The notes under the pieces: model-generated
What the model was told of the DNA's origin: nothing
What the model saw: only the letters and a program-made list of their open reading frames with translations
Databases searched by the model: none
Source of the DNA: an uncultured Methanosarcinales archaeon
Lineage (GTDB): Archaea > Nanobdellota > Nanobdellia > Woesearchaeales > GW2011-AR9
Reading direction: 5' to 3'
DNA length: 64,000 nt
Assembly (NCBI GenBank): GCA_964344285.1
Contig: CAYFMM010000004.1
Location: forward strand, 43,347-107,346
Shown here: positions 1 through 64,000 of the stretch, piece by piece
Position numbering within the stretch: position 1 is the stretch's first letter
Layout of the letters: each line of letters begins with the position of its first letter
Program-made: the position numbers and the translations under genes

Positions 1-869
1 TTTTTGCACAAGCAATTATTACTGCTGTAACCGTTTTAATCCTCGTTGCATTAGCAATTCTTATTATTCTGCCCTTAGCATCACAAACTCAAACTCTTTA
101 TCAGACATCAGAGCATTATGCTTCTTCACTTTTTAACAACGGTTTAGAGTGTACAGATGCAACATTTTATTGTAATGCTGTAACAGATTTTAAGGAACTC
201 ACAAGTACTCCTGAATTTCAAGAAAAAAGTAGACAAACAGTTGAGAAAGCATCTCTTTTTCTCTTTCAAAGTATTTCCTCAGTTGCTTCAAGTGTCTTTT
301 CTTTTGTACTCTCTTTATTCATTTTAATTTACGCTCTTTTCTACTTCCTTGGGCATGGCCAAAAACTATCTAAAGATGCAATTAATTCCCTTCCTTTACC
401 TAAAAAACAACTTAAGGCAATTATTGCAAGGCTTAAAAGTACACTAGATGCAGTTGTACGCGGAAATATCAGTACTGCATTATTACAAGGCCTTTTAGGG
501 GGAATTATGTTTGCAATTTTGGGAATTCCTCTTTCCTTTTTCTGGGGAATGGTTATGGCAATCCTTGCATTCATCCCTGCCGTTGGAACTCCTATTGTGT
601 GGGTACCAGCAGTTGTAATTCTTGCAATTCAAGGAAGTTTTGTAAAAGCAATTACCCTCGCAATTTTCTCTTTAACCGTGCTCAATTACATTGACAATAT
701 TTTAAAACCAAAATTAATTGGGGACAAAATCAAGATGTCTTCTTTTATCATCTTCTTATCTGTAATTGGGGGTCTTCAAGCTTTTGGCATTTTAGGATTA
801 TTTTTTGGACCAGTTATCTTTGCACTACTCAATACTTTTTATCAAATGTATAGAAAACTCAACGCGTAA
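1..869 (+). CDS. AI-2E family transporter (UPF0118/PerM-like), 5' end outside window
   Basis: The frame is open from position 3 through the stop at 869. The multi-TM C-terminal region 'LLQGLLGGIMFAILGIPLSFFWG...IPAVGTPIVWVP...LNYIDNILKPKLIGDK' matches the AI-2E transporter signature. Confidence 0.7.
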   Translation, partial: FAQAIITAVTVLILVALAILIILPLASQTQTLYQTSEHYASSLFNNGLECTDATFYCNAVTDFKELTSTPEFQEKSRQTVEKASLFLFQSISSVASSVFSFVLSLFILIYALFYFLGHGQKLSKDAINSLPLPKKQLKAIIARLKSTLDAVVRGNISTALLQGLLGGIMFAILGIPLSFFWGMVMAILAFIPAVGTPIVWVPAVVILAIQGSFVKAITLAIFSLTVLNYIDNILKPKLIGDKIKMSSFIIFLSVIGGLQAFGILGLFFGPVIFALLNTFYQMYRKLNA

Positions 870-887
870 TTTTTTTAAAATAAATCG

Positions 888-1319
888 TCATGATTTTTTA
901 CGATATAATGCTTTATGGCCTCTAAAATCTGCTTTAGTTCCTCTTGTTTTAGTTCCAGTTAATCCTTTAAACTGTTCATAATTGGTTCCTGGTCCATTGA
1001 TCGAAAATTGACTTAGTTCATTACCATTGCCATGTAGCTGATAGTTGATATCACGTTTCACATCCACAACAGTTGCTCTTTTAATAGTCCCACCTTCAAA
1101 TATTACACGCATTCCATATCTTTGATCTACATTTACAAGCATTACATCACCTTCAAACAATTGATGATACTCAGCAGCAAGATCTAAAGATCGTACTTCT
1201 CCTTTTCTAAGTTGTGTGATTCTAGAATAAAGGTTTCTAAGGGTTTTGGCAGATTCAGTTACATCCCTTACGTTTAAGTCTCCAACATGCGCATCAATAA
1301 TGTTTGCTAAATTATCCAT
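888..1319 (-). CDS. hypothetical protein with basic C-terminal tail (possible nucleic-acid binding)
   Basis: 143-aa ORF in a coding-dense region with a K/R-rich C-terminus. No confident family assignment. Confidence 0.45.
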   Translation of the reverse strand: MDNLANIIDAHVGDLNVRDVTESAKTLRNLYSRITQLRKGEVRSLDLAAEYHQLFEGDVMLVNVDQRYGMRVIFEGGTIKRATVVDVKRDINYQLHGNGNELSQFSINGPGTNYEQFKGLTGTKTRGTKADFRGHKALYRKKS

Positions 1320-1370
1320 ACGATATTATTTTCCACTATTTTTATATATCTTCTGGCATATATTTCTATA

Positions 1371-2525
1371 ATGGTAAAACAGTCCTCTCAAATTCAAGAG
1401 TATTCAACAAGCATTAGCATCACACTTCCAAAAAAAGATGTGCATGCAAAAATGGATGTTTTTTACAACCCACTTATGCAATCTAATAGATCCATTTCCA
1501 TTCTCCTCCTTAACTCCATCGATAACAAAAACATGCAGCTTGCTTTACCTCTAGCAGGATCTGGCATTCGTGGACTTCGCTTCTTAAAAGAACTAAAGAG
1601 AAGTAAACTCAAATTTCTTTTCCTTAACGACAAAAAGCCTGAGTTTTACTCTTATTTCCAACAACAATTAAAACAAAATAAATTAGACACAACAACAAAT
1701 AAACAAAAGGTTCACCTTTCTACAGAAGATGCAAATATTTTCTTATTAAATCCTGACCCTAAAAATCAAATCAAAGACTTCATTGGCTACTTTGACTACA
1801 TCGACCTTGATCCATTCGGCTCACCAAATCCATTTTTAGCCTCAGCAGTGTCTAAAATTAGTAGAAACGGAATTATTGCAATTACTGCAACAGATACAGC
1901 AGCACTTACTGGAACATATGCAAATGTAACTAAGCGAAAATATTGGGCAACAACACACAAAAATTACCTTATGCATGAACTAGGTCTTCGCATCTTAATT
2001 CGCAAAGTACAACTTCAAGGAATCCAATTTGATAAAGCACTAACGCCAGTTTTATCGTACCACAAAGATCATTATTTTAGAATCTACTTTAGATCACAAA
2101 ATGGCAAACAAAAGTGTGATGCACTTCTCAAACAACATCAATACTTCCTATACTGTTCAAACTGTCTACACTTCAAAACCTCTATGTACAATAACGAAAC
2201 TTGCTCCTGCAAAAAACAATATCAATTCCATGGGCCAATGTGGACTGGAGATTTGGTGGATGCAAAAATCCTTCAAAAGATGATTTTACATTCTAAAAAA
2301 TCATATCCAAAAGAAACTAAATTCTTAGAACTACTTTATAACGAATCAAAAGTTAATCAAGTTGGGTTTTATGATATTCACACTCTTACAAAAAAACACA
2401 AAATCAAAGCTCCTAAAACAGAAAACATCTTAAAACAACTTAAGGCAGTCAAAACACACTTCTCTGTACAAGGAATTAAAACCAAAAAGAATTTGAAAGA
2501 TGTTGAAAAAGTAATTAAGGAATAA
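1371..2525 (+). CDS. trm1: tRNA (guanine(26)-N2)-dimethyltransferase Trm1
   Basis: Motifs 'YNPLMQSNRSISI', 'DPFGSPNPFLASAV' and 'GIIAITATDTAALTG' are present, plus the Cys cluster CSNC...CSCK. Length (384 aa) is typical of archaeal Trm1. Confidence 0.88.
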   Translation: MVKQSSQIQEYSTSISITLPKKDVHAKMDVFYNPLMQSNRSISILLLNSIDNKNMQLALPLAGSGIRGLRFLKELKRSKLKFLFLNDKKPEFYSYFQQQLKQNKLDTTTNKQKVHLSTEDANIFLLNPDPKNQIKDFIGYFDYIDLDPFGSPNPFLASAVSKISRNGIIAITATDTAALTGTYANVTKRKYWATTHKNYLMHELGLRILIRKVQLQGIQFDKALTPVLSYHKDHYFRIYFRSQNGKQKCDALLKQHQYFLYCSNCLHFKTSMYNNETCSCKKQYQFHGPMWTGDLVDAKILQKMILHSKKSYPKETKFLELLYNESKVNQVGFYDIHTLTKKHKIKAPKTENILKQLKAVKTHFSVQGIKTKKNLKDVEKVIKE

Positions 2526-2531
2526 AACCTT

Positions 2532-2981
2532 TTAACCTCTTTTTCTGTAAGACAACGTGCCTTTTTTGCCACCATGCCTGAACTCAACCTCTCCTCTTCT
2601 TTTGGCAACAAAATCAATCTCTGCTTTTTTCCCCTCATACATAAAAGAAACAGTCTTAGTGCCACCGTCCATCATAACATTTCCAACTTCAACCGGGGAT
2701 GCAGAACCTACGTTACTTACAACACCATCTTTCATTCTAAGTAATTCGTATTCTGGTTTATCTTTTACCCTTATCAAAGTAAAGTATTCGTCTCCTCGAT
2801 GCACAATATGCTCTAACAAATATCCTCTGTTGGTTAAGCCTGGGAAATAAGGGTCGTTTCCCTCGAATGCAACACCATATCTTGCTTGCAAATATTGGGA
2901 ATTAACTTCTGGGTCACAATTTGATTTTTGTAACGGCGCAAGTGCCAAAACAAGCCCTAATAAACTTTGTTTAATTGCCAT
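2532..2981 (-). CDS. secreted hypothetical protein (N-terminal signal peptide)
   Basis: N-terminus 'MAIKQSLLGLVLALAPLQ' looks like a signal peptide. No recognisable domain. Confidence 0.45.
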   Translation of the reverse strand: MAIKQSLLGLVLALAPLQKSNCDPEVNSQYLQARYGVAFEGNDPYFPGLTNRGYLLEHIVHRGDEYFTLIRVKDKPEYELLRMKDGVVSNVGSASPVEVGNVMMDGGTKTVSFMYEGKKAEIDFVAKRRGEVEFRHGGKKGTLSYRKRG

Positions 2982-3009
2982 AAAAAAATATAATTAAAAG
3001 AAAAAGATT

Positions 3010-3288
3010 CTAACCGAGTGCTAGATCCATTTTAGCAACTTCTGCTGATTGCACACCTTCTAAGTCTTGCATCTTTGCAGCGATTGCTTCAAAATCAGAT
3101 CCTTCAACTTCATACATTGCAAGAACTAAAACTGCCTTTAGACCAAATGCAATAGGTTCTTCTTTTACTTGCATATCTCCAATAGAACCAGCTTCTTTTG
3201 CAATAGCTTCGGCCTTTTCTTTAACTGCTCCAAGATCCACTTCAGGGGACTCGGGCATCAATTTAAATGTAATAATTGCTTTTGACAT
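3010..3288 (-). CDS. ef1b: translation elongation factor aEF-1 beta
   Basis: 92-aa protein 'MSKAIITFKLMPESPEVDLGAVKEKAE...VAKMDLAL' matches the archaeal EF-1beta guanine-nucleotide exchange domain. Confidence 0.85.
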   Translation of the reverse strand: MSKAIITFKLMPESPEVDLGAVKEKAEAIAKEAGSIGDMQVKEEPIAFGLKAVLVLAMYEVEGSDFEAIAAKMQDLEGVQSAEVAKMDLALG

Positions 3289-3377
3289 AAACTGTACCAG
3301 TCTATCATTCAGGTTGTGTCACGTGTGCTTGTGCAAGCTTAGTGTCACAGGAATGATTCCTGTTTACCTCCTATTTT

Positions 3378-3545
3378 TAATTTGGACCTGTAAAACCGCA
3401 TTCTGGGCACGTGTACTTAATTGCATTTGCTCTTGCATAAGAACTTCTTGTAATCTCATGACCACACTCTGGGCATGGGAATACTACTGCTCCAGGATCG
3501 TTATCAATCCGTTTTTTTGTTGAAATACAAACTTTAGCTTCCATT
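3378..3545 (-). CDS. small Zn-ribbon protein (COG2888-like), the usual archaeal neighbour of aEF-1beta
   Basis: Not in the ORF track (under 60 aa). My translation of the minus strand gives MEAKVCISTKKRIDNDPGAVVFPCPECGHEITRSSYARANAIKYTCPECGFTGPN* with two CPEC knuckles. The position directly upstream of ef1b matches the conserved archaeal gene pair. Confidence 0.6.
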
Positions 3546-3583
3546 CACACTTCAAAAAGCCCCTTATTTATAAAGATTTGTGC

Positions 3584-4288
3584 TCAAGCTCCGCCCAAAT
3601 ACACTTGTTTGATTTTCTTATCTTCTAAAATCTCTTTGCCACCGTGCAATACAACTCTTCCATTCTCAAGTAAATACGTCTGATTTGCAATTTCAATTGC
3701 CTTTTTTGCATTTTGCTCAACAACTAGAATTGAAATTCCATCCTTGCGTAACTCAACTAACATAGAAAACAACTCTTTTTGTAACTTAGGGCTGAGTCCT
3801 AAAGAAGGCTCATCCATTAACAATAACTTTGGATTTTGCATTAAAGCCCTTCCTAGTGCTAACATCTGCTGCTGCCCACCACTTAAAGAAAATGCTAACT
3901 CTTTTTTCTTCATTCTCAGTGCAGGAAAACGTTGATACACTTTTTTTAAATTTTCTTCTAGCTCTTCTTTATCCTTGATTTCTCTGCCTCCTAATAATAA
4001 ATTCTCCTCGATCGTAAGCTCACTAAAATTAATCTTTCCTTGTGGCACAAAACTAATTCCAATCTGCAGCAGCTCATGTGTCTTTAATCCATTAATCTCT
4101 TTACCTTCAAAAGACATTCTTCCTTGGCGTACATCTGCTATTGCAAATACTGACTTAAGCACGGTACTCTTTCCGGCTCCATTTGGGCCAATGAGTGCTA
4201 CTATTTCTCCTGGCTTTACATGAATATCTACTTCATGTAAAATCTGCAATTCTCCATATCCTGCATCTAATCCTGCTATTGTTAACAT
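3584..4288 (-). CDS. livF: branched-chain amino acid ABC transporter ATP-binding protein LivF
   Basis: Walker A 'GPNGAGKST', signature 'LSGGQQQM' and Walker B 'LLLMDEP' are present. The likely start is the internal Met (MLTIAGLDAGYG) rather than the ORF-track start at 4369. Confidence 0.85.
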   Translation of the reverse strand: MLTIAGLDAGYGELQILHEVDIHVKPGEIVALIGPNGAGKSTVLKSVFAIADVRQGRMSFEGKEINGLKTHELLQIGISFVPQGKINFSELTIEENLLLGGREIKDKEELEENLKKVYQRFPALRMKKKELAFSLSGGQQQMLALGRALMQNPKLLLMDEPSLGLSPKLQKELFSMLVELRKDGISILVVEQNAKKAIEIANQTYLLENGRVVLHGGKEILEDKKIKQVYLGGA

Positions 4289-4309
4289 ATTACAACCTCT
4301 GCAATGGTG

Positions 4310-4460
4310 GTGAGCAACGCCCTGACGGTTCAAAAAGAAACAACGATTTCTTTTGAACGCCAGAATCAACTTGTTGGTTCTGATGCGAGTCGAGGGACAC
4401 GGTGCAGTAATTAAAAAACAAATTCAATACGCGCCGTAATAGGTCCCGTGCCTTGCTCAC
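4310..4460 (+). ncRNA. candidate structured RNA element, copy A of a two-copy family
   Basis: GC-rich 151-nt island in an AT-rich genome, closed by the 8-bp helix GUGAGCAA/UUGCUCAC. It holds an internal hairpin with loop ACAACGAU, a 12-bp composite helix GGGAC-ACGGUGC/GCGCCGU-GUCCC, and motifs CGCCCUGACG, GCGAGUCGAGG, CAGUAAUU and CCGUGCC shared with 26666-26881. G-U pairs favour the + strand. Confidence 0.4.
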
Positions 4461-4477
4461 TCTCATCAAAATAATTT

Positions 4478-5599
4478 TCATTTTTCTATTTCTACTAATG
4501 TCTTATCTTTGATTTGTACCATTCTAATCGGAATACTTGGCTTTCTAGATTCTCCTACATCAACCTTTCCTGCTAATCCTTCATAACTTTGTAATGCTTG
4601 AATACTTGCTGGAAACTCTTTAACACTATTTCCTCCTGTAACATATGCCTCACCAATTAAATGCACAACATCATACCCCATACCTGCTTCGGCATTACCG
4701 TCTACTGCACTAAAAAGATCATCAAACCTCTTATTTTCTACAGTTCTAGGTATCATATATTCTTGGGCAGCAATATACACACCATCTAATTCTGCAATTA
4801 TTTTATGTTGATTTGTTGCAACAGGGGTATCAGTAAACACAACCATTCCTTCATACTGTTCATTAATCTGTCCAATAATTCTGTCTGGACGTAAATCAAA
4901 AACATATATTGCTTCTGGCTTTTTTTCTACTAATTTCAAAATTTGTGTTCGTGCATCAATTGCAGCACCATCAAAATATTCTAATCCCACGACTTCAATT
5001 CCCTCTTTTACAAAAGCAGGCTCTACAATATCCATAAGTGCATGACCAGCTTCAATGTCTAATGCAAGTAATCCCACACTTCCTACTTCTTGGTTCACGA
5101 AAAAATCAATTGCAATTTTGGCTAAATCTTCTGTTGTCTGAAAATACTGAAACACATTTTCATAATTTTGAAAGTCTGCATACGTAAGTGATGTAACAAC
5201 TGGAATACCTTTTTCTTTTGCTAACGGAATAATTGCTGCAGACGCACCAGACATTGTGGTAAAAATAACATCGGGATTTTGACTCATTATTGCATGAAAC
5301 GCATTTACTGCTTCTTTAGGATTGTTCTTGTTATCCTCTACAATCAACGTAACTTCAATTCCTTGCTCATGTAACTCTTTTGCTGCCTCTTTTGCTCCAA
5401 TCACAACATGAGTGCCATGCACAGCTGCTCCCCCAGAAAGTGTTGCAAGAACACCAATGCGTAATTCTTGTTCCTGCCCTTCCTGACGTACGTCATTTTG
5501 TTGGTTTGTGCACCCTACAATAATTAGGGCCATAACAACCATTAAACTTAATATCTGTAATCTTTTTATTCTCATTTTTTCATTCTCCCAAATATGCAT
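4478..5599 (-). CDS. branched-chain amino acid ABC transporter substrate-binding lipoprotein (second copy)
   Basis: Signal peptide plus lipobox 'LIIVGCTNQ' followed by a periplasmic-binding-protein type I fold (Leu/Ile/Val-binding family). The start is probably the second Met (MRIKRLQ...). Confidence 0.75.
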   Translation of the reverse strand: MHIWENEKMRIKRLQILSLMVVMALIIVGCTNQQNDVRQEGQEQELRIGVLATLSGGAAVHGTHVVIGAKEAAKELHEQGIEVTLIVEDNKNNPKEAVNAFHAIMSQNPDVIFTTMSGASAAIIPLAKEKGIPVVTSLTYADFQNYENVFQYFQTTEDLAKIAIDFFVNQEVGSVGLLALDIEAGHALMDIVEPAFVKEGIEVVGLEYFDGAAIDARTQILKLVEKKPEAIYVFDLRPDRIIGQINEQYEGMVVFTDTPVATNQHKIIAELDGVYIAAQEYMIPRTVENKRFDDLFSAVDGNAEAGMGYDVVHLIGEAYVTGGNSVKEFPASIQALQSYEGLAGKVDVGESRKPSIPIRMVQIKDKTLVEIEK

Positions 5600-6353
5600 C
5601 TAATACTTTTTTATTTCTCTGTACTTGTTTTGCTCTACCTTCTGCAATAACTTTACCATTATCCATTACGTACACATACTCTGCTAAATCCATTACAAAG
5701 TTCATGTCGTGCTCAATGACTAAAACTGTCTCTCCTTGTGCATGCAAGTTCTTAATGATTTTTTTAATCTCTTTACGCAATGCTGGATTGACTCCTGCAA
5801 CTGGTTCATCAAGCATCAATAAATGATGTGGTTTTGCAATAGCAATTGCCAAATCTAGTAATTTTCGTTGACCATAACTTAGATCTGTTGCATATGTTTC
5901 CATGGGTTTATTTAAACCTACAATCTCTAATACTTCTTTCATCTTTGCTTCATTCTCTTCTTCTGGCTTAAACAAATTATACAACACTCCTTCATCTCGT
6001 TGATTCATGGCAATTGCTAAATGCTCCCGAATCGTTAAATTATGAAATAATCGAACCTCTTGAAATGTCCTTGAAATTCCTTCCTTTGCAACAATATGTG
6101 CTGCTTGCTTTGATACAATAGAATTGCCAAAAATAATCTCTCCTTTATCTTCGGGAATGATTCTTGAAATAATATTAAAAATAGTGGATTTCCCAGATCC
6201 ATTTGGCCCAATCAATGCTGTGATCTTGCCCTTCTTAATACTAAAACTTGTGCCTTGCAATGCTTTTACACCACCAAACGATTTACTGATGTTCTTCACA
6301 TCTAACAATATCTGTCTTGATTCTTCAACCACTTTTCTCTCTTTAGAACTCAT
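5580..6353 (-). CDS. livG: branched-chain amino acid ABC transporter ATP-binding protein LivG
   Basis: Walker A 'GPNGSGKST', 'LSYGQRKLL' and 'LLMLDEPVAG' are present, together with the LivG-typical C-terminal extension. Confidence 0.85.
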   Translation of the reverse strand: MSSKERKVVEESRQILLDVKNISKSFGGVKALQGTSFSIKKGKITALIGPNGSGKSTIFNIISRIIPEDKGEIIFGNSIVSKQAAHIVAKEGISRTFQEVRLFHNLTIREHLAIAMNQRDEGVLYNLFKPEEENEAKMKEVLEIVGLNKPMETYATDLSYGQRKLLDLAIAIAKPHHLLMLDEPVAGVNPALRKEIKKIIKNLHAQGETVLVIEHDMNFVMDLAEYVYVMDNGKVIAEGRAKQVQRNKKVLDAYLGE

Positions 6354-7222
6354 TGTAAATCAATCCTCCCAAATAATCCTCGTGGTCTAAACAGTAAAAT
6401 CCCTAGCAAAATTAATGCATATAGCACCTGTCTTGCAGGTCCAACAATTGAACTTGGCAAAGCCACAAACCGCAATAGTTCTGGAATAATAATAATTACA
6501 AATGTTGCAACAATACTCCCTTTCAAACTTGCAAGTCCCCCGACAATTACAATGGTCAAAATCAGAATAATTTCTGTAAGGGAAAATGAACTTGGATCAA
6601 TGTAACTAATATAATGTGCAAACAAACTTCCTGCAATCCCTGCAAAAAATGCAGATATCATCATTGCTTTCCATTTAATTTTAAATGTATTTTTTCCCAA
6701 TACACGCAAACCAACTTCATCATCTCGTGTAGCTTGCAGTAACCTTCCAAAAGGTGAGCGTACAATTTTATTTAACACAAATAGGGAAATCACACCAATT
6801 ACAATCACAAATAGTAAATATGCAAAATTGCTGCTAATTTGTAACCCCAAAAAACTAGGCTTACTAATCCCTGGAATCCCCAGTGGCCCTCTAGTAAGGG
6901 AAGTCCAATTTAATAAAACAGAATAAATCACAAAATTAAACCCTAATGTTGCAAGAGCCAAATAATCTCCTTTTAATCTTCCCGTTGCATACACCAAAAC
7001 ATATCCAAATATACTAGCAAGTAATCCAGCACACAAAAGCGCAACAATATATGGAACTCCCGCTCCCACAAGTAGCGCAGATGTATACGCCCCAATTCCA
7101 AAAAATGCAACATGACCTAAATTTAACAGTCCAGTATACCCAATTGCTACATTTAAGCTACTTGCTAAAATTACATAAATTCCCACTAGGATCAACAGAT
7201 GAATTAGATACGCTGAAATCAT
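6350..7222 (-). CDS. livM: branched-chain amino acid ABC transporter permease LivM
   Basis: Polytopic membrane protein of the LivM/BPD-transporter permease family. It overlaps its neighbours by 4 nt, as in an operon. Confidence 0.85.
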   Translation of the reverse strand: MISAYLIHLLILVGIYVILASSLNVAIGYTGLLNLGHVAFFGIGAYTSALLVGAGVPYIVALLCAGLLASIFGYVLVYATGRLKGDYLALATLGFNFVIYSVLLNWTSLTRGPLGIPGISKPSFLGLQISSNFAYLLFVIVIGVISLFVLNKIVRSPFGRLLQATRDDEVGLRVLGKNTFKIKWKAMMISAFFAGIAGSLFAHYISYIDPSSFSLTEIILILTIVIVGGLASLKGSIVATFVIIIIPELLRFVALPSSIVGPARQVLYALILLGILLFRPRGLFGRIDLQ

Positions 7223-8106
7223 TATGTGTTTTTCACCCCTTTGTTAATCCCAAAAATACCCGTTGGTTTAAACAGTAAAAATAAGAACAATAACACAAAC
7301 GCAATTGCATCTTTATAACCAGAAGGCAAATACCACACGCCAAAATTTTCTACTAAGCCCAGTAAGTAACTTCCAACTACTGCAGCTGGTACAGATGTAA
7401 TTCCTCCAATTACAGAACCTGTAAAACCCTTAATCATCAAATTCGTTCCCATGGTTGGTTCAAGATTTTGTTCTAATCCAATTAATATCCCTGCAATACC
7501 AGCCAAAAAAGAACCAATGGCAAAAGAATAATAGGCAATCCTTTTACTATTAATTCCCATGATGTCTGCAAGATTTTTATTATCTGCAACAGCACGCATT
7601 TCTCTTCCTAATTTCGTTTTTTTCATAAACAAATAAAGTCCTATCAATAACATAATTGACACACAAAAAATAACAATCTGTAAAGGTGTTACAACTGCTC
7701 CTAAGATATCGATCCCACGAGAAACTTCAATCAATCCAATTGTTTTAACATCAGCACCAAAAAACATTTGCAAGATGTTCTCAACTAAAATGAGTAGCCC
7801 AATACTTGCAATTAACAAAATAATATTCGATGCTTTTTTTGCTAATAAAGGAATGTAAATAAGGCGATACATTAACACGCCTAGCAAAGAAGAACTAACC
7901 AACGTCAAGACACATGACAACCAAAATGGCAATCCAGAAATGGCAAAAAATGTAAACAACAAATATGCGCCTGATGCAACAGCTGCCCCATGTGCAAAGT
8001 GCATAAACTTATTTGTAGAATAAATTAATGAAAACCCACAAGCCACTAATGCATAAATAGAACCTGCAATCAATCCATTAAACAATAGTTGCACAAATAA
8101 AGACAT
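7222..8106 (-). CDS. livH: branched-chain amino acid ABC transporter permease LivH
   Basis: Polytopic permease of the LivH family, 294 aa, at the operon position. Confidence 0.85.
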   Translation of the reverse strand: MSLFVQLLFNGLIAGSIYALVACGFSLIYSTNKFMHFAHGAAVASGAYLLFTFFAISGLPFWLSCVLTLVSSSLLGVLMYRLIYIPLLAKKASNIILLIASIGLLILVENILQMFFGADVKTIGLIEVSRGIDILGAVVTPLQIVIFCVSIMLLIGLYLFMKKTKLGREMRAVADNKNLADIMGINSKRIAYYSFAIGSFLAGIAGILIGLEQNLEPTMGTNLMIKGFTGSVIGGITSVPAAVVGSYLLGLVENFGVWYLPSGYKDAIAFVLLFLFLLFKPTGIFGINKGVKNT

Positions 8107-8240
8107 ATATTCTAAAATAATTACACCTTTTTAAGCTTATTCCTACTTAAAGAAATGAATCAAAATATGCTCTAAATAAATTTTCAAAAATATAGGCAAA
8201 GAAATAAAAAGAAAAAAATAATGACTAAAAAACAAATAGT

Positions 8241-9353
8241 CTAATTCTCTTGTATAACAAATTCTCCATTCTCAACTACAAACACTTCGTAGTTTCCAGA
8301 TGTCAAATCTCCACTTGCATCAAAGCCAATTGTTCCAGTTACACCTTCAAACTCAATCTGCTGCAACATCGCTTTAATTTCTTCACCGCTAGATGCACCT
8401 TGATTTATTGCAAGTGCAATTGCTTTAAATGCATCATAGCCTTGTCCTGCAAATGGTCCTGGCTCTTCGTTATATTTTTGTACATGTTTTTCATTAAATT
8501 CAATACTTCCAGAACTTACTGAAGTAAGAATCAACTTTTCGGCTGCTTCTCCTGCTCCCTCAATAATCTCCTTACTCTTTAATCCTTCAGAACCAATGAT
8601 TGTTGCATCAATTCCTAATTCTTCAATCTGTTTTAGCACAGCTACTGCTGAATCAACAGAGTTAGCAATCACATAAACTACATCAGGTTCTGCACTTTTA
8701 ATCTTGGTTAATTGGGTTCGTACATCAACACTCCCTCGCTCAAATGCTTCACTTGCAACAACTTCTCCTCCTTGAGGTGGAAATTCTTCTTCTAACACAT
8801 TATTAAACCCTAATCCATAATCGTCATTAGTATAAAGAATAGCCATCTTATTATAACCCATCTCTGCTGCTAACTCAGCACCAAATGCTCCTTGTAATGC
8901 GTCACTAGGAACTGTTCTAAAAACCCACTCTTCATTACTAATTTGTGGACTTGTTGCAGATGCACTAATCATTACTACACCGTTTTGCTCTGCAATAGGT
9001 GCTGCTGCTAATGTTGCACCTGAGCATACTTCTCCAATCACAACATCTACTTGATCAATTGTAGCAAGTTTATTAATTGCAGTAACTGCTTCTTTTGCAT
9101 CACACTTAGTATCCTCAGCAATCACTTTAATAGAATCAATTCCTGAATCATCAATTGATAATTCTACTCCTTTTTTGATACCTTGCCCATACGTTGCAAC
9201 GTCTCCTGTTAATGGACCCATAAACCCGATTACAAGTTCTTTAGTTTCCATCGTATTTTCTGTTTTTGCCATTGAATCTTGTTGTGGGGTACAAGACACA
9301 ACTAACACTGCTGTTATAAAAACTAACATCAATCCTAAAAATATTTTTTTCAT
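8241..9353 (-). CDS. livK: branched-chain amino acid ABC transporter substrate-binding lipoprotein LivK-like
   Basis: Probable start MKKIFLGLMLVFITAVLVVSC (lipobox VVSC) followed by a type I periplasmic binding fold. First gene of the minus-strand liv operon. The ORF-track start at 9404 is probably an over-extension. Confidence 0.8.
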   Translation of the reverse strand: MKKIFLGLMLVFITAVLVVSCTPQQDSMAKTENTMETKELVIGFMGPLTGDVATYGQGIKKGVELSIDDSGIDSIKVIAEDTKCDAKEAVTAINKLATIDQVDVVIGEVCSGATLAAAPIAEQNGVVMISASATSPQISNEEWVFRTVPSDALQGAFGAELAAEMGYNKMAILYTNDDYGLGFNNVLEEEFPPQGGEVVASEAFERGSVDVRTQLTKIKSAEPDVVYVIANSVDSAVAVLKQIEELGIDATIIGSEGLKSKEIIEGAGEAAEKLILTSVSSGSIEFNEKHVQKYNEEPGPFAGQGYDAFKAIALAINQGASSGEEIKAMLQQIEFEGVTGTIGFDASGDLTSGNYEVFVVENGEFVIQEN

Positions 9354-9574
9354 AATAAAACACCTCGTATTGTGTATTAAGAGAACTTTGCATAATTCAA
9401 TCATTTTACTTGCAAAGTCCTAAAGAGACTTTGAAATAGTCGTAATTTTGCTTTTGAAAAGATTCTGGTCTTGTCAAATTACTCTTTTTCAAAGTTCTCT
9501 TAACAAAAATAGAAATTCTCTTTTTATAAATTCATCGTAACTAAAAAATGCTTTAGGGACTTTTATCCTCATCT

Positions 9575-10672
9575 TTATCTTTCCTTAGTCTCTAAAACAG
9601 AATTTTCAAACACAAAACCAACACGCAAAAATTTCTCTGTAACATAGATGTTGCTCTCTGTGTGCTTACTCAATTTACTCGCCTTAATCTTTGAACCAAC
9701 AAGTAATCCCATATATACCACAAGTTGATCCTCTAAAAACTCGTCAACTACCTCTTCTTGCTCAATTCTCTCACGTAACTGATGTGCAGCCTCCTGACCA
9801 ATTATTTCTGACTTTTTTCCTAGTTCTAACAATGCGTCTGCTCCTAAAATCGTTGGGTTATCAAAACTCATTTTTCCATCAACATCACTAAACATTGCCC
9901 ATAGTACAACTTCTCCTCCATTGCAAGAACTATTACTATACTCTGTCCTAATCATTATTGGCACATCTAAGTTAAGTAAACTTCCCTTAGCAGCTTTTGC
10001 AACTCGCTGTGCAATTTCTTTTTCTAACAAACTCTGTGAAACATTCACTACTCCCTTGATTTGTTGTAATTCTCCTCTCTTAGTCAAATTAATTAGTGCA
10101 CATTTATATCTTAATTCTTCACAAAATTCCCCTAAAGAACCATATTCTGTAATGTGAAACCTAGGTGTTACCTCAACAACAACTTCTCCTTGTCCTTTTG
10201 GAAAATAGCCTCGGCGAATTACCTTTAATTCTACTTTTTCTACAAACCTTTTCAAATGTGGGAATAATACATTTTGAATATAATCTACTGATGCCTGCCA
10301 TTTCCCACAAGTTCCTCCCGTAACCTGCAATGTAACTTTTCCAGGAGCAAACATACATACAGGGAGCACTGCTTGTAAAAATAGTGAAATACTTCCAGCA
10401 GTGCCAATATCAAAATTAAACTTTCCTCGCTTAATCTTTCCTGGGATAAAATGAACGTACTCACTTCCCAATGCAACCTCGTTTGTCTTTGCCCTGCAAA
10501 TCTCTTTTAATGCCTTAATTGCCGTAAGGTGCTGCGCCTTTAATCCTGGTTTTTCTCTGCCTGCTCGAATATTTCGGATTTTACATTCCTCGCCTGTTAA
10601 TGCAGAAAGAGCTAAAGCAGTTCTCACTAAGGCTCCTCCTCCCTCACCATAATTACCATCAATTTCTATCAT
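9575..10672 (-). CDS. rtcA: RNA 3'-terminal phosphate cyclase RtcA
   Basis: 'GEGGGALVRTALALSALTG', 'HLTAIKAL' and 'DIGTAGSISLFLQAVLP' match the RtcA family. 365 aa. Confidence 0.85.
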   Translation of the reverse strand: MIEIDGNYGEGGGALVRTALALSALTGEECKIRNIRAGREKPGLKAQHLTAIKALKEICRAKTNEVALGSEYVHFIPGKIKRGKFNFDIGTAGSISLFLQAVLPVCMFAPGKVTLQVTGGTCGKWQASVDYIQNVLFPHLKRFVEKVELKVIRRGYFPKGQGEVVVEVTPRFHITEYGSLGEFCEELRYKCALINLTKRGELQQIKGVVNVSQSLLEKEIAQRVAKAAKGSLLNLDVPIMIRTEYSNSSCNGGEVVLWAMFSDVDGKMSFDNPTILGADALLELGKKSEIIGQEAAHQLRERIEQEEVVDEFLEDQLVVYMGLLVGSKIKASKLSKHTESNIYVTEKFLRVGFVFENSVLETKER

Positions 10673-10724
10673 AGTTTTTGATTTTGGTCAGAATGTTATT
10701 AAAGTTTTGTTTCCTTAAGGTAAT

Positions 10725-11111
10725 ATGAAACAATGGCCAAATACTAAACTCTTGTCTTTGATCTGTGCAGGACTCCTTGCTGCGGGTGCTACGCTAGCGC
10801 ATTTATCGCGACTGTCATATGATGTCTCTAGGGACTTTAATGGTCAGATTGATAACTGCTATGTGCAACGTTTTCAAGAAGGTTCTGGGGCTAAAGATGA
10901 TCCAGTGTATGAAGAAATAACTGTGACATGTCCAGATAAAACAATGATTTTTTATGATGATAAACCATTTGGTTCTTTAGATGAAATAAAAACTGCAACA
11001 ACATCAAACGCCACATACGATAGAAGGACTGGAAGGTCAATAATGCAAAAACAACACGAACTCTTTCAAGCTTACTCAAACACAATTAACTCAAAATTAG
11101 GTTTACAATAA
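10725..11111 (+). CDS. small secreted hypothetical protein
   Basis: Signal peptide 'LLSLICAGLLAAGATLA'. No known domain. Confidence 0.45.
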   Translation: MKQWPNTKLLSLICAGLLAAGATLAHLSRLSYDVSRDFNGQIDNCYVQRFQEGSGAKDDPVYEEITVTCPDKTMIFYDDKPFGSLDEIKTATTSNATYDRRTGRSIMQKQHELFQAYSNTINSKLGLQ

Positions 11112-11675
11112 ATGCCCCATTTTTTCTTTTTTTGTTTCTAAATATTTGTGATTATGCTCTGTAACTGTTGTTATTAGTTCTTCTCTGACTACACTAATCT
11201 CCGCTTGTTCAATCACTTTTCTTTTTTCTGGATTATTTGTTAATAACCTAATTGATTTAACTCCCATCTGATTTAATATTTCTGCTGCAATTGTAAAATC
11301 ACGTTCATCTTCTTTAAACCCTAAATCAATATTTGCCTCGATTGTATCTTTTCCCTCTTCTTGTAACTTATACGCTTTGATCTTATTTAATAATCCAATG
11401 CCCCTTCCTTCTTGTCGTAAATAAAGCACAATCCCCTCTTTTGCTGCACTGATCTTTTCTAATGCCTTTTCCAATTGTGCACGGCAATCACAGCGCAAAG
11501 AACCAAATACGTCTCCGGTCAAACACTCAGAATGAATCCTTGTAAGCACATGTTCTTTTCCAGAAACCTCTCCTTTTACTAATGCAATATGTTCTTTTTT
11601 GCCATCTGAAAAACAATAAATCTTAAACTCTCCAAACGTACTTGGAAGGCTTGCATTTGCCCGCTTTAAAATCAT
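11103..11675 (-). CDS. ribA: GTP cyclohydrolase II (RibA)
   Basis: 'RIHSECLTGDVFGSLRCDCRAQL' (zinc-binding Cys triad) and 'YLRQEGRGIGLLNKIKAYKLQEEGKDTIEAN' are the classic RibA signatures. Confidence 0.85.
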   Translation of the reverse strand: MILKRANASLPSTFGEFKIYCFSDGKKEHIALVKGEVSGKEHVLTRIHSECLTGDVFGSLRCDCRAQLEKALEKISAAKEGIVLYLRQEGRGIGLLNKIKAYKLQEEGKDTIEANIDLGFKEDERDFTIAAEILNQMGVKSIRLLTNNPEKRKVIEQAEISVVREELITTVTEHNHKYLETKKEKMGHLL

Positions 11676-11718
11676 CTCTTTGCAAGAAGCAGGTTGCTTT
11701 ATATTAATTATGTACGAA

Positions 11719-11733
11719 AAGGTTATAAATCAC
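11719..11733 (+). promoter_or_regulatory. archaeal TATA box (GGTTATAAAT) with purine-rich BRE, about 26 nt upstream of the candidate RNA 5' end
   Basis: 'cgaaaaggttataaatcac' sits at archaeal promoter spacing from 11752/11753. Confidence 0.45.
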
Positions 11734-11752
11734 GTTCTTTCTCAACTTTCTT

Positions 11753-11971
11753 GTGGGGACGTAGTATAAATTCACTCGCTCTTTGCGATGATGTACATCC
11801 TGGCTAGAAGTGGTCTTTAAGGCTGCTAGTCAAAATGGTCGGCTCCAGTCATGGAGCGCTGAGGCGCATGCCAATGAAGTTCGCGGTTGAAACCGACAGA
11901 TCTGGGAAGTAACATTATTGTTGCTCAGAAATTCGAAAGGTTTTCTACCACGAAAGTCCCAGCGTCCCCAC
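11753..11971 (+). ncRNA. candidate novel structured RNA (~219 nt), family unassigned
   Basis: GC-rich island with no ORF of 60 aa or more on either strand. A 9-bp terminal helix GUGGGGACG/CGUCCCCAC brackets it. Internal hairpins include GCUCCA-GUCA-UGGAGC, CUGGGA...UCCCAG, AGUAACA-UUAU-UGUUGCU and UGGCUAG...CUAGUCA. A T-tract UUUUUU follows immediately at 11972-11977 and a TATA box lies 26 nt upstream. Confidence 0.5.
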
Positions 11972-11993
11972 TTTTTTCACTTCTGAGATGTTT

Positions 11994-12635
11994 TTAATTC
12001 TTTGTTCTAATCTCTTTAAACCTTGTAATGTGCTTTTGATTTTTTGGATTTACTCTCCTGAAGAATGCATCAACCTCTTTTTGTCTACAAAGATAAAATT
12101 TCCAATACATTGTATTTTTGTCTTTATTTACTCCTCTTTCTATTTTTGTAGGGCTAAATCCTAGTTTTTCAAGAGCATCATGGAGAGAAGAAATAAGCCC
12201 AATTGATCCAAACTTAAAGTGGATCTGTGCATATCTGTCATATTTTCTATAAACGCATCCATCGGTGTCAAAAAGACCCCTAATCGCTTTAATTACATAT
12301 CTCTCTTTTAAGAAAATCCAAAGAGGAATCTCAACCTCATTGGCTACCTTATTGCCGGGCTTTAATCCTAATTCAACTAATATTTCTCCTATTTTAACAC
12401 TGCCATTTCTTAATAAATTAGCATTGCCTAAATTAGTTATACAAAATTTATAACTAAATTCTTCTTCAAATAATTTTTTCACATAATGTAGGTAATCTTG
12501 TTCCTTTTTATCTAGACAAACTGCAACTTGATACTTGTTGCTCCTTTTCTCTTTGTACAGACAACCATCACCTAGCATGATTCCAACAATCTCAGCTAAA
12601 TTTTCATTAAATTCCATTTTATATTCTCTTTTCAC
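11994..12635 (-). CDS. free-standing LAGLIDADG family endonuclease (two-motif, single chain)
   Basis: Two LAGLIDADG motifs, 'LAEIVGIMLGDGCL' and 'IRGLFDTDGCV', in a 213-aa protein. It is not embedded in an intron or an intein. Confidence 0.7.
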   Translation of the reverse strand: MKREYKMEFNENLAEIVGIMLGDGCLYKEKRSNKYQVAVCLDKKEQDYLHYVKKLFEEEFSYKFCITNLGNANLLRNGSVKIGEILVELGLKPGNKVANEVEIPLWIFLKERYVIKAIRGLFDTDGCVYRKYDRYAQIHFKFGSIGLISSLHDALEKLGFSPTKIERGVNKDKNTMYWKFYLCRQKEVDAFFRRVNPKNQKHITRFKEIRTKN

Positions 12636-12718
12636 TCTGAATAATAAAGAGAAAATAAACTTAATCTAATGGTTAATAAATTCTAGCTGAACTTGACCAG
12701 TGGGTAGTGGATATATTT

Positions 12719-13162
12719 TTATTTTATCTCTACACTATCTCTTACTTCTAACCCAACTCTTTTCACTTCTCCAGCATTTAACTCTAATACATACAATGCT
12801 TCTGTGTCTAAACTTCCATACACTGGACAAGGATCTTCTTCACATGGTTGTACGTTCTGTAAGATTTCAACAACCCTGTATTCCGCATTAATCCAAATAA
12901 TATCTAATGGGATTAATGTATTTTTCATCCAGAATTGATGCGCTTTAGATTCTTCAAACACAAAAAGCATCCCCGAATTTCTTGCCAAATGATCTCGATA
13001 CATCAATCCTTGCTGCCTTTCCTCCGGTGTCTCTGCTAATTCTACATCGTAACATTGATCTCTAATACAAACTTCTTGCTTAGATTCAGTAAATACTAAC
13101 ACAAGAAAAACTGCCAACAAAATCATTCCTACAACAATTACAAATTGCCACTTTCCTTTCAT
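12719..13162 (-). CDS. DUF192 (COG1430) family protein, membrane-anchored
   Basis: 'QQGLMYRDHLARNSGMLFVFEESKAHQFWMKNTLIPLDIIWINAEYRVVEI' matches the DUF192 signature. The start was moved to the internal Met (MKGKWQF) to avoid overlap with the divergent permease gene. Confidence 0.65.
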   Translation of the reverse strand: MKGKWQFVIVVGMILLAVFLVLVFTESKQEVCIRDQCYDVELAETPEERQQGLMYRDHLARNSGMLFVFEESKAHQFWMKNTLIPLDIIWINAEYRVVEILQNVQPCEEDPCPVYGSLDTEALYVLELNAGEVKRVGLEVRDSVEIK

Positions 13163-13238
13163 ATCCTTAGGATTTTCTACCTCTATATTAATGCTACGTA
13201 TCCAAACAATTATAAACCCAATTTTATTTCTAAAAATC

Positions 13239-14432
13239 ATGTACAAAAAAAGAGGCACTCCTTATGTTCCAACCGGGATTGGCAAACGTAAACTTCTTGT
13301 TGCAACAACAATGCTTGTTGGTACAATCGTTGGAGCAGGAATTTTAGGAATCCCCTATGTTATTGCAAAAGCAGGATTTCTCTATGGCTTAGGTCTTATT
13401 GTGGCACTAGGTGTAGTTATTCTCTTTGTAAATCTCTTTATGGGTGAAGTAGTATTAAGAACAAAAAAGCAACACCAACTTACCGGGTATGCTGAGAAAT
13501 ATCTTGGTAAATGGGGCAAGCGAATTATGCTCTTTTCAATGCTTATCTCTCTTTATGGAGCACTCACTGCATATCTTATTGGAGAAGGACAAACACTTTT
13601 TTCTATCTTTAAATTTGGATCTCCTCTGCTCTATTCGCTTGTCTTTTTTATTATCACATCAATAATTATATATTCTGGAATCAAAGCGACAGGAAAAGCT
13701 GAGCTATATCTTATCCTTCTTCTAACATTAGTTGTTGCAGCTATCGGAATTTTCTCCTTTGACAAAATTCAATTTTCTAATTTTTCCGCATTTAATCCAG
13801 CCTATCTTTTCCTCCCATATGGTGTTGTTCTCTTTGCCTACCTTGGAGCTCCTGCAATTCCAGAGATGCAAGAAGAAATTGGTAAACACAAAAAACTCAT
13901 GAAAAAAGCAATTGTCTTTGGCTCTATTGCGCCGGTTGTTTTATACCTTATTTTTACAATTATTATTGTCGGTGTAATTGGCTTACCTAACTTTGAATTA
14001 CTTGCTCCAAATGAGAGGATTGCAACAGTCGCATTAAGTATGTACTCTCATCCTCTACTTGGTCTTCTTGCTAACTTTCTAGCGGTCCTTGCGATGTTTA
14101 CTTCATATTTAACTATTGGGATGGCATTATTTCAAATGTATCATTACGATTTTTCTATTACTAAAACTACCTCTTTATCCTTGATTTCTCTGCCTCTCAT
14201 TATAGTTTTATTTGACATCACTTCTTTTATTGCCGTAGTTGGCGCAACGGGTGCAATTGCTGGGGGCTTGGAAGGAATTCTTATCGTCTTAATGTATTGG
14301 AAATCTAAACTACTTGGTGATAGAAAACCAGAATACCAATTACCAAAACACAAGCTTATTGGAACTATCATTATCCTGGTATTCCTACTAGGTGTGCTAC
14401 AACAACTTTTTGCAAAATTCTTTTTCTCCTAG
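13239..14432 (+). CDS. amino acid permease (APC/AAAP-type transporter)
   Basis: About 11 TM helices. The N-terminal 'LLVATTMLVGTIVGAGILGIPYVIAKAG' is typical of amino-acid transporter families. Start placed at MYKKRG. Confidence 0.7.
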   Translation: MYKKRGTPYVPTGIGKRKLLVATTMLVGTIVGAGILGIPYVIAKAGFLYGLGLIVALGVVILFVNLFMGEVVLRTKKQHQLTGYAEKYLGKWGKRIMLFSMLISLYGALTAYLIGEGQTLFSIFKFGSPLLYSLVFFIITSIIIYSGIKATGKAELYLILLLTLVVAAIGIFSFDKIQFSNFSAFNPAYLFLPYGVVLFAYLGAPAIPEMQEEIGKHKKLMKKAIVFGSIAPVVLYLIFTIIIVGVIGLPNFELLAPNERIATVALSMYSHPLLGLLANFLAVLAMFTSYLTIGMALFQMYHYDFSITKTTSLSLISLPLIIVLFDITSFIAVVGATGAIAGGLEGILIVLMYWKSKLLGDRKPEYQLPKHKLIGTIIILVFLLGVLQQLFAKFFFS

Positions 14433-14467
14433 TAAAATTTATAAATTAGCCACTAAAAAGTAGTATA

Positions 14468-16039
14468 ATGATTAACTCTTACAAAGAAGCGAGAGCTGCA
14501 TTATCAGAACCTGCACAAATGGTGTATGATGCATTACAAGCTATTTATCAAACTGATTTGGATCCTTCTAATTTAGCTCTTGCTGCAAACTCTATTGGCT
14601 CTGGATTGGCTAGCGCAGCGAATCTTGAAGCTGATTTTTTAGATGTTAAAAGAGAGGAGAATGGTATTAGTGATTATGGCACTCTTGTTCAAAAAGCACT
14701 TGGTCCTCTAAAATCTAGTCCGTTAAAAGATGAATTAGCGACTCAAGATGGGAAAACACTTGAAGAAATAGGTCACAGCCTTGGAATCGGCGCTACTGTC
14801 CTTTCTAGTGATTCATACGAAAAAGTTGTAGCTGCTCAAAAGGATGTTTCTTCTTTAGCAAACTTAGATGATTATGATGGATTAGTTCATACACTTGAGA
14901 ATCTTATTGGTACGTACAATCAAAAGGCAAGAGAATATGGTGAAATGGTGCGTAAGGGGATGGATAAAAGAGAACAATTGGAGAGTACCTTAAGGGAACA
15001 AGAGGCAGAACATCAAACTACGCTTGGAGAAAAAGATGCGTATGCTGAACAACTAAGATCTACTGTTAAAACTTTAAAAGGAGAAAAAGGAGACTTGGAA
15101 CAAAGTCTTACTGATGAGAAATCTGCGTATCAAAGATTAACTGCTCAAAAAAAAGGGTTAGAAAAAGAACTTGCTCAAACAGAAAAAGAATATGAATCTC
15201 TTCAACGTGAAAATGGAAATAAAGATAAAACTATTGAGCAATTAACTGAAAGGTTGGGTAAATATGAAGCTGAAACTGGAAAAAGTTCTGGAATTGGATT
15301 TGCAGGCAAATATCTTGCTGCTCAAAGAAGAGTTAAACAATTAGAAAAAGAAATAGATGGATACATAGCAGATCAAGACGTTGATGTAGATGCATTAACA
15401 GCAAAAAAAGATGAATTAGCAAAAAGAGTTGGAGAATTAGAAGCGTCATTAAAACAATATAAACAAGGAACTCAGCTTGTGCGTAGAGAGTCTAAAAAAT
15501 CTCTTCCAGGTTGGTTTGTGGACCATGCTCCAACAGCTTTACTAACAGCTAGCCTTGTTCTTGCAACTGGTGCTGGAATTTCATTATGTCTTGATGGTAC
15601 ATCTCTCAAAGATGATGTTTCTCCAGACACTTCTACTCAATGTCAGGATGTAGGTATCCCTCCCAATTTAGTTGTATATAGTACAATGGATAGGAATTTC
15701 ACAGTACCTCAATTAATTGAAGATAGAGATTTAGGGTGGGAGCGTTATGAAGATTTGCAAAAAAGTTCTTCTGAGTTTGAAGGTACAGTTAAAAGTAACT
15801 TGACTGGAAAAAATGGCTTAGATTCTTTAAACTCATTCCTTTCAGAAAATGGGTATACTGCAGTAGTTTCTAAAGAAACATGTGATGCAAAAGTACAGGA
15901 AGCTAAAGCTGCAAAAATATGTCCTACAGAAACTAAAATCATAAAACCAAAAATTCCTACTCACAAATTTGAAAGGGTGTGTAACCAATTTGTGGATGGT
16001 GAAATCTCTGCTAAGCGAGCAGTAAAAAAATTACAATAA
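14468..16039 (+). CDS. coiled-coil membrane protein (N-in, single TM, Cys-containing extracellular C-domain)
   Basis: About 330 aa of heptad-rich E/K/Q/L sequence, then the TM 'TALLTASLVLATGAGISLCL', then a C-terminal domain carrying several Cys. First gene of a 5-gene co-directional surface cluster. Confidence 0.5.
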   Translation: MINSYKEARAALSEPAQMVYDALQAIYQTDLDPSNLALAANSIGSGLASAANLEADFLDVKREENGISDYGTLVQKALGPLKSSPLKDELATQDGKTLEEIGHSLGIGATVLSSDSYEKVVAAQKDVSSLANLDDYDGLVHTLENLIGTYNQKAREYGEMVRKGMDKREQLESTLREQEAEHQTTLGEKDAYAEQLRSTVKTLKGEKGDLEQSLTDEKSAYQRLTAQKKGLEKELAQTEKEYESLQRENGNKDKTIEQLTERLGKYEAETGKSSGIGFAGKYLAAQRRVKQLEKEIDGYIADQDVDVDALTAKKDELAKRVGELEASLKQYKQGTQLVRRESKKSLPGWFVDHAPTALLTASLVLATGAGISLCLDGTSLKDDVSPDTSTQCQDVGIPPNLVVYSTMDRNFTVPQLIEDRDLGWERYEDLQKSSSEFEGTVKSNLTGKNGLDSLNSFLSENGYTAVVSKETCDAKVQEAKAAKICPTETKIIKPKIPTHKFERVCNQFVDGEISAKRAVKKLQ

Positions 16040-16052
16040 TGGAGAAATAAAA

Positions 16053-16928
16053 ATGGCAAATGAAAAACCAACTTACGAAGAATTAGAACTGAAGTGTGAA
16101 TCACAAAAAGCAGATCTTGAGGCAAAAGATGAACTAATCTTTCAAGCTGTAAATGGGCGTCTTACTGATGAAGCACTAAATAAATTAGATCCGCAACAAG
16201 TAAATTTAGCTGTTATGGGAGATAATCGGAATCTTAGGACTTTGGTGGCTTTAGGTTACCAAAAAATGGCAACCTATGCAGCAGAAGCAAGAGCCGACGC
16301 AATTGAAATTAAATCTTTACAAAATTCTCGTAGGAACTGGAGGGCAGGAACTGTTCTAGCACTTCTTTTAGGGGCAGCTGGCGGTGTTGCAGGCAATGCT
16401 TATGTTGCGAATCATTTTGGAGTGAAAGCTAAACCAATTCCTGTTGTTGCATATTCTCCTGACGCTTCACAACCGCAAGATGCTGGCGCAGCAGATGCAG
16501 GAGATTATATCGCTCGCTCCGACTTAGAAGCGGAATGTAGAAGTGCTGGATTTTCCAAAAAATCTTCTAAAAAACCAAAAACAAAATCGTGTGAAGATCA
16601 GGGTTATATTGCCAAAGAAGATGCGGACGCTAAGTATGTTGAAGCAACCCTGGCTGCAAACAAAAAGGCTCAAGATAGATCTGAAGCTGGTTTTAAAGAT
16701 GGAAAAGAGAGTGTTGATTGTACTCACTCAGCTGTTTATAGGAACGTAAAATCACAACTTACTGCTTGTCTTGACAATGGTAAACCTACTTATGCTCCAA
16801 GTCCTGATGCAATTTTTAAAATTTCGAATAGAAAATTAGACGGGATTTGTGGTGACTACATCGATATGAGGGCTGACTTGCCAACTACTCAAGACCGCCT
16901 TGCACCGCATTGTAAGTTAAGAGAATAG
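16053..16928 (+). CDS. type II membrane protein with Cys-containing extracellular domain
   Basis: Cytoplasmic N-terminus, TM 'GTVLALLLGAAGGVAGNAYVA', and a C-terminal domain with 7 Cys. Has an SD-like GGAG and lies 14 nt after the previous gene. Confidence 0.5.
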   Translation: MANEKPTYEELELKCESQKADLEAKDELIFQAVNGRLTDEALNKLDPQQVNLAVMGDNRNLRTLVALGYQKMATYAAEARADAIEIKSLQNSRRNWRAGTVLALLLGAAGGVAGNAYVANHFGVKAKPIPVVAYSPDASQPQDAGAADAGDYIARSDLEAECRSAGFSKKSSKKPKTKSCEDQGYIAKEDADAKYVEATLAANKKAQDRSEAGFKDGKESVDCTHSAVYRNVKSQLTACLDNGKPTYAPSPDAIFKISNRKLDGICGDYIDMRADLPTTQDRLAPHCKLRE

Positions 16929-17042
16929 TTTTGTATTACTCTAAAGTAAGTAATATTTGCAAAAGATTTATAAAAGAGTGTTTACTTGAGAGTAGTACTT
17001 AGAATCAAGACTATACTAAAACCGTTACAAGGGGGAAACAAA

Positions 17043-18635
17043 ATGTCAATAACATCATCTTTAGAGACCGTGATTGGTAAAGCAAAAAAAGCAGTAGTGG
17101 TTGCTGGAACAGCTCTAATGGGTTACATGCCAACATCTGCATTAGCTCAAGATTACATTACTTTAACAGAAACTTCAACACCAACAGCTCAAATGGATTC
17201 TGTGAGTGTAACAGCTCCAGGTGTTTGGGAAAGATTAGCAACTCATCTAAGGGCACACAAGGATGAATCTGCCGAGAATGAAACATTATACAATGCAGTT
17301 CAAGAATGTGTTGACGGCGGTATTTCAGATAACTTAGCTGAGGTTACTTCTGGAGAAGCAGCTTGTTATGGAAGAATTGATGCTAATCCTAATGATAAAG
17401 GTGTTTCTATCGATTTACAAAAAGGAATTAGAGGGGGAAGAACAAAAGTAATTAATGTTCAAAACCCAGCAGCACCAGCAGGATCTAAGGATCTTTTTCC
17501 AGTAGAGACATTAGGTCTTGAATCAACTGTGTATTCTCATTCAGATTTAAAAGCTGGATTTAGCAAACCAGCTCCAGTTGTAGAAGGTCCTGAACCAACA
17601 AAAACAACTGAATTAAAATATTGGGCTTTACAAAAAGATGGCCAGACAATTTATGTTCAAGGTCCAGACAAACCAAGTGATTTGAATAGTTCCCTTCCTA
17701 GCTTAGCTGGAACTCTTTTAGCTAATCTTGTAACTCAAGCTTATCCAGCAGATACAGCTTCTGTGGCTGAATCAAGAAAAAAAATCTTAGAAGCACAAGG
17801 ATTTGATCCTGTTGAAGTTGCTTCTTATAGTGTAACTGAAATGCCAAGTGGCTTATTGGTTGCAAGAGCTGACGGTGGATTGGGCCTTTCATTAAAAAAG
17901 GATTGTACTGAGCGATTAAAAAATATTCCTGTTTGCGTGGATTCAAGAGAACTACTTTCAGTGACAGCTGGTACTTCAACGCAGGCACATAGTTCTGTTA
18001 CTGGCTATGGCACATTAAAAAAAGTTGATCCTATCAAACGTGTTTCTGCACAAGGAGCTACAGTAGAAGCAAACGGAGGATTCTATCATATTAACGGCAC
18101 CACCTCTGGTATGGCTGGTGCAACTGTCCTTTATGCAATTCCTGTTGAAGTTAACGGAAGAAAAATGTCTGTTGGTGTACAGGGATTGGGCTTTTTACCT
18201 GGTTCTTCATCCTCAACAACTCTAGTAGGACAAAGAGATGGAGAAATCAGAAGACAAGAGACATATCAGGTTGATGATACAAATACTACAGGAGGAGCTG
18301 CTCTACTTGTTGGAAGAGTTCCTCTTTCAGACTACCTTAGCATTACAGCAGGAGCAGGAGCCTTAGTTCATGGTTCTGATACAAATTTTCGATTAGAAAC
18401 AGCTGTGTATAAACGGGCCGATGGCTCAGTGAATGATCAATTCAGCGAAACACTTCCAGGAAGCAGTAATCGCAATGTTACTCCAATAGGTAGACTTGGA
18501 GGAGTTTTCTTTCCAACTGATACATTGGGTGTAACTCTAGATGGATATGTTTCAGGAACTAATGGATTTGACGGTGTAGCTGGTGGAGCTAGTGTAGGAC
18601 TAGTTTTTGTACCTTATAGGGAGGCAAAACAATGA
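17043..18635 (+). CDS. secreted Gly/Thr/Ser-rich beta-type surface protein
   Basis: GGGGG Shine-Dalgarno 6 nt upstream of MSITSS. Signal-like 'VVVAGTALMGYMPTSALAQ'. Composition suggests beta-rich extracellular protein. Confidence 0.5.
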   Translation: MSITSSLETVIGKAKKAVVVAGTALMGYMPTSALAQDYITLTETSTPTAQMDSVSVTAPGVWERLATHLRAHKDESAENETLYNAVQECVDGGISDNLAEVTSGEAACYGRIDANPNDKGVSIDLQKGIRGGRTKVINVQNPAAPAGSKDLFPVETLGLESTVYSHSDLKAGFSKPAPVVEGPEPTKTTELKYWALQKDGQTIYVQGPDKPSDLNSSLPSLAGTLLANLVTQAYPADTASVAESRKKILEAQGFDPVEVASYSVTEMPSGLLVARADGGLGLSLKKDCTERLKNIPVCVDSRELLSVTAGTSTQAHSSVTGYGTLKKVDPIKRVSAQGATVEANGGFYHINGTTSGMAGATVLYAIPVEVNGRKMSVGVQGLGFLPGSSSSTTLVGQRDGEIRRQETYQVDDTNTTGGAALLVGRVPLSDYLSITAGAGALVHGSDTNFRLETAVYKRADGSVNDQFSETLPGSSNRNVTPIGRLGGVFFPTDTLGVTLDGYVSGTNGFDGVAGGASVGLVFVPYREAKQ

Positions 18636-21274
18636 AATTTCAACACCTTTTCATTTTTGTAGTACTCGTTGCGTTACTGACAAGCACGGTTGATGCAAGA
18701 GTTCTTTTAAACAGTGGAGATCCGACATGGTCAGATGGGTCTACAGACTTAACAATTGATATAACACAATCTGCTACAGTTAATGTAAATGATATCTCTA
18801 CAACATTTCCTAATGCAAATGATGTTGCCTTTACTGTGGAATTATACGAGCTTGATGCCAATGGGAATCTAATTCCGGTTGTCTTAATGCCTCGGCCTTT
18901 AAACCAAGAAATTGTTCCCGTTCCACAAGGGAGTTATTTAGATTATTCTTTTGATATCGATCCCGTTCACTTTGGAAATCAAGCAGGAGATTACAGAGTA
19001 GACATCCAAATTGAAGAAGGAAGGCCTGACCAAAATATTCAATCACAAGATGCAGTAGCACAGCTAACCTTACGTGTTACAGACACTCCTGTAAACCAGC
19101 CTCCAGTAATCACACACGTATGGCAACTTGGGCAACAACCGACAACAACATATGATGTTGTGGAGGGAGAAACTTTAGAATTTTATGTGGCATTTTCTGA
19201 TCCAGAAAATGATCCTTTAACTTTTACAGGAACTGGACTTCCAAGTGGAGTAACAATTAACAACGTACCTAATCCTTTGGTACGTCTGATTGAGTGGACT
19301 CCTACTACATCACAAATTGGAACTCATCAATTAGATTTTATGGTAAGTGATGGTAATGGGAATTTTGACTCTGAAATCGTTACAGTAAATGTACAACAAA
19401 ATACAGTTCCAACAATCACTGTACCTCAAGGAATTATTTTTGTCTCAGAAGGAGAAACATACACCACACAATTAAATCCGATGGATGGGAATGCAGGACA
19501 AACTCTACATGTACAGGGAAGACAACCGGGAAGATTCCCCGGTCTAACTTTAGTACGTAATGCATTTCTTGGAAGATTTGGTCTAAACCCAACTATTCAA
19601 ACTCTCCCAAGTGGAGCAACCCTAGATGCAACAACTGGACAATTTAGTTGGACAATTCCTTATACTAAAGTAATTCATCCTAACTTAAACAGGCCTGAAG
19701 CAATTCAATTTAGAGTTTGTGACTCATTAAACGTATGCTCAGCGTGGCAAGAAGCAAGTTTTAACATTGCAGATACAAATAGAAACGTAGCAATCACATC
19801 AACTGCTCCAACACAAGCAACTGAGCTACAACAATATACTTATCAAATGGTTGCACAAGATCCAGATACTGAAGACGTATTATCATACACAATTCAAGCA
19901 CCTGTTCCAAATGGAATGGTAATTAATGCAAATGGTCTTTTAACTTGGACGCCTGCAATCGATGCAGTTGAAACATCTCCTATAATTGGACAACCGGGTG
20001 TATACCCAGTAACTGTTATTGTGGAAGATGGCTTTGGTAGCTCTCGTCAAGAATCATGGGACATTACCGTGCAAGATTTAGGTAATCAGAATATTGCGCC
20101 AAACTTTACACTAAATTCTGTGACAGTAACAGAAGGCCAAACAGCAATATTAGTTCCACAAAATGTTGTAGATGTTAATGGAGATACAGTAACATTCTCA
20201 CTAGGTACAACAAATCTACCGGCCACTGCTGTAACTACATTTGATTCTGTAACCGGACGATTAACATGGGGAAACACAGTAGTTGGAACATACAATGTAG
20301 AAATCATTGGGGATGATGGTAATGGTGGAGTCACACCAGTAACTACAACAATTACAGTAAACCCTATTCAAGGTGGAAACAGTGCACCTGTAATCACATT
20401 TAATCCTGTAAACACTAACATTAACGTTGTAGCAGGAACATCAGTTGAATTTGATGTAATGGTAGCAGATAGAGACTTTGATGTAGTTAATCTACGTTTA
20501 TCTAGTATCACGCCTTTACCTGCAGGAGCAGTATTCCAAGAACCAACTCCGCGAGTAGGGTTTGTGCAAAGCAGATTTAGCTGGACACCTACAGCAACAG
20601 ATGTTTCTACCTCTCCAAGAGAATTTTTGTTCCTTTCAACAGATGGACAAACAGCTACTCAAGCAAGAGTATTTGTGACAGTAACACCGTCACCTAACCA
20701 ACCGCCTGTTATTACAACAGTTCCAGTAACTACTGGGAGAGTTGGGCTAGACTACGAATACAATGTGGATGCATTTGATCCAGAAGGAGATGTACTGCGC
20801 TACAGTCTACAATTAGCAGCAGATACAACTATGGAAATTAACCAACAAGGTGTAATCTCATGGACGCCTGATGCAGTTGGTTCCTATCCGGTTGTTGTAG
20901 CGGTTACAGATGGTATTAACACAGTAACGCAAGCATACACAATCGTTGTAGCACAAGGAAGAAGATCCTTAGAAATTGCCTCAGCAAAAATCTTGCCAGA
21001 AGTAGTTTCTCCTGGAGATTACGTTTCTATCAACGTTCGTGTAGATAATGAAGGTGGCGTAGATGTAAAAGACTTACAAGTTAAAGCTACTTGGTATGAA
21101 TACGGCCTAAGAAGAACCAGTGGCGAATTCGACCTTGACCATGGTGATGAGAAAACTGAAAACTTTGGTTTTCTTGTTCCATACGAAACACAACCGGGCA
21201 TTTACGACCTAAAGATTTGGGTTGGAAATGACTACTTCCACGACACAGCGTACCGTCAAGTGGTAGTGCGATAG
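18632..21274 (+). CDS. secreted protein with repeated Ig-like/cadherin-like domains
   Basis: Signal peptide MKFQHLFIFVVLVALLTSTVDA. Repeated about 100-aa modules are marked by 'NQPPVITHV', 'SAPVITFNPV' and 'NQPPVITTVPV' and by D/N-rich loops. ATGA start/stop overlap with the upstream gene. Confidence 0.6.
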   Translation: MKFQHLFIFVVLVALLTSTVDARVLLNSGDPTWSDGSTDLTIDITQSATVNVNDISTTFPNANDVAFTVELYELDANGNLIPVVLMPRPLNQEIVPVPQGSYLDYSFDIDPVHFGNQAGDYRVDIQIEEGRPDQNIQSQDAVAQLTLRVTDTPVNQPPVITHVWQLGQQPTTTYDVVEGETLEFYVAFSDPENDPLTFTGTGLPSGVTINNVPNPLVRLIEWTPTTSQIGTHQLDFMVSDGNGNFDSEIVTVNVQQNTVPTITVPQGIIFVSEGETYTTQLNPMDGNAGQTLHVQGRQPGRFPGLTLVRNAFLGRFGLNPTIQTLPSGATLDATTGQFSWTIPYTKVIHPNLNRPEAIQFRVCDSLNVCSAWQEASFNIADTNRNVAITSTAPTQATELQQYTYQMVAQDPDTEDVLSYTIQAPVPNGMVINANGLLTWTPAIDAVETSPIIGQPGVYPVTVIVEDGFGSSRQESWDITVQDLGNQNIAPNFTLNSVTVTEGQTAILVPQNVVDVNGDTVTFSLGTTNLPATAVTTFDSVTGRLTWGNTVVGTYNVEIIGDDGNGGVTPVTTTITVNPIQGGNSAPVITFNPVNTNINVVAGTSVEFDVMVADRDFDVVNLRLSSITPLPAGAVFQEPTPRVGFVQSRFSWTPTATDVSTSPREFLFLSTDGQTATQARVFVTVTPSPNQPPVITTVPVTTGRVGLDYEYNVDAFDPEGDVLRYSLQLAADTTMEINQQGVISWTPDAVGSYPVVVAVTDGINTVTQAYTIVVAQGRRSLEIASAKILPEVVSPGDYVSINVRVDNEGGVDVKDLQVKATWYEYGLRRTSGEFDLDHGDEKTENFGFLVPYETQPGIYDLKIWVGNDYFHDTAYRQVVVR

Positions 21275-21345
21275 GTTCTGTAAAGAACTTTGTTTTTGTT
21301 ATTTTAAAATAGTGCTTGTGTGTAATCACTCAAGAATACTAAAAA

Positions 21346-21355
21346 TAACGAAAGC
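21346..21355 (+). promoter_or_regulatory. candidate TATA box (TTTAAATATA) upstream of the surface-protein gene
   Basis: AT-rich TATA-like element about 90 nt upstream of the 21447 start. The long leader carries a strong SD. Confidence 0.3.
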
Positions 21356-21446
21356 TTTAAATATAAAGGGGGGTTTTGGACGAGTAAATAGAGGAAAACC
21401 TCTATCATACTCAAAAAACGAATCATAAGATTTGGAGGAAGATAAA

Positions 21447-22781
21447 ATGAAAAAACTATTGAGTTTAATGGCTATCTTTGTAATTAGCCTACTAAGTGTA
21501 TCAATGGTAAGTGCACAATATGCACCTGGAGAACTAGACGTTCTTGAAGTAGAAATTAACCATATTGAAGCAACAACCTTGACACAAGCAGATGTAGAAA
21601 CCTTACAAACAGCAAACCAAGACGGTATTGACTTTACTGGTGCAGTTGTTGTTGAAGAAGGTGAAAACTTAGAAATTGAAGTTCTAATTGAATCAAGAAC
21701 TGATGCAAGAGACATTGAAGTTTCCGCAGAATTACGTGGATACGAATACGGTGACTATGAAGACTTAACTGACAGATCACACCTTTTTGACTTAAATGGA
21801 TACGGTGTAAACGGTGCTGCTCAGAAAAAAGTTAGATTAAACATCGATTTACCAAACAGATTAGAAGATGACCGATACTTCTTAAGAATCGACGTTGAAG
21901 ACAGAGCTTCAGCAAGAATCACATATTACGTAGCATTACAAGTAGAACCAACAAGACATGGTATTGAAATCGCAGATGTTGTTTTCTCACCAGGAAACAC
22001 AATTCAAGCTGGTCGTGCCTTACTTACAAGCGTTCTATTAGAAAACTACGGTGACAAAGAACAAGACGACGTAAAAGTGTCTGTTGAAATCCCTGAATTA
22101 GGATTAATCGCAACAGAAGTTGTTGATGAAGTAGAAACAGATAGAGATCCTTCTACTGGAGGAAGCAACGTTGACTACGAAGACGTACCTGAATTATACT
22201 TAGGTATTCCAGCAACTGCACAAGCTGGTGAGTACGCAGTTAAAGTATCCGCAAGATACGATGACTTAAGAGAAGTTGTTACAAAAACCTACACAATTAG
22301 AGTAGCTGACAACCCTCTATACGGTAGCTCATCCGACAAATTAATCTTAGCAGTTGGTCCGGAATCACAAGCAGTAGCAGCTGGTCAAACAGCACGTTAC
22401 GGTGTAGCATTAACAAACGAAGGAAGAACATCCAAAGCATACACAATTAGTGCAGTAACAGGCGACTGGGCAAACGCTCAAGTAGCTGAAAAACTAGTTG
22501 TTTTAGAAGCAGGAAAAAGCAAAGTTGTTGACATCAATGTAGATGTTGCAAACAATGCTGTTGCTGGAACTCATGCAGTTTCAGTTGCTGTAGCTTCTGG
22601 AAACGAAGTACTTCAAACCGTAACACTAAACGCAGACGTTGTAGCAGGTAGCAACAATGTAGACTTACGAAACGGCTTAGAAATTGCTCTAATCGTTTTA
22701 GTAGTTTTACTTGTTATCATCGGCTTAATTGTTGGCTTTAGCAGACTACGAAGAAGCGAAGACGACGAAACATACTATTAA
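21447..22781 (+). CDS. acidic surface (S-layer-like) protein with C-terminal membrane anchor
   Basis: GGAGG lies 8 nt upstream of ATG. Signal peptide, highly acidic (D/E-rich) beta-type domains, C-terminal TM 'LEIALIVLVVLLVIIGLIVGF' and a short RRSEDDETYY tail. A T-rich terminator region follows. Confidence 0.55.
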   Translation: MKKLLSLMAIFVISLLSVSMVSAQYAPGELDVLEVEINHIEATTLTQADVETLQTANQDGIDFTGAVVVEEGENLEIEVLIESRTDARDIEVSAELRGYEYGDYEDLTDRSHLFDLNGYGVNGAAQKKVRLNIDLPNRLEDDRYFLRIDVEDRASARITYYVALQVEPTRHGIEIADVVFSPGNTIQAGRALLTSVLLENYGDKEQDDVKVSVEIPELGLIATEVVDEVETDRDPSTGGSNVDYEDVPELYLGIPATAQAGEYAVKVSARYDDLREVVTKTYTIRVADNPLYGSSSDKLILAVGPESQAVAAGQTARYGVALTNEGRTSKAYTISAVTGDWANAQVAEKLVVLEAGKSKVVDINVDVANNAVAGTHAVSVAVASGNEVLQTVTLNADVVAGSNNVDLRNGLEIALIVLVVLLVIIGLIVGFSRLRRSEDDETYY

Positions 22782-22876
22782 GGTATGGTTTTATCTTCTT
22801 CCATTTCTTTTTTTTCTTTTCTTTTTTTGGAAGTTTTTCTTTTATATTTCTTAAAACTCTCAGATGGTAGTATATC

Positions 22877-23344
22877 ATGGCAATCAAAAATCAAAAAGAA
22901 ACTAGGGAAACATTTAATTCTTCTGAGCTTGAACACCTTCTTAAGGCTGTAATCTCAAAAGATAGGGGAGGTAAAATAATTCACTTTTACGATGTAACCT
23001 ATTCTCTTGAAAATTTTGAAACTGGTTATGGAAGCTTACAGTACTGCCCTAACTCTTCTCTGTTAAAAATATATGAATTTTTTCCTAAGAGAAATTTGCC
23101 ACATATGAAAAGTGGCAATGGATTTGGCACACTCGCACATGTTAAAACTCTACAAGCATTCTTTTCAAAAGTAGAACCTTCCCCTTTACTAAAACTGGTG
23201 GTGATAGGTCCTTCTAAAGAATATCAGCCTATGCTTGAAAAAAGTGGTTATTATGACCGTGTTCCTCTACAAGATCACTTACAACAAGCAGTAAACTACG
23301 CCAACAACCGTTTTGGATTCACTCTTAAAAGTCCATTTGCATAA
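22877..23344 (+). CDS. hypothetical protein
   Basis: 155-aa ORF with no recognisable motif. Confidence 0.4.
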   Translation: MAIKNQKETRETFNSSELEHLLKAVISKDRGGKIIHFYDVTYSLENFETGYGSLQYCPNSSLLKIYEFFPKRNLPHMKSGNGFGTLAHVKTLQAFFSKVEPSPLLKLVVIGPSKEYQPMLEKSGYYDRVPLQDHLQQAVNYANNRFGFTLKSPFA

Positions 23345-23389
23345 TTTATAGACAAACTATTTTTATAAAACAAATACTTTATTACAAAA

Positions 23390-23710
23390 ATGGTACACAA
23401 CTATCTAGCTAAACCTCAAGACTCAAGAAAGGACTTACCTCACCAATTGAGTGTAAGCCCTACTGCATTACCCAAAAAAGATTACAAAGCATTAGAAAAA
23501 ACTGTATTAGAAGCAGGAAATGCAATTATGACTGGAGCTCACTCTTACACAGGAAATAAATCAGCAATGGTCTACGTTCTCCCTACTAATGGAAAAGGCC
23601 ACCTCTCAGCAAAAGAATTACAGCAAATAGGATCAAAGCTTGCAAAAGAGTTTCCCTGCTATGCTCCATTTATGGTCTTAGATGGTCGCTCTGAAATAGG
23701 TCAGTTCTAA
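23390..23710 (+). CDS. hypothetical protein
   Basis: 106-aa ORF with no recognisable motif. Confidence 0.4.
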   Translation: MVHNYLAKPQDSRKDLPHQLSVSPTALPKKDYKALEKTVLEAGNAIMTGAHSYTGNKSAMVYVLPTNGKGHLSAKELQQIGSKLAKEFPCYAPFMVLDGRSEIGQF

Positions 23711-23761
23711 CTTTTTTCTTGTTTAACAACTTTTTTAAACTCACTCTAGCGACTCTAAACT

Positions 23762-24910
23762 ATGGATTCTAGTACACAATCTACAACAAAACCCCTTACT
23801 ATTGCGGTTATCGGAGCAGGCCCAATTGGGTGTTACACTGCGTACTTATTTGCACAGCAAGGGCATACAGTAGAAGTATTTGAAAACCATCCGCGAGTAG
23901 GTGCACCAATCCAATGTACAGGTATTTTAACAGCAGAATTTGATAAATTAAATATTCCTAAAGACTCATTTCTTGTTAACACAATTACGGACATTGAAGT
24001 GTTCTCACCATATAATAAAACACATGTTACACAAAAAGACTACATTGTATGCAGAGACAAATTTGACAACTATTTTGCAGATCTTGCAAAAGGAAAAGGA
24101 GTAACAATCCATACTTCTCACTCTTTTACAAAACTCAAACAAACTGCACAAGAACTATCAACCACAGACAAACCAACTCTGATCATCAAAGACACAAAAA
24201 ACAATCAAGAAAAATCCATCACGCCAGATATTGTAATTGCTGCAGACGGTCCACTTTCACCAACTGCTAAAGCCTATGAATTTTATTACAAAAAACGTGA
24301 AAATTACTACGGCGTACAAGCAACTGTTCATGGAAAATTTGATCCAAACACTATTTTAACCTACTTTGGAAACGATGTCTGTCCAGGTCTTTTTGCATGG
24401 GTAACGCCAGAATCAAATACAACTGCTAGAATTGGACTTGCCACCAAAAAAGATGCAAGAAAATACTTTGATAAATTCATGCAACAACATAATTTTACTG
24501 CAAGCCAGATGCAAGCAGGCACAATTCCTGTATATCATCCTAAACAAAAATTACAATACAAAAACTGTTATCTAGTTGGTGATGCATCAGGATATGTAAA
24601 AGCAACAACGCTTGGCGGACTTGTCCCAGCTCTACAACAAGCACAAATTTTAGTAGATTCAATTCTCAATGATAAAAACTACAAAACACAACTCAAACCA
24701 ATTACAAGACAAATGAAACTTCATCGAAAAATCCATCTTACTTTTAATAAGTTCTCTGACAAAGATTGGGATAAACTTGTTTCCTATGTTAATAAACCAA
24801 AAGTAAGAACTGTCTTTGAGACTTACACACGTGATAACCCAATTCCTTTAGTCACACACGCTTTATTTGCAGAACCAAGATTTTTAGGTTTTTTGAAATA
24901 TGTGTTTTAG
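23762..24910 (+). CDS. geranylgeranyl reductase family FAD-dependent oxidoreductase (archaeal lipid saturation)
   Basis: N-terminal FAD fold 'IAVIGAGPIGCYTAYLFAQQGHTVEVFE' and the conserved 'PIQCTGIL'. About 380 aa. Confidence 0.8.
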   Translation: MDSSTQSTTKPLTIAVIGAGPIGCYTAYLFAQQGHTVEVFENHPRVGAPIQCTGILTAEFDKLNIPKDSFLVNTITDIEVFSPYNKTHVTQKDYIVCRDKFDNYFADLAKGKGVTIHTSHSFTKLKQTAQELSTTDKPTLIIKDTKNNQEKSITPDIVIAADGPLSPTAKAYEFYYKKRENYYGVQATVHGKFDPNTILTYFGNDVCPGLFAWVTPESNTTARIGLATKKDARKYFDKFMQQHNFTASQMQAGTIPVYHPKQKLQYKNCYLVGDASGYVKATTLGGLVPALQQAQILVDSILNDKNYKTQLKPITRQMKLHRKIHLTFNKFSDKDWDKLVSYVNKPKVRTVFETYTRDNPIPLVTHALFAEPRFLGFLKYVF

Positions 24911-24913
24911 CTA

Positions 24914-25717
24914 TTATCTTCTTAATTCCACATACTTTTCAAGCACTCGCTTATACTCACGATTCATTCCACCAAGTCTAAAAATTACAACTTCACTTGC
25001 ACCTGCCTTTTTCATTTCCACTAAATCACGTTCCAAATTCTTAGCAGAAAGTATTGGTTCATCTCCTAAAATGCCAACTGCAATTGTGCCAAGGCCTACA
25101 TGAAGACTCTTTCCGTGTTGTATAATCATTTTCTCAATGCTCTTAAGCAAAAAAGGGCGCACGTTCTTGTGCATTGAAGTATAATACATCACAATCTTCC
25201 TATTCCCATATTTCTTAGGATTAAATGAAACTCCTAAAAATGTAAACAACTTTTGAATAAACCAATTGCGCATACCATATTCACTTGTTGCAATCTGGAT
25301 ATTACTTTTTTTACTCTCTTTAAAGAATTTTTTAATCATTCTTTTATTACGCAAAAAATGATCAATTCTCCAAAGTAGCTTTGGATGTCGTAAAGGGAGT
25401 TCAGCATCCCACATTACATTAAACATTTCTTTCTTATTTAACTTGGCTGCACTCTTCTTAATTTCATCAATTACTTGCCGCACGGCCTTTGGGCTGCTAA
25501 ATGGACTAAGCCAATATCCTTGTGAATTCTCCAATACGGGCCAATAGCCAACATCAATTTTTCTCTGCTTAGTAGAATAACCTAAAATCTCTTTTTTAAC
25601 CCTCTCAAACTCTTTGATACCTTTTGCAGCAACATACACCGTTGTAGGGAAATTTACATAGCGTAACTTAGAAAACGCTTTATCATCTGGGAATTCTTCA
25701 AAAAAACTAATCTTCAT
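24914..25717 (-). CDS. hypothetical protein
   Basis: 267-aa basic protein. No confident family. Confidence 0.4.
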   Translation of the reverse strand: MKISFFEEFPDDKAFSKLRYVNFPTTVYVAAKGIKEFERVKKEILGYSTKQRKIDVGYWPVLENSQGYWLSPFSSPKAVRQVIDEIKKSAAKLNKKEMFNVMWDAELPLRHPKLLWRIDHFLRNKRMIKKFFKESKKSNIQIATSEYGMRNWFIQKLFTFLGVSFNPKKYGNRKIVMYYTSMHKNVRPFLLKSIEKMIIQHGKSLHVGLGTIAVGILGDEPILSAKNLERDLVEMKKAGASEVVIFRLGGMNREYKRVLEKYVELRR

Positions 25718-25769
25718 TCAAAAAAAGAAAATAACTTCATTAATAAAATCTGCTTTTTCCTCCAGTATA

Positions 25770-26594
25770 TTAATTTCCAATTACTTTATACCAACTATAA
25801 AGTAACCTATTTGCAGCCTTTATAATCTCTTTGCCCTCTCCAGAAACTTTAATACAAGAACCAGACAACTCGACCTTTGCTTCTCCTTTCCCAACTAATT
25901 CAATTACTGGCATTCCTTGAGTATCTTCACAACTCAAAATCTTACGCTCTTCACATCCTACGGCCTCTTTAACACATGCTCCTTGGGAGTTTCTTCCAAT
26001 TCCCTGACCGACATTAGCACTAATTTCTCCCATTGCTACAACATAATTTCCATCTGCCATGCTTGGATCAATTGCTACATAGACTGTATCTCCTTGATTA
26101 AAAGAACTATTAATACTTCCCATGATTGGTACATCCTCAACTTGTGCAGGATTGTAATGCAAGGGGATTCTTTTCACATTACTCCCTACTTGAATATCTG
26201 TCCACCATAAATTATCTGCGAAAACTGAACTAAATCCGTTGTAAATAATACCTTCTTCCTCAGAAAGCTCGCCTTCATAATTTAGTGCATGTAACGCCTC
26301 AATATCCAATAACTCTGGTTCTACATTGTTATTATTGTATACATAAGATCCGATAAATACTAACGCAAAAATACCTATAATAACTGCGATTATAATCAAT
26401 AAATTTTTACTATCAGCAGATTGTTTATTCTCAGAATTGTCTTTCTTTTCAATAGCAACATCAGATTCTACTTTAGCGTCCTCTTTTTCATCCTGCTTCT
26501 TCTTAGACTGCTTAATCTCTTCAATCTCCTTAATAGAAGGAGCTACTTCCATTTCTTGTACTTCAATCTTTTCTGTGCTCAGATTATCGTCCAT
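25770..26594 (-). CDS. membrane-anchored hypothetical protein (acidic N-term, single TM, Cys-containing C-domain)
   Basis: TM 'LLIIIAVIIGIFALVFIGSYV'. The C-terminal domain has several Cys. Confidence 0.45.
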   Translation of the reverse strand: MDDNLSTEKIEVQEMEVAPSIKEIEEIKQSKKKQDEKEDAKVESDVAIEKKDNSENKQSADSKNLLIIIAVIIGIFALVFIGSYVYNNNNVEPELLDIEALHALNYEGELSEEEGIIYNGFSSVFADNLWWTDIQVGSNVKRIPLHYNPAQVEDVPIMGSINSSFNQGDTVYVAIDPSMADGNYVVAMGEISANVGQGIGRNSQGACVKEAVGCEERKILSCEDTQGMPVIELVGKGEAKVELSGSCIKVSGEGKEIIKAANRLLYSWYKVIGN

Positions 26595-26665
26595 TTGAAC
26601 TTAGCAAGTAAATCAATTTAAAAGCTTTATGGAGAACTAGGCTCTGTCCAGAAAGGAGGGTTTTT

Positions 26666-26881
26666 GTATACTAGCGCCCTGACGCATAAAAACCAACAAC
26701 GATTGGTTTTTGGCGCAAGAATAAAGTCTTCTGCTTTATTCTTTGCGTAGTCGAGGCGCATGATGCACTAATTGACGATAAGATAAATATGCATCATCCA
26801 CAATAAAGACAAAGTGCTTTATTGGGATCCAAACAAAGTAGTTTCTTTGTTCTGGATGATGGGCGCCGTGCCCTAGTATAC
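26666..26881 (+). ncRNA. candidate structured RNA element, copy B of the two-copy family
   Basis: Terminal helix GUAUACUAG/CUAGUAUAC. Hairpin AAAAACC-[AACAACGAUU]-GGUUUUU. Shares motifs CGCCCUGACG, GCGUAGUCGAGG, CACUAAUU, GCGCCGU and CCGUGCC with copy A. Carries a roughly 85-nt insertion relative to A. The T-tract UUUUU comes 2 nt after the 3' helix. Confidence 0.4.
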
Positions 26882-27001
26882 ATTTTTACTCCTTTCCGGA
26901 TGAAGCCGGAGAATTAAGATGATTGTAATAAAGAAATTTGGTCACATCTCTCTTTTTTTTGGTCATAACCTTTAAATAAGGATATTTGTCTTAAAGTAAG
27001 G

Positions 27002-27505
27002 ATGGAACCAGATTACAAGAGCTTAGGTCAATGTCTTTACCAATTGGCTGAGGCTAAAAGAATTACTTCTCCCGGTGCAACTCTAGATATGCTAAAAGAA
27101 ATGATCCCTGGGATGAATGATCCTTCAGATCTTGCTTTCAACCATTTTGGCATGCTTGAAACCATGGCTACTGAATTCACGCAAAGTCTGCCAGACCTCA
27201 CATCTCCTATTCTTGTTACATCTTTAAACAAATCAGGAAAAATCTATGCACCTAATGCGACTCCTCTTCTAGGTGATGTAACTTCTCAGATCGCAGAAGG
27301 TTATTTTCAAGGAAGGGATATATCGGCCCAACAAGCTCAACTAAGGGATTTAGAACAAGCATATCTAAAACAAACTTTGCCTAGATCAGAGCAACCATTA
27401 AACGAGCTAAATGGTTGTTTGTTAGAATTAATGGGACAAGGAAAAAACCCTGATGGCTTGATACAAAGAATAGACCAACGTTGCCTATTGTACTTGTCTA
27501 ATTAG
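27002..27505 (+). CDS. hypothetical protein
   Basis: 167-aa ORF, no family. Confidence 0.4.
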   Translation: MEPDYKSLGQCLYQLAEAKRITSPGATLDMLKEMIPGMNDPSDLAFNHFGMLETMATEFTQSLPDLTSPILVTSLNKSGKIYAPNATPLLGDVTSQIAEGYFQGRDISAQQAQLRDLEQAYLKQTLPRSEQPLNELNGCLLELMGQGKNPDGLIQRIDQRCLLYLSN

Positions 27506-28343
27506 CTTTCTCCAACAACTTCTTTACAGGCTCTAGATTTTGCTCCCGCAGTGAATCTTCGCCTTTCCCGCCAACATGATCTGTAATAACTGCTGTTTTA
27601 TGCTTTTGCAATTCTTGCTTTACTTCATTGCTACACACGTCCAGGGCAATCCCTCTAAATCTATCTGCATGGTGCAACAATGCTTTTTCTTCAACAACTT
27701 CTTCTCTTGACGCATTAACAAAAAACACATTATCTTTCATAAAGCTAAATGCCTTTTCATTAATCAACTCTTTAGTATACTTATTAAGAGGAACATGGAT
27801 GCTTACAACATCTGCTTGCTGCAGTACTTCTTCAAAAGACTTCATCTCAACTTTTAACTCCTCAAGAACTTCTGGCTTTTGCTCAATAACATCAAAAGCA
27901 ACAACCTTAGCATCAAAACCAAGTAACTTTTTTGCCACCATTTTTCCAATCATACCAAAACCAATAATTCCTACTGTTTTTCCTTTGATTTCAGCTGGAG
28001 GACTAGATTCTTTCATTACTGCAAGCATCAAATATAATGTATGCTCTGCTGCACTATTTGCGTTTAAGCCTGGCATATGAATTAATTCAATATCTTTTGT
28101 TTTTAATTCTTCCACATCAATATTGTCAATTCCAGTACTACAACTTACAACATATTTTAATCCAGACAACTTATCTAAATCTACCTTGCGTAAGGGAGTA
28201 AATGTCCGTAGCACAATAGCTTCAAATTCAGCTAGGCTCTTAGAACTCGCAAACTCTTCATTTGTCATTTGTGTGACTGTTGAATTTTCCTCTAACAATT
28301 TTTGTGCATCAGGATGTAAATTTCCAATAAGTAAAACTTTCAT
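27498..28343 (-). CDS. D-isomer-specific 2-hydroxyacid dehydrogenase family protein (PGDH-like)
   Basis: NAD-binding 'GKTVGIIGFGMIGKMVAKKLLGFDAKVVAFD' and catalytic-domain arrangement. 281 aa (short form). Confidence 0.75.
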   Translation of the reverse strand: MKVLLIGNLHPDAQKLLEENSTVTQMTNEEFASSKSLAEFEAIVLRTFTPLRKVDLDKLSGLKYVVSCSTGIDNIDVEELKTKDIELIHMPGLNANSAAEHTLYLMLAVMKESSPPAEIKGKTVGIIGFGMIGKMVAKKLLGFDAKVVAFDVIEQKPEVLEELKVEMKSFEEVLQQADVVSIHVPLNKYTKELINEKAFSFMKDNVFFVNASREEVVEEKALLHHADRFRGIALDVCSNEVKQELQKHKTAVITDHVGGKGEDSLREQNLEPVKKLLEKAN

Positions 28344-28401
28344 GTAATTTTAATCAAGATTATCGTTTATAAAAGTAATGAAATAAACAGTTAGATTAAG
28401 A

Positions 28402-28773
28402 TTATTCTTGGTTAGATACGTATTTAGTAAATTCTTTTGGAGGCATAACTTTAGATATCATTGCCCTAACAGCAAGCTCATCAACAAGTTCAGAACTAAT
28501 AATCTCTTTTCCTTTAGCATACGCATACGTTACTTCAACTGTTACAGAATTACCAACATATCCTTGCTTTGCATAAACATAAAGCACATCAATTTCATCA
28601 ATTTCAGGAAAATGCTTAAGTGTAGTCTCAATTTTCTTCTCATCAGACATGCCCTCATCTAAAAGGTGAAAATAAGGGTAATTGCCTTTAACACCTAATT
28701 TATCAAGCTCTTTTTTAATCAATTTAATATCATCATAGTACTTTCTAGAACTTGCAACAAAAACCGATTTCAT
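28402..28773 (-). CDS. nucleoside 2-deoxyribosyltransferase-like (flavodoxin-fold) protein
   Basis: 'MKSVFVASSRKYY...' N-terminus and overall pattern resemble the Nuc_deoxyrib_tr-like superfamily. The assignment is weak. Confidence 0.35.
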   Translation of the reverse strand: MKSVFVASSRKYYDDIKLIKKELDKLGVKGNYPYFHLLDEGMSDEKKIETTLKHFPEIDEIDVLYVYAKQGYVGNSVTVEVTYAYAKGKEIISSELVDELAVRAMISKVMPPKEFTKYVSNQE

Positions 28774-28814
28774 ATTTTTCTTAAGCTAAACCTCTTTTAT
28801 AAAAGTAGTGGAAA

Positions 28815-29848
28815 TCAAAATTTTAAGACTTTTCTTTTTCTCTTAGGGCTAAAGATTCTTAAAATGGTCTCTTGATGCGTTTCAAATTCTTCTTTGCCAA
28901 ATTCTAACTCTTTAAGTCCTCTGTCTTGGAACTCTTCTTGAGCTACGTTATAGGCCCAAGTGAAATATTCATATGCTTCAATCAACTCTCCAACTTCTCT
29001 TGGATCTACTGTGTGTCCTTTACTCTCAAAAAACTTCAACCTTTTTACAACATTTCGGGGAGCTACGGTTAAATCATCTATGGTCTGTTCTAAATCCTTT
29101 TCTGCTGAGCTTCTAATAAGTGTTGTCATTTGATCAAGTAATCCATATTGCATCATTCTCAATTGACCAATCTTAAAAGATTCAACTTTTCTATCTGGAT
29201 CGTAGAAAGAGGTAACTCCATTCCCTCTTAATTCAAAATGCCGCCTTTCTTCTTTCTGGACTGAATTCTTCCCCTCTACTGTTGCTCTCCTATGTGCTCT
29301 AAATTTTCCATTCAACCATCTCTTTAAACTTCCTCCTTCTTCGGATCTGAATTTGTTTAAGATGTATTCAACAGCCCTTTGATGCGTTCCTTCATTTCCA
29401 TAGAGGATTGTTGTTTCATATAGTCTATTTGGAAAGGCAGTTGAGCCTTGGTATGAAGTACAAATTGGGTCTCCAATGGCCCATATTTCTGATCTTTCTA
29501 CCTCATCCATGGAACTAATTCTCTTTGCAACCTCTCTCCATTGGTCATGGTCTTTTTTATCTTCTGGTATTAAAAAAACTTCAATTCTAGAAGTACGATA
29601 CGGTCCTTTTTCTAGGCGACTATCACTCCCTGTAGTAATGATTGCTCCTGTGGGAATATCGCCTATTGCTCTAATGCGTGTCGCAATTTCTCTTTGAAAT
29701 GCAAGATTATTTGATTGTAAGAAATGATAGTACTCTTTAGGGGGTAATCTCTGGGAGAAACATGAAATGGACTCTCCACATATACTGGGATTGTATTACT
29801 GCCTCTTGGGATTACTGTTCTTCTTAGGTGGCTTAAATCTGATCGCAT
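28815..29848 (-). pseudogene. roughly 340-codon gene interrupted by a frameshift (sequencing error, pseudogene or recoding)
   Basis: The ORF-track CDS 28815-29510 stays open on the minus strand for about 95 further codons upstream, to a stop at 29796-29798, with no ATG/GTG/TTG start. A 61-aa ORF (29663-29848) in another frame begins at an ATG and overlaps this open region. Confidence 0.5.
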
Positions 29849-29894
29849 TTTTTATTCACGATGCGCTTTTTATATAAGCTTAATCTAGAAAAAA

Positions 29895-29987
29895 GCCCCT
29901 GGAGGGATTTGAACCCTCGGTCTTTCGCTTATTGCCCGTTATTTATCATAACTCGAGGCGAACGCTCTACCGCTAAGCTACAGAGGC
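29895..29987 (-). tRNA. intron-containing tRNA (anticodon CAU, CGU or CGA depending on the splice junction)
   Basis: Acceptor GCCUCUG/CAGGGGC with discriminator U. D-arm GCUU-AGCGGUA-GAGC. Anticodon stem UUCGC/GCGAA interrupted by about 21-22 nt. Variable loop AGACC. T-arm GAGGG-UUCAAAU-CCCUC. No encoded CCA. Confidence 0.8.
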
Positions 29988-30080
29988 AGTAATGTAAGCT
30001 ATCAAGCAAACTCGTTTGCGCAGATGCACAACGAACACCAAACCGTAATTGGTCGCAAATATCACTAAATCACAAGGGAA

Positions 30081-30245
30081 CTATTCAATTTGCTCTAACA
30101 ACTCTTTCTTTGTCAAAAATTTCTTTTGACACGCAAAACATATGGTATGCTGCTTTGAAGAACCTTCTTTTTTTACAACAGTCCCCTTTAGCTTTCCTAA
30201 AAACAACTCTTTGATCTCGTTTTTACAAATACTGCATTTTGCCAT
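30081..30245 (-). CDS. small CxxC...CxxC zinc-ribbon protein (54 aa)
   Basis: My translation gives MAKCSICKNEIKELFLGKLKGTVVKKEGSSKQHTICFACQKKFLTKKELLEQIE*. Below the ORF-track size cut-off. Confidence 0.35.
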   Translation of the reverse strand: MAKCSICKNEIKELFLGKLKGTVVKKEGSSKQHTICFACQKKFLTKKELLEQIE

Positions 30246-30476
30246 ATACTTTCATATTCTACCTTATTTTTAAAAGTATTGGATTGCAATTTCATAGAGA
30301 AGGAACTTTCTCTTATTCGTGGTATATGTAAGATTAAGGTACTAACTCAGAAACTAAAAGATGAAATGAGGGACGGATGGGGCAACAATTAATACTACTG
30401 GTTGTAGCAAAATTTAAATAAAATGTCTTTTCCTAATTAGTATGCAATTCTTTTTCCAAAAAAACATTATCTTTTT

Positions 30477-31886
30477 TTGTATGACACTTTCCAATTTGAG
30501 GTGAGAAAAGTGTTAGACTACAAAAATGATCCTTTACTGTTGGATAAGAAAACATTCAACGACCTAATTGGAGAAAAGAATGAAAACATTTTATTTCTCG
30601 ATAAAGAGTCTAAAATATTAAATCTTTTTTCTGCTTTTGTAAAAAAAAGTGATTTTATTAAAGATCATAAACTTAATCAACCATTACAAAAGACTGTTTA
30701 TGTCAAGGTAAGTAAAGAACTAATTAGGATTTTGAGAAATCGATGCAACAAAACAAACGATATTCAAAAGTTAATTGAAACTTATACCAAACGAAGAACT
30801 AACTGCAGAGACGCTGTTAACAGATGGTTTGTGTCAGGTATTTTTCCCTTCATTCTCCTTAGGATTTTATCTAAAAATAATACTGAATTTTCAGGTTGGA
30901 TTTCTGAAATAAGATATTTTACAGATTTTCTTGGTAAATCTAAACTCTATTCTCCGAAGACTTTGTCTGAATTGTTAAGTCATAAGCTTGTTTACTTTGT
31001 TGGGTGTTCAGTAGGAGATGGACATATTGATAAAAACGGTAAAAGGTGGGTATTGGTTGATGGAAGCTCTGATCCAAAAAGATTAATTCTTTCAGGAGAA
31101 TTTGTATCAAATTTAAGTAATCTGTTGAGTGATTATATTGATGCATTTAAGATTGTAAAACACAAAACGAAATATGAGTTAAAAGTGAATAATAAATTAT
31201 TTTGTAGGTTTCTAAATTTCTTTTTTGGGCTTCCTTATGGGTCAAAGAAAGAGAAAATATTGAGGGTTCCATTAATCCTAAAATATTCTGGTTCAAACTT
31301 AGAAAAATACTTTTGGAGGGGATGTTTCGATACTGATGGGAGTGCAGTTCGCTCCATTGGTTTTTGTTCTTCTGATAAGAACTTAATTAGTCAGTGTGAT
31401 GATTACCTTAAATCATTGGGAATAAAGGTAAATTTGGGTAAGAAAAACATTAGAATTCCAGTTCCGAGTCTTAAAGAATGGACTTCTATTGGCTTTGCTC
31501 ATCCTAGAAAACAAATAGAATTCTTAACGACACTTAAGAAAGGAGCGAAATTTAAATTACTAAAAATAAAGGAAAAAGACAATGTGCCTTATGCGTTACG
31601 TAGAATTCATAGATTATTACAAGTTGATAGGAACGGATATAGGGTGAGGATTAATTCGTCTGCTTTGAAAGAACAGGAAATACCTGTTCAAAACGTCAAT
31701 GATATCATGAAAAAACTGTTTAACTGTGAGTTTAGACAAGCATCAAATAATCTTTATTACTTTAAATCTAAAAAAGTATATAGCTATTTACGGAGTATTT
31801 TTATATATGAACCTGCTTGGCAAGCAATAAATGATGATGAAGAGGAGCAATTCCTCTGTAATTGGAATGATGTGTGGAGAAAATGA
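30477..31886 (+). CDS. LAGLIDADG-domain protein with about 170-aa N-terminal extension
   Basis: Two LAGLIDADG motifs, 'LVYFVGCSVGDGHI' and 'FWRGCFDTDGSA'. The stop overlaps the ABCE1 start (ATGA). Confidence 0.65.
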   Translation: MYDTFQFEVRKVLDYKNDPLLLDKKTFNDLIGEKNENILFLDKESKILNLFSAFVKKSDFIKDHKLNQPLQKTVYVKVSKELIRILRNRCNKTNDIQKLIETYTKRRTNCRDAVNRWFVSGIFPFILLRILSKNNTEFSGWISEIRYFTDFLGKSKLYSPKTLSELLSHKLVYFVGCSVGDGHIDKNGKRWVLVDGSSDPKRLILSGEFVSNLSNLLSDYIDAFKIVKHKTKYELKVNNKLFCRFLNFFFGLPYGSKKEKILRVPLILKYSGSNLEKYFWRGCFDTDGSAVRSIGFCSSDKNLISQCDDYLKSLGIKVNLGKKNIRIPVPSLKEWTSIGFAHPRKQIEFLTTLKKGAKFKLLKIKEKDNVPYALRRIHRLLQVDRNGYRVRINSSALKEQEIPVQNVNDIMKKLFNCEFRQASNNLYYFKSKKVYSYLRSIFIYEPAWQAINDDEEEQFLCNWNDVWRK

Positions 31887-33652
31887 GAAAGAGAATAGCA
31901 GTTATAGATAGGGATAAGTGTCGACCTACAGCCTGTGGAAATTATTTATGTGCTAAATTATGTCCTGTTAATCGAACGGGGGCTGATTGTATTTTCCCTG
32001 GAGATGATTCTGGCAAAAAAGCTAGGGTTGACGAAATTCTTTGTACTTCGTGTGGGATTTGTGTTAATCGTTGCCCTTATGGCGCAATTACAATTATCAA
32101 CCTTCCAGAATCTCTTAACAAAGCCCCAGTTCATCGTTATGGGCAAAACATGTTTGAGCTCTATTCTTTACCTTCAGTTGTTCCAGGACAAGTAACTGGT
32201 ATTTTAGGTCCCAATGGGATTGGGAAATCCACTGCTCTAAAAATCATGGGAAATCTTCTCAAACCTAACTTGGGAAAATGGGATAACCCTCCAGAGTTCA
32301 AAGAAGTTATTAAATATTTCAAAGGTTCAGAAACACAAAAATTCTTAGAACGACTACAAAAAAATGAAGTCAGTCTATCTTACAAACCACAACAAGTGGA
32401 CTTAATCCCTAAACAATTTAGCGGAAAAGTTTCAGAGCTACTCGCAAAACTTGCAAACAATGACTTAGAAAAAATTCAACAACTCGCGCAAAAATTACAA
32501 TTAACTCATTTTTTAGACAATGATATCTCTTCCATCTCTGGTGGAGAACTCCAACGTGTTGCAATTGCTGCAACTGTCTTAAAAGATGCAAACTTATTTC
32601 TTTTTGACGAACCAACTTCCTATCTAGATATTAAACAAAGAATTCAAACATCAAACTTCTTACGCTCACTGGCAAAAGACAATACCTCTGTAATGATAAT
32701 TGAGCACGACTTGGTAATCTTAGATTACATGACTGATGCACTAAACATCATGTACGGAACAGAAAACGTCTTTGGTGTAGTTTCTGGGATAAAATCAAAC
32801 AGAGAAGGAATTAATGCTTTCTTAGAAGGCTACCTCAGAGAAGAAAACATTCGTTTTAGATCTCATGCAATTAAATTTCAAGGCTCAGACTCAAGCACAG
32901 CTCTTCCTCAACAACTAATTTCATGGCAAAAATTAGAAAAGAAGCTTGGTAATTTCAACTTACAAGCAGAATCTGGTTCTTTGTACAAAAATGAAATCAT
33001 TGGGGTTCTTGGAGAAAACGGAATTGGAAAAACATCTTTTATCAAAATGCTTGCAGGTGTCTTTGATCCTGACTCTGGAGAAATAGACACAAAAATAAAA
33101 GTAGCTCTCAAACCTCAATATCTTGAATCAGAATCAGAACTAACAGTATTAGAATTTCTCACAGAAGCGGTTGCAAAATACTCTAATCAATTAATCAAGC
33201 CACTAGACTTAGAAAAACTCTTCTCATCAAAATTATCTCAACTTTCAGGCGGACAGCTACAACGTGTAGCAATCGCACATTGCCTTGCACAAGATGCAGA
33301 ATTGTTCTTACTAGACGAGCCATCTGCATACTTGGATGTAGAACAACGTCTAATTGTTTCAAAAGTTATCAAAAATGTTGCAAATGAACGTGATGTAACT
33401 GTTCTTGTTGTAGATCACGACTTAATGTTTTTGGATTATCTTTCTAGTAGACTCATTGTGTTTTCTGGACAACCTGCAAAACAAGGATTACTTCAAGGTC
33501 CATTTTCAAAAGAGGAGGGTATGAATAAATTCCTGCAAGAGATAGGAATTACTCTTAGAAGGGATATGCACTCTCATCGCCCAAGAATTAACAAGCCAGG
33601 ATCCGTTAAAGACAGGGAGCAAAAAGAAAGTGGGAGATGGTATTATAATTGA
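31883..33652 (+). CDS. abcE1: ABCE1 (RNase L inhibitor homologue) ribosome-recycling ATPase
   Basis: N-terminal double 4Fe-4S domain (CRPTACGNYLCAKLCP...CTSCGICVNRCP). Two ABC cassettes, each with Walker A, signature LSGGELQR / LSGGQLQR and Walker B. Start set at MRKRIAVID. Confidence 0.9.
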   Translation: MRKRIAVIDRDKCRPTACGNYLCAKLCPVNRTGADCIFPGDDSGKKARVDEILCTSCGICVNRCPYGAITIINLPESLNKAPVHRYGQNMFELYSLPSVVPGQVTGILGPNGIGKSTALKIMGNLLKPNLGKWDNPPEFKEVIKYFKGSETQKFLERLQKNEVSLSYKPQQVDLIPKQFSGKVSELLAKLANNDLEKIQQLAQKLQLTHFLDNDISSISGGELQRVAIAATVLKDANLFLFDEPTSYLDIKQRIQTSNFLRSLAKDNTSVMIIEHDLVILDYMTDALNIMYGTENVFGVVSGIKSNREGINAFLEGYLREENIRFRSHAIKFQGSDSSTALPQQLISWQKLEKKLGNFNLQAESGSLYKNEIIGVLGENGIGKTSFIKMLAGVFDPDSGEIDTKIKVALKPQYLESESELTVLEFLTEAVAKYSNQLIKPLDLEKLFSSKLSQLSGGQLQRVAIAHCLAQDAELFLLDEPSAYLDVEQRLIVSKVIKNVANERDVTVLVVDHDLMFLDYLSSRLIVFSGQPAKQGLLQGPFSKEEGMNKFLQEIGITLRRDMHSHRPRINKPGSVKDREQKESGRWYYN

Positions 33653-33699
33653 GAAAGTCTTCTTTACTTTTCTTATTACCTAGTTTTAATCTTTTCTTG

Positions 33700-35109
33700 C
33701 TATCTCTCAATCACCTTCACAATCCCTTCTATTGCATCCACTTCAACTTCAATTCCATAATCTAATACTTTGGTAGCATTCCCCGTACCTACAATACACG
33801 GGATTCCCATCTCTCTTGAGACAATTGCAGCATGTGATAACATCCCTCCTTCATCCGTTACAATCGCAGCTGCCTTTTGCATTGCCGGCACGTAATCTGG
33901 ATGTGTTACAACAGCAACTAAAATATCTCCTTTCTCAACTTTTAAAATATCATGGATCGTCCGTACAATCACAACTTTTCCTCGCACTTTTCCTTGACAT
34001 GCAACCGTACCTCTTATCTCTTTTTTTATTTCTTCTTCAATTACAAATCCTTGCTCCTTCATCACCTGTTCAAAGTTCTCTTCTACAAGTACGACTTCTT
34101 TACTTTCTTCTTCTCCTTTTTCCTCCTTAAGATATAACATAAACCCTTCTCTCTTACGTTCTCTTCCCCTACTAACATCTATCTCCTTGCCATTCAGAAA
34201 ACCAACAATCTCTTTCTCACTCAGATATGCAATTTCTTTAATCCCTATCTTCATTCTAACTGCAATTTCCCTAAACAATTTTTGAATTAAAAATATCCCC
34301 TGCCTTCTGTAGTCATCTCTTGCATCTTTAATATAACCAAGTTCTTTAATCATCACAAACATCTCAACTTCCTTGGCACTTAATCCACTTCTTACAACAG
34401 CATCAGAAAAACGTAACCTCCCGTTAGCATCATAATTTCCAATCTCTCTAATATTGCTAATATAATCCTTAACTTCTTCCAAACTCCATGGTGTTTTATG
34501 CACATCAAGACATTGAATCCAACTATACTTTGAATGAAAATTTTCGATCTCTTTATCATTCATTCCATTCTCTTTAATCTTTCTTGCTTCTTCTTGCATT
34601 ACAAGTACTGTACTCTTTTTACTTGGTCTAAACAACGTTTTTCTCACTTTATCCTCTTTAATTCCTCTCCTGTCTAAAAGTTCCTTACCCTTATCGGTCC
34701 AATACTCACTCAACAAATGTCCTATCCATGCACCTACACAAGAATACACTAACAGCCTTCTTTGATACTCTACATAAAACTCCTTAAGCTCTGCATTACT
34801 CTTCCCTATTAAATCTTGTTCATTAACCTCTCTGCAAAAATCAACATATTCTTTTCCCAAATTATGGAACGAATTTTGAAACTCAACAAATTTCTCTTTG
34901 CTACTTGTGTACTTCTCAACAATGCCTTCCATTAACAGCTGAAATTCATTCTCTTCCACATAAAAACACTGATTATTATGCTCAGGGATAATAAATGAAA
35001 ACTCAGTACACACAGGTAAAAATTGCCTTACTCTCTTACTCAATGCAAGAAGTGCCATCTGGCAATATTGTACTGAATACTCTCTACTGATAATCTTTTT
35101 CCACTTCAT
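33700..35109 (-). CDS. PEP-utilising-enzyme mobile (swivel His) domain protein with uncharacterised N-terminal domain
   Basis: C-terminus 'GTVACQGKVRGKVVIV...AAIVTDEGGMLSHAAIVSREMGIPCIVGTG' is the PEP-utilisers phospho-His domain. The N-terminal 350 aa are not recognisable as ATP-grasp. Confidence 0.6.
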   Translation of the reverse strand: MKWKKIISREYSVQYCQMALLALSKRVRQFLPVCTEFSFIIPEHNNQCFYVEENEFQLLMEGIVEKYTSSKEKFVEFQNSFHNLGKEYVDFCREVNEQDLIGKSNAELKEFYVEYQRRLLVYSCVGAWIGHLLSEYWTDKGKELLDRRGIKEDKVRKTLFRPSKKSTVLVMQEEARKIKENGMNDKEIENFHSKYSWIQCLDVHKTPWSLEEVKDYISNIREIGNYDANGRLRFSDAVVRSGLSAKEVEMFVMIKELGYIKDARDDYRRQGIFLIQKLFREIAVRMKIGIKEIAYLSEKEIVGFLNGKEIDVSRGRERKREGFMLYLKEEKGEEESKEVVLVEENFEQVMKEQGFVIEEEIKKEIRGTVACQGKVRGKVVIVRTIHDILKVEKGDILVAVVTHPDYVPAMQKAAAIVTDEGGMLSHAAIVSREMGIPCIVGTGNATKVLDYGIEVEVDAIEGIVKVIER

Positions 35110-35228
35110 AGTACATTCGCCTCTAAATTGCTCTTAAATATATGTCAGCCCCCTTAGGGTGTCTTTATGGAAAATTTATTAAAGAATGAATCTAATTCAC
35201 ATTCCAAACACTAATGCTATGAATTACT

Positions 35229-36005
35229 ATGGACTTAACTTCATTAGAATCAATTGGACTTACTACAGGAGAAAGCAAAGTCTATATCTCCTTATTAGAA
35301 CTTGGTCCTAGCAATGTTGGTAAAATCATTAAAAAAGCAAAAATTTCACGTTCCAAAATTTACGACGTTCTTTCTAGGCTTCAACAAAAAGGACTTGTGA
35401 CTTTTGTCAAGGAAGGCAAAATTCAAAAATTCAACGCCTTTCAACCAAAACAACTGACTGAATATATTAACAAACAACAACAAGAGTTAACCCAACGTGA
35501 AGAAACTCTTTTACACCTAATTCCCCAATTAGAAAAGATCACACCACCCTCAAAAAATACATCTGCAGAAATTCTTTTAGGACCAAGGGGAATTAAAGCT
35601 TTTTTTGAAATGTCGCTGCATGAGAACCCAAAAAAAGAAGAAATCTTAATCCTTGGTTATTCAAAAGATGCCAGTCTTTACTATCATGCTTATTTTAGGC
35701 AACATCTTAAAGAGAAATTGAAACTAAAAATTCCCTCTAAAGTTATCTATGATTATGAAACATGGCAACTCAAACAAAGGAATAAAAGAAGATTAGAACA
35801 ACAACGTTATCTCCCTAAAGGCTTCAAGACTCCTGCTTTTATTTACATCTTTGGTAACATCGTAGGCACAATTGTCTTTACAAAACAACAAAAATTATGT
35901 TTTATGGTAAAAAATAAGGAAGTGGCTGATTCTTACAAACAATACTTCAATATGCTTTGGAACCAAGCAATTAAACCCAATTTCTCAAAACTAAATAAAA
36001 ATTAG
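35229..36005 (+). CDS. TrmB-family transcriptional regulator
   Basis: N-terminal wHTH 'LGLTTGESKVYISLLELGPSNVGKIIKKAKISRSKIYDVLSRLQQKGLV' followed by a TrmB-type C-terminal domain. Confidence 0.7.
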   Translation: MDLTSLESIGLTTGESKVYISLLELGPSNVGKIIKKAKISRSKIYDVLSRLQQKGLVTFVKEGKIQKFNAFQPKQLTEYINKQQQELTQREETLLHLIPQLEKITPPSKNTSAEILLGPRGIKAFFEMSLHENPKKEEILILGYSKDASLYYHAYFRQHLKEKLKLKIPSKVIYDYETWQLKQRNKRRLEQQRYLPKGFKTPAFIYIFGNIVGTIVFTKQQKLCFMVKNKEVADSYKQYFNMLWNQAIKPNFSKLNKN

Positions 36006-36023
36006 AAAATAAAGAATAAAAAA

Positions 36024-36536
36024 TTAATGTACTAAAACAATCCCTTCAACAAGTCTTTCGTTCTCTCCAGAGTATCTTGGATTGCCGCGATCTCCGTTAA
36101 GTTCAAATTCATCGCTGTCATGTAGCTCTCGAAAGTCTCGCTCAGCTCCTCGTAATCTTTCTCCGTCTTCACGTTCACCATAAGACGGTATGCTACTTGA
36201 GAAAAAGAACTGGCCTCTCTCATTAAATCTATGTATTGCACTTGCTCCAGGTGGCAGATAAAAATCAACTCCTGCATTAGGGATTACAACAGTGTATGCT
36301 ACATTGTCTGTATTCACCCACTCTACACTGTCACCAGCTAGAATCTCAACAGATGTAGGCATTATTCTAAAATCATTAAATACCATTTGGTACATGCCAT
36401 TTGACAAGCTTGCTTCTTCCATCATTTCATCTTCCACTTCCATGGTCTTTGAAACTTCAGGAGCACAACCTACCACAAAAACAGCCATCACCAAAACTAA
36501 TACTAAAATTACATTTCTCATGGTCAAATCCTCCAT
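36024..36536 (-). CDS. cupredoxin-like (amicyanin/halocyanin-like) lipoprotein
   Basis: Lipobox 'VFVVGCAP'. 'VEILAGDSVEWVNTDNVAYTVV' resembles the first strands of the cupredoxin fold. The canonical His/Cys/His/Met copper ligands are not all evident. Confidence 0.5.
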   Translation of the reverse strand: MEDLTMRNVILVLVLVMAVFVVGCAPEVSKTMEVEDEMMEEASLSNGMYQMVFNDFRIMPTSVEILAGDSVEWVNTDNVAYTVVIPNAGVDFYLPPGASAIHRFNERGQFFFSSSIPSYGEREDGERLRGAERDFRELHDSDEFELNGDRGNPRYSGENERLVEGIVLVH

Positions 36537-36609
36537 ATATGCTTAAAATGAGCTTACTTTAAGAAGGTTATGGGTAAAAACTACTATAAAGCAAGCAACG
36601 TGTAAATTC

Positions 36610-37392
36610 TTAAAATCCAAACAATTTCTTCCAATCATCTCTATATCTCTTGTAAAAGACCCAAGCTGCAACAAAAACCATGGCCAAACTAAACCACTGT
36701 CCTAGACTTAAATTCAAAAAGAGTGAATTTTCACGATAAAAATCAACGATTACTCTACCAAGTCCCTCCCAAAACACAAAGTTCCAAAAAATAAATCCAG
36801 GAGTAAACTCCTTGTGTAACTGCAAAAAAAACAACCAGCCAAAGACAATTGATCTTTTAACAGCTCCATAAATTTGAGAAGGATGACGACACACATCTCC
36901 TGCTCTAGCATCTGCATTTACAAAATTAACACACCAACTTCCATCCCATACTCTGCCCCAAAGCTCACCGTTAATAAAGTTAGCAACCCTACCAAGCATT
37001 AGTGCAAAAATAGCAGGCACACTTAAAACATCAGCAACTTTCCAAAAATTAACTTTCTTACGTTTACAATAATACCATGCTCCAACAACACTCCCAACAA
37101 AACCGCCATGAAAACTCATTCCTCCGTTCCATACTTCAAAAATTCGCAAAGGATTGCCAAAATAATATGCAGGTTCCCAAAAGAACAAAAACAAACGTGC
37201 TCCAACAAGCACCCCTATAATCACATAAAATAACAAGTCCCATACTTGATCCTTACTAAGACCTACTCGTGCCCTATACTTTTGCAACCACCAAATTGCA
37301 AGCAAAAACCCAAGGACATATACTAAACCATACCAATGGATTGCAATTGGCCCTACATTAATTATTACTGGGTCAAGATTGTGTATGTACAT
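36610..37392 (-). CDS. lgt: prolipoprotein diacylglyceryl transferase (Lgt) homologue
   Basis: 'IHWYGLVYVLGF', 'GRVANFINGELWG' and 'RHPSQIYGA' match the Lgt signature motifs. 7-TM protein. Confidence 0.8.
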   Translation of the reverse strand: MYIHNLDPVIINVGPIAIHWYGLVYVLGFLLAIWWLQKYRARVGLSKDQVWDLLFYVIIGVLVGARLFLFFWEPAYYFGNPLRIFEVWNGGMSFHGGFVGSVVGAWYYCKRKKVNFWKVADVLSVPAIFALMLGRVANFINGELWGRVWDGSWCVNFVNADARAGDVCRHPSQIYGAVKRSIVFGWLFFLQLHKEFTPGFIFWNFVFWEGLGRVIVDFYRENSLFLNLSLGQWFSLAMVFVAAWVFYKRYRDDWKKLFGF

Positions 37393-37495
37393 ATAATTAG
37401 AACAAGACTCTTTGCATATAAAGATTTCTTTTTATAAACCAACAGTTTTATATACTAAGTATACTAAAGTCTACTTAAGTTAACTTAAATCTACT

Positions 37496-37840
37496 TTGGA
37501 CTTCCAAAGTATACGTCAGTATACCATGAGCAAAAAAGAGGCAAATCTAACCTGTACTACTAAAATTTCTAAACTAAATCTAGTTAGGATTCAAAAGCTC
37601 AAAAGCTCAGGTTATGAACCAAATGACTATATTTTACAACAAGCTTTACAACTCTTAGAAAAACATAACAAGCCTCTTGGATTTGTCTCAACAAAACAAA
37701 AAATAACTTCTTCTACCAAAATTTCTGCAAAAACTCTCTCTCAAATTCAAAAATTAAAACCATCTGGATATGAACCCAATGACCTAATCATTCACAACGC
37801 GCTTTCTTTACTTGAAAAACAAAGAGGTAAGAAAAAATGA
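37496..37840 (+). CDS. small protein with internal tandem about 40-aa repeat (KLKxSGYEPNDxIxxALxLLEK x2)
   Basis: The repeats are 'KISKLNLVRIQKLKSSGYEPNDYILQQALQLLEK' and 'KISAKTLSQIQKLKPSGYEPNDLIIHNALSLLEK'. The stop overlaps the start of the giant gene (ATGA). Confidence 0.45.
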   Translation: MDFQSIRQYTMSKKEANLTCTTKISKLNLVRIQKLKSSGYEPNDYILQQALQLLEKHNKPLGFVSTKQKITSSTKISAKTLSQIQKLKPSGYEPNDLIIHNALSLLEKQRGKKK

Positions 37841-40800
37841 AACGAAACACCTCTGGATTATTTAATAGGCCTAAAAAATTAGCAATAGCATTTATTCTAT
37901 TTGTACTTCTCTTATTTACATTCTTTAATTTAGAACAGCCAGATAACAACGCAAAAGAAATAATTGAGCTAAAAACAGCAACAATTCTTGACACAGGTGG
38001 AAAAGAAGTTCATGATTACTCAAAAGAACTCCTGCAAAAAGATAATTCTTGGATTACATTTTATGCAAATCAAACACTTCAAATAGAATTTACAAAAGAA
38101 CTAGACAAAACTAAAGATATCAAATTTTATACAAAAAATAATCTTTTGCCTAATGCAACTTTAGAACTTTATGATCCTGATACAAACAACCTAATTACAA
38201 CCTTGCCGATAACAGCTAAAGAAAAATATCATAAGTTATTCTTACAAGATCTTACAAAAAATCAATCTACATTTAATGTAAAATTAAATTCTTTAAATCC
38301 AGATGACTTTATTGAAATTGATCACATTATTGACCCCTCAATTAGTGCGTGTGGAACACTTACAGATAATACAGAACCTAATATTTTAACACAAGATGTA
38401 ACAGACACAGACACATGTTTTGAATTAAGTGCACATCATATTATTCTTGATTGTCAAGGTTACAACATTACCTATGGTACAACTTCAGCAACACAACAAT
38501 ATGGGGTAAATACCTTAGGCTGGGATAATTTTACTGCTATAAACTGTGAGATCCATAATGGGGGTACGGGCCAACAAAACCATGGGATTCAAATTGACAC
38601 AGGGTCCATAGGTTCAAGAGTAATTAATTCAACCATTACAGTTACGGGATCATCTTCAAGGGCAATTAATATTCTTGGAAGTAACGATTCACAGATTATT
38701 AACTCTTCTTTGTATAACACAGGATCTTTTGGTGTAAGTGTCTACTTAACAAGCTCTTTAAACAACACTATTTTTAATTCAAGCTTATACTCTAGAAGCG
38801 CGTCAGGTCAAGCAATTTATTTAAGTGCATCTGACAATAACTTTCTTTTAAATAGTACTTTAGTAACAACATCTACGGTCAATCCAATCCAACTCTTAAA
38901 CAGTGATTATAATACGATTGATAGGGTTAATGTTTCCTCTGGTGGTTACGGTTTAACCATCTCTTCAGCTTATTATAATAACATCACTCGCTCTAGAATT
39001 ACCTCGTTTTATTCAACAATTTTTGCTAATGCTGATGGTGATTTTAATCTGTTTGAAAATAATACTCTAATCTCAACTGGAACAAATCAATTTTATTCTT
39101 CGGTAAGTTTATCGTCAGCTGATAATAATATTTTTTATAACAACCTTATGAACCAGACAAGAACTTCTGGGGGCCCTGTAGTGTACTTAGATAACAACGC
39201 TGATAATAACACATTTGAAAAAAATATACTTGATATGGCAAGGACATCTTTTACAGCAGATGGGTATAGTTCAGCTATATTTGGTAATAGAATAAGTGGG
39301 GTAAACGTCACTCATAATATTTTTTTAAGCGATACTGACCAACAAAGTTTCTATTTTGGAGGGATTGGAGCTTCATTTTATGATCATTATTTTTTCAATA
39401 ATACACATAACAATGACCCCATTTATTACATTGGTCCAAAAGATCATCGAACTGTCTTTAATCATACCACTGTAAGGCTACTTTGGATTGCAAAGGATAA
39501 TTTTACTGTAAATAATGTTTCTGTAAATCACACTGATGGAATGCGTGTAGCTTATGCAAATAACGTAGTGATCAATGATTCCTTTTTTGTTCCTCAAAAA
39601 AGAGCTGGCCTTGCAGCACTACATCTTCGTGGAGCAGTAAACACAACAGTTAACAACACTAGGCTTACAACTTCTCAAACCACTTCTGAGGGAATTTATC
39701 TTGAAGATACGTTTAATAACACTATTTATAATGTTACTATTCAAACCTCAGGATCTACTGGGAGGGGAATTTATTTTGACGATGCAAATAACAACACAAT
39801 CTCAAACTCAAGAATTACTACTACTTCCACTACCGCAGATGGGTTAGTTATTTTTAATGGAGATGGCAATTTAATTCAATATATCAACATTTCAACGGGC
39901 TCTGCTGATGGGGTTGAACTAACTACTGCAACAAGTAATAATGTCTCTTATTGTAGGGTAAGTTCCTCTAACGCAGCGTATAATACAAATAGTAATTCAA
40001 ATCAAAATAATTATTTTTCACATAATTATTTAGAATCCTCTGGCTCAAATTATAATGCTGTTTCTTTATCAGCGGCTGATTTTAACACTCTTCATGCAAA
40101 TGTAATTAATCAGAGTTCAACATCTGGAAATAATCCAGTTCTTTTGATTAACACTGCACAAAATAATACATTCACATACAATAAAATATACGGTGCTCGA
40201 AATACATTTTCTGAGACAGCGGGTTCTGGAGTTAGGATTTCTGGTTCTCCCTATAACAATTTCTCTCATAACATTATTAACACAACTCTGAATTTAGGAA
40301 GAGAAAACTTAGGCCTTTATGTAGTTGCAGCTTTTGATACACATCAGCATCATTATTTTTTCAATAACACACATAACAATGATCCGATCTATTATTTTGG
40401 ACCTCAAGATTCAAGCTCTTCATTCTCACACTCAAACCCCAAACAGCTCTATGTTGCTAAAGATGGGTTTACATTAAAAAATGTCACATTGAATCAAGTA
40501 GATGGAATTCGAGTTTTATTTGCTGATGATATTTCAATTCAGAGCTCTTTAGTTAATATCACAAATCAGACTAATATTGAGGCAATTTATTTAGATAATG
40601 CAAATAATGTAACAATTCAAAATACCACTACACTAACTAACAAGGGAGGAGCGTTTAGTGTTTATTTTGATACTACAGAAAATAGTACTATTCGAAATTC
40701 AAATTTTGAATCAAAAAGCGCAGGTTCACTGTATTTTGTATCATCAGAAAGTAATCAAGTCTTAAACTCTACAATTTATTCCTTTGGAGCCTCAGTCTAT

Positions 40801-43800
40801 TTTTCCAATGCTCATAAAAATAATGTTTTATTCTCAAACATTACAAACATTGGCTCATTTGGGATTCAAACAATTTCTCCTTCAAACAATAACACTTTTG
40901 CGTATAACCGAATTATTAGCTCTGGCTCAGCAATAAGCTTGAATGAAGGTGGTAAATCACTCACTAATGTCTCTTATAACTATTTAGAAGGAAATAGCTC
41001 TGTTTCAGATACACTTGCAATAAATGCACCAGATAACGTTACTATTGCCTATAACATTATTAATAATTCTGGGGGTGGTCCAGCAGTAGCAGAAATTTTT
41101 AACTCTGATAATATTACATTTATTTACAATAATCTTTCTTCTTCAAGGGCAACATATATCTCAACTGGGATGCTTTATTTATCCTCTTCAAAGAATGGAT
41201 ATTTTGCCCATAACAGGTTAATTGGAGAAACTCAAACTAAACTAACTATTGCTTTTAATGCAGAAAATAACAGCTTTAACAACAACTACTTTGGTATATC
41301 AAATGGCTCATCCAATGCACGATCAATAGAAGCAGCAAGTGGAGGTAATAATTATTCTACGCAACTATTTACAAATAACATCTTTGTAGATTTTGGAATT
41401 GATGTAGATGGATTTAACTTTACGCTTTTGAACTCTACATTTAGGTCCCTTGACAACACAGTAGATGTTTTCCCTGGATATTTGAATTTTAATGGATCTA
41501 TGGGGTATGAAATCAATGAAGATAACCTCTACCTCAAAAATAACGTAAGTTCCTTTGGAACAGAAAAAACAGATTTTATTTTAGATTTCAATAAAACCAT
41601 GAATGTTTCTTTTTACGGCCAAGATTGTTTAGGGTATAATATTTATCACAACAATTCGTTCATTAATGATTATACTACTGCCCTTACTACAAATATTGTA
41701 GCAACACAAGCTGATGCAGGCGGAGGATCTTGTGGCAACAATGTCTGTTCAAACATTCAATGTAATGCTGGGACTCTCTCCTTTACTGTACCATTTTGGA
41801 GTGCATTTGCAATTCAAAGCATTGGTTTGGTAGATGGAGCAGCGCCAGCAGTAACATTCCTAAACCCAGTTAATAATTCAAATTTCTCAACACAGATTCA
41901 GGCTTTTAATGCATCTGTAATTGATGAAACTGCGCTAGATAGTGTTATCTTTATGTTTCCAAACAACCAAACCCCATTTAACAAAACTGCAGTAAATAAC
42001 TCTGGTAATTGGAATACAAATGTTGACATGAACACATTAACCGAAGGGTTACATATGAGTTTTGTCTTTGCAAATGATACTTCTAATAACGTAAACCAAG
42101 TAGAAAATGTATCATTCTATGTAGATAGGACCCCTCCAATTATAAACATCTTAAACCCTGCAATTAATACATCAAATTCAACCGTAGGAATTCGCTTTAA
42201 TGTAACTGACTTACATCGCTTCCTAAATTGTTCACTCTACATCAACAACACTTTAAACACTACCAATACATTCACACCAAATGGCACAAATGTATATCTT
42301 GTATCGCAAGCCCTTAACGACGCGTATTACAACGCAACTGTGACTTGTATTGACCCATCTGGTAATTTGGCAAGTAATTCTTCTATTACCATCTTAGTAG
42401 ATACACTTGTTCCAGCAGTCACCCTTACTAATCCTACTAACAGTTCAAACTTTAGTTCTGGTTTACAAGATGTCAACGCAACTATTTTTGAAGCAAACCC
42501 TAAGACAATCTTATTTAGGTTAGACAATAGCACTGGAAGAGATTTTAATCTTTCTCTAAACAACATCTCTGGCAATTGGAATAACAACCTAAACATCTCA
42601 GCACTTGTAGAAGGAACGCACTCTGCGTATATTTATGCTTTAGACCCAGCAGGAAACTTAAATGACACAGAAAACATAAATTTCATTGTAGATAGAACTC
42701 CGCCTGTTGTAAATAATCAAAATGTATCATACCTTACAGCAGACACAACTCCGACTCTTTGGGTAAATTTCACTGACACACTTTCTGCAGTAGCCAACTG
42801 TAGTCTCTTTATGGATGGTGCTATACAAGACTATACTGTAATCCCGCCCGATACCAACACGCCTCTCACACCAACAACAGCTTTAACTGAAGGAGCATAT
42901 CTTACAAACTTTACTTGTGTAGACTACTCAAACAATTCGGCAACATCATCAACAATAACTGTAACTATAGACTTATTTCCTCTTTTTGTAAATATCATTA
43001 GTCCTGCAAATAACTCTAATCTCTCAACGGAAGTGCAGTCTTTTAATGCTAGTATTCAAGAGGCCAACCCTGACACAATTATTTTTGTTTATGATAATGC
43101 TACGGGAGTTGACTTTAACAAAACTCCCACAAACCGTTCAGGTAATTGGAATGTAAGTCTTAACATTTCGACACTTACACAAGGAAGACATTTGTTTAGA
43201 GTTTTTGCAAATGATTCTGCAGGAAACACAGACTATGCTCAAAATATCTCCTTTACTGTAGACCGAGACGCACCAAATGTGACTCTATTAAACACTTCTT
43301 TGACTACAAGTTCCCCTCTTCCTTCAGTCTGGATAAACACAACTGATAACTTTTCTATTGTGACAAACTGTTCTCTTTTTATTGCAGGAACCCTACATGA
43401 TACTTCAACAGTTATTAACACAACCCCGACAATGCTTACAGCCTCAACGCCTTTAGGAGATGGGAATTATCTAACAAATGTAACTTGTACTGATTACTCT
43501 GGAAATCAAGGAAACTCTACTACGATTACTCTAACAGTAAACCTAGCTCCTCTTACTGTCGTTATTACAAACCCTGCAAACAATTCAAACCTCAGTTCGG
43601 GTAACCAAGCTTTTAATGCCTCTGTACTTGATACAAATGTTGACACGGCCATTTTCCAATTTACCAATGCAACTGGAAATAATTTTAACATCACTGCAAC
43701 AAATGTTTCTGGCAATTGGAATACATTACTAAATGTAGACTCTTTTGTTCAAGGTCAACATCAAATGCGAGTCTTTGCAAATGATACCTTAGCAAATACC

Positions 43801-46119
43801 AATACTAATTCCTTCATAAATTTCATTGTAGATCGAGATGCACCAAATGTAACTTTGCTAAATACTTCTTTTAGCACAACAGACACACAACCAAATATTT
43901 GGGTTAATGTAATTGATAATTTTTCAGCAGTTACATCTTGTGATTTAGATCTGGCAGGAACGACATATAGCACTACAACTGTTATAAATAACACGAACAC
44001 CTCACTTCCCGTAAACACAACTCTTGCTGCAGGCATCTATCCTGTAAATGTGAGCTGTACAGATTATTCTGGTAATCAAGGAAATGCAACTGGGATTAAC
44101 GTTACTATTGCTGCTGTTTCAACACCTGCTCCTACAGCAAGTAGTGGTGGTGGAGGTTCTAGTTCTTCAGGTGGTGGAGGCGGAACTATATTTGAATGTA
44201 GAACAAATGCAGACTGTCCTGTTGGAAAATACTGTGTAAATCATCAATGTCTCAAAATCTTTGATCTTAAAATAGTGCATGCTGACTCACCAATTGAACC
44301 AGGAGACCAATTAGATTTCAGTTATTTTATTAAAGGAATTGCTGCAATTGAAGGGGACGTAACTCTTGACTTCTGGTTAGAAGACGTACAAGGAAACAAG
44401 ATCACCTCTGGAAGAGACATCATTTTTGTTGGAACGTTTGAACAAAAAACGGAGCAAGGACACTTAGCACTTCCTTCCTCTACTCCTCTTGGACAACACC
44501 GTTTTGCAATCACTCTTTACTTTGATGGTTACGAAATCACCGCTCATAGGGACATAGAAGTAGTGCGTCAAGCTCCGTTACATATTGACATTATTACACA
44601 AAGAGAGCAAAATCTTACTGCAAACAATGCATGGCAATTAACAACTACTTTACAAAGTAATAAGGATAAAATCTCTTCACTAGATGTTAAAAGACAGCTA
44701 ACCAAACATAACTCTTTAGCGTGGTTTACAGAGTCACCTGTATTACTCAATAAAACAGCAACTATTCAAGATACAATTCCAGGTCTAACAAGAGGCGAAT
44801 ATACTCTTGAGGTCCTTGCCTCAGATAATGGAGAAGTAGTTGGCCAACACAAAGAATTAGTCAAAATCTCTGGACCTTTACCAACTTCACTTCTTCTCTT
44901 AGCACTCTTAGTGCTTGCTCTATTACTACTGCTCGTTTACATCTTGTACTACATATGGAAACATAAAGACAAAGACCTTGCAGCGTTACTCAAAAGAATT
45001 CATGCCCTGCAACATAAAATTCACAAATTACATCTTAAGGACCTTCCTCGAGAACAAGCTACGCGCCTAATTAGAATGGCACACAATACAAGTGATTCCT
45101 TAGCCATGCTTGCAGCACAAGCCAAACAATTACACAGGAAACAAACAGCAAAAAAACTAAACAAAGAAGAATTTCACCAACAACTTGCAAACCTTGGAGA
45201 AAGAATAGATCCTCTTGCAGATGTAGTAAAAAAATTAGTACTCTTAGATACACAAGGGCATCAAGCTCTTGCAAGAGAAAAACAATTACAAAAAGAACAA
45301 AAGAAAAACATCTCTAAATTAGAGCAAGATGATGAACACTTTTCAGAACCAAAACCAGTTCATGTTGCACATGGTGCAAGAACGATCTTGAATGTTTCTA
45401 AGTCAGAAATTCAAGAGAAATCAAAAGCAAAAAAACAACTCTTGCGTAAAATAATCACTCAAGTAAAAGAACCTATTGCAACCGAGCCTTCTTTAGAGCT
45501 CCCTTCCTTCAAAAAAGAACCTCTTGCTGTAAAAGAAAAAGCATTCAATCCAGAAAAAGTTAAACAAGAAGTGACAAACTTCACAGAAAAAATAGAACAA
45601 ATCTCTAAAAAAGATATTTCTGTAATCTCCGATCATGATATTACTGTACTACTTCAAGAGCTCAAACAACTTCAGCTTAGGTTACACAACTTCAAAACAC
45701 TTACAGGTAGTGGTTATGTTATTTTCCCAGGTCAATCTAAAATCCTAGAAAAACTCAAGAAATGTCACAGACTAATTGAACAAAAATTAGTAGAAAAAAG
45801 AATTTACAACCTTGTGACTGGAAAAGAAGATCAACTACGAAAAATCAAAAAAACAAAAGATGTTGCAAAGCTTCCATACAAACAGGCCCTCAAAAAGCAA
45901 GCAGAAAAACTTCGCCATGAAATAGAACTTGCAAAACAAAAGATGGCACAACAAGATACGCAGATCAAAAGCAATGTTATCTCTGCTCTTCCTTCATCAA
46001 CAAAAACAAGTGGAAAAAAAGTATCTTTACGTAAGAGACTAAAAAAGCTAAATCAAAGACAAGACATTCCTTTAACAGAAGTTGAGCTCATCGAGCAACA
46101 TTTAGCAGAACTGGAATAA
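37837..46119 (+). CDS. giant (2760 aa) cell-surface adhesin-like protein: beta-helix repeats, Ig-like repeats, Cys-knot, TM anchor, K-rich cytoplasmic coiled-coil tail
   Basis: N-terminal signal/TM, then about 1300 aa of N/S/T-rich parallel beta-helix-like repeats saturated with NxS/T sequons. At least five about 150-aa modules follow ('VDRTPPIINILNP', 'VDRTPPVVNNQNV', 'VDRDAPNVTLLNTS' x2). Next come a Gly/Ser linker, a CRTNADCPVGKYCVNHQC domain, the TM 'LLLLALLVLALLLLLVYILYYIW' and about 400 aa of K/E/Q-rich coiled coil. Confidence 0.7.
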   Translation: MKRNTSGLFNRPKKLAIAFILFVLLLFTFFNLEQPDNNAKEIIELKTATILDTGGKEVHDYSKELLQKDNSWITFYANQTLQIEFTKELDKTKDIKFYTKNNLLPNATLELYDPDTNNLITTLPITAKEKYHKLFLQDLTKNQSTFNVKLNSLNPDDFIEIDHIIDPSISACGTLTDNTEPNILTQDVTDTDTCFELSAHHIILDCQGYNITYGTTSATQQYGVNTLGWDNFTAINCEIHNGGTGQQNHGIQIDTGSIGSRVINSTITVTGSSSRAINILGSNDSQIINSSLYNTGSFGVSVYLTSSLNNTIFNSSLYSRSASGQAIYLSASDNNFLLNSTLVTTSTVNPIQLLNSDYNTIDRVNVSSGGYGLTISSAYYNNITRSRITSFYSTIFANADGDFNLFENNTLISTGTNQFYSSVSLSSADNNIFYNNLMNQTRTSGGPVVYLDNNADNNTFEKNILDMARTSFTADGYSSAIFGNRISGVNVTHNIFLSDTDQQSFYFGGIGASFYDHYFFNNTHNNDPIYYIGPKDHRTVFNHTTVRLLWIAKDNFTVNNVSVNHTDGMRVAYANNVVINDSFFVPQKRAGLAALHLRGAVNTTVNNTRLTTSQTTSEGIYLEDTFNNTIYNVTIQTSGSTGRGIYFDDANNNTISNSRITTTSTTADGLVIFNGDGNLIQYINISTGSADGVELTTATSNNVSYCRVSSSNAAYNTNSNSNQNNYFSHNYLESSGSNYNAVSLSAADFNTLHANVINQSSTSGNNPVLLINTAQNNTFTYNKIYGARNTFSETAGSGVRISGSPYNNFSHNIINTTLNLGRENLGLYVVAAFDTHQHHYFFNNTHNNDPIYYFGPQDSSSSFSHSNPKQLYVAKDGFTLKNVTLNQVDGIRVLFADDISIQSSLVNITNQTNIEAIYLDNANNVTIQNTTTLTNKGGAFSVYFDTTENSTIRNSNFESKSAGSLYFVSSESNQVLNSTIYSFGASVYFSNAHKNNVLFSNITNIGSFGIQTISPSNNNTFAYNRIISSGSAISLNEGGKSLTNVSYNYLEGNSSVSDTLAINAPDNVTIAYNIINNSGGGPAVAEIFNSDNITFIYNNLSSSRATYISTGMLYLSSSKNGYFAHNRLIGETQTKLTIAFNAENNSFNNNYFGISNGSSNARSIEAASGGNNYSTQLFTNNIFVDFGIDVDGFNFTLLNSTFRSLDNTVDVFPGYLNFNGSMGYEINEDNLYLKNNVSSFGTEKTDFILDFNKTMNVSFYGQDCLGYNIYHNNSFINDYTTALTTNIVATQADAGGGSCGNNVCSNIQCNAGTLSFTVPFWSAFAIQSIGLVDGAAPAVTFLNPVNNSNFSTQIQAFNASVIDETALDSVIFMFPNNQTPFNKTAVNNSGNWNTNVDMNTLTEGLHMSFVFANDTSNNVNQVENVSFYVDRTPPIINILNPAINTSNSTVGIRFNVTDLHRFLNCSLYINNTLNTTNTFTPNGTNVYLVSQALNDAYYNATVTCIDPSGNLASNSSITILVDTLVPAVTLTNPTNSSNFSSGLQDVNATIFEANPKTILFRLDNSTGRDFNLSLNNISGNWNNNLNISALVEGTHSAYIYALDPAGNLNDTENINFIVDRTPPVVNNQNVSYLTADTTPTLWVNFTDTLSAVANCSLFMDGAIQDYTVIPPDTNTPLTPTTALTEGAYLTNFTCVDYSNNSATSSTITVTIDLFPLFVNIISPANNSNLSTEVQSFNASIQEANPDTIIFVYDNATGVDFNKTPTNRSGNWNVSLNISTLTQGRHLFRVFANDSAGNTDYAQNISFTVDRDAPNVTLLNTSLTTSSPLPSVWINTTDNFSIVTNCSLFIAGTLHDTSTVINTTPTMLTASTPLGDGNYLTNVTCTDYSGNQGNSTTITLTVNLAPLTVVITNPANNSNLSSGNQAFNASVLDTNVDTAIFQFTNATGNNFNITATNVSGNWNTLLNVDSFVQGQHQMRVFANDTLANTNTNSFINFIVDRDAPNVTLLNTSFSTTDTQPNIWVNVIDNFSAVTSCDLDLAGTTYSTTTVINNTNTSLPVNTTLAAGIYPVNVSCTDYSGNQGNATGINVTIAAVSTPAPTASSGGGGSSSSGGGGGTIFECRTNADCPVGKYCVNHQCLKIFDLKIVHADSPIEPGDQLDFSYFIKGIAAIEGDVTLDFWLEDVQGNKITSGRDIIFVGTFEQKTEQGHLALPSSTPLGQHRFAITLYFDGYEITAHRDIEVVRQAPLHIDIITQREQNLTANNAWQLTTTLQSNKDKISSLDVKRQLTKHNSLAWFTESPVLLNKTATIQDTIPGLTRGEYTLEVLASDNGEVVGQHKELVKISGPLPTSLLLLALLVLALLLLLVYILYYIWKHKDKDLAALLKRIHALQHKIHKLHLKDLPREQATRLIRMAHNTSDSLAMLAAQAKQLHRKQTAKKLNKEEFHQQLANLGERIDPLADVVKKLVLLDTQGHQALAREKQLQKEQKKNISKLEQDDEHFSEPKPVHVAHGARTILNVSKSEIQEKSKAKKQLLRKIITQVKEPIATEPSLELPSFKKEPLAVKEKAFNPEKVKQEVTNFTEKIEQISKKDISVISDHDITVLLQELKQLQLRLHNFKTLTGSGYVIFPGQSKILEKLKKCHRLIEQKLVEKRIYNLVTGKEDQLRKIKKTKDVAKLPYKQALKKQAEKLRHEIELAKQKMAQQDTQIKSNVISALPSSTKTSGKKVSLRKRLKKLNQRQDIPLTEVELIEQHLAELE

Positions 46120-46314
46120 AAATGAGATTTTTGTGATAAGTTTAAATATTATGTCTTCTTTCCGTTATTGTGGCATATAGCAAAAAAAAGGTAAAAGTAA
46201 AAGGGTATTGGAAATTTGAGGGTCTAATTCCAACAAGAGTGAGGGAACACACAAGGACAATAAAAGTTCCAACAAATAAAAGAGGTGGTTCAAAGAAAGG
46301 AGTGAAAAAGCGCT

Positions 46315-46782
46315 ATGGATATTAATGTTTCTGATTTAATTCAAATTGTGATTGCAGTTATCATGTGTGTTTCGGTCTATCTTTCTTACAGGTCGATTCA
46401 GAACAACTCTGATCTTAACAAAACTCAATTCTTTACAAATTTATGTAGGGATGAACGGATTATTCAGTCTACTCTATCTAAAAGAAAGGGGATAATCTCT
46501 AAACAAAAAGATCTGAGGGTCAAAGAGAAGTTGGAGAATGAATCAGACGAATACCTCTTTGATTTTTATGAATATGTTGCAATCTTAGTTCTTAGAAATA
46601 AAGTTAATTTGGATCTTTTCTTAGATTATTTTGGAAGCCTAATAGGTGTGACTTACGCTAAATTTATGGAATCCAAGTTGTTTAAAGATCATAAAGAGCG
46701 AGTTGTTTTTTACCCTAAATTATGCAAGCTTTTTAATCGAATGGATTTAAGTATTGAGAAAAGATCTGAGAATTCTAAGTAA
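46315..46782 (+). CDS. hypothetical protein
   Basis: 155-aa ORF, N-terminal TM-like segment. Confidence 0.4.
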   Translation: MDINVSDLIQIVIAVIMCVSVYLSYRSIQNNSDLNKTQFFTNLCRDERIIQSTLSKRKGIISKQKDLRVKEKLENESDEYLFDFYEYVAILVLRNKVNLDLFLDYFGSLIGVTYAKFMESKLFKDHKERVVFYPKLCKLFNRMDLSIEKRSENSK

Positions 46783-46931
46783 CTTTAAATTATTATTTAC
46801 GTTAATCCAGCCATTATAATCCACCACCGTAAACTTTATATACTCACTTCCTTATCTAAAACTCAGTATTCAATACTAATCTACGGTACATTTTTAGTAT
46901 CAAATTTCAACTAAATGAGGGTGACTTAGGC

Positions 46932-47192
46932 ATGGAAAAAGACAAGGTATATTCAAAAGAACTTCTGGGCAAAACAGTAGTATCCAAATCAGGAAAAAAA
47001 TTCGGAGATGTAGGAGATTTAATCTTTGAAGCAGGCTCTGGAGAACTAATCCACTTATTATTACGAAATCCAACTTCTTACACAGATAAAATGGAGTTAG
47101 AAAAAACCAAAGAAGGTCAAATCTTAATCCCATTCTCAGCTGTAATTGCATCTGGCGACTTTATTGTAGTTGCAGAAGAAGATATTGTTTGA
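46932..47192 (+). CDS. PRC-barrel domain protein
   Basis: 'LLGKTVVSKSGKKFGDVGDLIFEAGSGELIHLLL' is the typical archaeal stand-alone PRC-barrel signature. 86 aa. Confidence 0.65.
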   Translation: MEKDKVYSKELLGKTVVSKSGKKFGDVGDLIFEAGSGELIHLLLRNPTSYTDKMELEKTKEGQILIPFSAVIASGDFIVVAEEDIV

Positions 47193-47268
47193 TTTTTTTT
47201 AATAATACTATTTTTTTCTTAAATTATATATCGTCTTCCTTTTATAGTCTCTTTTATTCTCAAAATTT

Positions 47269-47583
47269 ATGGTGTTAGATTTAATAATTGCAAGCTACCA
47301 GGCAACTGTTAAAAAATCCTTTCTCATTGATGATAAAACCAGGGCTTCTTTACTTGCTGATATAAAAAAAGTTAGGGTAGCCTTAAGTCATCTTTCTTTA
47401 AAAGAAGAAAGTATTCATTATTTTGCTCCAGAGAAAAGAAAAACGTTAGCAAACCGCCTGTCTGTTTTGGTAATGCAAGAAATCATCCCAATATTACAAG
47501 CAAGCGATATTAAGCAAGAAAATGCACAAGAATTTCACAGATCCCTAATCAGAGCATTTTTAAGAGTTTTTGCAACAGTTTAA
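47269..47583 (+). CDS. hypothetical protein
   Basis: 104-aa ORF. Confidence 0.35.
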   Translation: MVLDLIIASYQATVKKSFLIDDKTRASLLADIKKVRVALSHLSLKEESIHYFAPEKRKTLANRLSVLVMQEIIPILQASDIKQENAQEFHRSLIRAFLRVFATV

Positions 47584-48056
47584 GCTTCTTCTTTAGCTTT
47601 AAACTCTTTATCCATTGCTTTAACATAATCTTTTACTCTACTCATTACAGATTTTAATAAGAAATTCTCAACCTTTTCTTCAAAAATTTCAGAAAGTGAA
47701 CTCCATTCAGTAATCCGATACAAATTGGCATTTGTTTCAATTAAATGTAAGTCTTTTAATCTTTTTAATTGCCTTCTAATATTTGAGGATGCAATTCCAA
47801 GCATAGGTAATTTATTGTCCTTACGATATCCCATCACGTGGTTTTTAATTTCTTCAGAATGTAGCTCTTCTTTACGTTGTTTTGCCAGTAATAACTGGTG
47901 CAATACATCAACAACAACATCTCGAGAATCACCAGGTTGCAATAAACCAACAGACAAACAAAACTTACGCACTAAATCACGCTCATTCATTGTAGGTTTT
48001 TCATACCTACGTAACGTAATTTCTGCCAGTGGTGTATCTCTGCTAATCTTGCCCAT
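47580..48056 (-). CDS. putative winged-helix transcriptional regulator
   Basis: 158 aa. The central segment is consistent with a wHTH. Weak assignment. Confidence 0.35.
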   Translation of the reverse strand: MGKISRDTPLAEITLRRYEKPTMNERDLVRKFCLSVGLLQPGDSRDVVVDVLHQLLLAKQRKEELHSEEIKNHVMGYRKDNKLPMLGIASSNIRRQLKRLKDLHLIETNANLYRITEWSSLSEIFEEKVENFLLKSVMSRVKDYVKAMDKEFKAKEEA

Positions 48057-48189
48057 ATGTAATCCCCTTTGTGTGATTTGAATAAAACTTTGCTTCTTTT
48101 AAATCTTTCTTAAATGCAGTAGATAATGCTTGAAAGTTAATGTCATTATCTCCATAATTTTTATAAAATACGTTTGAAAATCAAGGTTT

Positions 48190-48870
48190 ATGGTAAAATC
48201 TAAACCTTCAAGGCTTGTAAGGGAAGTAGAAAAAGAGTTTAAAAAAAGAGATCCTAATATTGATGCACCTCTACATTATGAATTTCATAAAGTAAGGGAC
48301 CGGGAAATTTATGTCCTCGGAGAGACTCATGGTTCTCGTGCTCCATTTGATTATTATAGGGAAAACTTAAAAAGCAAAGTTAGAAAAAATCCAGACACTT
48401 GGCTTTTTTTCTTAGAAGATGGGCCTACAAATAAGGTGCATGGAAATCCCATTGGATATTATTTTACAAAAGTAGCAAAACCTAAAAAGATTCCTATCTT
48501 AGACGCAACTCAACCAAGTCTCTTTACGGATGAAACTAGAAAAATAATCCTTGAAAGGTCAGGATTATCAGAAGAGGATTACTTTCATTCGTTCTATTCT
48601 TTTGTCTTTGATGGTCCTGGGATGGAGGAGAGTGGAAAAAATCCTTCTCGAGTAGCAAGAGACTTAAATGTAAGCTTAGACTTAGCAAACAAATTGATTT
48701 ATCAGGGGATATCACCTTATGCAAAGGAATTATTTGGAAAAATAGGTGATCATTGGAATAGTCTAATTAATGAAGAATTTCTTAGGGCCTTAGGCCGGTA
48801 TCCAAGCAGAACTAATGTGCTAGTAAATTGTGGTTTTGAACATAATGTTGCCTTTCAAGATCTTGAGTAA
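48190..48870 (+). CDS. hypothetical protein
   Basis: 226-aa ORF. Confidence 0.4.
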   Translation: MVKSKPSRLVREVEKEFKKRDPNIDAPLHYEFHKVRDREIYVLGETHGSRAPFDYYRENLKSKVRKNPDTWLFFLEDGPTNKVHGNPIGYYFTKVAKPKKIPILDATQPSLFTDETRKIILERSGLSEEDYFHSFYSFVFDGPGMEESGKNPSRVARDLNVSLDLANKLIYQGISPYAKELFGKIGDHWNSLINEEFLRALGRYPSRTNVLVNCGFEHNVAFQDLE

Positions 48871-48892
48871 TGTAATGGATGGTCTTTACTTT

Positions 48893-50608
48893 CTACCTAT
48901 GTAACATCCAAAAGATTAGCCGATCTTCCTTTTTCTCTTCAAGTGTGCAAAAAGCAAATCTCTCAAACTGAACTGTAGTTCCAACATCAAGAGATGCTAG
49001 TTCAGCTTCACCATAACCCTCAACTCTCTTCCCATCAATTCCCACAACTTCAACACGTACGACTTTCCCAACAGGTAACCAATGGATGATCTTTCCTTTT
49101 TTCTCGGATTTCTTAAATTCTTCATGTCCTCCTTCTATTCTCTCTAACATGCCCTTATTCATAATCGCGTTACAACAATCCATTAATCTATGCACATGGC
49201 CTTCTAATAACTCATCAACATCTCTTTTAGCAAGATAAAATAACTCACTTACTTCTAACTCACGCACACCTTTTTCTGGCATTTCAGGATGTTTTTTTAA
49301 TACAACTTTTTTACTCTGCATTCCCTTAACTTCCATCTTCTCAGGATCCTCGACAAAGAAATATCTATCTGCACTCTTTTCAACAATCTCTTTATTGAAT
49401 GCATTTACCATCTTCCAGAACTCTTCCATTGTTACTTTCTTATCATTCATACTCAGTCCAATTTCAATTGCAAACTTTCTAAACGCAGCAGCAACATACC
49501 CTCGCTTACGCAGTGCAGGTAAGAATGGAATTCTAATATCGTCCCAACCATTATACTCTTTTTGCTCAATTGCAAGTTTAGTCTTAGTAGTGCTTAGATC
49601 ATACCCAATAAAGTTAATAATTCCCCAATGTCTATACTCTGGATGCTTCCAGCCAAAACAATCCATGATCATTCTTTCTTTAGCTGCATTGTCCATGTGG
49701 TCCTTTCCATTCAACACATGCGTAATTCCAAGTTCATGGTCATCAATTGCAACAGAAAGCACCATTAACGGCCACACTTTATGTTTTGTTCCTGTTCTAG
49801 GATGGGCATGTTCAGAAATTCGCATCAATGAAAAATCTCTCATCGCTGGGTTTTTATGTTGCATGTCAGTTTTCAAACGTAAGACTGCTTCACCTTCTCG
49901 ATATGATGTAAACATTTTTTCAAACCTTTCCATCTGCTGAGTAACATCATGTTCCCTATATGGGGAAGGCTCTCCCTTTGCTTTCATCTCACGCCATGTA
50001 TCTGCATCAAGCAAACATACATACGCTTGACCTTTTTCAACTAACTGTCTAGCCAGTCGGTGATATGTTTCAATCCTATCTGACTGTACAACTACTTGAT
50101 TTACTCTGCCATCTGTAAGCCACTTTGCATCTTCTTCAATCATCTCATATGCTTTAGGATAAATATTGGCTGGATTTGTATCTTCAATTCTCACAATAAA
50201 CTTGCCCTCATACATTTTGGCATACTCTGCATTAAGGGACGCACCATATGCATGTCCAATATGTAGGGGTCCAGAAGGAGACGGCGCAATTCTTACCACT
50301 ACTTTTCCTTTTTCTGCATTAGGCAACTCTTTAAGCGGGCCTTTGATTTTCTCAACTTTTTTTTCTTGTAATAATTCTGGTGCAATTTCTTCTAACTTAG
50401 ATTTAATCTCCTCGGCACTCATATCTTTAACACTCTGAATTGTTGCATTAATCTCTTTCATTACATTTGGAACATCTTTTTTATATTCTAAACTCTCTCG
50501 CAGTGTCATTCCAAGCACAACTTTGGGGTTTACACTACCTTTAAAATCAAGCGCATTCTTAAGTGAAAATTTCAAAATTGTTTTTTGTAAATCAGTTAAC
50601 TCTGTCAT
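48893..50608 (-). CDS. gltX: glutamate--tRNA ligase (archaeal-type GluRS)
   Basis: Class I HIGH motif 'PSPSGPLHIGHAYGASLN', 'FIVRIEDTNP', and an archaeal-type N-terminal extension and C-terminal anticodon-binding domain. 571 aa. Confidence 0.85.
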   Translation of the reverse strand: MTELTDLQKTILKFSLKNALDFKGSVNPKVVLGMTLRESLEYKKDVPNVMKEINATIQSVKDMSAEEIKSKLEEIAPELLQEKKVEKIKGPLKELPNAEKGKVVVRIAPSPSGPLHIGHAYGASLNAEYAKMYEGKFIVRIEDTNPANIYPKAYEMIEEDAKWLTDGRVNQVVVQSDRIETYHRLARQLVEKGQAYVCLLDADTWREMKAKGEPSPYREHDVTQQMERFEKMFTSYREGEAVLRLKTDMQHKNPAMRDFSLMRISEHAHPRTGTKHKVWPLMVLSVAIDDHELGITHVLNGKDHMDNAAKERMIMDCFGWKHPEYRHWGIINFIGYDLSTTKTKLAIEQKEYNGWDDIRIPFLPALRKRGYVAAAFRKFAIEIGLSMNDKKVTMEEFWKMVNAFNKEIVEKSADRYFFVEDPEKMEVKGMQSKKVVLKKHPEMPEKGVRELEVSELFYLAKRDVDELLEGHVHRLMDCCNAIMNKGMLERIEGGHEEFKKSEKKGKIIHWLPVGKVVRVEVVGIDGKRVEGYGEAELASLDVGTTVQFERFAFCTLEEKKEDRLIFWMLHR

Positions 50609-50651
50609 AATCGCTTAAAGAAAAGAATGGTTATTAAAAGTTTCTGGTAGT

Positions 50652-51230
50652 TTATTTATTTTCGTAAGAAAGACGTAAACACTCTGCTAATACAAAACCA
50701 TCAAAGGGAAAAGCAAGAGTCTGTGTTGTTTTTTCTCCTAATGTCTCAACGATTCCTACGCCAAACCTTCCTACTAGGGTTTGTGGTTTATCGTCTTTTG
50801 CCTGTACATATACTTTAGGCAAATTAGGCAATTTAACATAATTAGGTACCCATATCTTTCCTTCGCTACTTTGATGCCATTCTTTTACAAAATTACCAAG
50901 TGAAATTGCATCGCCTTCAATTAGTAAGGAAGATAATCCTTGTAGATTATATTCTCTTCTAAATTGGCTCCCTCTCTGGTGGTATATATCTTTAACCTCT
51001 CCTTTGGTTTCAATTTCTTCCAATCGAGGTGATTCTAATGTGCCTGAATAATAATTGGCAGTCTCTAACAATTCTCCAAGAGAATCCTGCATAGAAATCT
51101 TATTTCCTTCATCTACAATGCTTCTAAAATCTGAAAAGTCATCAAACTCCAATCCGCTAGACCATCTGGCAACATAAAATCTCTCTAAAGCTTTGACTCC
51201 TTCATAAACCCCCATTCTCAAAATAGTCAA
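50652..51230 (-). CDS. hypothetical protein
   Basis: 192-aa ORF. Confidence 0.4.
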   Translation of the reverse strand: MTILRMGVYEGVKALERFYVARWSSGLEFDDFSDFRSIVDEGNKISMQDSLGELLETANYYSGTLESPRLEEIETKGEVKDIYHQRGSQFRREYNLQGLSSLLIEGDAISLGNFVKEWHQSSEGKIWVPNYVKLPNLPKVYVQAKDDKPQTLVGRFGVGIVETLGEKTTQTLAFPFDGFVLAECLRLSYENK

Positions 51231-51260
51231 ATACTACTTTATAATCCTTTTGACAAAAAT

Positions 51261-52070
51261 CTAGAATCTTCCCTTCTCAATCAACTTGCGCATACGCTTT
51301 ACAAAGTCCTCGGCTTCTTTGTACAATTTCTCATACTCTTGCCCTGTAATTGTTTGCAAATCTCGGTGCACAATCTGTTTATTTAATTTGTAAAACTTAC
51401 GCATAGTATCAACATATTTTTTTTCAAGCAGCTTCTTTTTTACATACACACGATCCATCAAATCAGCCACATGCTCTGGGGTAGGCGGAACTTGATTTGC
51501 ACGCATCAAAGAAGCATGAGCTGCATCAATTACACTCCAGTATAAATCTAGTGTCGCTTGCAATACATGCCAACGAGAATTAATCAACGTTCTAGGAGAC
51601 CTACCAAAATATCTCCATACGCTCTCCTCTGAAGGTCTCACTCTTCCCATTTTCAATAACTTTTGCAATGGTTGGAAAAAACCAGTGTCATACAATGGTA
51701 CTCCATCGCGCAAAATATTTACTACAACTGGATCTCCTGACTTTACATGGTCCCAAAAAGAGGTAAATGTCATAGAAGTAATATGTAGTTTTAATGAAAT
51801 CTTAGGGATTAAATTTTCCATAATAATTCTATACCCTTCTACTAGCGGATCATCAATAATAAATGATGCATCGTCAGTAATCACAAGCACATCAATATCG
51901 CTTTTACTTGTGGTCTGTTTACGTGCAGAACTGCCAAATGCTACTACACCGAGCACAAAATCATGTAGCTCCTTTCGCAAATGATCTGCAAACTTTTGCG
52001 CAATCGCTAAATCTTCAGTTGGGTACTTGATACTATTTTCATTTTGCTTGCGCTGTATTTTAAATTCCAT
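51261..52070 (-). CDS. nucleotidyltransferase (minimal NTase fold) fused to HEPN-like C-terminal domain
   Basis: 'VVAFGSSARKQTTSKSDIDVLVITDD' is the GS...DxD minimal nucleotidyltransferase motif. The helical C-terminal half is consistent with HEPN. Confidence 0.6.
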   Translation of the reverse strand: MEFKIQRKQNENSIKYPTEDLAIAQKFADHLRKELHDFVLGVVAFGSSARKQTTSKSDIDVLVITDDASFIIDDPLVEGYRIIMENLIPKISLKLHITSMTFTSFWDHVKSGDPVVVNILRDGVPLYDTGFFQPLQKLLKMGRVRPSEESVWRYFGRSPRTLINSRWHVLQATLDLYWSVIDAAHASLMRANQVPPTPEHVADLMDRVYVKKKLLEKKYVDTMRKFYKLNKQIVHRDLQTITGQEYEKLYKEAEDFVKRMRKLIEKGRF

Positions 52071-52146
52071 TACAAATCTAAAAAGAGAAACACGTTTATT
52101 AAGCTTTTATAATTACTGTTGAGTAGGACTTTACTAAAATGCTCTA

Positions 52147-52635
52147 TTAATCGTGGAATAACTTCACATATTCAGGTAATGTTGGTAAAAATTTCTCAGA
52201 AGACTCTTGCATCTTTTTTTTCAATTCACCTACTTTAAACCACTGCACTTCCTCGACTTCATCTTCTTGTATTACAAAGTCCTTTGCTTCTTTATCAATC
52301 TGCAATGTGAACCATTGTGTAAAATGGTGAAATTCTCCTGTTGTCTCTGTTTTTGGACCTATAACAAATGCAACATCTTCTAAACCAATCTCTTCTTTTG
52401 TTTCCTTTATGATATTTTGTTCATAACTCTCTCCTTGCTCAACAGTTCCTGCAACAGCAGGTCCCCACATATTAGGATGTTTTTTCTTATTCCTATGTCT
52501 TCTTGCTAATAGAACTTCTCCTTGAGAATTTGTAATCCATAATGCAGAAACACGGTAAATGTCTTCTGTTGTAGTTTCTGTAATATCTTTCACTCCAATC
52601 TCCTTGTCGCTTTGATCTACAATAATTATATTCAT
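52147..52635 (-). CDS. Nudix hydrolase
   Basis: Nudix box 'GTVEQGESYEQNIIKETKEEIGL' (Gx5Ex7REuxEExGu). Confidence 0.75.
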   Translation of the reverse strand: MNIIIVDQSDKEIGVKDITETTTEDIYRVSALWITNSQGEVLLARRHRNKKKHPNMWGPAVAGTVEQGESYEQNIIKETKEEIGLEDVAFVIGPKTETTGEFHHFTQWFTLQIDKEAKDFVIQEDEVEEVQWFKVGELKKKMQESSEKFLPTLPEYVKLFHD

Positions 52636-52692
52636 GTATCTCTTTTCTCCACCAATACCTTTAAATATCTATCCATGCTCCTCAAGACTTAA

Positions 52693-53997
52693 ATGAGGCT
52701 GGTTATAACTCTATTAGCAATCTTACTTATTGTCCCTCTAGCTTTTGCAGCAACAAATGATCAGGTCAAAATCTCAGACATTAATGTAACAATTCATTCA
52801 CAATCTCCAAATCCAGTGGAACCTGGAGATGTTCTTACACTAAAACTAAAAGTTGAAAACACAGGGGGAGAGACTAAAGATGATGTTCTTATTGAAATTC
52901 TTCCAAGCTTTCCTTTCTCAATGTATGGCCAAAGCCCAATCTTAAATCTTGGTAAATTACCTGCATCAAAAACAGGAGCAGATGCTGCAATCATTGAATA
53001 TGAATTAAAAATTGACCCTGCCGCTGTTGAAGGTGATGTTGGTTTAGATTTAAAGGTAACTGTAGGCACTAGCACAAGAGTATATAACAACAATGAGTAC
53101 ACAATCGACATTCAGACACAAGATGCGATTTTAGAAATTACTGAAGTAAAAATTGAGCCACAGCAAGTCCCACCAGGAGGAACAGCAAAAGTAACAGTAA
53201 TGGTAAAAAATCTTGCAGACTCTTTACTTAGAGATATCAAACTTTCTTTAGATTTTGACGACACAACAATCCCCTTGGCTCCGCATCAATCATCCTCTGA
53301 AAGAAGACTCTCTTTACTTGAAACAGACTTTCAAAATGCACTTACTTTTGAAATTATTGCAGATCCAGATGCAACTTCTGGTTTGTACAAGGTCCCAATG
53401 GAAATATCCTATTATGATGAAAAAGGGAACTCTTATTCTGTAGATGACCTTCTTGCAATTGTAGTGGGAGACACTCCTGCAGTAAAACCATTTATTAGAA
53501 GAAGTACAGTTCTTCAAGCAAACAAGGAAGGTGTAATCACACTTGCAATTGCAAACGCAGGAGTTACAGATGTCAAATTCTTAGAACTATTTATCCTCCC
53601 TTCAGAGGACTATGAATTAATCTCTACTAGCGATTATTATTACATTGGAGATGTGGATTCTGATGACACAGAAACAGAAGAAATTGATATCTTCGTAAAT
53701 AAAAGAGTTGACTTACTTAGTTTTCCTGTACGCCTAAAATACATGGATGCTAACAACAAGCCATTCCAGCAACAATTTGACTTGGAATTAGAACTATATT
53801 CTTCCTCGGAGCTAAAAAAATATGGTATTATTACGGGTGGAAGTGGAGGCACAATTTTCTTCTTAATCATTCTAGCAGGTCTAGGATTCTTCTGGTACAA
53901 AAAATATTACAAAAAAGGTATTATCTTTCCTTGGAAGAAAAAAAGGCAAAGTTCACATACGCAGCAAAAACAACAAGTGCCAGCTAAGCACAAATAA
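52693..53997 (+). CDS. secreted surface protein with C-terminal TM anchor and basic tail
   Basis: Signal peptide 'LVITLLAILLIVPLAFA', beta-rich repeats, then C-terminal 'GGSGGTIFFLIILAGLGFFWYKKYYKK'. Confidence 0.5.
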   Translation: MRLVITLLAILLIVPLAFAATNDQVKISDINVTIHSQSPNPVEPGDVLTLKLKVENTGGETKDDVLIEILPSFPFSMYGQSPILNLGKLPASKTGADAAIIEYELKIDPAAVEGDVGLDLKVTVGTSTRVYNNNEYTIDIQTQDAILEITEVKIEPQQVPPGGTAKVTVMVKNLADSLLRDIKLSLDFDDTTIPLAPHQSSSERRLSLLETDFQNALTFEIIADPDATSGLYKVPMEISYYDEKGNSYSVDDLLAIVVGDTPAVKPFIRRSTVLQANKEGVITLAIANAGVTDVKFLELFILPSEDYELISTSDYYYIGDVDSDDTETEEIDIFVNKRVDLLSFPVRLKYMDANNKPFQQQFDLELELYSSSELKKYGIITGGSGGTIFFLIILAGLGFFWYKKYYKKGIIFPWKKKRQSSHTQQKQQVPAKHK

Positions 53998-54014
53998 ATT
54001 CTTCATTCCATCTT

Positions 54015-54047
54015 GGGTATAATACCCCGATGCTTTGCATCGGTTAC
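54015..54047 (+). terminator. conserved 3'-end motif UAAUACCCCG + hairpin GAUGC-UUUG-GCAUC (copy 1)
   Basis: Found 18 nt after the stop of the 52693-53997 gene. Shares 'GGGUWUAAUACYCCG-stem-UYUG-stem-GRUUAC' with 62050-62083, with compensatory stem changes. Confidence 0.45.
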
Positions 54048-54070
54048 TTTTCCTAATTCAAGATTGACTA

Positions 54071-54104
54071 AAATACCCCGGAGCTCTGCTCCGATGGGGT
54101 TTTT
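54071..54104 (+). terminator. conserved 3'-end motif AAUACCCCG + hairpin GGAGC-UCUG-GCUCC, followed by UUUUUAUUU (copy 2)
   Basis: Tandem with copy 1. Same AAUACCCCG lead-in and UCUG loop. A T-tract follows. Confidence 0.45.
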
Positions 54105-54177
54105 ATTTCTGTTAACTCTCACAATAAATACCAAAAATTTATAAATATGGTTTAAAACCATAAAGCTATGGTTTTAA

Positions 54178-54762
54178 ATGGTTAATGAAGAAAAAGCAAT
54201 CTTACAGTACTTAATTGAACATAAAGAACAAAAATTTAGTATTAACCAATTAGCAAAAGCACGTAATATCAACTATAAATCAGCATATCAAAACATCCTT
54301 AAACTACGACAAAGAGGTGTTATTAAAACAGAGAAGTTAGCTAGTGCCACGTTGTGCTCCTTTAATTACATTTTAGATCCTTTAGTTTTTGCAGTTGAAA
54401 CCAAAAGAAGGGAAATAATTTTACGTAACAAGAATTTTCGTTCTATTTATAGAGAGTTAAAAAAACTAGATAATCCCTTCTTTATTGTTCTTGTTTTTGG
54501 CTCTCAAATAAAAGGAAATAAAACAAAACAATCAGATATTGACCTTCTTCTTATAGCTGATGATAAAAAACTATCTGAAAACATTGATAAAGAACTATCT
54601 CTTTTACCTTTTAAGATTCATGCGATTCATATTCCAACCGTCGATTTCCTCAAAATGGCACATGATCGTGATTTCAGTGTTGTAGAGGAAGCCAAAAAAA
54701 ATAATATTATCTTGATGGGCATAGAAAATTATTATCACTTACTTCAGAATGTTAGACTCTAA
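54178..54762 (+). CDS. MNT-type nucleotidyltransferase (antitoxin-like) with N-terminal wHTH
   Basis: 'FIVLVFGSQIKGNKTKQSDIDLLLIAD' is the minimal nucleotidyltransferase motif. The N-terminal HTH-like segment is 'INQLAKARNINYKSAYQNILKLRQRGVI'. Confidence 0.65.
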   Translation: MVNEEKAILQYLIEHKEQKFSINQLAKARNINYKSAYQNILKLRQRGVIKTEKLASATLCSFNYILDPLVFAVETKRREIILRNKNFRSIYRELKKLDNPFFIVLVFGSQIKGNKTKQSDIDLLLIADDKKLSENIDKELSLLPFKIHAIHIPTVDFLKMAHDRDFSVVEEAKKNNIILMGIENYYHLLQNVRL

Positions 54763-55297
54763 AAAAATTACACAAGCAGAACAAAATGTTACATCTTACC
54801 TACAGGATGGTCTTATGAAAAAAATTGAATATAATCAAGATATCCTTCATACATATATCACAAACTCTCAGGAAAGTCTTAGAGTTGCAGATTTAATCTC
54901 TGAAAATAAAGCTTCAAACCTATGGGTAATTGTAGTCTCTTATTACTCTATGTATTACATTAGCAATGCTGTCCTTTACAAACTTGGGTATAAGATTGGA
55001 GATAAAATCAGTCATAAAATCACCAGTGATTCGCTTATTGTTTTTGTACGTGATAAGCTACTGCAGTCTCTTTTAGAAAGTTTTGAGGAAATTAAAGAAG
55101 AAGCTTTAGAATTAGTTTCAAATAAAACGGATCAACTTATTATGAATTTTGAACAAGAACGTGCAAAGAGGGGGAAGTTTCAATATCAAATGAATGAGGA
55201 AATAAAAGTAGCAAAGGCAACAACATCGCTACAACGAGCAAAAGAATTTGTCAATGAAATGAAAGATGTACTTGATTCACTTCAGGAGCGTAGATAA
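54749..55297 (+). CDS. HEPN domain protein (toxin-like partner of MNT)
   Basis: All-helical 182-aa protein overlapping the MNT gene by 14 nt. Architecture is typical of HEPN-MNT pairs. No clear Rx4-6H motif was seen, so this is assigned by context. Confidence 0.5.
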   Translation: MLDSKKITQAEQNVTSYLQDGLMKKIEYNQDILHTYITNSQESLRVADLISENKASNLWVIVVSYYSMYYISNAVLYKLGYKIGDKISHKITSDSLIVFVRDKLLQSLLESFEEIKEEALELVSNKTDQLIMNFEQERAKRGKFQYQMNEEIKVAKATTSLQRAKEFVNEMKDVLDSLQERR

Positions 55298-56511
55298 TGA
55301 TTAAGGATTACTTTAGACTAGCATATAGAAGTGCACGGCATAGAAAAATTCGTTCTTGGTTAACTATGATTGGCATTTTCATTGGTATTGCTGCAGTTGT
55401 TTCTCTCATCTCCTTATCGGAAGGGCTAAAAGTTGCAATTGAAGATCAATTTGTAGGTCTTGGAACTGACAAAATTATTGTACAGGCTGCAGGAGGTGGC
55501 TTTGGTCCTCCTGGAACAGGTGTGCCCGTAAGACTTACCAAGGAAGATGAAAAGGTGATTGAAAAAACTAGGGGCATAGAACGTGCTGTTGGTAGACTGA
55601 TACGTACAGTAGAAGTAAGAAGAGATAAAGAAATACGTTATGCCTTTGCTGTAACTGTAACAGAAGATCCTGAGGAATTAGATTTGATCATCTCTGCAAA
55701 CGATTATCAAATAGACCAGGGAAAATTTCTTGATAAAGAAGATGCTGCTGAAATCGTCATTGGCAGTGGGTACGCAGCAGATTTATTTGACGAGCCATTA
55801 GAATTACGTGACAAAGTTCTCTTGGAAGGAAAAGAATTCAAAATTGTTGGAATCCTCAAAAAATCAGGTAACCCTCAAAAAGATAGCTCTATTGTTATAC
55901 CTGATCAATCTCTTAGAAATATCCTTGGTTTAGGAGATGAATTTGACATCATCCCTGCACAAGTTCAAGCAGGTTTGTCTGTAGACACGGTCTCAGAAGA
56001 TGTCAAAAAAGAATTACGTAAATCTAGAGATGTAGACGAGGGAAAAGAAGATTTTACAGTACAAACACCACAACAAGTAATTGGCACACTAAATTCAATC
56101 TTAGCAATTGTTCAAGGAGTCCTTGTGGGCATTGCTGCAATCTCTTTACTTGTAGGTGGTATTGGCATTATGAACACTATGTATACTGCAGTACTTGAAA
56201 GAACAAAAGAGATAGGAATTATGAAAGCTATTGGTGCAGAAAATAAAACAATCTTACTCCTCTTCTTAATTGAATCTGGTTTTCTTGGATTTTTTGGAGG
56301 ACTAATTGGTGTAACTTTAGGTGCAAGTTTTAGTAAGGCTGTTGAGTTAATTGCTTTTCAAATTTTTGAAAGTCCACTCATCAAAGCAAGTTTTCCTCCT
56401 GTTTTACTCATCGGAGCACTCCTCTTTGCATTTGTTGTAGGGGCAGTATCAGGAGCCTTTCCAGCAAAACAAGCAGCAAAACTCAAACCTGTAGATGCGC
56501 TAAGGAAATAA
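55297..56511 (+). CDS. ABC transporter permease, MacB/FtsX family
   Basis: N-terminal TM 'IRSWLTMIGIFIGIAAVVSLISL', a large extracytoplasmic domain of about 230 aa, and a C-terminal 3-TM FtsX domain 'LLVGGIGIMNTMYTAVLERTKEIGIMKAIGA'. Confidence 0.8.
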   Translation: MIKDYFRLAYRSARHRKIRSWLTMIGIFIGIAAVVSLISLSEGLKVAIEDQFVGLGTDKIIVQAAGGGFGPPGTGVPVRLTKEDEKVIEKTRGIERAVGRLIRTVEVRRDKEIRYAFAVTVTEDPEELDLIISANDYQIDQGKFLDKEDAAEIVIGSGYAADLFDEPLELRDKVLLEGKEFKIVGILKKSGNPQKDSSIVIPDQSLRNILGLGDEFDIIPAQVQAGLSVDTVSEDVKKELRKSRDVDEGKEDFTVQTPQQVIGTLNSILAIVQGVLVGIAAISLLVGGIGIMNTMYTAVLERTKEIGIMKAIGAENKTILLLFLIESGFLGFFGGLIGVTLGASFSKAVELIAFQIFESPLIKASFPPVLLIGALLFAFVVGAVSGAFPAKQAAKLKPVDALRK

Positions 56512-56521
56512 ATACATAAAA

Positions 56522-57742
56522 ATGATCAAAGACTATCTTAAAATACCATTTAACGAAGTACGCAGAAGAAAACTTAGGTCGTGGCTCACCCTAATCGGTG
56601 TAATCATTGGCATTGCTGCTGTTGTTTCTCTTATCACTTTAGGTCAGGGACTTCAAAATGCAATTCAAGGTCAGTTTGATGCTCTTGGAAATGACAAACT
56701 CTTTATTACAGCAAAAGCAAATACATTTACGCCAGGACTCACCACAGATTCCGTTAAAATAACAGAAAAAGATCTTGAAGTAGTACAATCAACACTTGGA
56801 ATAAAAAGAGCAACAGGTTCTATTTTTTCAACAGCAAAAATTGAATTCAACGACCAAGTACGCTACTTTAGTATTGCTGGATTTCCAACAGATCCACAGG
56901 ATCGTGCTTTGCTAGGTGAAGCTCAGTCATTCAAAATTGGCCAAGGCAGAAGTTTACAAGATGGCGACAAAGATAAAGCAGTTCTTGGTTACTCATACAC
57001 ACAACCTACTCTCTTTGACAAAGAAATTACAACTTCCTCTAAAGTCCTAATTCAAGATGTAGAATTTAAAGTAGTTGGCTTTTGGGAAAGAATTGGCAGT
57101 CCTCCAGATGACCAATCCATTTCCATTCCTATTGAAACATACTGGGAAATCTTTGGACAGGAAGATGAATATGGGTTTATCGTAGCACAAATTCAAGCAG
57201 GAGAAGACATTAACCAAATGGAAGAAAAATTGTCTCGTGAACTCCGTAAATCAAGAGGTTTATCCGAGGAAGAAGAAGATTTAAACATTGAAACCCCTCA
57301 ACAACTCTTGGGGGCTTTTACTACAATCCTAGATATTGTTCAAATTGTCTTAATTGGTATTGCTGCAATTTCTTTACTTGTAGGCGGTATCGGAATTATG
57401 AACACTATGTATACTACAGTCTTAGAACGAACAAAAGAAATTGGTGTTATGAAAGCTATTGGTGCACAAAATAAACACATTCTTGCTCTTACACTTGTTG
57501 AATCAGGGTTTTATGGCCTTGGAGGAGGACTTATTGGGACTATTTTAGGCCTAGGTTTTGCAAAGGCAGTAGAAGCAGCCTTTATTCTTGCAGTTGGTCC
57601 TGCCTTTCTCTCCGTAGAAATTAGCTTACCCTTAATCTTCTTTGCGCTTACCTTTTCCTTTGTTGTAGGGATTTTATCTGGCATTGCTCCAGCGTGGAGG
57701 GCGTCTAAATTAGATCCAGTGGAAAGTCTAAGGTATGAATGA
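56522..57742 (+). CDS. ABC transporter permease, MacB/FtsX family (paralogue)
   Basis: Same architecture: 'LLVGGIGIMNTMYTTVLERTKEIGVMKAIGA'. Confidence 0.8.
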   Translation: MIKDYLKIPFNEVRRRKLRSWLTLIGVIIGIAAVVSLITLGQGLQNAIQGQFDALGNDKLFITAKANTFTPGLTTDSVKITEKDLEVVQSTLGIKRATGSIFSTAKIEFNDQVRYFSIAGFPTDPQDRALLGEAQSFKIGQGRSLQDGDKDKAVLGYSYTQPTLFDKEITTSSKVLIQDVEFKVVGFWERIGSPPDDQSISIPIETYWEIFGQEDEYGFIVAQIQAGEDINQMEEKLSRELRKSRGLSEEEEDLNIETPQQLLGAFTTILDIVQIVLIGIAAISLLVGGIGIMNTMYTTVLERTKEIGVMKAIGAQNKHILALTLVESGFYGLGGGLIGTILGLGFAKAVEAAFILAVGPAFLSVEISLPLIFFALTFSFVVGILSGIAPAWRASKLDPVESLRYE

Positions 57743-57891
57743 GCAGGGTATGGTGTTCAGTGTACAAGGTATAAAGAAAAAATTAAAAAGAAGCAGAACA
57801 ACAAATAATCAAATGGAGGATAAGTTTCAGATTGGTAACTAAGCTTTCAAAGAAAGCGCACGTTGCCGTTTGATCAAACTTTACAAAGTTT

Positions 57892-58599
57892 ATGACAAAA
57901 CCAATCATCGAGCTCAAGAACGTATGGAAGACATACAAAATAGGAGAGATCTCATTAGATGTACTTAAAGGCGTAAATGTACAAATAAACAAAGGAGACT
58001 TTGTAACAATCATTGGTCCTTCTGGTAGTGGAAAAAGTACAATGATGAATCAAGTTGGCATTCTTGACACTCCAAGCAAAGGCAACGTCTATTTAGAAGG
58101 AAAGAATATTTCCACCCTCACAGAATCAGAACTCGCACAACTCCGAGGACAAAAAATAGGTTTTATCTTTCAGCAATTTAACTTAATTCCAACACTTACT
58201 GCGCTTGAAAACGTAATCTTACCTACTATTTTTCAAAACATGCCTCAAGAAGTTCGACAAAAAAGAGCAGAAGAACTTCTTACAATTGTAGGCCTTCAAG
58301 AAAGAATGCATCACAAACCAACTGAACTCTCAGGTGGTCAACAACAACGTGTTGCTATTGCTAGAGCCTTAATTAACGATCCAGAAATTATTCTTGCAGA
58401 TGAGCCTACGGGAAACCTAGATTCTAAATCTGGAAAACAAATCATGGACATGCTCACTAGATTTCATAACCAAGATAAAAAAACAATAATCTTAATCACA
58501 CACGATACAGACTTACTTCGTTATGCACAAAAAACTGTACACCTCAAGGATGGAATTGTCCAAAAAGTATCGATGAATGGTAAGCCTCATCCTGCATAA
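57892..58599 (+). CDS. ABC transporter ATP-binding protein (MacB/LolD-type)
   Basis: Walker A 'GPSGSGKST', Q-loop, signature 'LSGGQQQRVAIARAL' and Walker B 'ILADEPTGNLD'. Confidence 0.85.
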   Translation: MTKPIIELKNVWKTYKIGEISLDVLKGVNVQINKGDFVTIIGPSGSGKSTMMNQVGILDTPSKGNVYLEGKNISTLTESELAQLRGQKIGFIFQQFNLIPTLTALENVILPTIFQNMPQEVRQKRAEELLTIVGLQERMHHKPTELSGGQQQRVAIARALINDPEIILADEPTGNLDSKSGKQIMDMLTRFHNQDKKTIILITHDTDLLRYAQKTVHLKDGIVQKVSMNGKPHPA

Positions 58600-58786
58600 A
58601 ATTATTTCGAAACATATTGACTATATTCTGCATATACTTTTTTCTTTCTCTCTAAAAATATCTGTTGAACAACCTAAATCTTTATAAATTTGCTAACCCC
58701 AAAAATCCTATCAAAAGGGTGGTATTTATGGAATTAAAAAATGATTTACATTTTTTGACCATTAATAATGCAGGAGGTGCATATTA

Positions 58787-60076
58787 ATGGAACAAAAACA
58801 ATTAGATGAGTTAGACGAATCCTACTTTGGTGATGAATTCATTGAAGAAGATTCCGTCGTAATAACACCGGCTAGAGTTGAGCCGAAAACAGAATCAAAA
58901 GATACTTCTACAGCAAAAGCTGCTAAAAAAGTTTCTAAAAAGGAGACTAAAAAGGTAGCAAAAAAAGAAACTAAGTCGGCTACAAAAAAAGCTTCTAAGG
59001 TAAAAGAAGAGAAAAAGGTTGCTACAAAAGTAACTGAAGTAAAAAAAGAACCTTTAGAAAAAGAAGTGGCAAAAAAAGATGAGAAAACAGTTGAAGTTTC
59101 TTCTCCAGTAAATCCTTGGAATGGTGAAAACAAACAAAAAGCGGTGAAAGCAGAAGTCAAATCAGAGGCTAAGCCTGAATCAGAAAAAGAAACAACAATT
59201 AAGGCTCAAACAACAGCAGAAGCTGAAAAATCAACAAATGAAAACGCTGGCTTTTTTAGAGAAACTTCTACTTGGAAAGCAATCTCTGGGATTATCTTAA
59301 TCTTACTGGTATTTTCAGTATTTACACAAGGATTTCAGTTTTCAGAAGATGTAGTGACAACAAGTGCAGTAGCAGACTTATCATTAGTACAAGCAGAAAA
59401 TAAAGTACTTGAATTTGTAAACACAAATCTATTGCAAGCACCTTTTCAGGCAACCATAATCTCTTCAGAAGATGTTGGTAGTTTATACAAAGTAACACTT
59501 TCAATTGCTGGACAGCAGGTTGATTCCTATTTAACAAAAGATGGACAAACATTCTTCCCACAAGGAATTGACACTTCTATCTCCTTAATTCCAACAGAAG
59601 ATCCTAATGTTGTGGAATTGGAACAATCTGAAGACACAATTCAAGAAGGGGTAGTTGAAGAAACACCAGAAGAAGTTGTTGAAATGCCAGTTGAAGAGGC
59701 GCCAATTGAAGAAAACGTAAAAACAACTCTGACTGAAACTCAAGAGCCACAGGAGGTTGTAACAGAACCAGTTCAAACAACTCCTGTAACAGAGACAAAA
59801 AGTTTCACTTTAGTTTCCAAAAAATGGTCTTTTACTCCAGATGTTGTGCGAGTTAAGCAAGGAGATCTTGTAAGATTAACAATCTCTCCAAATTCAGACA
59901 ACCCAACATTTGCTCTAAATCAATTTACTTTCGGAGTTCCTGAGCTTAATGTGGAACAACAAGTAAATGGTCAAACAGTTGTTGAATTTACTGCAGATAA
60001 AACTGGAAACTTTCCATTCACTTGTACTAGCTGTGAATCTTGGAGGGGCATGTCTGGGACTTTAGTTGTGGAATAA
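58787..60076 (+). CDS. membrane-anchored protein with K-rich repeat region and C-terminal cupredoxin-like domain
   Basis: KK(V/A)xKKETK repeats, a TM 'AISGIILILLVFSVF', and a C-terminus 'GDLVRLTISPNSDNPTFAL...FTCTSCESWRGMSG' resembling cupredoxin/CuA-like Cys-x-x-Cys...Met ligands. Confidence 0.45.
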   Translation: MEQKQLDELDESYFGDEFIEEDSVVITPARVEPKTESKDTSTAKAAKKVSKKETKKVAKKETKSATKKASKVKEEKKVATKVTEVKKEPLEKEVAKKDEKTVEVSSPVNPWNGENKQKAVKAEVKSEAKPESEKETTIKAQTTAEAEKSTNENAGFFRETSTWKAISGIILILLVFSVFTQGFQFSEDVVTTSAVADLSLVQAENKVLEFVNTNLLQAPFQATIISSEDVGSLYKVTLSIAGQQVDSYLTKDGQTFFPQGIDTSISLIPTEDPNVVELEQSEDTIQEGVVEETPEEVVEMPVEEAPIEENVKTTLTETQEPQEVVTEPVQTTPVTETKSFTLVSKKWSFTPDVVRVKQGDLVRLTISPNSDNPTFALNQFTFGVPELNVEQQVNGQTVVEFTADKTGNFPFTCTSCESWRGMSGTLVVE

Positions 60077-60172
60077 TTGTGTGTAAGTGGGTACTACCCT
60101 GTACTCACAAGAACATAATTCAATTATCTCAAAAACACAACATTTTTAACTTTCTTCTTTTTTTAATTCCAA

Positions 60173-60757
60173 ATGCGTAAAAAGGACAACAAACTGTTTA
60201 GTAAAATTGTCATGATATTTTTCTTGGTGATGATTATTCTTGGGTTTACAATTCCTGGATTTTTGCACTCACCCCTTCAAGGAGAATCAACACATAATCA
60301 AAATCAAGCTGAACCAAAACTTTGTCAAACCGATGCTGATTGTACTTTAAGTTGCGGTGATTCTAACGTTCCAGTATTATGCACCCAAAACTTATGTATG
60401 CAAAATAGTTGCGAAGAAGGGTCTTATTTCACTTATAGGGAAGAGCCAGCTTCATTTACACTAAACATTATTGTAAATCAAGAACCTCTTAATTACGAGT
60501 TATATGGCAACACTCAAAACTCATTTATTACTGCACAACAAAATCAAATAAACCTGCACACCAGAGGGCTCTATCTTCAACAAATCTTAGAAAAGTTTCA
60601 AATGGGATTTACAGAACAGTGCTTTGTAACTCCGCTCCAAAACTATTGTGGGCAGCAAGGAGAAGAGCTTACTTTTACAGTAAATGGAGAAGAATCAACA
60701 GAATTTGCAAACTACGTGCCACAAGAAAATGACGTCATTGAAATCATTGTCGCATAA
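60173..60757 (+). CDS. Cys-rich membrane-anchored hypothetical protein
   Basis: N-terminal TM, then 'CQTDADCTLSCGDSNVPVLCTQNLCMQNSC'. Confidence 0.4.
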   Translation: MRKKDNKLFSKIVMIFFLVMIILGFTIPGFLHSPLQGESTHNQNQAEPKLCQTDADCTLSCGDSNVPVLCTQNLCMQNSCEEGSYFTYREEPASFTLNIIVNQEPLNYELYGNTQNSFITAQQNQINLHTRGLYLQQILEKFQMGFTEQCFVTPLQNYCGQQGEELTFTVNGEESTEFANYVPQENDVIEIIVA

Positions 60758-60822
60758 CTTTAAAGTATTGCAAAACTCTAAATCCACAATCTTTATATTC
60801 TTCTTACTTTCTTCATTTTGTT

Positions 60823-62034
60823 ATGGAATTTACAACAATCACAACATTTCTGCATAAAATTGCAACACTTGCTAATCTTAATGAAAAAGAGTTAGAGCTA
60901 CTCTCAACTCCGCAACATATCCGTAAGGCTCAATTAGAAGTAAACGGTAAAACATACCCAGCATACAGAGTTCAATGGAATAATGCACGGGGCCCTTACA
61001 AAGGAGGAATTAGGTTTCACCCTGAAGTTACCGAAGATGAAGTAAAAGCACTTGCGTTTTGGATGTCAATTAAAACAGCAGTTGCAGACATCCCGTTAGG
61101 TGGCGGAAAAGGCGGAGTGACCGTAAACCCTAAAGATTTATCAGCTGAAGAACTAGAAGAATTAAGCCGAGAATTTGTACGCAAGTTCCATGAGTTTATC
61201 GGCCCACAACAAGATATTCCAGCCCCTGATGTATACACAACACCTCAAATCATGGCGTGGATGAAAGATGAATATGAAAAAATAGTGGGCCATCCAGCTC
61301 CAGGAGTAATTACAGGAAAACCTCTTGAACATGGTGGTTCACTTGTACGTGACATTGCAACTGCTCTTGGTGGTGTTTACATCTTAGAAGAAGCAGTACA
61401 AAAACTACATTTACAATCTAAAAAAGTAGCAATCCAAGGTTTTGGAAATGCTGGAATGCACGCAGCACACCTTTTAGCAGAACGGGGATATACGATTGTT
61501 GCAGTATCTGACTCAAAAGGAGGAGTTTACAATCCAGGTGGTCTTGACGTTGCAAAATTAATGGATGTTAAAAAAGAAACTCGCTCAGTAATTAATTACA
61601 CGGATGCAAAACAAGTGAGCAACGAAGAACTCTTGGAACTTGATGTCGATATTTTAGTCCCCTCTGCTTTGAGTGGAGTTTTAACACAAGATAACGCAGC
61701 AAAAGTTAATGCAAAAATTGTTCTTGAGCTTGCAAACGGCCCAACAAGTAATGAAGCAGATGAAATTTTACATCAAAAAGGAACATTAGTAATTCCCGAT
61801 ATTCTTGCAAATTCAGGTGGTGTTACTGTAAGTTATTTTGAATGGTATCAAAACCAACACGATGAGAAATGGGAAGCAGATGCTGTTAAAGAAAAGCTAA
61901 AAGCAAAAATGGTTGAAGCATTCACTCAACTCTGGCATGCACATCAAGGAAAAGATTACACCTTTAGAACAACAGCGTATATTCATGCTATAAAGAAAAT
62001 TCTTGATGCTGAAAGGAAAAGAGGAAGGTTGTAG
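60823..62034 (+). CDS. gdhA: glutamate dehydrogenase (Glu/Leu/Phe/Val dehydrogenase family)
   Basis: 'GPYKGGIRFHPEV', 'LGGGKGGV' and the Rossmann 'VAIQGFGNAGMHAAHLL'. 403 aa. Confidence 0.85.
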   Translation: MEFTTITTFLHKIATLANLNEKELELLSTPQHIRKAQLEVNGKTYPAYRVQWNNARGPYKGGIRFHPEVTEDEVKALAFWMSIKTAVADIPLGGGKGGVTVNPKDLSAEELEELSREFVRKFHEFIGPQQDIPAPDVYTTPQIMAWMKDEYEKIVGHPAPGVITGKPLEHGGSLVRDIATALGGVYILEEAVQKLHLQSKKVAIQGFGNAGMHAAHLLAERGYTIVAVSDSKGGVYNPGGLDVAKLMDVKKETRSVINYTDAKQVSNEELLELDVDILVPSALSGVLTQDNAAKVNAKIVLELANGPTSNEADEILHQKGTLVIPDILANSGGVTVSYFEWYQNQHDEKWEADAVKEKLKAKMVEAFTQLWHAHQGKDYTFRTTAYIHAIKKILDAERKRGRL

Positions 62035-62049
62035 TCTTTATTCCTCGTA

Positions 62050-62090
62050 GGGTTTAATACTCCGTTGCTCTGCAACGATTAACTTTTTTT
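62050..62090 (+). terminator. conserved 3'-end motif UAAUACUCCG + hairpin GUUGC-UCUG-GCAAC + U7 (copy 3)
   Basis: Found 16 nt after the gdhA stop. Same lead-in and UYUG loop as the 54.0-kb copies. The stem co-varies (GAUGC/GCAUC to GUUGC/GCAAC). Confidence 0.5.
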
Positions 62091-62181
62091 AATAACTTAA
62101 TTTATCTTTTTATTATCTTCTTCTCTTACTATTTCCAAAATACTAAACTTCAAGAATTAAAATAAATAAAAAAGAAAAAAC

Positions 62182-63084
62182 CTAATTACAGGTAATTGTA
62201 AAATCTCCTCCCACTAGGCCGCCTGCAAATTGTTGATAAAATGCCCGTCCTGTTCGGACATTTTCTCCTGTATTTAATGTGCCCATTGCATTCGTCCCTG
62301 TAACGCTTCCTCTTCTTGCAATATTTTGGAAGAAACTATATTCTGCTGGTTGTGAGTTACTAGTTACGGTTATATTTGCTCTATCAACGTTTGTACAAAC
62401 ATTCTCAAAAAAGAAGTCAACTGAACTATTGGTTGCTCCCATTAATGTGAATCTTTCTCCTGTAGGAAGAGTTTGGGATAGACTCCTAGTGCCTCCTAGC
62501 TGAATTGTTTGTCCGCTGTATCTAATCTCTGCTTGATACAATCCACTACCTTGAACACTATATGCTGCAAAATGGTGAGAATTATTCATTACTGTAACAC
62601 ATGCACCGTTACTACAAGTGGCTCCTAAACAAGGGATAAATTGTTTTGTGCTGTATTCATTTCCTGGACTTCCTGCACAATAAAATTCTGTTAATGTGTT
62701 GCCATTACACTCGTCTGTTTCTGTAGCAACTGTTTGTCCATTACTTGTGATAAATACAGTTCCTTGTATGGTTCTATCCACTCCTCCGTCTGTGTCTGTA
62801 CATGTAACAGAAGGATTATTCTCGATAACTCCTCCTTGGTTTGCTTCAAATTGTTTGTTATCTTCAATTTTGAGTGGATCTTTTTCTTCTGCCTTAATCT
62901 CATATTGGTACTTTGATTCTACTTTTTGAGCTGGTTCAAATTGTTTTTGATTAAACCTAAACGCCTCTCCAGCTAAATTTGCTGGCTCTTTTGGTTCTGC
63001 AAAGAAAAAAATTGCAGCAATAACTACAACTGCAGCAATAACTGCAACATATGCATATTTTGGAATTTTTTGTTTCATATTCAC
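62182..63084 (-). CDS. secreted Cys-rich protein (paralogue family)
   Basis: N-terminal TM/signal, shared 'NLAGEAF' and 'TETDECNGNTLTEFYCAGSPG' blocks with the downstream-encoded paralogue. Confidence 0.5.
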   Translation of the reverse strand: MNMKQKIPKYAYVAVIAAVVVIAAIFFFAEPKEPANLAGEAFRFNQKQFEPAQKVESKYQYEIKAEEKDPLKIEDNKQFEANQGGVIENNPSVTCTDTDGGVDRTIQGTVFITSNGQTVATETDECNGNTLTEFYCAGSPGNEYSTKQFIPCLGATCSNGACVTVMNNSHHFAAYSVQGSGLYQAEIRYSGQTIQLGGTRSLSQTLPTGERFTLMGATNSSVDFFFENVCTNVDRANITVTSNSQPAEYSFFQNIARRGSVTGTNAMGTLNTGENVRTGRAFYQQFAGGLVGGDFTITCN

Positions 63085-63091
63085 ACTTCTA

Positions 63092-64000
63092 TTAACTACA
63101 TACTAGGCTAATACTTACCTCCATTTCTCCATTATTATTACTGGCTGCGCCATTAAGTCTTATGTGCTGGTCTTTGTCAATCATAACTTCTTGCCATGGC
63201 TGAAATCCATATTTTTTGCCATTTACAATAATTGCGGCATCTCCTCTAAACTGTTCTACTCTTGGCTCAATTACAAAGCTTCTGCCACAAAAAGGGCTTG
63301 TAAACAAATAAGAATGGCCACTAAATCCTTGCGGTTGAACAGTGATTGAATTTAATGTTAATGTCTCTCCTCTTTGGCTTAAGCTATTACTTTGAAATGT
63401 TCTCATTTGTCGTATACCTAAAATCGCTTGTTCTGCAGTGGCCCAACGCTGAGTTTGTTCTCTTTTAACAAAAAAGTCAACTAGGTTGGTTCCTACTGTT
63501 GTGTTCATTGTAGTTGTAATGTTGTACATCTCTGCTTCAATGCATGATTGTGTACATCCGTCGAAATTATCTTTATTCCCATCGTCACATTGCTCTCTTC
63601 CTTCTACAATGGAATTTCCACAAACACTCGTCTGTGTTGCTTGCTGTGAAACGATTGCTTTACTCGCACCAGTATTGACATTGTTTCCCTGTACGCACGC
63701 TCCATTGACGCATTGTCCTAAACATTGTATCTCTCCTTTATTTACAAAAGGTCCTTGCGCATTTGAATCGCAGAAAAATTCCATCACTGTAGACTTTCCT
63801 GTACATTCATCAGTTTCAGTTTGAATTGTTCTCCCATTACGTACAAGTCTTGTGCTTGCTTGCACAAATTGGTTAGATCCTTGATCAGCATCAAAACAAC
63901 TAGTCAGTCCTTGATTTTGGTTTGCTTTTTGCACCTGGTTTTGTTGTGCGTACCTAAATAACGTCGCTTGTCCAGCTAAATTCCCACTTAAATCAATGGG
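63092..64000 (-). CDS. secreted Cys-rich protein, paralogue of 62182-63084; 5' end beyond window
   Basis: The frame stays open upstream of the GTG called by the ORF track through to position 64000 (…PIDLSGNLAGQATLFRYAQQNQVQKANQ…). It contains 'TETDECTGKSTVMEFFCDS', parallel to the paralogue. Confidence 0.5.
   Translation of the reverse strand, partial: PIDLSGNLAGQATLFRYAQQNQVQKANQNQGLTSCFDADQGSNQFVQASTRLVRNGRTIQTETDECTGKSTVMEFFCDSNAQGPFVNKGEIQCLGQCVNGACVQGNNVNTGASKAIVSQQATQTSVCGNSIVEGREQCDDGNKDNFDGCTQSCIEAEMYNITTTMNTTVGTNLVDFFVKREQTQRWATAEQAILGIRQMRTFQSNSLSQRGETLTLNSITVQPQGFSGHSYLFTSPFCGRSFVIEPRVEQFRGDAAIIVNGKKYGFQPWQEVMIDKDQHIRLNGAASNNNGEMEVSISLVCS

Follow-up and report, generated by a model that had tools for sequence, protein, structure and literature searches.

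The DNA analyzed here, a stretch of 64,000 nucleotides that is referred to below as the window, is archaeal, carrying a gene for aEF-1beta and a tRNA gene (29894-29987) with a 26-nt intron. Its - strand holds a liv operon in which the gene order is SBP1, livH, livM, livG, SBP2, and livF, SBP1 and SBP2 being the two binding-protein genes. The closest homologues of SBP2 are labelled Candidatus Woesearchaeota, which fits the guess, made in an earlier sequence-only reading of this DNA, that the host belongs to DPANN. That reading had also described a structured element present in two copies, and the sequences it quoted were found exactly where it had placed them, copy A (151 nt) at 4310-4460 and copy B (216 nt) at 26666-26881. 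Both copies lie on the same (+) strand and have a shared fold. The description of the element as a GC-rich island holds in relative terms only, the GC content being 46% in copy A and 41% in copy B compared with 36% for the window.

The gene order on the - strand places copy A between SBP2 and livF, confirming that the element splits livF from the remainder of the operon. The spacer in which it lies (4289-4477 on the - strand, 189 nt) is bounded by the SBP2 stop codon at 4478-4480 and the livF ATG at 4286-4288, and copy A is flanked within it by 17 and 21 nt, the livF-side flank containing a Shine-Dalgarno-like GAGGU (the complement of 4295-4299). In three relatives with the same gene order (contigs L133, L139, and L155), in which SBP2 is 59-60% identical, the distance from the SBP2 stop to the livF ATG is 3, 0, and 0 nt, respectively. 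In the window, the C terminus of SBP2 and the N terminus of livF are intact and alignable, and both proteins as a whole are intact. Because the SBP2-livF gap measures only 0-3 nt in the three relatives, the spacer that holds copy A is a recent, lineage-specific insertion rather than an ancestral livF leader and plays no part in liv regulation in these relatives; the earlier suggestion that the element might be a structured leader or attenuator for livF is not supported. No recognizable TATA box was present for copy A on the + strand, and no target-site duplication was seen at its borders, where the flanking sequences are ...AATGGTG and TCTCATC....

The setting of copy B was assessed from a survey of 45 gene starts in the window for promoter boxes. 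The usual promoter is a TATA box of the TTTATAAA or TTTAAA type that ends ~21-26 nt before the ATG, a proximity that implies leaderless mRNAs. Copy B lies between two divergent genes, with the ATG of the left gene at 26594 (- strand) and that of the right gene at 27002 (+ strand), each having a TATA box. The left box, a near-symmetric ATTTAAAAG at 26616-26624, serves the leaderless gene that starts at 26594. Because copy B is upstream of this box, it would lie outside the mRNA of the left gene and, judged by promoter position rather than by mapping of transcripts, outside both flanking mRNAs. By the same promoter argument, copy B is not located in a regulated 5' UTR on the - strand, which also counts against the leader interpretation.

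The box at 26616-26624 is 41 nt before helix P1 of copy B (described below) and might in addition promote transcription of the + strand, giving an RNA with an ~18-nt leader. On the + strand, a run of five T residues (26883-26887) begins one base after P1, a placement that resembles the T6 runs found after the tRNA gene and after a structured RNA at 11753-11971. The latter is a third structured island, unrelated to copies A and B and unannotated, in which a TATA box lies 22 nt before the closing helix and oligo-T follows. The immediate flanks of copy B offer only TTTTT and ATTTTT as a possible target-site duplication, which is uninformative in AT-rich DNA. The neighbors of copy B encode proteins of 274, 267, and 167 amino acids, none of which gave a Pfam hit or is reverse transcriptase-like; the 274-residue protein (gene 25770-26594) is membrane-anchored. 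No partner protein was evident adjoining either copy.

Shared fold of copies A and B

Four unpaired motifs, CGCCCUGACG, CAACGA, AGUCGA(GG), and (CC)GUGCC, are common to the two copies, in which they are collinear and occur at matching spacing. A fuzzy search of the window for this set recovered only the loci of A and B, both on the + strand. The exact 10-mer CGCCCTGACG is likewise found at two sites in the 64 kb, namely A and B, with an expectation of 0.23 even when one mismatch is allowed. Folding of both copies was considerably more stable than that of dinucleotide shuffles, with z scores of -3.95 (A) and -7.97 (B) for the + strand and of -4.85 (A) and -7.86 (B) for the - strand.

Full-sequence MFE folds, together with an explicit list of pairs, gave the same architecture for both copies. 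In copy A (4310-4460), the order along the + strand is P1, J1/2, Px enclosing P2 and P3, J3/4, P4a/P4b, J4/1, and P1'. P1 is formed by GUGAGCAA (4310-4317) and UUGCUCAC (4453-4460), which make 8 Watson-Crick pairs. J1/2, CGCCCUGACG (4318-4327), is identical in B; its CGCCC strand leads to Px, a possible 4-bp pairing of UGAC (4323-4326) with GUCG (4389-4392) that includes one U-G wobble, and a single A separates Px from P4a. Hairpin P2 (4329-4357), which reads GUUCAAAA(A)GAAA-[CAACGA]-UUUCUUUUGAAC, has 11 bp, one bulged A, and a CAACGA loop (4341-4346) that is identical in B. Hairpin P3 (4358-4387) has the same CGC/GCG base as in B, above which lie a 2-nt bulge and an upper stem of 9 bp, one of them a U-G wobble. 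J3/4, AGUCGA (4388-4393), is again identical in B. The P4 domain (4394-4447) consists of P4a (GGGAC/GUCCC), the internal loop AAUAG, and P4b (ACGGUGC/GCGCCGU, with one U-G wobble), the 25-nt loop of which starts with UAAUU and ends with AAUA; the composite helix GGGAC-ACGGUGC ... GCGCCGU-AAUAG-GUCCC that had been predicted is confirmed. J4/1, GUGCC (4448-4452), is identical in B.

Copy B (26666-26881) has the architecture of A on the + strand, with two extra hairpins, P5 and P6, within the P4 domain. Its P1 comprises 9 Watson-Crick pairs between GUAUACUAG (26666-26674) and CUAGUAUAC (26873-26881) and contains the palindrome GTATAC. J1/2, CGCCCUGACG, occupies 26675-26684 and is followed by hairpin P2 (26687-26712; (U)AAAAACCAA-[CAACGA]-UUGGUUUUU(G)), with 10 bp and the loop CAACGA, hairpin P3 (26713-26748; 6 + 9 bp with a 1-nt bulge), and J3/4, AGUCGA (26749-26754). 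In the P4 domain (26755-26867), P4a (GGCGC/GCGCC) surrounds P4b (26760-26797), P5 (26798-26826), and P6 (26827-26857), and J4/1, GUGCC, lies at 26868-26872. P5 and P6 occupy the site of the 5-nt internal loop AAUAG of copy A. An alternative pairing of CAUCAUCCA (26792-26800) with UGGAUGAUG (26853-26861) is possible.

Two correspondences between the copies that had been drawn from the letters alone require revision in light of these folds. At the supposed substitution GCG(A/U)AGUCGAGG, A has GCG-AGUCGAGG whereas B has GCG-U-AGUCGAGG, a 1-nt insertion in B. Furthermore, GCGCCGU does not represent a single-stranded motif that is homologous between the copies, since these letters form the 3' strand of P4b in A but the 3' strand of P4a together with J4/1 in B. 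The true correspondence is between GUCCC-GUGCC of A and GCGCC-GUGCC of B.

For analysis of covariation, the two sequences were hand-trimmed to shared positions, giving a core alignment of 146 columns that is gap-free in MAFFT. Trimming removed the bulges and the extra hairpins of B, and the alignment was thus fitted to the structure, such that the counts obtained from it lean towards structure. In this two-sequence alignment, all 46 core pairs are standard in both copies and none is broken: 28 are identical, 15 are changed on both sides (6 in P1, 3 in P2, and 2 each in P3, P4a, and P4b), and 3 differ in one partner only, with a wobble gained or lost. None of 500 shuffles reached any of five pairing measures, and sliding the partners by 1-3 columns gave pairing of only ~40%. 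RNAalifold, applied to the hand-trimmed core, recovered the same helices unaided. Identity between the copies is 64% at paired positions and 100% in J1/2, the P2 loop, J3/4, and J4/1, a distribution that is the reverse of that expected from neutral decay.

The pair list, the core alignment, and the shuffles, all of which concern a single pair of sequences in a hand-trimmed alignment, bear out the earlier proposal of a two-copy family with one conserved secondary structure and compensatory helix changes as opposed to a decaying repeat. Helices that are free in sequence while their pairing is kept, together with invariant junctions and loops, suggest a functional folded RNA; this pattern is unlike that of MITEs, REP and ERIC elements, or DNA operators.

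The strand on which the fold is read was considered separately. As had been noted previously, G-U pairs occur on the + strand only, in P3b and P4b of A, in Px of both copies, and in three helix-end pairs of B; in neither copy was there an A-C mismatch on the + strand that would become a G-U pair if the - strand were folded. Because all of the wobble pairs fall on the + strand, this strand is favored, but not proven, as the one that is read. The modeled energy gap is small, the consensus structure being better on the + strand by 1.3-2.4 kcal/mol per copy and the RNAalifold energy being -60.8 (+) versus -56.1 (-). The full-length MFE of copy A is lower on the - strand, at -54.5 versus -50.6 on the + strand. 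As copy A has no recognizable TATA box on the + strand, its + strand transcript may never be made.

Searches for further copies and comparison with known classes

The Rfam check, which took in families such as tRNA, SRP, RNase P, riboswitches, known ribozymes, HEARO, and Y RNA, matched no known element, either at the gathering threshold or at E <= 10. A scan of the whole window with Rfam 15 at the gathering threshold returned only the tRNA at 29894-29987, and at E <= 10 both copies yielded hairpin-level noise, with scores of 12-17 bits against thresholds of 45-200. A covariance model, R1, built from the core alignment scored copy A at 142 bits and copy B at 76 bits; across the window nothing else exceeded 20 bits, and the next matches were reverse-strand echoes of A and B. 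Neither here nor in the collections described below did a third copy come to light, so that, of the outcomes that the earlier reading had named as refuting, the lack of copies beyond these two still stands.

Contigs of Woesearchaeota-like relatives, reached via homologues of the proteins that flank the copies and totaling ~160 kb, were searched with fuzzy motifs and with R1 (filters off), and no element was detected. The best R1 matches in this set, at 14.8 bits in contig L034, were inspected and judged not credible. L034 also carries a homologue of gene 25770-26594, and the 123-nt gap upstream of it contains no match to the element. Because a density of two copies per 64 kb predicts several matches, the family is either absent or unrecognizable in these relatives, which belong to other genera.

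Broader collections, none of which contains the genome from which the window comes, gave a similar outcome, the pattern scans returning about as many matches as chance would predict. The pattern CGCCCTGACG-N(6-30)-AACAACGATT had 31 matches in genome_contigs, about the number expected by chance and all but one of them bacterial; the single archaeal match, which alone was inspected, is located in GC-rich DNA that lacks the remaining motifs. A three-motif pattern had 9 matches in metagenome_contigs, of which 7 are in GC-rich unrelated DNA; those in L141 and L148 are AT-rich but were rejected, as the region does not fold (z +0.36) and is located in ORF-poor DNA. Three patterns run against viral_contigs gave chance matches or none, and blastn of copy A against plasmids and of copy B against phages gave no match. 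A 63-amino acid ORF that overlaps copy A was compared with the protein database, where miscalled ORFs in other copies might appear, and no candidates emerged. A literature search covering these motifs and ncRNAs of DPANN or Woesearchaeota found nothing relevant.

The only hint of a further copy, an indirect one, comes from assembly. Approaching from the right, two contigs of short-read (k=31) assemblies, representing two samples, break off at 4337, and another, approaching from the left, breaks off at 4358. A 22-nt overlap of this kind arises in a k=31 de Bruijn graph when a 38-nt stretch recurs in a different context, so the behavior of the assembler hints that the segment 4329-4366 (P2 and the start of P3) may also be present in another context. 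Contig ends within copy B were rejected as a similar repeat signal: the left contig ends at 26823 and the right starts at 26828, leaving a 4-nt gap and not an overlap, which points to local variation or low coverage at 26824-26827.

On the evidence of two copies, this is a genuine structured element that is unannotated and restricted to its lineage. No Rfam family accounts for it, and the best reading is that the family is previously undescribed.

Several established classes were considered individually. Conserved terminal inverted repeats, as in a MITE, were not found, P1 being GUGAGCAA in A and GUAUACUAG in B; depending on the register, 2-4 of 8 pairs are alike, and in the inner register 6 of 8 differ on both sides. 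No transposase, integrase, or reverse transcriptase was present among the 30 window ORFs scanned. On inspection, a box C/D RNA was rejected, since CUGA of J1/2 pairs with GUCG in Px and neither tandem G-A pairs by P1/P4a nor a k-turn is present, as was an H/ACA sRNA, there being no two-sided pocket. Inspection similarly argued against a BHB intron or circular RNA precursor, P1 being an uninterrupted 8-9-bp helix with flanks that contain no BHB motif, and led to rejection of twister, group II domain V, omega RNA, and integron attC. A hammerhead was dismissed on sequence details: J1/2 reads CUGACG(G/C) with A9 absent, and J3/4 reads GUCGA followed by G-C and not GAA plus A-U. For a retron ncRNA, no reverse transcriptase lies downstream and the neighbors of copy A are liv genes; for a type I toxin-antitoxin system, there is no conserved small ORF; and a REP element carrying a GTAG or CGTC tag is at odds with the side of the hairpin on which the tag falls.

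The closest documented counterpart of the behavior of copy A is bcr1 of the Bacillus cereus group, which PMC3184786 describes as ~155 bp long, mobile, and transcribed, with compensatory changes at the RNA level. The likeness lies in a structured intergenic element of ~150 bp that is non-syntenic between relatives, the fold of bcr1 being cruciform-like and kept by compensation. However, bcr1 is bacterial, is present in tens to hundreds of copies with 5-bp direct repeats, and is alike along its whole length, whereas the element described here is archaeal, is known from two copies, lacks direct repeats at A, and combines invariant unpaired motifs with strongly diverged stems. The element and bcr1 were found to share no sequence similarity.

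REP elements occur after malE and hisJ, and bacterial ERIC and REP elements within operons alter the stability of the upstream mRNA. Copy A is comparable in placing a stable fold between genes of an operon for a binding-protein-dependent ABC transporter, right after a binding-protein gene; the occurrence of ERIC elements within operons is described in PMC3184786. ERIC and REP elements are nevertheless simple imperfect palindromes with conserved arms and many copies, REP having a dedicated RAYT transposase, whereas the present element branches several times, has no conserved arms, and shows its wobble pairs on the strand opposite the operon. MITEs are similar in size, terminal inverted repeat, lack of an ORF, and intergenic insertion; here, by contrast, the terminal repeats differ while the interior is kept, and neither a target-site duplication nor a cognate transposase is in view.

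In AT-rich archaea, GC-enriched ncRNA genes (tRNA, SRP RNA, RNase P RNA, C/D, and H/ACA) have been found by GC-island screens. The element resembles such genes in being a GC-enriched island in a 36% GC background, in having a closing helix followed by oligo-T, and in the TATA box of copy B; it differs in having no Rfam match and no C/D, H/ACA, k-turn, or BHB features, and in being multi-copy with one promoter-less copy in an operon. In retron RNAs, the a1/a2 inverted repeats that close the molecule vary in sequence from one retron to another. Both retron msr-msd RNAs and the omega RNAs of IS200-IS605 resemble the element as multi-hairpin RNAs of 150-250 nt that are tied to mobile elements, and omega RNAs of this kind occur in archaea according to PMC12558985. 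Neither copy, however, adjoins a reverse transcriptase or TnpB, and the element has no Rfam match and no guide-like free end.

Interpretation of the element

The element is a structured non-coding element or a dispersed structured repeat. Our preferred account, held tentatively and at somewhat below an even chance, is that A and B are old paralogues belonging to a new family of small structured RNAs that is confined to this lineage and read from the + strand, with B a stand-alone copy and A a secondary insertion. In such an RNA, P1 (8-9 bp) would join the ends, and a central junction would be formed by the invariant CGCCC, A, and GUGCC strands. Px (UGAC/GUCG) would carry P2 and P3, and the P4 domain would be able to take extra hairpins. 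Selection would act on pairing regardless of helix sequence and, in addition, on ~30 unpaired bases, and these invariant bases may offer surfaces that a protein or a second nucleic acid recognizes. Copy B would represent the stand-alone gene form, with its TATA box 41 nt upstream and a putative oligo-T terminator right after P1, and copy A would have arisen secondarily, through insertion of the P1-to-P1' unit alone, without a promoter, between SBP2 and livF. What has been observed is the insertion of copy A, the fold with its covariation, the + strand bias of the wobble pairs, and the signals flanking the element; the parts of this account that we infer are transcription of the + strand, the part played by the conserved bases, the consequences for the operon, and the manner in which the copies spread.

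A bare unit dropped into an operon without a promoter is also how a selfish repeat would look. It is possible, although on balance unlikely, that the element is a selfish, non-autonomous dispersed repeat of the MITE, ERIC, or bcr1 type, the fold being needed only for mobilization or tolerance. Such a repeat would spread as DNA or single-stranded DNA and be co-transcribed with its landing site, and any effect on mRNA stability would be a by-product. Copy A is indeed a clean promoter-less unit between abutting genes; A and B have the same orientation; the contig ends within A fit a further near-identical copy elsewhere; and pairs that wobble on one strand only also fit a single-stranded DNA intermediate. 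A length of 150-220 bp with terminal inverted repeats resembles bacterial MITE-like repeats, for example bcr1 as described in PMC3184786. The conservation pattern, however, is the opposite of that of a MITE, the terminal inverted repeats, which would be the part bound by a transposase, being the least conserved and the internal unpaired motifs invariant. There is also no target-site duplication at A and only a T-run in AT-rich DNA at B, no mobility gene of the three kinds sought among the 30 window ORFs scanned, and a tally of only 2 copies in 64 kb, the viral, plasmid, and phage collections yielding no others.

The structured-RNA and selfish-repeat readings overlap, and a mobile RNA gene would satisfy both. 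A bolder version, which we regard as rather improbable, would have the element be a new structured RNA class, or a folded single-stranded intermediate, that propagates in reduced DPANN genomes as a mobile RNA gene or as a new ribozyme- or RNP-type element, distinct from a MITE and from an ordinary sRNA. The core proposed for it, either catalytic or protein-recruiting, is CGCCCUGACG / CAACGA / AGUCGA / GUGCC, with helices that evolve freely.

If read instead on the - strand, the element might act as a cis-regulator (a riboswitch, attenuator, or processing element) of livF at copy A and of gene 25770-26594 at copy B. A gene lies downstream of each copy, 21 nt away in the case of the livF ATG and 71 nt in the case of the ATG at 26594; copy A is certainly transcribed on the - strand if the operon is; and the MFE on that strand is as good as or better than on the + strand. 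Such a role is nevertheless made distinctly improbable by the lack of any spacer in the orthologous operons of the three relatives and by the position of copy B upstream of a TATA box (26616-26624) whose spacing from the ATG at 26594 is the one usual for leaderless genes. In addition, all wobble pairs turn into A-C mismatches on the - strand, the two downstream genes have no common function, and no Rfam riboswitch or leader was matched.

Conserved short motifs between inverted repeats, the palindrome GTATAC in P1 of B, and the lack of a promoter of its own for copy A would each suit a double-stranded DNA site (an operator, a recombination site, or a replication-related palindrome cluster) that is bound by protein and gives no functional transcript. 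A duplex, however, offers no reason to keep five helices by compensation while their sequences drift, and it leaves the bulges and the G-T wobbles on one strand only unexplained; moreover, the multi-branched layout and the tolerated 60-nt two-hairpin insertion in B are characteristic of single strands that fold. We accordingly consider this reading very improbable. Chance resemblance or a neutrally decaying duplicate, which might be entertained for only two copies in an AT-rich genome where hairpins are common, is for practical purposes refuted by the 10-mer confined to A and B, the collinear motifs, the 15 double changes with no broken pair in the face of shuffled and slid controls, and folding z scores of -4 to -8. 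The order of preference is structured RNA, selfish repeat, - strand cis-regulator, DNA site, and chance, the remainder being left for something not considered.

To our knowledge, very few ncRNAs are on record for Woesearchaeota and other DPANN archaea beyond tRNA, rRNA, SRP RNA, and RNase P RNA, and the small genomes of DPANN archaea have little room for junk. A multi-branched element in which compensatory change has preserved five helices and ~30 unpaired bases are invariant probably serves some purpose. With two copies it constitutes a lead and not a discovery; should more copies confirm the family, it would merit a new Rfam-type entry and become a candidate for a new RNP or for an archaeal counterpart of the bcr1/ERIC structured intergenic repeats.

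Under the preferred structured-RNA account, copy A would be transcribed in reverse within the operon mRNA, its complement, through which it would now act if it acts at all, having a predicted folding energy of about -54 kcal/mol. Its arrival would have broken an ancestral translational coupling of SBP2 and livF and set a stable structure behind SBP2, which could shield the upstream message or cause its partial termination, and livF would now depend on its own GAGGU ribosome-binding site. Placed between translationally coupled transporter genes that are both undamaged, copy A would amount to a natural experiment on how such an element spreads and how an operon tolerates or exploits it.

A candidate ncRNA gene and the promoter layout of the window

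Inspection of the window revealed a third structured, GC-enriched island of ~220 nt at 11753-11971 (+), unrelated to the two copies of the structured element, copy A (4310-4460, +) and copy B (26666-26881, +). The island is closed by a helix of 9-10 bp (GUGGGGACG/CGUCCCCAC), lies 22 nt downstream of a TATA box (11722-11730) and is followed directly by a T6 run (11972-11977). The minimum free energy was -83 for the + strand versus -72 for the - strand, with a z value of -4.7. No Rfam match to the island was obtained, even at E ≤ 10. The region resembles an ncRNA gene that has escaped annotation.

In a window-wide survey of ~45 gene starts, a TATA box of the TTTATAAA/TTTAAA type was present upstream of most genes. 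At most starts this box ended ~21-26 nt 5' of the ATG and a Shine-Dalgarno sequence was absent, which implies that the mRNAs are mostly leaderless. Operon-internal genes, for example livF, carry GAGG-type sites in place of this layout.

LAGLIDADG ORFs and a tRNA gene

A gap of 22 nt separates the 11753-11971 island from a free-standing ORF of 213 aa (11994-12635, -), which is homing-endonuclease-like (Pfam LAGLIDADG_3 and LAGLIDADG_2) and around which no enclosing intron or intein was visible. The sole Pfam match in a second ORF, of 469 aa (30477-31886, +), was a LAGLIDADG_3 segment at residues 277-323, and this segment may represent an intein or endonuclease insertion within an otherwise unrecognised protein. 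The tRNA gene at 29894-29987 (-; Rfam, 61 bits) contains an intron of 26 nt and is immediately followed at its 3' side by T6; its anticodon was not assigned by ARAGORN.

Copies A and B and their surroundings

In copy B, CAUCAUCCA (26792-26800) has two possible partners, namely AUGAUG(CA), with which it forms P4b, a helix in the P4 domain of both copies, or the downstream UGGAUGAUG (26853-26861), with which it could form 9 bp. An alternative conformation of copy B is thus possible; this pairing has no counterpart in copy A.

Logan short-read contigs from two samples (loci L150, L153, L154, L032 and L159) end within both copy A (4337/4358) and copy B (26823/26828), and a single contig of 22.5 kb spans exactly copy B to copy A. 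The ends at copy A overlap by 22 nt, consistent with a 38-nt exact repeat elsewhere, and those at copy B leave a 4-nt gap, consistent with variation or low coverage.

Two AT-rich metagenome contigs (35% GC) from JGI sample Ga0224511, L141 (1-13305) and L148, were rejected as sources of further copies, their matches to the three-motif pattern being due to chance. ORFs of at least 120 aa are nearly absent from them over 13 kb, and this DNA probably comes from a eukaryote or is non-coding for another reason.

Directly upstream of the liv operon lies a gene for RNA 3'-terminal phosphate cyclase (RtcA; 9575-10672, -), for which no connection with the structured element was found. DPANN archaea commonly encode giant proteins of the surface type, and the window contains one ORF of 2760 aa (37837-46119, +).

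Follow-up and report, generated by a model that had tools for sequence, protein, structure and literature searches.

We report that the plus-strand element at 11755-11970 of the window (the whole stretch of DNA that was analysed, 64 kb) is very probably a tRNA-Trp(CCA) gene divided into six exons by five introns, in a Woesearchaeota-like DPANN archaeon. The identity of the gene, its exon/intron boundaries and its splicing and K-turn motifs, together with their conservation, can be read at the DNA level. The window is the portion of the genome covered, and a second, simpler tRNA-Trp gene may lie outside it. In agreement with the preliminary description, the host is a DPANN archaeon, with Woesearchaeota/Nanoarchaeota as its nearest relatives.

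Structure of the gene

The six exons are 15, 9, 15, 15, 6 and 14 nt long (74 nt in sum), and the five insertions were placed by alignment to the mature tRNAs of single-intron relatives. The parts of the locus are as follows.

11716-11722 (+): BRE-like purine-rich GAAAAGG, putative promoter element
11723-11730 (+): TATA box TTATAAAT, putative promoter element
11755..11769 (+): exon 1, positions 1-15 (acceptor 5' strand GGGGACG, U8 A9, D-stem 5' strand GUAU, A14 A15), from the alignment of relatives and ARAGORN
11770..11798 (+): intron 1, 29 nt, at 15/16 in the D-loop; central helix GUAU (exon)/GUAC (3' part of the intron)
11799..11807 (+): exon 2, positions 16-22 (CCUGGCUAG; the remaining D-loop with G18 G19, A21, plus G22)
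11808..11833 (+): intron 2, 26 nt, at 22/23 in the D-stem 3' strand; central helix GGCU/AGUC, bulges AGA and AAA, 8-bp inner hairpin
11834..11848 (+): exon 3, positions 23-37 (AAU, G26, anticodon stem GUCGG, C32 U33 C34 C35 A36 G37; anticodon CCA)
11849..11891 (+): intron 3, 43 nt, at the canonical position 37/38
11892..11906 (+): exon 4, positions 38-53 (A38, anticodon-stem 3' strand CCGAC, variable loop AGAU, T-stem 5' strand CUGGG)
11907..11931 (+): intron 4, 25 nt, at 53/54; central helix UCUG/CAGA, bulges GGA and AAU, inner hairpin AGUAACA-UUAU-UGUUGCU
11932..11937 (+): exon 5, positions 54-59 (UUCGAA, T-loop)
11938..11956 (+): intron 5, 19 nt, at 59/60; central helix UUCG/CGAA, bulges AAA and AGU
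11957..11970 (+): exon 6, positions 60-73 (U60, T-stem 3' strand CCCAG, acceptor 3' strand CGUCCCC, discriminator A73)
11972..11977 (+): oligo-T terminator T6, directly 3' of C11971
11994..12635 (-): free-standing, double-motif LAGLIDADG endonuclease gene (Pfam LAGLIDADG_3)

The predicted joins are 11769|11799, 11807|11834, 11848|11892, 11906|11932 and 11937|11957, and CCA is not encoded by the gene. With all five introns taken out, the 74-nt sequence is reported by ARAGORN as tRNA-Trp(cca) with a clean cloverleaf; with only the four non-canonical insertions removed, ARAGORN -i reports tRNA-Trp(cca) with a 43-nt canonical intron. The cloverleaf is complete in the spliced form, with a 7-bp acceptor stem, a D-arm carrying G18 G19, a 5-bp anticodon stem, a 7-nt anticodon loop (U33, CCA), a 5-bp T-stem with a UUCRAAU loop, and the discriminator base. 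The mature D-stem contains an A12.A23 mismatch and two G-U pairs; since 25 of 42 relatives have the same mismatch, it looks like a feature of the clade. On the unspliced locus ARAGORN found nothing, so that the gene is invisible to standard tRNA finders because the extra introns conceal the tRNA. A significant Rfam match, named in the preliminary description as a refutation, gave a split outcome: the unspliced window sequence has no match at gathering score nor at E <= 10, and a syntenic single-intron orthologue matches RF00005 at 46.3 bits (threshold 29; E = 5.8e-9) with one anticodon-loop insertion.

Several general properties given in the preliminary description stand. The stretch 11753-11971 appears as an independent plus-strand RNA gene with an archaeal-type promoter (the TATA box at 11723-11730) and an oligo-T terminator (T6 at 11972-11977), it is GC-rich (0.44-0.46 vs roughly 0.28-0.38 in the flanks), and no ORF of at least 40 aa overlaps it. 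The TATA box starts 32 nt upstream of tRNA position 1, and TATA-like motifs cluster at -31 to -35 from G1 in 83 related tRNA-Trp genes; in 62 of the 83, the 12 nt downstream contain a run of four or more T. The plus strand folds strongly, with an MFE of -82.1 kcal/mol (z = -4.8) that 0 of 200 shuffles equal, and the minus strand folds more weakly (-70.2 kcal/mol, z = -3.8), several helices needing G-U pairs that exist on the plus strand only.

What did not survive is the assignment. The preliminary description left the RNA without a class and excluded a tRNA, while the alignment and the ARAGORN call on the spliced sequence identify a five-intron tRNA-Trp(CCA). The helices that it listed are all present, with other roles. 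Its 9-bp terminal helix (GUGGGGACG/CGUCCCCAC) is in fact the 7-bp acceptor stem with two flanking pairs, and GCUCCA-GUCA-UGGAGC is the anticodon loop paired with the guide of the canonical intron. The CUGGG(A)/(U)CCCAG helix is the T-stem, and the enclosed AGUAACA-UUAU-UGUUGCU is the inner helix of the 53/54 intron; in UGGCUAG/CUAGUCA, the D-loop pairs with the 3'-terminal part of the 22/23 intron.

The 10-mer GAGGCGCATG, described as common to this gene and to element B, does occur at 11861 and 26753 (0 expected by chance), although it does not reflect homology, B not being a tRNA. Neither element B nor its paralogue C is a tRNA. When B was tried as a multi-intron tRNA, its alignment to mature tRNAs was no better than that of shuffles. 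No homologues of B/C were found in 760 kb of related loci or in viral contigs, and 16 metagenome matches to B/C were discarded as chance matches in GC-rich coding sequence.

Relatives and covariation

In relatives, the gap between an amino-acid permease gene and RtcA contains a 122-nt gene that is collinear with the window element. RtcA served as the anchor for finding relatives; the closest homologues of ribA were 64% identical and their contigs not syntenic. Logan contigs with an identical ribA come from the same strain and carry a 100% identical RNA, and therefore give no comparative information.

A pattern scan with one genome per species gave 88 loci, of which 81 yielded a parsable tRNA-Trp gene. 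Adding the window gene and locus L007, known earlier from synteny, gives a set of 83 genes of 108-220 nt, nearly all from Woesearchaeota/Nanoarchaeota. The retrieval pattern fixed the guide and the D' box, so the conservation of those 18 guide/D' nucleotides is partly by construction. The spliced product is called tRNA-Trp(cca) in 82 of the 83 genes, 80 by automatic alignment and two (L028 and L085) spliced by hand. After these two were reassigned to four introns through the manual splicing, 38 genes have one intron, 26 have two, 14 have three, 4 have four and 1 has five. The window gene is the only five-intron case, and its intron sites are filled or empty in other species. For example, the intron 1 site is empty in 69 of 83 genes and filled in 13 others, where 12 introns end in GUAC plus 2 nt and one in GUAG. 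Relatives such as L037, L092 and L023 have introns clearly similar in sequence to intron 4 at the 53/54 site.

The comparative fold proposed as a check in the preliminary description did reveal covariation, and it is that of a tRNA cloverleaf. Over 42 spliced sequences, pairing holds in 96.5% of cells, with compensatory changes at 13 of 21 pairs, in an alignment fitted to tRNA references, which favours the cloverleaf somewhat. In the controls, slid pairings gave 41-52% paired, and 0 of 500 shuffles matched the observed values.

Splicing motifs and predicted processing

Each junction was scored by the bulge-helix-bulge (BHB) rule (4-bp helix, then 2 nt, then the cut). Introns 1, 2, 4 and 5 of the window gene have 4 of 4 central pairs each, at junctions that were set independently by the relatives. 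The non-canonical introns of relatives mostly have 4 of 4 pairs as well, against a mean of 1.56 in random placements, of which 2% reach 4. Exon and intron strands also covary across relatives, with UUCG/CGAA vs UUCA/UGAA and UCUG/CAGA vs UCCG/CGGA.

The MFE folds agree with most of these motifs. In intron 1, a 3-nt A-rich bulge separates the central helix from the inner hairpin UCA-C-UCGC/GCGA-UGA; an outer helix is missing at the 3' splice site, and the motif is therefore classed as relaxed. The helix, 3-nt bulge and hairpin (8-bp inner helix) of intron 2 are reproduced, and so are the 4 bp, 3-nt bulge and 7-bp hairpin of intron 4. Once intron 4 is removed, the fold at intron 5 has a T-stem of 5 bp, a helix of 4 bp and two 3-nt bulges in staggered positions, and the T-stem acts as the outer helix, giving a textbook helix-bulge-helix-bulge-helix. 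The canonical intron 3 has a weak central helix in the window (C-G, U.U, C.U, C-G; 2 of 4 pairs), where relatives mostly have 3 of 4, and its BHB form differs from the MFE fold (z = -0.6).

From these motifs the course of transcription, splicing, splicing order and methylation can be predicted. The gene would be transcribed from its own TATA/BRE promoter and end at the T6 tract. In the resulting precursor of about 220 nt, each exon-intron boundary would be placed in a BHB with two 3-nt bulges and 4 bp between them. The archaeal tRNA splicing endonuclease would cut each bulge after its second nucleotide, and the exons would be joined by an RtcB-type ligase, producing a canonical 74-nt tRNA to which CCA is then presumably added. 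Some motifs are likely to form only sequentially: the 53/54 intron occupies the 5' strand of the T-stem in its own central helix, and the 59/60 intron would gain its full motif, with the T-stem as outer helix, only once the 53/54 intron has been spliced.

The canonical intron

Intron 3 carries a guide UGGAG (11852-11856) that pairs with C32-A36, and within it C34 is paired with G11854, at the fifth position upstream of CUGA. In the relatives the retrieval pattern itself sets this distance, and its conservation among them does not count as independent evidence. The guide is followed by the D'-like box CUGA (11859-11862), a hairpin GGC-GCAU-GCC (11863-11872), and the bulge AAU with GA (11873-11877). 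As judged from the sequence, the CUGA box, hairpin, AAU bulge and GA are predicted to form a K-turn, that is, an L7Ae binding site. The same arrangement of D' box, hairpin, 3-nt bulge and GA occurs in 73 of the 83 genes, among which the closing stem takes 14 different forms. Before or after excision, the guide most likely directs fibrillarin/Nop5 to 2'-O-methylate C34.

Such a function has precedent, as C34 and U39 are methylated under the guidance of a box C/D RNA lying within the archaeal tRNA-Trp intron (PMC4090602, PMC11408192). The window intron resembles that of the Haloferax volcanii/euryarchaeal pre-tRNA-Trp in its tRNA, its position at 37/38 and its K-turn box pair (PMC4090602, PMC11408192). 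Likewise, in both cases the anticodon-loop guide puts C34 fifth from a D'-type box. The window intron is much shorter, at 43 nt (34-91 nt in relatives). For comparison, the median length is about 65 nt, and the Haloferax intron has 105 nt. By inspection, intron 3 lacks the full set of C, D', C' and D boxes: no box C lies upstream of the guide, where the exon is, and the 3' box is UUGA, a degenerate D box. No complementarity to position 39, as a U39 guide would have, was seen in the intron. Having an internal D'/C' pair only, intron 3 is at best a half-size guide and was therefore not filed as a full member of the family.

Alternative readings

The most serious alternative, though an improbable one, is that the locus is a decaying tRNA-Trp pseudogene, with its insertions left as unspliced junk and a functional tRNA-Trp elsewhere in the genome. 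The 2 of 4 pairs in the central helix of the canonical intron and the weak D-stem would fit this, and only 64 kb of the genome were seen. However, the exons are intact at all 74 nucleotides and give a canonical cloverleaf, and the changes relative to other species are compensatory. The four extra insertions each keep a perfect 4-bp central helix and 3-nt bulges, unlike junk. The promoter and terminator are kept, the gene sits in the conserved syntenic slot of tRNA-Trp, and relatives with 2-4 of the same introns are common. Still less credible is a new class of structured non-coding RNA of about 219 nt acting in unspliced form. It could appeal to the missing Rfam match, the strong fold and the gene's own promoter and terminator, but the element is collinear with the tRNA-Trp genes of 82 other genomes, ARAGORN recognises its spliced form, and every helix listed earlier is a tRNA stem or an intron splicing motif. 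Moreover, the "extra" segments are missing from most relatives, and these segments can therefore not be a conserved functional core.

Two further proposals are extremely unlikely. In a circularly permuted minimal RNase P RNA, CGACAGAU-CUGGGA would be J2/4 with the P4 3' strand; GAAAGUCCCAG would be J3/4 with the P4 5' strand, and the terminal helix P5. GAAAGUCC and CGACAGA are indeed present, in reversed order, with complementary hexamers after each. However, CCGAC-AGAU-CUGGG is the anticodon-stem 3' strand, variable loop and T-stem, and in GAAAG-U-CCCAG the end of intron 5 runs on into the T-stem, so that the GAAAGUCC pointed out in the preliminary description exists without being an RNase P motif. 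CR-I (GAAAGUCC...) does not lie 5' of CR-V (ACAGAA...GGCUUA), the order being reversed, and the proximal P4 pairs (AAG with CUU) are impossible. As the preliminary description had also found, RNase P RNA is not matched (no RNase P family at E <= 10). A metagenome scan for the P4-like GACAGANCTGGGA...GAAAGTCCCAG returned nothing, and the literature searched holds no natural precedent for a permuted minimal RNase P RNA. This candidate was dropped, as the tRNA alignment accounts for both motifs. There is just as little reason to expect a minus-strand cis-regulatory leader, for example an FMN-type riboswitch upstream of ribA. The element does lie 78 nt upstream of the ribA start codon on the minus strand, but that strand folds worse, with the plus-strand G-U pairs becoming A-C mismatches. 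No FMN or other riboswitch is matched in Rfam at E <= 10, the promoter and terminator are on the plus strand, and relatives have the RNA gene without a nearby ribA (0 loci with ribA). SRP RNA, H/ACA RNA and stand-alone C/D RNA were likewise rejected, with no defining motifs and no Rfam matches.

The adjacent LAGLIDADG gene

The free-standing LAGLIDADG gene noted in the preliminary description is real. It is convergent with the tRNA-Trp gene and ends 23 nt from it, and is not part of it. Its protein has no match among PDB sequences. LAGLIDADG homologues abut tRNA-Trp genes at L087, L042, L037, L086, L057, L114 and L115, and in this small family every member with readable context is located at a tRNA-Trp locus. 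At least three introns are found in 5 of 6 LAGLIDADG-linked genes vs 12 of 69 unlinked genes (p = 0.002, uncorrected for shared ancestry). The recurrence of LAGLIDADG genes beside intron-rich tRNA-Trp genes is an association and serves as a lead only.

Archaeal rRNA introns may carry LAGLIDADG homing endonuclease genes, such as I-DmoI. Like those, the present gene is physically linked to BHB introns of a stable-RNA gene; unlike them, it is located neither in the introns nor in the tRNA gene, but on the opposite strand, 23 nt past the terminator. As a speculative explanation of the five introns, which we consider rather unlikely, it might encode a homing endonuclease whose target is in or just beyond tRNA-Trp, and co-conversion would spread the adjacent introns. 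On invasion of an empty allele, gene conversion would also copy the adjacent intron-laden tRNA gene, and introns that interrupt the target would shield the carrier as well. If true, this would be a route by which BHB tRNA introns, themselves lacking any mobility function, could spread and accumulate. The recurrent LAGLIDADG neighbour thus offers a testable idea on intron movement.

Comparison with published multi-intron tRNA genes

The published limit for introns per tRNA gene is "a maximum of three introns" (PMC4033280) or "up to three" (PMC8450103), and the five introns of the window gene exceed this maximum, among the literature searched. The gene is similar to the multi-intron tRNA genes of Thermoproteales (Pyrobaculum, Thermofilum) and of other archaea with splicing endonucleases of relaxed specificity in its short introns, at both canonical and non-canonical positions, in the D-loop, D-stem and T-loop. 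It also shares with those genes a BHB or relaxed motif at each intron and the recurrence of similar introns per position across genomes. In those genes, some intron motifs form only once a neighbouring intron is gone (PMC8450103), and the same is expected in the window gene. Unlike there, the introns number five here and four in each of four relatives, and the host is a DPANN archaeon, not a crenarchaeon. As neither the mechanism nor the kind of element is new, the gene extends known biology and adds no new principle.

For DPANN archaea, a 2018 survey went no further than taking incomplete tRNA sets to point to undetected disrupted genes (PMC5829648). Because the window gene escapes both ARAGORN and the Rfam tRNA model, usual annotation would make this genome seem to be without tRNA-Trp, which supports the published suspicion (PMC5829648). 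Five introns in a 74-nt RNA would mean ten precise cuts and five ligations, with exons down to 6 and 9 nt, and this is a demanding test of the substrate range of the DPANN splicing endonuclease and of the order of splicing. The 83 orthologues, which carry between one and five introns at six sites that recur among them, offer a natural series in which to study intron gain and loss.

Identification of a disrupted tRNA-Trp gene

The stretch at 11753-11971 (+) is very probably a tRNA-Trp(CCA) gene with five introns, its identity and exon-intron structure being taken jointly. It had been described as an unassigned structured RNA that could not be matched to a tRNA; that interpretation is partly supported, and the observations behind it are borne out. 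The 9-bp terminal helix and three internal hairpins are all found in the sequence, a TATA box (TTATAAAT at 11723-11730) follows a purine-rich stretch, and the T6 run proposed as terminator begins immediately past 11971. The element is GC-rich (0.44-0.46 vs about 0.28-0.38 in the flanks) and overlaps no ORF of at least 40 aa. The + strand folds with an MFE of -82.1 kcal/mol (z = -4.8) and the - strand with -70.2 kcal/mol (z = -3.8). The Rfam search proposed in the preliminary description gave no match to the element, neither at gathering score nor at E <= 10, and ARAGORN found no tRNA there in the unspliced sequence.

Homologues of ribA, the left neighbour, reach at most 64% identity, and synteny is not conserved in its relatives. 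RtcA, 1 kb left of ribA, has many homologues (55-63% identity) named Woesearchaeota/Nanoarchaeota, and the contigs of one of them, P0126, keep the gene order permease, gap, RtcA. This gap of 294 nt holds a 122-nt gene whose two ends and middle are collinear with the window element. By Rfam it is a tRNA (46.3 bits, E = 5.8e-9) whose anticodon loop is interrupted by one 52-nt insertion; this loop reads CUCCAG, therefore the anticodon is CCA (Trp).

Features of the window tRNA-Trp(CCA) gene (+ strand). Stems and loops are the same in the 122-nt orthologue; exons come from alignment to mature tRNAs; slashes separate the two strands of a helix, or mark the canonical intron in the anticodon loop.
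Acceptor stem: GGGGACG/CGUCCCC, discriminator A73
D-stem region: U8 A9, GUAU
D-loop: CCUGGCUA
Anticodon stem: GUCGG/CCGAC, loop CUCCAG/A
Variable loop: AGAU
T-stem: CUGGG/CCCAG
11755-11769 (+): exon 1
Intron 1: tRNA position 15/16, 29 nt, central helix GUAU/GUAC
11799-11807 (+): exon 2
Intron 2: tRNA position 22/23, 26 nt, central helix GGCU/AGUC, inner helix 8 bp
11834-11848 (+): exon 3
Intron 3: tRNA position 37/38 (canonical), 43 nt
11892-11906 (+): exon 4
Intron 4: tRNA position 53/54, 25 nt, central helix UCUG/CAGA, inner helix 7 bp
11932-11937 (+): exon 5
Intron 5: tRNA position 59/60, 19 nt, central helix UUCG/CGAA
11957-11970 (+): exon 6

With the four non-canonical insertions removed, ARAGORN reports tRNA-Trp(cca) with a 43-nt canonical intron, and with all five removed a clean cloverleaf.

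A circularly permuted minimal RNase P RNA was also considered, prompted by GAAAGUCC and CGACAGA, each followed by a complementary hexamer and standing in reversed order. A metagenome scan for such a permuted pattern gave no match, and a literature search for a natural permuted RNase P gene found none. One motif consists of the 3' strand of the anticodon stem, the variable loop and the T-stem (CCGAC-AGAU-CUGGG), and the other is an intron end joined to the T-stem (GAAAG/U-CCCAG). This reading was dropped because tRNA exons and an intron end account for both motifs.

Comparison of 83 tRNA-Trp genes

Relatives of the tRNA-Trp gene were gathered by scanning one genome per species for CTCCAGTNATGGAGNGNTGAG, which covers anticodon loop, intron guide and box. 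The scan gave 88 loci, almost throughout from Woesearchaeota/Nanoarchaeota; 81 of them with a parseable tRNA-Trp, together with L007 (the syntenic locus found first) and the window gene, make up a set of 83 genes (108-220 nt). Intron boundaries were set from alignments of every gene against mature tRNAs from the 39 single-intron relatives, with long gaps cheap; the four-intron genes L028 and L085 were spliced manually. Spliced products of 82 of the 83 genes are called tRNA-Trp(cca), 80 by automatic alignment and 2 by manual splicing.

The window intron sites are occupied in some species and vacant in others. By aligner labels, site 15/16 is filled in roughly 13 genes, 22/23 in 11-15, 53/54 in about 17, 59/60 in 10-13 and the canonical site in all; other species have additional sites in the variable loop (~45/46) and T-loop (56-58). 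One intron is present in 38 genes, two in 26, three in 14 and four in 4 (L028, L038, L049 and L085, from four other Woesearchaeota species, above the published maximum of three), and five occur in the window gene alone.

Across 42 spliced sequences, 96.5% of cloverleaf cells are paired, with compensatory changes in 13 of 21 pairs; slid controls reach 41-52% and shuffles never match the observed values. The D-stem mismatch A12.A23 is a clade trait and not damage, because 25 of the 42 relatives have it. In the full set, TATA-like motifs are most frequent at -31 to -35, with the window gene's box at -32, and a run of at least 4 T lies within 12 nt downstream in 62 of the 83 genes.

Splicing motifs and the canonical intron

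Archaeal splice motifs have a 4-bp central helix, and cuts fall two nucleotides into each 3-nt bulge. Applied at the junctions derived from comparison with relatives, this rule gives 4 of 4 central pairs in each of introns 1, 2, 4 and 5, as in most non-canonical introns of relatives, while random placements average 1.56 pairs and 2% reach four. Exon and intron covary among relatives (UUCG/CGAA vs UUCA/UGAA; UCUG/CAGA vs UCCG/CGGA), and the motifs are recovered in MFE folds. The weak points are the canonical intron, with 2 of 4 central pairs vs 3 of 4 in most relatives, and intron 1, which has no outer helix. Once intron 4 is removed, intron 5 forms a textbook motif of 5-bp T-stem, 4-bp helix and two staggered 3-nt bulges, which argues for a model in which the introns would be spliced in order. 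We infer that the precursor is both spliced and methylated.

In the canonical intron, the guide UGGAG (11852-11856) pairs with C32-A36, and a K-turn is formed by CUGA (11859-11862), the hairpin GGC-GCAU-GCC, the bulge AAU and GA. This arrangement is kept in 73 of 83 genes with 14 different closing stems, and C34 pairs with the fifth nucleotide upstream of CUGA. The archaeal tRNA-Trp intron contains a nested box C/D guide that directs methylation of C34 and U39 (PMC4090602, PMC11408192). The window intron agrees with this guide in K-turn and C34 placement, but only the internal box pair and C34 guide are recognisable; judging by sequence, we call it a putative half-size version, which would direct Cm34 formation.

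Gene neighbourhood and the LAGLIDADG gene

In relatives, permease and RtcA flank the tRNA-Trp gene alone (L007 compared with window 9575-14432), while the window interval additionally holds DUF192, a LAGLIDADG gene, ribA and a 128-aa ORF. None of the scanned loci has ribA in the vicinity of tRNA-Trp. These extra genes, with ribA isolated (64% identity at best), suggest insertions at this locus.

The free-standing LAGLIDADG gene (11994-12635, -) has two LAGLIDADG motifs and belongs to a small family (of 5.8 billion proteins, 70 match at E <= 1e-10). Homologues are convergent and abut the tRNA-Trp 3' end at L087, L042, L037, L086, L057, L114 and L115, and two more, known by gene order only, have the same neighbours and a ~200-nt gene-free gap; in every readable context this double-motif family is at the tRNA-Trp locus. 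At least three introns are found in 5 of 6 linked tRNA-Trp genes of the scan set vs 12 of 69 unlinked ones (Fisher p = 0.002, uncorrected for shared ancestry). The association is a lead, not a finding, towards a homing/co-conversion model; LAGLIDADG identities (50-60%) resemble the RtcA identities, therefore vertical inheritance in one subclade could explain it.

Other elements in the window

The 10-mer reported as common to the tRNA-Trp gene and element B is real, and in the former it is the K-turn box GA plus hairpin. Element B (~26647-26900, +; core 26668-26883; MFE -103.8 kcal/mol, z = -8.9) is RNA-like and folds very strongly. Its features include several perfect AT-rich hairpins, a long terminal stem and K-turn-like CUGA / GAUGAUGG motifs; a TATA-like box precedes it and a T-run follows. 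Element C (~4309-4458, +) is its paralogue (73% identity over 101 nt), and the blocks CGCCCUGACG, AGUCGAGG and CCGUGCC occur in both, as does the hairpin loop CAACGA. Terminal helices and hairpin stems have different sequences in the two elements, with pairing kept (7 of 30 consensus pairs compensatory). Rfam searches with B and C gave no match, 760 kb of related loci contain no copy, and pattern scans of metagenomes and viral sequences gave chance matches or none. A tRNA was rejected for both; B aligned to mature tRNAs scores like shuffles. B and C possibly form a lineage-specific family of structured RNAs.

The sole tRNA found by standard tools in the 64-kb window (29894-29987, -; Rfam 61 bits) carries an insertion of 26 nt in its anticodon loop and is output by ARAGORN as 'tRNA-???'. 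Canonical splicing would give anticodon CGA (Ser), but the short variable loop is ill-suited to a serine tRNA. The window's second LAGLIDADG element, a 469-aa ORF (30477-31886, +) with a LAGLIDADG_3 domain in the middle (residues 277-323), is possibly an intein-containing protein.

Relation to known multi-intron tRNA genes

Thermoproteales are well known for tRNA genes with several introns of this type. The published maximum is three introns per tRNA gene, according to reviews and the tRNAscan-SE 2.0 paper (PMC4033280, PMC8450103), and our literature search, with incomplete journal coverage, found no archaeal tRNA gene with four or five. A 2018 survey pointed out that incomplete DPANN tRNA sets indicate undetected disrupted genes (PMC5829648). 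With five introns vs the published three, the window gene is thus an extreme case of the known multi-intron tRNA genes.

Follow-up and report, generated by a model that had tools for sequence, protein, structure and literature searches.

What kind of element is the strongly folded stretch of 216 nt, hereafter called copy B, which lies between two divergent genes of an uncultured archaeon and has a counterpart, hereafter copy A, within the same segment of the genome? The whole stretch of DNA that was analysed (64,000 nt, hereafter the window) is archaeal, with ~35% G+C distributed evenly throughout, and carries among others the genes for an intron-bearing tRNA, ABCE1, geranylgeranyl reductase, GluRS and RtcA, its closest proteins being those of Candidatus Woesearchaeota. 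It also contains an ORF of 2760 aa with internal repeats of ~570 and ~1140 nt (37837-46119, plus strand), which probably encodes a giant surface protein, as well as tandem paralogous MacB/FtsX permease genes with 78% identity over 237 nt and a spacing of 1228 nt (55297-57742, plus strand). To our knowledge, almost no non-coding RNAs or small mobile elements have been described in DPANN archaea. The initial annotation saw in copy B the arrangement of an independently transcribed small RNA (sRNA) of the plus strand and considered a mobile element less likely, an order of preference that the evidence presented below has led us to reverse.

Structural homology of the two copies

The ends of the element were obtained with a covariance model constructed from copy A and from copy B minus its insert. 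The model matches both ends of copy B (140.6 bits) exactly where the initial annotation had placed them, retrieves copy A with 174.5 bits and, with its filters off, finds no third copy in the 64 kb window. Their arrangement as direct repeats 22 kb apart is as previously reported, and their common architecture and motifs are equally borne out. The blocks present in both are CGCCCTGACG (26675-84 in B, 4318-27 in A), AACAACGATT, AGTCGAGG (26749-56 in B, 4388-95 in A), TGCAnTAATT and CCGTGCC, among which the junction blocks CGCCCTGACG, AGTCGAGG and CCGTGCC, together with the hairpin loop AACAACGATT, are 100% identical. The features of copy B and its immediate surroundings are collected in table 1.

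Table 1. Position and properties of the features of copy B, its flanks and copy A (window coordinates)
Feature	Position	Strand	Basis or remark
TATA box, TTTAAAAG on plus, CTTTTAAA on minus	26617-26624		-27 box of a leaderless minus-strand gene (ATG 26594)
Outer helix, 5' arm (UCCAGAAAGGAG)	26647-26658	+	pairs with 26889-26900 at 11/12 positions
P1, 5' arm (GUAUACUAG), closing helix	26666-26674	+	9 bp; 6/9 pairs differ from A on both sides
J1 invariant block CGCCCUGACG	26675-26684	+	CUGAC pairs with GUCG of J2, forming P2
Hairpin H1, invariant loop and closing pairs AACAACGAUU	26685-26713	+	fold, A/B alignment
Hairpin H2, 13 bp, one bulged U	26714-26747	+	5' strand motif CGCnAGAAU common to A
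J2 invariant block AGUCGAGG	26749-26756	+	A/B alignment
P3 5' strand GGCGC and P4 hairpin (AUGAUGC/24-nt A-rich loop/GCAUCAU)	26755-26797	+
Bulge GAUGG, P3 3' strand GCGCC, J3 block CCGUGCC (26866-72)	26858-26872	+	A/B alignment
P1, 3' arm (CUAGUAUAC)	26873-26881	+	fold, covariance model
T5 tract, candidate archaeal oligo-T terminator	26883-26887	+	sequence
Outer helix, 3' arm (CUCCUUUCCGGA)	26889-26900	+	pairs with 26647-58
Copy A, 153-nt core without insert	4309-4461	+	covariance model; in the 189-nt spacer of a minus-strand operon

The core of ~150 nt is a multi-helix junction composed of P1, P2, H1, H2 and the P3-P4 arm, with invariant junction nucleotides between the helices. P2 encloses the hairpins H1 and H2, the former of which has the invariant loop CAACGA, whereas the 5' half of J1 engages in irregular pairing with J3. 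P3 (5 bp) is continuous with P4 (7 bp), the latter being capped by an A-rich loop of 24-25 nt and followed by a bulge of 5 nt (AAUAG in A, GAUGG in B), at which the additional sequence of copy B is inserted. All 38 modelled pairs are standard in both copies, and 13 of them have changed on both sides: six in the region of the closing helix, three in H1 and its base, two in P3 and two in P4. When the 3' partner was moved by 1-3 columns as a control, pairing dropped to 34-46% with 0-2 double-sided changes, a contrast that is inflated by having derived the structure from the same two sequences but nonetheless has a clear effect size.

The closing helix illustrates this pattern best, for its arms are GTATACTAG/CTAGTATAC in copy B and GGTGAGCAA/TTGCTCACT in copy A, different in sequence (3/9 bases identical between GTATACTAG and GGTGAGCAA) yet complementary in both; the earlier statement that the terminal repeats are maintained by complementarity only is therefore correct. 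The fold of copy B has a calculated energy of -82.3 kcal/mol (z = -8.0) and that of copy A of -52.7 kcal/mol (z = -4.4), so that both rank with the most strongly structured intergenic sequences of the window. An outer helix of 12 bp surrounds copy B and, once included, brings the fold to -101.4 kcal/mol (z = -9.4), with the T5 tract located in an internal loop of this outer helix. With its co-varying helices and invariant junctions, copy B is a true structural homologue of copy A.

Other strong intergenic folds of the window are found at 54005-54105 (z = -6.3), where two G+C-rich hairpins and a T-run follow the gene 52693-53997, and at 21295-21444 (z = -5.2). Neither is related in sequence to copies A and B.

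Copy A in the liv operon

Copy A lies antisense within a minus-strand operon that has the gene order SBP1-livH-livM-livG-SBP2-(copy A)-livF, where SBP indicates a substrate-binding protein. It occupies 153 nt of the 189-nt gap between the second binding-protein gene (stop codon 4478-4480) and livF (ATG 4288). The latter gene has its own Shine-Dalgarno sequence (GAGGT) and no TATA box, and there is no plus-strand TATA box upstream of copy A. Judging from its location inside the operon, copy A is almost certainly part of the minus-strand transcript.

The same gene order is present in four relatives (P0003, P0004, P0009 and P0016), in which SBP2 and livF are separated by 0-3 nt or overlap by up to 14 nt. 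Because the two genes abut or overlap in all four, we interpret copy A as an insertion, with the proviso that the relatives are distant (43-60% protein identity); the insertion could be ancient, and its absence elsewhere could reflect poor sampling of the lineage. A relative (L301) shows synteny on both sides of the copy A site.

A minus-strand ORF of 63 codons (4290-4481) spans the whole of copy A, overlaps the stop codon of the binding-protein gene in an ATGA and ends 1 nt before the ATG of livF. It might keep translational coupling across the insertion, or else it could be due to chance; it is not conserved in copy B.

Copy B between divergent promoters

The genomic context of copy B is unrelated to that of copy A, lying between divergent promoters instead of antisense in an operon. 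The surrounding gap measures 407 nt, from ATG 26594 on the minus strand to ATG 27002 on the plus strand. In most genes of the window, the ATG is preceded by a TATA box (YTTTTAWAWA) whose centre lies ~27 nt away, from which it follows that their mRNAs are leaderless. The gene starting at 27002 has its own -27 box at 26971-78, and copy B, being situated between this box and that at 26617-24, is thus outside both flanking mRNAs. Hence, the previous description of copy B as lying upstream of the 27002 gene in a divergent gap holds for the gap, not for any role as the leader of this gene; the position expected of a riboswitch or 5' leader was not found here, copy B being outside the 5' untranslated regions of both flanking leaderless genes.

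This position also bears on the possibility that the element acts in cis within minus-strand mRNA, either as a stabiliser or processing site, similarly to REP sequences after bacterial binding-protein genes, or as a regulatory leader. Copy A would suit such a role, for it directly follows a substrate-binding-protein gene in a transcript almost certainly made on the minus strand, precedes a gene that has a Shine-Dalgarno sequence only and no TATA box, and folds as stably on this strand. However, copy B is placed upstream of the TATA box of its minus-strand gene and so outside both flanking leaderless transcripts, the G.U pairs described below favour the plus strand, and the two downstream genes share no common function. 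An mRNA element of this kind would explain copy A and not copy B, and we regard it as decidedly unlikely.

The proteins adjacent to copy B are poorly informative. Pfam, PHROGs and NCBIfam gave no useful result for the neighbouring proteins, the two that flank copy B matching no family; no homologue was found for the 27002 protein and a single one for the 25770-26594 protein. The latter homologue is in a relative (L177, GCA_964460195.1), 340 nt (9662-10000) from ABCE1 and with only a tRNA gene in between, whereas 5.3 kb separate the equivalent genes in the window (26595-31873). Copy B sits at the edge of a stretch of ~3.3 kb that is absent from GCA_964460195.1.

The interval 26595-31873 contains an orphan gene of 167 aa, a 2-hydroxyacid dehydrogenase, two unknown genes, a tRNA gene and a LAGLIDADG ORF. 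The tRNA gene (29894-29987, minus strand) has a 26-nt intron in the anticodon loop, with an anticodon left unnamed by ARAGORN, and L177 has a tRNA gene at the corresponding place (~9880-9960). The free-standing ORF of 469 aa (30477-31886, plus strand) has a LAGLIDADG_3 domain, overlaps ABCE1 (31874-33652) by 13 nt and is absent from L177.

The direct orientation of copies A and B could also suggest that the 22-kb segment separating them had integrated there, leaving the copies as att-like remnants, a scenario that the initial annotation had raised in the form of identical cores flanking a 4.3-26.9 kb segment of variable presence in related genomes. We consider this extremely improbable. The common blocks are only 7-10 nt long and the helices co-vary instead of being identical; gene synteny is shared with L301 on both sides of copy A and with L177 within the interval; there is no integrase in the window, no partial tRNA duplicate, and G+C is even across it.

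Strand and transcription

Divergent pairs of leaderless genes that are 51-57 nt apart use a single palindromic TATA box (such pairs are at 1319-1371, 10672-10725 and 52635-52693), which points to frequent use of bidirectional promoters in this genome. The box at 26617-24 possibly works in both directions as well. It predicts a plus-strand start at ~26647, 52 nt from ATG 26594, a distance within the spacing range of the other divergent pairs, and this start coincides with the first base of the outer helix of copy B. The TATA-like box that the initial annotation had noted upstream of copy B does exist on the plus strand but is also the -27 box of the minus-strand gene. Likewise, the TTTTT following the closing helix is present, but begins 1 nt after the helix instead of 2; on general grounds of archaeal termination, we presume this T5 to be a candidate terminator. 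Copy B is probably transcribed on the plus strand from the shared TATA box to the T5, which would produce an RNA of ~240 nt.

The functional strand cannot be assigned by fold energy, which showed no difference between plus and minus: both strands of either copy fold equally stably and the energies of the consensus fold are the same. Other features do distinguish the strands. In copy A, three G.U pairs (in P1, H2 and P4) would become A.C mismatches if read on the minus strand; unpaired bases are A-rich on the plus strand; and T-runs follow on the plus strand 1 nt after copy B and ~15-20 nt after copy A, the latter T-run falling within the 3' coding end of the adjacent gene. From these sequence features, the plus strand appears to be about twice as likely as the minus to be the functional one.

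The same features may be read in favour of paralogous, independently transcribed sRNA genes of the plus strand with a function in the host, in which the fold would provide a scaffold for protein binding or target pairing while the large A-rich loop of P4 and the optional insert would be variable modules. The conserved fold with invariant junctions, the G.U pairs, the A-rich unpaired bases, the downstream T-runs and the plausible bidirectional TATA box with its correct spacing are all consistent with this proposal, which we consider possible though doubtful. It meets difficulties at copy A, which is an insertion antisense within an operon, lacks a plus-strand TATA box and has its T-run in the coding 3' end of its neighbour; moreover, the equal energies of the consensus fold on the two strands lend it no help, and no homologue was found in related genomes or sequence collections, an unusual situation for a functional RNA with such conservation of its junctions. 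The arrangement of an independent sRNA gene, as originally described, is therefore plausible at copy B, with its bidirectional TATA box and T5, but missing at copy A. Overall, the sRNA model is a possible explanation for copy B, which it explains well, and explains copy A poorly.

The insert of copy B and breaks in public contigs

From the A/B alignment and the covariance model, the sequence of copy B that is missing from copy A measures 60 nt (26798-26857) and forms two hairpins, the arms of the first (AATAAAG/CTTTATT) being the same as those of H2 in copy B. The initial annotation had set the insert at ~85 nt (26745-26855), thereby including the hairpin 26760-26797; this is P4, homologous to that of copy A and not part of the insert. 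Together with 6 nt of its left and 4 nt of its right flank, the insert constitutes an imperfect palindrome of ~70 nt (26792-26861, z = -5.3) that ends in a perfect 9-bp terminal inverted repeat, CATCATCCA/TGGATGATG.

Further copies of these sequences can be deduced from Logan assemblies, in which two runs of one project contain this strain at 0 mismatches. Logan contigs derive from a de Bruijn graph with k=31, in which each 31-mer occurs once and contigs below 150 bp are dropped (PMC12424806). A repeat extending from a to b with unique flanks would thus cause the flanking contigs to end at a+29 and to start at b-29. In ERR2281800 one contig spans 4337-26823, its left neighbour ending at 4358 and its right neighbour starting at 26828, and a contig also ends at 4337 in ERR2281801. 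By the k=31 logic, these contig ends suggest that exact repeats of 4329-4366 (38 nt) and 26794-26857 (64 nt) are present elsewhere in the sample.

The first of these repeats corresponds to H1 and the start of H2 of copy A, and it begins right after 4328, a position near J1 at which, as at few others there, A and B differ. The second has a right end identical to that of the insert, which had been set independently by the A/B comparison. Strain variation is an unlikely cause of the breaks, given that the 22.5 kb between the copies are unbroken. We infer that the sample holds at least one further A-like copy and at least one further palindromic module, in addition to the two copies that can be read directly, on the strength of assembly-graph logic. 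More generally, the points at which public k=31 contigs end can expose hidden copies of repeats.

Searches for known families and relatives

At gathering scores, the only match of Rfam 15 in the window is a tRNA. With the threshold relaxed to E <= 10, copies A and B gave chance matches of 14-20 bits, to be compared with gathering scores of 39-200; the families without a match include hammerhead, twister, twister-sister, pistol, hatchet, HDV-like and hairpin ribozymes, riboswitches, SRP, RNase P, 5S and archaeal sRNAs. Pattern scans did not identify any member of the family either. The combination of J1, J2 and P4 loop had 0 matches in GTDB genomes (species representatives) and JGI metagenomes, and that of J2 and P4 loop had 44 in JGI metagenomes, all coding or due to chance and none with J1. 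J1, H1 loop and J2 together gave at least 117 matches in GTDB, those listed being GC-rich bacterial sequences matched by chance, with archaeal matches possibly among the others. In IMG/VR, scans that included exact pieces of A and B found chance matches or none, and BLAST against phage and plasmid collections found nothing. The covariance model had no match in ~100 kb of related Woesearchaeota DNA, retrieved through homologues of neighbouring proteins, in which ~3 copies would be expected at the density of 2 copies per 64 kb.

Several candidates were additionally compared with the two copies and discarded. AUGAUG, as in C/D box or K-turn RNAs, is found in copy B only, and no ACA follows copy A as in H/ACA RNAs; neither strand has the staggered 3-nt bulges of a bulge-helix-bulge intron. 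The two end hairpins are mutually unrelated, which does not correspond to IS200/IS605 ends, and the R'/R'' core sites of an integron attC are absent, as are the conserved regions of 5S rRNA and RNase P. Six-frame translations revealed no small ORF common to A and B, as would be the case for a type I toxin-antitoxin repeat. No reverse transcriptase lies downstream as for retron non-coding RNA, the neighbours being livF and a binding protein for copy A and two proteins of no family for copy B.

A multi-helix junction with invariant unpaired nucleotides, freely varying helices, an optional inserted arm and copies scattered in unrelated contexts would also be compatible with a new catalytic or enzyme-partnered RNA, for instance a self-cleaving ribozyme outside the present classes or a retron-like template RNA, whose multi-copy intergenic spread would resemble that of hammerhead or twister ribozymes. 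This we judge very unlikely, considering that no Rfam ribozyme or other family was matched at E <= 10, that no reverse transcriptase is nearby, and that A and B, inspected by eye, do not share core motifs: neither CUGAnGA and GAAA of the hammerhead, nor UGAC/GUC of the hairpin ribozyme, to which a resemblance exists in copy A only.

A proposed structure-dependent interspersed element

The reading we favour, albeit tentatively, is that copies A and B belong to a lineage-restricted, structure-dependent interspersed element gained by insertion. It is based on the conserved fold with invariant junctions, the unrelated contexts of the two copies, the insertion that splits a coupled gene pair, the nested repeated module, the predicted extra copies and the absence from related genomes. 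A mobile element, initially considered less likely, is favoured by the comparison of the copy A site with four relatives, the contig breaks and the lack of counterparts in related genomes. A narrow lineage distribution is typical of selfish repeat families. Our confidence remains limited since the element has no conserved ends, no consistent target duplications and no visible enzyme: no transposase, integrase, HUH enzyme or reverse transcriptase was detected in the 64 kb window with Pfam, PHROGs and NCBIfam. Regarding target duplications, copy A has no flanking direct repeat, while TTTTT is present on both sides of copy B (26661-65 and 26883-87); the second of these runs mirrors the first and may have arisen with it as a target duplication of 5 bp, or else belong to the internal loop.

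If the favoured reading is right, the fold and its junction bases would be the recognition target of machinery, encoded elsewhere, that copies or moves the element. Active lineages would maintain the structure through compensatory changes, like structure-dependent bacterial repeats, and copy B would have acquired a nested palindromic module of ~60-70 nt that is itself repeated elsewhere. Compensatory changes are indeed expected if active lineages are selected for the fold, as in REPINs or SINEs, and a host function would not be required at each locus. The invariant junctions and compensatory changes would fit a host-functional RNA equally.

A related, more speculative idea, which we hold to be unlikely, is that the element represents an undescribed class of structure-dependent RNA from a lineage of Woesearchaeota, with the junction core as the active site or as the recognition site for a partner. 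A new small ribozyme would be one possibility, an RNA or ssDNA substrate of a new mobilising enzyme another; the element would accept nested modules and spread with neither terminal repeats nor target duplications. The weight of all these considerations is limited by having two copies from one genome of a poorly sampled lineage. Yet either main outcome would be significant: if mobile, the element would follow a route that leaves no terminal repeats or duplications, which would suggest that a single strand is recognised in its folded form; if a host RNA, it would constitute a new archaeal RNA family.

Comparison with known systems

Multi-copy families of structured sRNAs resemble the present element: their paralogous members measure ~150-250 nt, combine a constant scaffold with loops that vary and may, as in the candidate arrangement of copy B, have a promoter and an oligo-T terminator of their own. 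They differ in that copy A is without a promoter and the A/B family is without a counterpart in related genomes.

Archaeal MITEs, such as the SM elements of Sulfolobus, are non-autonomous, small, intergenic, multi-copy and lineage-specific, as the present element would be. They are defined, however, by target duplications and by terminal inverted repeats that match a parent IS, whereas copies A and B show no such repeats and no consistent target duplication, and no parent IS is present in the window; the divergent arms of P1 are not the sequence-conserved terminal inverted repeats of a MITE.

A resemblance in size (100-170 nt) and strength of fold is seen with the structured repeats ERIC/IRU, Correia and RPE of enterobacteria, Neisseria and Rickettsia, respectively, which are inserted between operon genes and transcribed with them. 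The size variants of ERIC that arise from internal insertions at fixed sites recall the 60-nt insert of copy B (PMC2759123, PMC3184786). Copies within each of these families have ends of conserved sequence, and those of Correia generate a TA duplication; in copies A and B, by contrast, the terminal helix is kept by complementarity only and the internal unpaired blocks are the most conserved parts.

Finally, the REP/BIME/REPIN sequences of bacteria, mobilised by the Y1/HUH transposase RAYT, share with A and B the condition of short, interspersed and species-restricted intergenic repeats of mosaic, modular constitution, the fold of which is kept by compensatory changes. REPs often follow binding-protein genes in transporter operons and are co-transcribed with them, as is almost certainly the case for copy A. 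REPs are described as single hairpins of 20-40 nt with a GTAG or CGTC tag (PMC3733652). The core studied here is instead a multi-helix junction of ~150 nt with other invariant blocks and in an archaeal host; no GTAG or CGTC tag is found at its 5' foot, the GACG before H1 on the plus strand (CGTC after it on the minus) being on the wrong side, and within the 64 kb window no gene for RAYT, the Y1 transposase, is detected by Pfam. Although it belongs to no described family, the element can be placed broadly among small structured interspersed repeats, within which it stands out for its unusual features.

Follow-up and report, generated by a model that had tools for sequence, protein, structure and literature searches.

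The giant open reading frame (ORF) in the 64-kb stretch of archaeal DNA analyzed here (the window) encodes a real protein of 2760 residues, which is a membrane-anchored surface fibre and is probably heavily glycosylated. We put at about 0.6 the probability that it is a type I surface glycoprotein of a Woesearchaeota/Nanoarchaeia-type DPANN archaeon that forms a long adhesion fibre, and a glycan-binding adhesion fibre is its most likely function. The protein may serve host attachment, and the cell that makes it may be an episymbiont. It also joins a wider group of giant surface proteins, previously undescribed, which have one anchor module in common and often carry long, basic intracellular tails.

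Results

A single ORF of 2760 codons at 37837–46119, as in the original prediction, was borne out by ORF calling and translation (Table 1). Several contigs from NCBI, ENA, and Logan assemblies carry the identical protein, which is a singleton at 90% identity clustering.

Table 1. Features of the giant gene and its surroundings, in window coordinates
Feature	Position	Strand	Basis
Small upstream ORF, 104 aa from ATG	37526..37840	+	Gene called at this position in public assembly
Giant gene, complete ORF	37837..46119	+	2760 aa + stop codon; identical protein in public assemblies
Signal peptide or signal-anchor helix, aa 14–33	37876..37935	+	Hydropathy >1.8 over aa 12–35; flank charges
N-terminal beta-rich domain, putative distal tip, aa 36–170	37942..38346	+	AF2, Foldseek
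Three tandem right-handed beta-helix modules, NosD/pectin-lyase type	38347..41436	+	Pfam, self-similarity, AF2
Junction region between beta-helix and Ig array, aa 1201–1330	41437..41826	+	Read from sequence
Eight Big_13 Ig-like domains, four ~190-aa two-domain units	41827..44106	+	Pfam Big_13 1.1e-29, 8 stretches
Hinge, Pro/Ala/Thr then Gly/Ser-rich, aa 2091–2118	44107..44190	+	Sequence; AF2 pLDDT <50
4-Cys knob, C-x5-C-x5-C-x4-C, aa 2119–2138	44191..44250	+	All 4 Cys invariant in alignments A1, A2
Anchor beta-sandwich domain 1, aa 2139–2243	44251..44565	+	Conserved in all relatives; AF2 pLDDT >90
Second membrane-proximal anchor domain, aa 2244–2346	44566..44874	+	Aligns with relatives P0001, P0002, P0004; absent from P0003
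C-terminal TM helix, aa 2350–2375	44884..44961	+	Hydropathy up to 3.4; AF2 helix, model residues 253–278
Cytoplasmic tail (predicted), 385 aa, aa 2376–2760	44962..46116	+	Composition, AF2 secondary structure

The N terminus indeed carries the hydrophobic signal or transmembrane (TM) segment that had been predicted, preceded by a basic n-region, MKRNTSGLFNRPK (+4), but it shows no canonical A-x-A site for cleavage. If the helix stays uncleaved, the protein would be tethered at both ends and the picture of a distal tip fails. The putative tip domain has no Pfam or NCBIfam match; its AF2 model is all-beta and of low confidence (pLDDT 27–75), Foldseek links it weakly to lectin-type beta-sandwiches, and the lectin-like reading of this poorly modelled domain is only a lead. 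Searching with the 560 N-terminal residues returned three proteins at a coverage of just 41–54%, all annotated Beta_helix/NosD.

Beta-helix repeats of some 1300 aa had been expected next; the fold was confirmed (Pfam Beta_helix 1.2e-18, six stretches; NosD 3e-13), but the region is shorter, at about 1030–1090 aa. Self-comparison divides it into three diverged copies of a ~320-aa unit (27–44% identity; aa 171–514, 515–836, and 837–1200), with a conserved junction motif, YFFNNTHNNDPIYY, opening modules 2 and 3 (aa 518 and 840). The AF2 model reaches a pLDDT of 84–93, and its Foldseek matches, among them GH87, phage depolymerases and tailspikes, AlgE epimerases, and a fucoidan lyase, are weak, with E values from 6e-5 to 1e-2 and low TM, and do not separate binding from catalysis. 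Four Cys (1264, 1299, 1304, and 1309) lie in the junction region that follows, which has no family assignment; in relatives, a similar Cys segment ('...C..S.IC..I.Y...G.L.F.V..F.NY') follows the beta-helix or precedes the hinge.

The Ig-like array is genuine and belongs to Big_13; however, instead of at least five modules of about 150 aa, each opening with VDR(T/D)(P/A)P, it comprises four units (aa 1331–1519, 1520–1710, 1711–1900, and 1901–2090) with 37–59% mutual identity, and that motif occurs exactly four times (aa 1429, 1618, 1808, and 1998), at the boundary inside each unit. The expected abundance of N-x-S/T sequons, well over 100, is matched by 131 in the whole protein. The ectodomain holds 126, where residue shuffles give 67.2 ± 6.8 (z = 8.6), and the Ig array is the most sequon-dense region (64 vs 27 expected, z = 8.8), with sequon positions shared across all four units in five alignment columns and across three of the four in six. 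No sequon enrichment was seen in the other proteins of the window. Given the enrichment and conservation observed, the ectodomain is very probably densely N-glycosylated, occupancy being the predicted part. No oligosaccharyltransferase (AglB) gene was seen in the window, as far as it was scanned.

Membrane topology, predicted as one TM helix followed by a cytoplasmic tail, is upheld by several lines of evidence. The giant protein has two hydrophobic segments in all, with basic flanks on the predicted inside as the positive-inside rule demands, and a basic stretch, HKDKDLAALLKRIHA, directly follows the C-terminal helix. All but one of its 22 Cys lie in the ectodomain. In relatives, domains of cytoplasmic type (a PRC barrel in three cases and SET in one) are fused behind the equivalent helix. 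Among the 30 relatives whose tail has 100 aa or more and whose ectodomain has 300 aa or more, sequons number 3822 in the ectodomains vs 1731 expected (2.2-fold) and 28 vs 28 in the tails; since they are enriched outside and neutral in the tails, this asymmetry supports the predicted topology. The tail of the giant protein itself has 4 sequons vs 1.0 expected, tiny numbers that give a small counter-signal to a cytoplasmic location. The assignment of the giant protein as a type I (bitopic) surface protein with a tail predicted to be cytoplasmic is supported.

Between the Ig array and the membrane lies the anchor. The poly-Gly/Ser hinge is present as proposed (aa ~2103–2116) and is kept as a Gly-rich linker in relatives, in which G15, G16, G17, and G19 are invariant (alignment A1). 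The "Cys-knot" stalk survives as a small Cys motif, CRTNADCPVGKYCVNHQC (aa 2121–2138), but because it has just four Cys, it is not a cystine knot. This 4-Cys knob is modelled at a pLDDT of ~90 and occurs in one to three copies in relatives; Pfam Dumpy_DPY scores 16.7–18.4 bits on it, under the 27-bit cut-off, which a relative in locus L001 passes (28.4 bits). Anchor domain 1, recognizable by the motifs LFDxKI, DSPI, FxYFIKG, and FE(E/Q)KTE, has no Pfam family and no sequence-level match to Pfam CARDB. Its model resembles CARDB of PF1109 (3idu and 2kl6; TM 0.63–0.66), complement MG domains, and transglutaminase barrels in Foldseek, and we are confident that the predicted fold is a CARDB-like beta-sandwich. 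The second anchor domain is found in a subset of relatives alone and is modelled with low confidence as partly beta.

Judged by sequence comparison, the hinge, Cys knob, beta-sandwich, and TM helix together are a conserved module that is absent from Pfam. Searches yielded 26 protein matches, 7 genome loci, and 39 metagenome loci, and the carriers are about 70 Woesearchaeota/Nanoarchaeia-type proteins. Many are giant (up to >4100 aa), with basic tails of up to 734 aa and ectodomains that vary from LamG arrays to Big_13, an ALK-type glycine-rich domain, or a beta-helix.

The K/E/Q-rich tail (K 16%, L 13.5%, Q 8.6%, E 8.6%; net charge +30) exists much as described and is mostly helical, but calling it a 400-aa coiled coil was an overstatement: AF2 gives about ten helices split by disordered or Pro-containing linkers, and heptad periodicity is confined to short patches and does not extend into a single long coiled coil. 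Nor is such a tail unusual within its own lineage, where many proteins with the anchor module have tails of 337–734 aa. An exhaustive phmmer search of 1.84e9 representative proteins found no homologue of it but itself; it contains no Pfam family, neither it nor 25 other family tails contain a known domain, and it resembles none of 33 other tails of the anchor family. These tails are mutually unrelated, save three subfamilies, and consist largely of K/R-rich low-complexity or repeat sequence. Any function of the tail is therefore conjecture, and the signalling role once suggested for it is speculation, because it has neither a detectable homologue nor a known signalling domain.

The genome context is that of a Woesearchaeota/Nanoarchaeia-type (DPANN) archaeon. 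The stop codon of the 104-aa upstream ORF overlaps the giant gene's start codon (ATGA). Part of this small ORF is duplicated in tandem, with a ribbon-helix-helix-like pattern; it matches no Pfam or NCBIfam family, and a different small tandem-duplicated ORF occupies its position in locus L002. Its product may be a co-transcribed DNA-binding protein and may be part of the giant-protein system. A PRC-barrel gene lies ~0.8 kb downstream of the giant gene and directly downstream in two related loci; being highly conserved, it may simply be a housekeeping gene in a conserved gene order. The syntenic ortholog in L002 has just 1136 aa and is ~31% identical, whereas neighboring genes are 56–89% identical. 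This divergence, together with singleton status, suggests the fast evolution typical of exposed adhesins.

Discussion

We propose that Sec-type export would place ~2300 residues outside the cell, as the signal, TM helix, and domain types suggest. The working end, at the far end, would consist of the beta-rich tip and the three tandem pectin-lyase-fold modules and, judging from fold class, would bind, or less probably cut, glycans of a partner cell, a particle, or the envelope of the cell itself. The eight Big_13 domains would form an extended stalk, giving the ectodomain a reach of ~60 nm by standard domain dimensions, and the flexible Gly/Ser hinge would couple this stalk to an anchor made of a disulfide-type 4-Cys knob, one or two CARDB-like beta-sandwiches, the TM helix, and the basic tail. 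The weakest step concerns the tail, whose most likely role would be that of a polybasic, amphipathic-helical inner anchor, fixing or clustering the fibre through contacts with anionic partners (the inner leaflet of the membrane, nucleic acid, or other tails), rather than that of a conserved signalling domain.

Other readings deserve to be weighed against an adhesion fibre. The ORF might be an artefact of assembly or annotation, with repeats collapsed or made chimeric or with two genes wrongly fused. Collapsed repeats are a concern that the original prediction itself raised, and short-read metagenome assemblies are prone to collapse of repeat-rich giant ORFs. However, the repeat copies are just 37–59% identical in protein, the best internal DNA match is 85% over 62 nt (at the beta-helix junction motif), and no long-period tandem array was found in the ORF; collapse is unlikely because the copies are so diverged in DNA and such an array is absent. 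Moreover, the identical protein comes from several contigs and sources, the overall order of parts is the same in relatives, and 385 open codons past the TM helix, in DNA of 35% GC, are not explicable by chance. An artefact is thus extremely improbable and already largely refuted. Surface binding might instead, as the original prediction suggested, be passed on to the cell interior, an external ligand acting through the single TM helix on a tail that recruits a specific cytoplasmic partner. The recurrence of long tails across the family, the PRC barrels (three) and SET domain (one) behind the same anchor, and the PRC-barrel gene nearby, adjoining in two related loci, speak for such a receptor, which we nevertheless hold to be quite improbable: the tail is an orphan sequence, a known domain is absent from it and from 25 others, the unrelated K/R-rich low-complexity or repeat tails argue for a generic electrostatic role, and the conserved PRC-barrel neighbor may be plain housekeeping.

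Two further alternatives, each unlikely though less so, concern the ectodomain. The protein could be a structural, S-layer-type glycoprotein that builds or anchors the cell's own surface layer rather than mediating attachment. Its type I topology with a TM helix near the C terminus, its Ig-like domains, and its dense sequons match what is described for archaeal S-layer proteins, none of which is known from Woesearchaeota, and for the S-layer candidates of Nanobdella (bioRxiv 10.1101/2023.10.27.564410). Against this, the protein stands alone in clustering at 90% identity, its positional orthologs vary more than 2-fold in length (1136 vs 2760 aa), and related genomes use the anchor module for unrelated ectodomains; three beta-helix modules and a reach of ~60 nm would also be atypical of lattice-forming subunits. 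The Nanobdella report also proposes that pectin-lyase-like proteins degrade the host wall, which bears on the other possibility, a surface-tethered polysaccharide depolymerase whose beta-helix (lyase, hydrolase, or epimerase) is presented by the Ig stalk to host envelope glycans or environmental polysaccharide. Its model does resemble GH87 alpha-1,3-glucanase, phage capsule depolymerases and tailspikes, fucoidan lyase, and mannuronan epimerases, but these matches are weak and at the level of fold alone, no solved structure is matched by sequence, and no Pfam glycoside-hydrolase or lyase family is hit. Neither of the matched families, NosD and Beta_helix, is an enzyme family, and most domains of this kind are not known to be catalytic.

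The adhesion fibre that we favor has partial counterparts in known systems. Within the anchor, the 4-Cys knob shares the two-disulfide spacing of DPY and EB modules, and some relatives exceed the Pfam thresholds or come near them, whereas the DPY score of the giant protein is below the cut-off; CARDB of Pyrococcus furiosus PF1109 (PDB 3IDU/2KL6) superposes on anchor domain 1 (TM 0.63–0.66). In neither case is there the combination with a TM helix and basic tail, which is specific to the giant protein's lineage. C-terminally anchored archaeal S-layer or stalk glycoproteins, such as SlaB of Sulfolobales, are also type I with Ig-like domains and heavy external N-glycosylation, but they make up or anchor a regular lattice, show conservation and high expression, and have short cytoplasmic tails, whereas the giant protein is hypervariable and has beta-helix modules and a tail of 385 aa. 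Bacterial fibrillar adhesins (LapA and SiiE of the RTX type; FHA/EtpA with a beta-helix) use a repetitive Ig/Big stalk, variable in repeat number between relatives, to present a distal ligand-binding region. Their construction logic is the same, but they depend on T1SS, T5SS, or sortase, unlike the Sec-type signal and C-terminal TM helix here, in an archaeal cell and with dense sequons and a cytoplasmic tail.

Among giants, the "dockerin-type" proteins of Omnitrophota combine domains for attachment with others related to carbohydrates, in ultra-small cells that depend on a host or prey (bioRxiv 10.1101/2023.11.21.568195). They too are mostly extracellular and, where complete, have a C-terminal TM helix and an intracellular region, although they are bacterial, exceed 10,000 aa, and contain dockerin/discoidin domains; no link between them and the anchor module was seen. 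Surface proteins of Nanobdella aerobiophila, for which a role at the host surface is proposed, are described as having a pectin-lyase fold, 1–8 Ig folds, and 36–52 sequons (bioRxiv 10.1101/2023.10.27.564410). They are thus, like the giant protein, DPANN surface proteins that combine a parallel beta-helix, Ig-like folds, and many sequons. Compared by description, they have 908–1320 aa and, as far as that description goes, no Cys-knob/CARDB-like anchor or long cytoplasmic tail, whereas the giant protein extends to 2760 aa with three beta-helix modules and 131 sequons.

Results

What is new in this analysis is a conserved anchor module and recurrent long basic tails across many giant relatives of one 2760-aa archaeal surface protein, neither of which is described in the literature that we searched; the same search gave nothing specific on giant adhesins of Woesearchaeota. 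The giant protein itself is encoded by the single 8.3-kb ORF of the original prediction, 2760 codons in one frame without interruption. That this ORF is an artefact is very unlikely. Assemblies from NCBI, ENA, and Logan record an identical protein on several contigs, the longest of 174.6 kb, and the order of its parts is the same in relatives. Repeat collapse during assembly was rejected, the repeats being too diverged at the DNA level (best match 85% over 62 nt), with no long-period array detected by TRF.

By the Pfam gathering cut-off, the giant protein is a Big_13 carrier (103.3 bits versus 27, E = 1.1e-29), with eight matching stretches over aa ~1330-2090, and its first half matches Beta_helix (67.7 bits, cut-off 25.9, 1.2e-18, six stretches) and NosD (50.1 bits, cut-off 23.6, 3e-13). 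Profiles and predicted fold together identify a right-handed parallel beta-helix (pectin-lyase fold): the AF2 model has regular short strands with pLDDT 84-93, and every Foldseek match to it is a beta-helix protein. The beta-helix-like repeats reported at the outset are thus borne out, and chunked self-BLAST resolves them into three diverged copies of a ~320-aa unit (27-44% identity), the junctions between which (aa 518 and 840) each carry YFFNNTHNNDPIYY. Chunked self-BLAST also divides the Ig array into four tandem ~190-aa units (37-59% identity), each holding two Big_13 domains, which accounts for the eight Pfam stretches. An array of Ig-like modules headed by VDR(T/D)(P/A)P had been predicted and the array stands, but there are four such motifs rather than at least five, with a period of 189-190 residues rather than ~150, and they lie at the inner domain boundary of the units rather than at module starts. 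The N-terminal 135-aa domain is beta-rich and poorly modelled by AF2, with a faint resemblance to lectin domains in Foldseek. Searching with the N-terminal 560 aa returned just three distant beta-helix proteins and left the tip domain unassigned, a sequence search of the whole protein against PDB chains gave no match, and NCBIfam produced nothing but sub-threshold OmpL47-type barrel matches over the Ig region. Pfam assigns no family to aa 2139-2760, where the TM segment alone gives a match, weak and below threshold.

Coordinates of features in the window, in related loci, and in the giant protein
Feature	Sequence	Position	Strand
ABC substrate-binding protein, lipobox candidate	window	4478-5599	-
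ABC substrate-binding protein, lipobox candidate	window	8241-9404	-
LAGLIDADG homing-endonuclease ORF	window	11994-12635	-
880-aa surface-type protein	window	18632-21274	+
94-nt tRNA gene	window	29894-29987	-
LAGLIDADG homing-endonuclease ORF	window	30477-31886	+
170-aa protein adjoining Lgt, lipobox candidate	window	36024-36536	-
Lgt	window	36610-37392	-
TTTATAAA box and phased 10-nt units	window	37425-37528
104-aa ORF	window	37526-37840	+
Giant protein	window	37837..46119	+
86-aa PRC-barrel protein	window	46932-47192	+
84-aa ORF	L002	3407-3661
ORF with anchor LFD motif	L002	3662-7072
PRC-barrel protein	L002	7201-7464
PRC-barrel protein	L003	1618-1893
Ig unit 1	giant protein	aa 1331-1519
Ig unit 2	giant protein	aa 1520-1710
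Ig unit 3	giant protein	aa 1711-1900
Ig unit 4	giant protein	aa 1901-2090
Cys motif	giant protein	aa 2121-2138
TM helix	giant protein	aa 2350-2375
Tail	giant protein	aa 2376-2760

The giant protein is predicted to be a type I bitopic membrane protein, N-out/C-in, because four independent lines agree on N-terminal export with the ectodomain outside and the tail inside. Strongly hydrophobic segments occur only at aa ~12-35 and ~2341-2376—matching the N-terminal signal/TM and single later TM helix originally proposed—and each is flanked by basic residues on its predicted inner side. Of 22 Cys, 21 are in the ectodomain. The Big_13 and beta-helix families of the ectodomain are extracytoplasmic, and PRC and SET fusions lie behind the TM helix in relatives. 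The fourth line, an asymmetry of N-glycosylation sequons across the family, is described below. The cytoplasmic placement of the tail, previously proposed, is upheld by all four. No obvious A-x-A cleavage site follows the N-terminal helix. Lipoprotein anchoring via the adjacent Lgt and a class III (pilin-type) signal were both rejected, there being no lipobox Cys near the N terminus and no K/R-G/A/S cleavage motif before the hydrophobic stretch.

The giant protein contains 131 N-x-S/T sequons, in agreement with the "well over 100" first estimated. Its predicted ectodomain (aa 36-2340) holds 126, where residue shuffles give 67.2 +/- 6.8 (z = 8.6). Sequons are most closely packed in the Ig array (64 versus 27 expected, with 53% of its Asn within sequons), and they are kept at five alignment columns in 4/4 Ig units and at six in 3/4. 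No comparable excess was found in any other ORF of the window, and an 880-aa surface-type protein with He_PIG and Big_9 Ig domains has one sequon versus 9.2 expected, so that enrichment is no general trait of the secreted proteins of this genome. Among 30 anchor-family members, ectodomains have 3822 sequons versus 1731 expected (2.2x, 5.7 per 100 aa) and tails 28 versus 28 (1.0x, 0.27 per 100 aa). Dense sequons are therefore selected throughout the family, and the counts imply that its ectodomains would carry very dense N-glycan coats. No STT3/AglB oligosaccharyltransferase gene was found among the scanned ORFs of the 64-kb window. The ~2-fold excess confined to ectodomains offers a simple, sequence-only test of topology.

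The anchor module consists of a Gly-rich hinge, one to three knobs (C-x5-C-x5/6-C-x4-C), a beta-sandwich with the motifs LFDxKI, DSPI, FxYFIKGMA, GDV, FW(L/I)E, and FEEKTE, sometimes a second domain, and then the TM helix and a basic tail. When aa 2098-2760 were used as a query, three proteins were found, with similarity confined to ~230 residues before the TM helix. An A2 profile of the anchor region matched 24 proteins, together with 7 loci in genomes and 39 in metagenomes, and overall the module was located in 26 proteins in addition to these loci. A four-member anchor profile gives 423.5 bits on aa 2119-2379 of the giant protein, a match by construction because the latter is one of the four sequences. 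Besides this one copy, no anchor paralog was found in the window.

Carriers range from proteins of ~170-470 aa up to giants, complete giant ORFs encoding 1710, 1928, 1945, 2380, 2921, 2942, 3120, and 3415 aa; for other carriers, sizes above 4100 aa are lower bounds, as the ORFs reach the edge of the 10-kb flanks. Their ectodomains consist of LamG/ConA-like arrays (loci L039 and L044), Big_13 (L040), an ALK-type glycine-rich domain (L006), or a beta-helix plus Big_13 (the giant protein and L002, a syntenic related locus). Since the ectodomains differ, the module is a general membrane anchor of large surface proteins in this lineage. One carrier, P0007 (374 aa, on a 753-kb contig), comes under the source label "Candidatus Paceibacterota bacterium" (CPR), and several genome loci with the module under that of "uncultured Methanosarcinales archaeon," which reflects either mislabelled bins or transfer of the module outside Woesearchaeota.

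The knob of the giant protein (C-x5-C-x5-C-x4-C) has four Cys, which allow at most two disulfides. A cystine knot has at least six Cys, with three disulfides in a threaded topology, so the "Cys-knot stalk" initially proposed has to be abandoned. Dumpy_DPY (PF21164) scores 16.7-18.4 bits on aa 2120-2138, below its 27-bit cut-off; among relatives, 5/27 match it with E values no higher than 0.01 (the best being 1.4e-5), the L001 relative reaching 28.4 bits. The beta-sandwich is modelled by AF2 with pLDDT >90 and has no Pfam model, CARDB included (no match on aa 2139-2346). Among solved structures it comes nearest to the CARDB domain of Pyrococcus PF1109 (TM 0.63-0.66) and, matching equally well, to complement MG domains and transglutaminase barrels; judging from the model, it is probably a generic Ig-like stalk domain.

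The tail (385 aa; K 16%, L 13.5%, Q 8.6%, E 8.6%) has a net charge of +30. It had been described as a 400-aa K/E/Q coiled coil; the K/E/Q richness and helicity hold, but a continuous coiled coil is not supported. AF2 predicts about ten helices of 10-56 residues, with low-confidence breaks at model positions 400-424, 447-470, and 621-632, and the heptad score beats shuffles in patches only (maximum 0.775 versus a 95th percentile of 0.726, with 5.3% of windows >0.6 versus 0.6% in shuffles). The tail is basic and helical, and probably not one 400-aa coiled coil. In an exhaustive phmmer search of 1.84e9 representatives, aa 2376-2760 matched nothing but the giant protein itself, local blastp detected no similarity to 33 other family tails, and neither Pfam on 26 tails nor NCBIfam on this one gave any family. 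A conserved signalling domain in the tail was rejected on these grounds.

Long tails recur in the family (337, 344, 440, 441, 503, 552, 556, 597, 606, 628, 662, 677, and 734 aa), with 20-40% K+R and net charges of up to +166. The tail that was flagged as unusual is thus typical among anchor-module giants; long basic tails are typical of this lineage and, as far as we can tell, undescribed, and the tail of the giant protein is a unique sequence of that general kind. Family tails fall into at least three mutually unrelated subfamilies: short ~110-aa helical tails (L002, L003, L011, L012, L014, L019, and L044), long tails with tandem repeats of RRNRRKFFHDHFGMFKTDKEK (L023, L024, L026, L027, L035, L038, and L042), and tails with amphipathic repeats (L031, L036, L037, L041, and L046). 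The L026 tail has about seven copies of ...RRNRRKFFHD(H/Y)FGMFKTDKEK... and the L036 tail has five copies of GLIVGIKEGIGNFVSGIFRVLRKVGKFFF; no Pfam family matches the tandem-repeat tails of giant carriers in these two subfamilies. Behind the TM helix, three small members (P0013, P0021, and P0023) have a PRC barrel, and P0025 (309 aa, N-terminally truncated) has a SET lysine methyltransferase domain with an NHSCDPN signature, which would mean a surface-anchor module coupled to a cytoplasmic methyltransferase domain.

The window encodes ABCE1/RLI, a class Ic Glu/Gln-tRNA synthetase, Trm1, a geranylgeranyl-reductase-type protein, and TrmB, and relatives of the anchor and neighbor genes bear the labels Candidatus Woesearchaeota, Nanoarchaeia, or Nanoarchaeota. 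Gene content and labels identify the source as a Woesearchaeota-type DPANN archaeon, an episymbiotic lifestyle being purely our inference. ARAGORN cannot assign an anticodon to the tRNA gene, which therefore probably contains an intron, and one of the two homing-endonuclease ORFs overlaps the start of the ABCE1 gene.

Synteny with L002 extends over a 149-aa lipobox protein (28% identity), Lgt (57.5%), the surface protein (~31%), the PRC-barrel protein (89%), a 177-aa protein corresponding to a 158-aa ORF of the window (80%), and GluRS (56%). The L002 positional ortholog of the giant gene encodes 1136 aa, with one beta-helix, three Ig domains, the common anchor, and a different 108-aa tail. The L002 ORF also has an XXXX run at aa ~776-779, within the LFD motif, which is a gap in the public record. 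At 90% identity the giant protein is a singleton and the neighboring PRC-barrel protein belongs to a 24-member cluster. The giant gene thus changes rapidly and expands through internal duplication, a pattern typical of exposed surface proteins. The PRC-barrel proteins of the window, L002, and L003 are 84-89% identical; the gene follows that of the surface protein immediately in L002 and L003 and after ~0.8 kb in the window. In archaea, PRC-barrel proteins take part in FtsZ/SepF cell division (bioRxiv 10.1101/2023.03.28.534520), and the adjacency may be a functional link or mere gene order.

Upstream of the giant gene, the TTTATAAA box leads into about eight 10-nt units in phase (TATAC/TCTAC...), after which comes a ribbon-helix-helix-like ORF with an internal tandem duplication, whose stop overlaps the ATG of the giant gene. 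In L002 this position is taken by an unrelated ORF, which likewise carries a tandem duplication and has an AbrB/SpoVT-like pattern. These elements may represent a small, dedicated regulator with a putative operator. The adjoining Lgt is a full-length, bacterial-type prolipoprotein diacylglyceryl transferase on an archaeal contig (Pfam LGT 2.6e-66; NCBIfam TIGR00544 180 bits versus a 119-bit cut-off). According to a 2025 paper, no archaeal Lgt homologues have been identified so far (PMC12462473). The three lipobox candidates of the window have the N-terminal motifs VFVVGC, LIIVGC, and LVVSC.

Discussion

To our knowledge, little has been established about the attachment of DPANN archaea to hosts or particles, for which their giant surface proteins are the leading candidates. 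The original prediction was largely right in what it observed—although wrong in several details—and its interpretation is supported in part. The best-supported reading makes the giant protein a long adhesion fibre coated with glycans. Its working end would be formed by the tip domain and three glycan-binding beta-helix modules, and behind it would come a stalk of eight Ig domains, then the flexible hinge and the anchor module. It is a larger, more elaborate form of a kind already known, the DPANN beta-helix/Ig surface glycoprotein. An S-layer component is unlikely given the hypervariability of the protein. We also attach a low probability to a tethered polysaccharide depolymerase: the beta-helix model resembles GH87, phage depolymerases, tailspikes, alginate epimerases, and fucoidan lyase in Foldseek, but weakly and at the level of the fold, and the absence of any Pfam GH or PL family and of any PDB sequence match leaves it with no sequence-level link to an enzyme family or solved structure.

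The least probable of these alternatives is a signalling receptor, in which the tail would relay surface binding to the interior. Because family tails are non-homologous, alike in composition, and often repetitive, we conjecture instead that the tail serves in a generic way, as a polybasic inner anchor or to cluster the protein. A bolder possibility, to which we also give a low probability, is that the anchor module defines an undescribed class of giant bitopic proteins in Woesearchaeota/Nanoarchaeia-type archaea, with long polybasic cytoplasmic tails (+30 to +166, up to 734 aa) that couple the outer fibre to the cell interior. Candidate inner partners would be the nucleoid or ribosomes, the inner leaflet, or FtsZ/SepF-associated PRC-barrel division proteins; some tails consist of tandem repeats, others are replaced by a PRC barrel or SET domain, and that of the giant protein would be unique. 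If true, an ultra-small archaeon would have an integrin-like link between its outside and inside.

Taken alone, the giant protein is one more beta-helix and Ig surface glycoprotein. The wider interest lies in a conserved, unannotated membrane-anchor module common to dozens of giant proteins with unrelated ectodomains, and in long, highly basic cytoplasmic tails as a recurrent, unexplained trait of this family. The anchor profile, the tail families, and targets for glycoproteomics and cryo-ET provide handles on the surfaces of uncultivated Woesearchaeota. As an adhesion fibre, the giant protein runs parallel in its construction to the fibrillar adhesins of bacteria.
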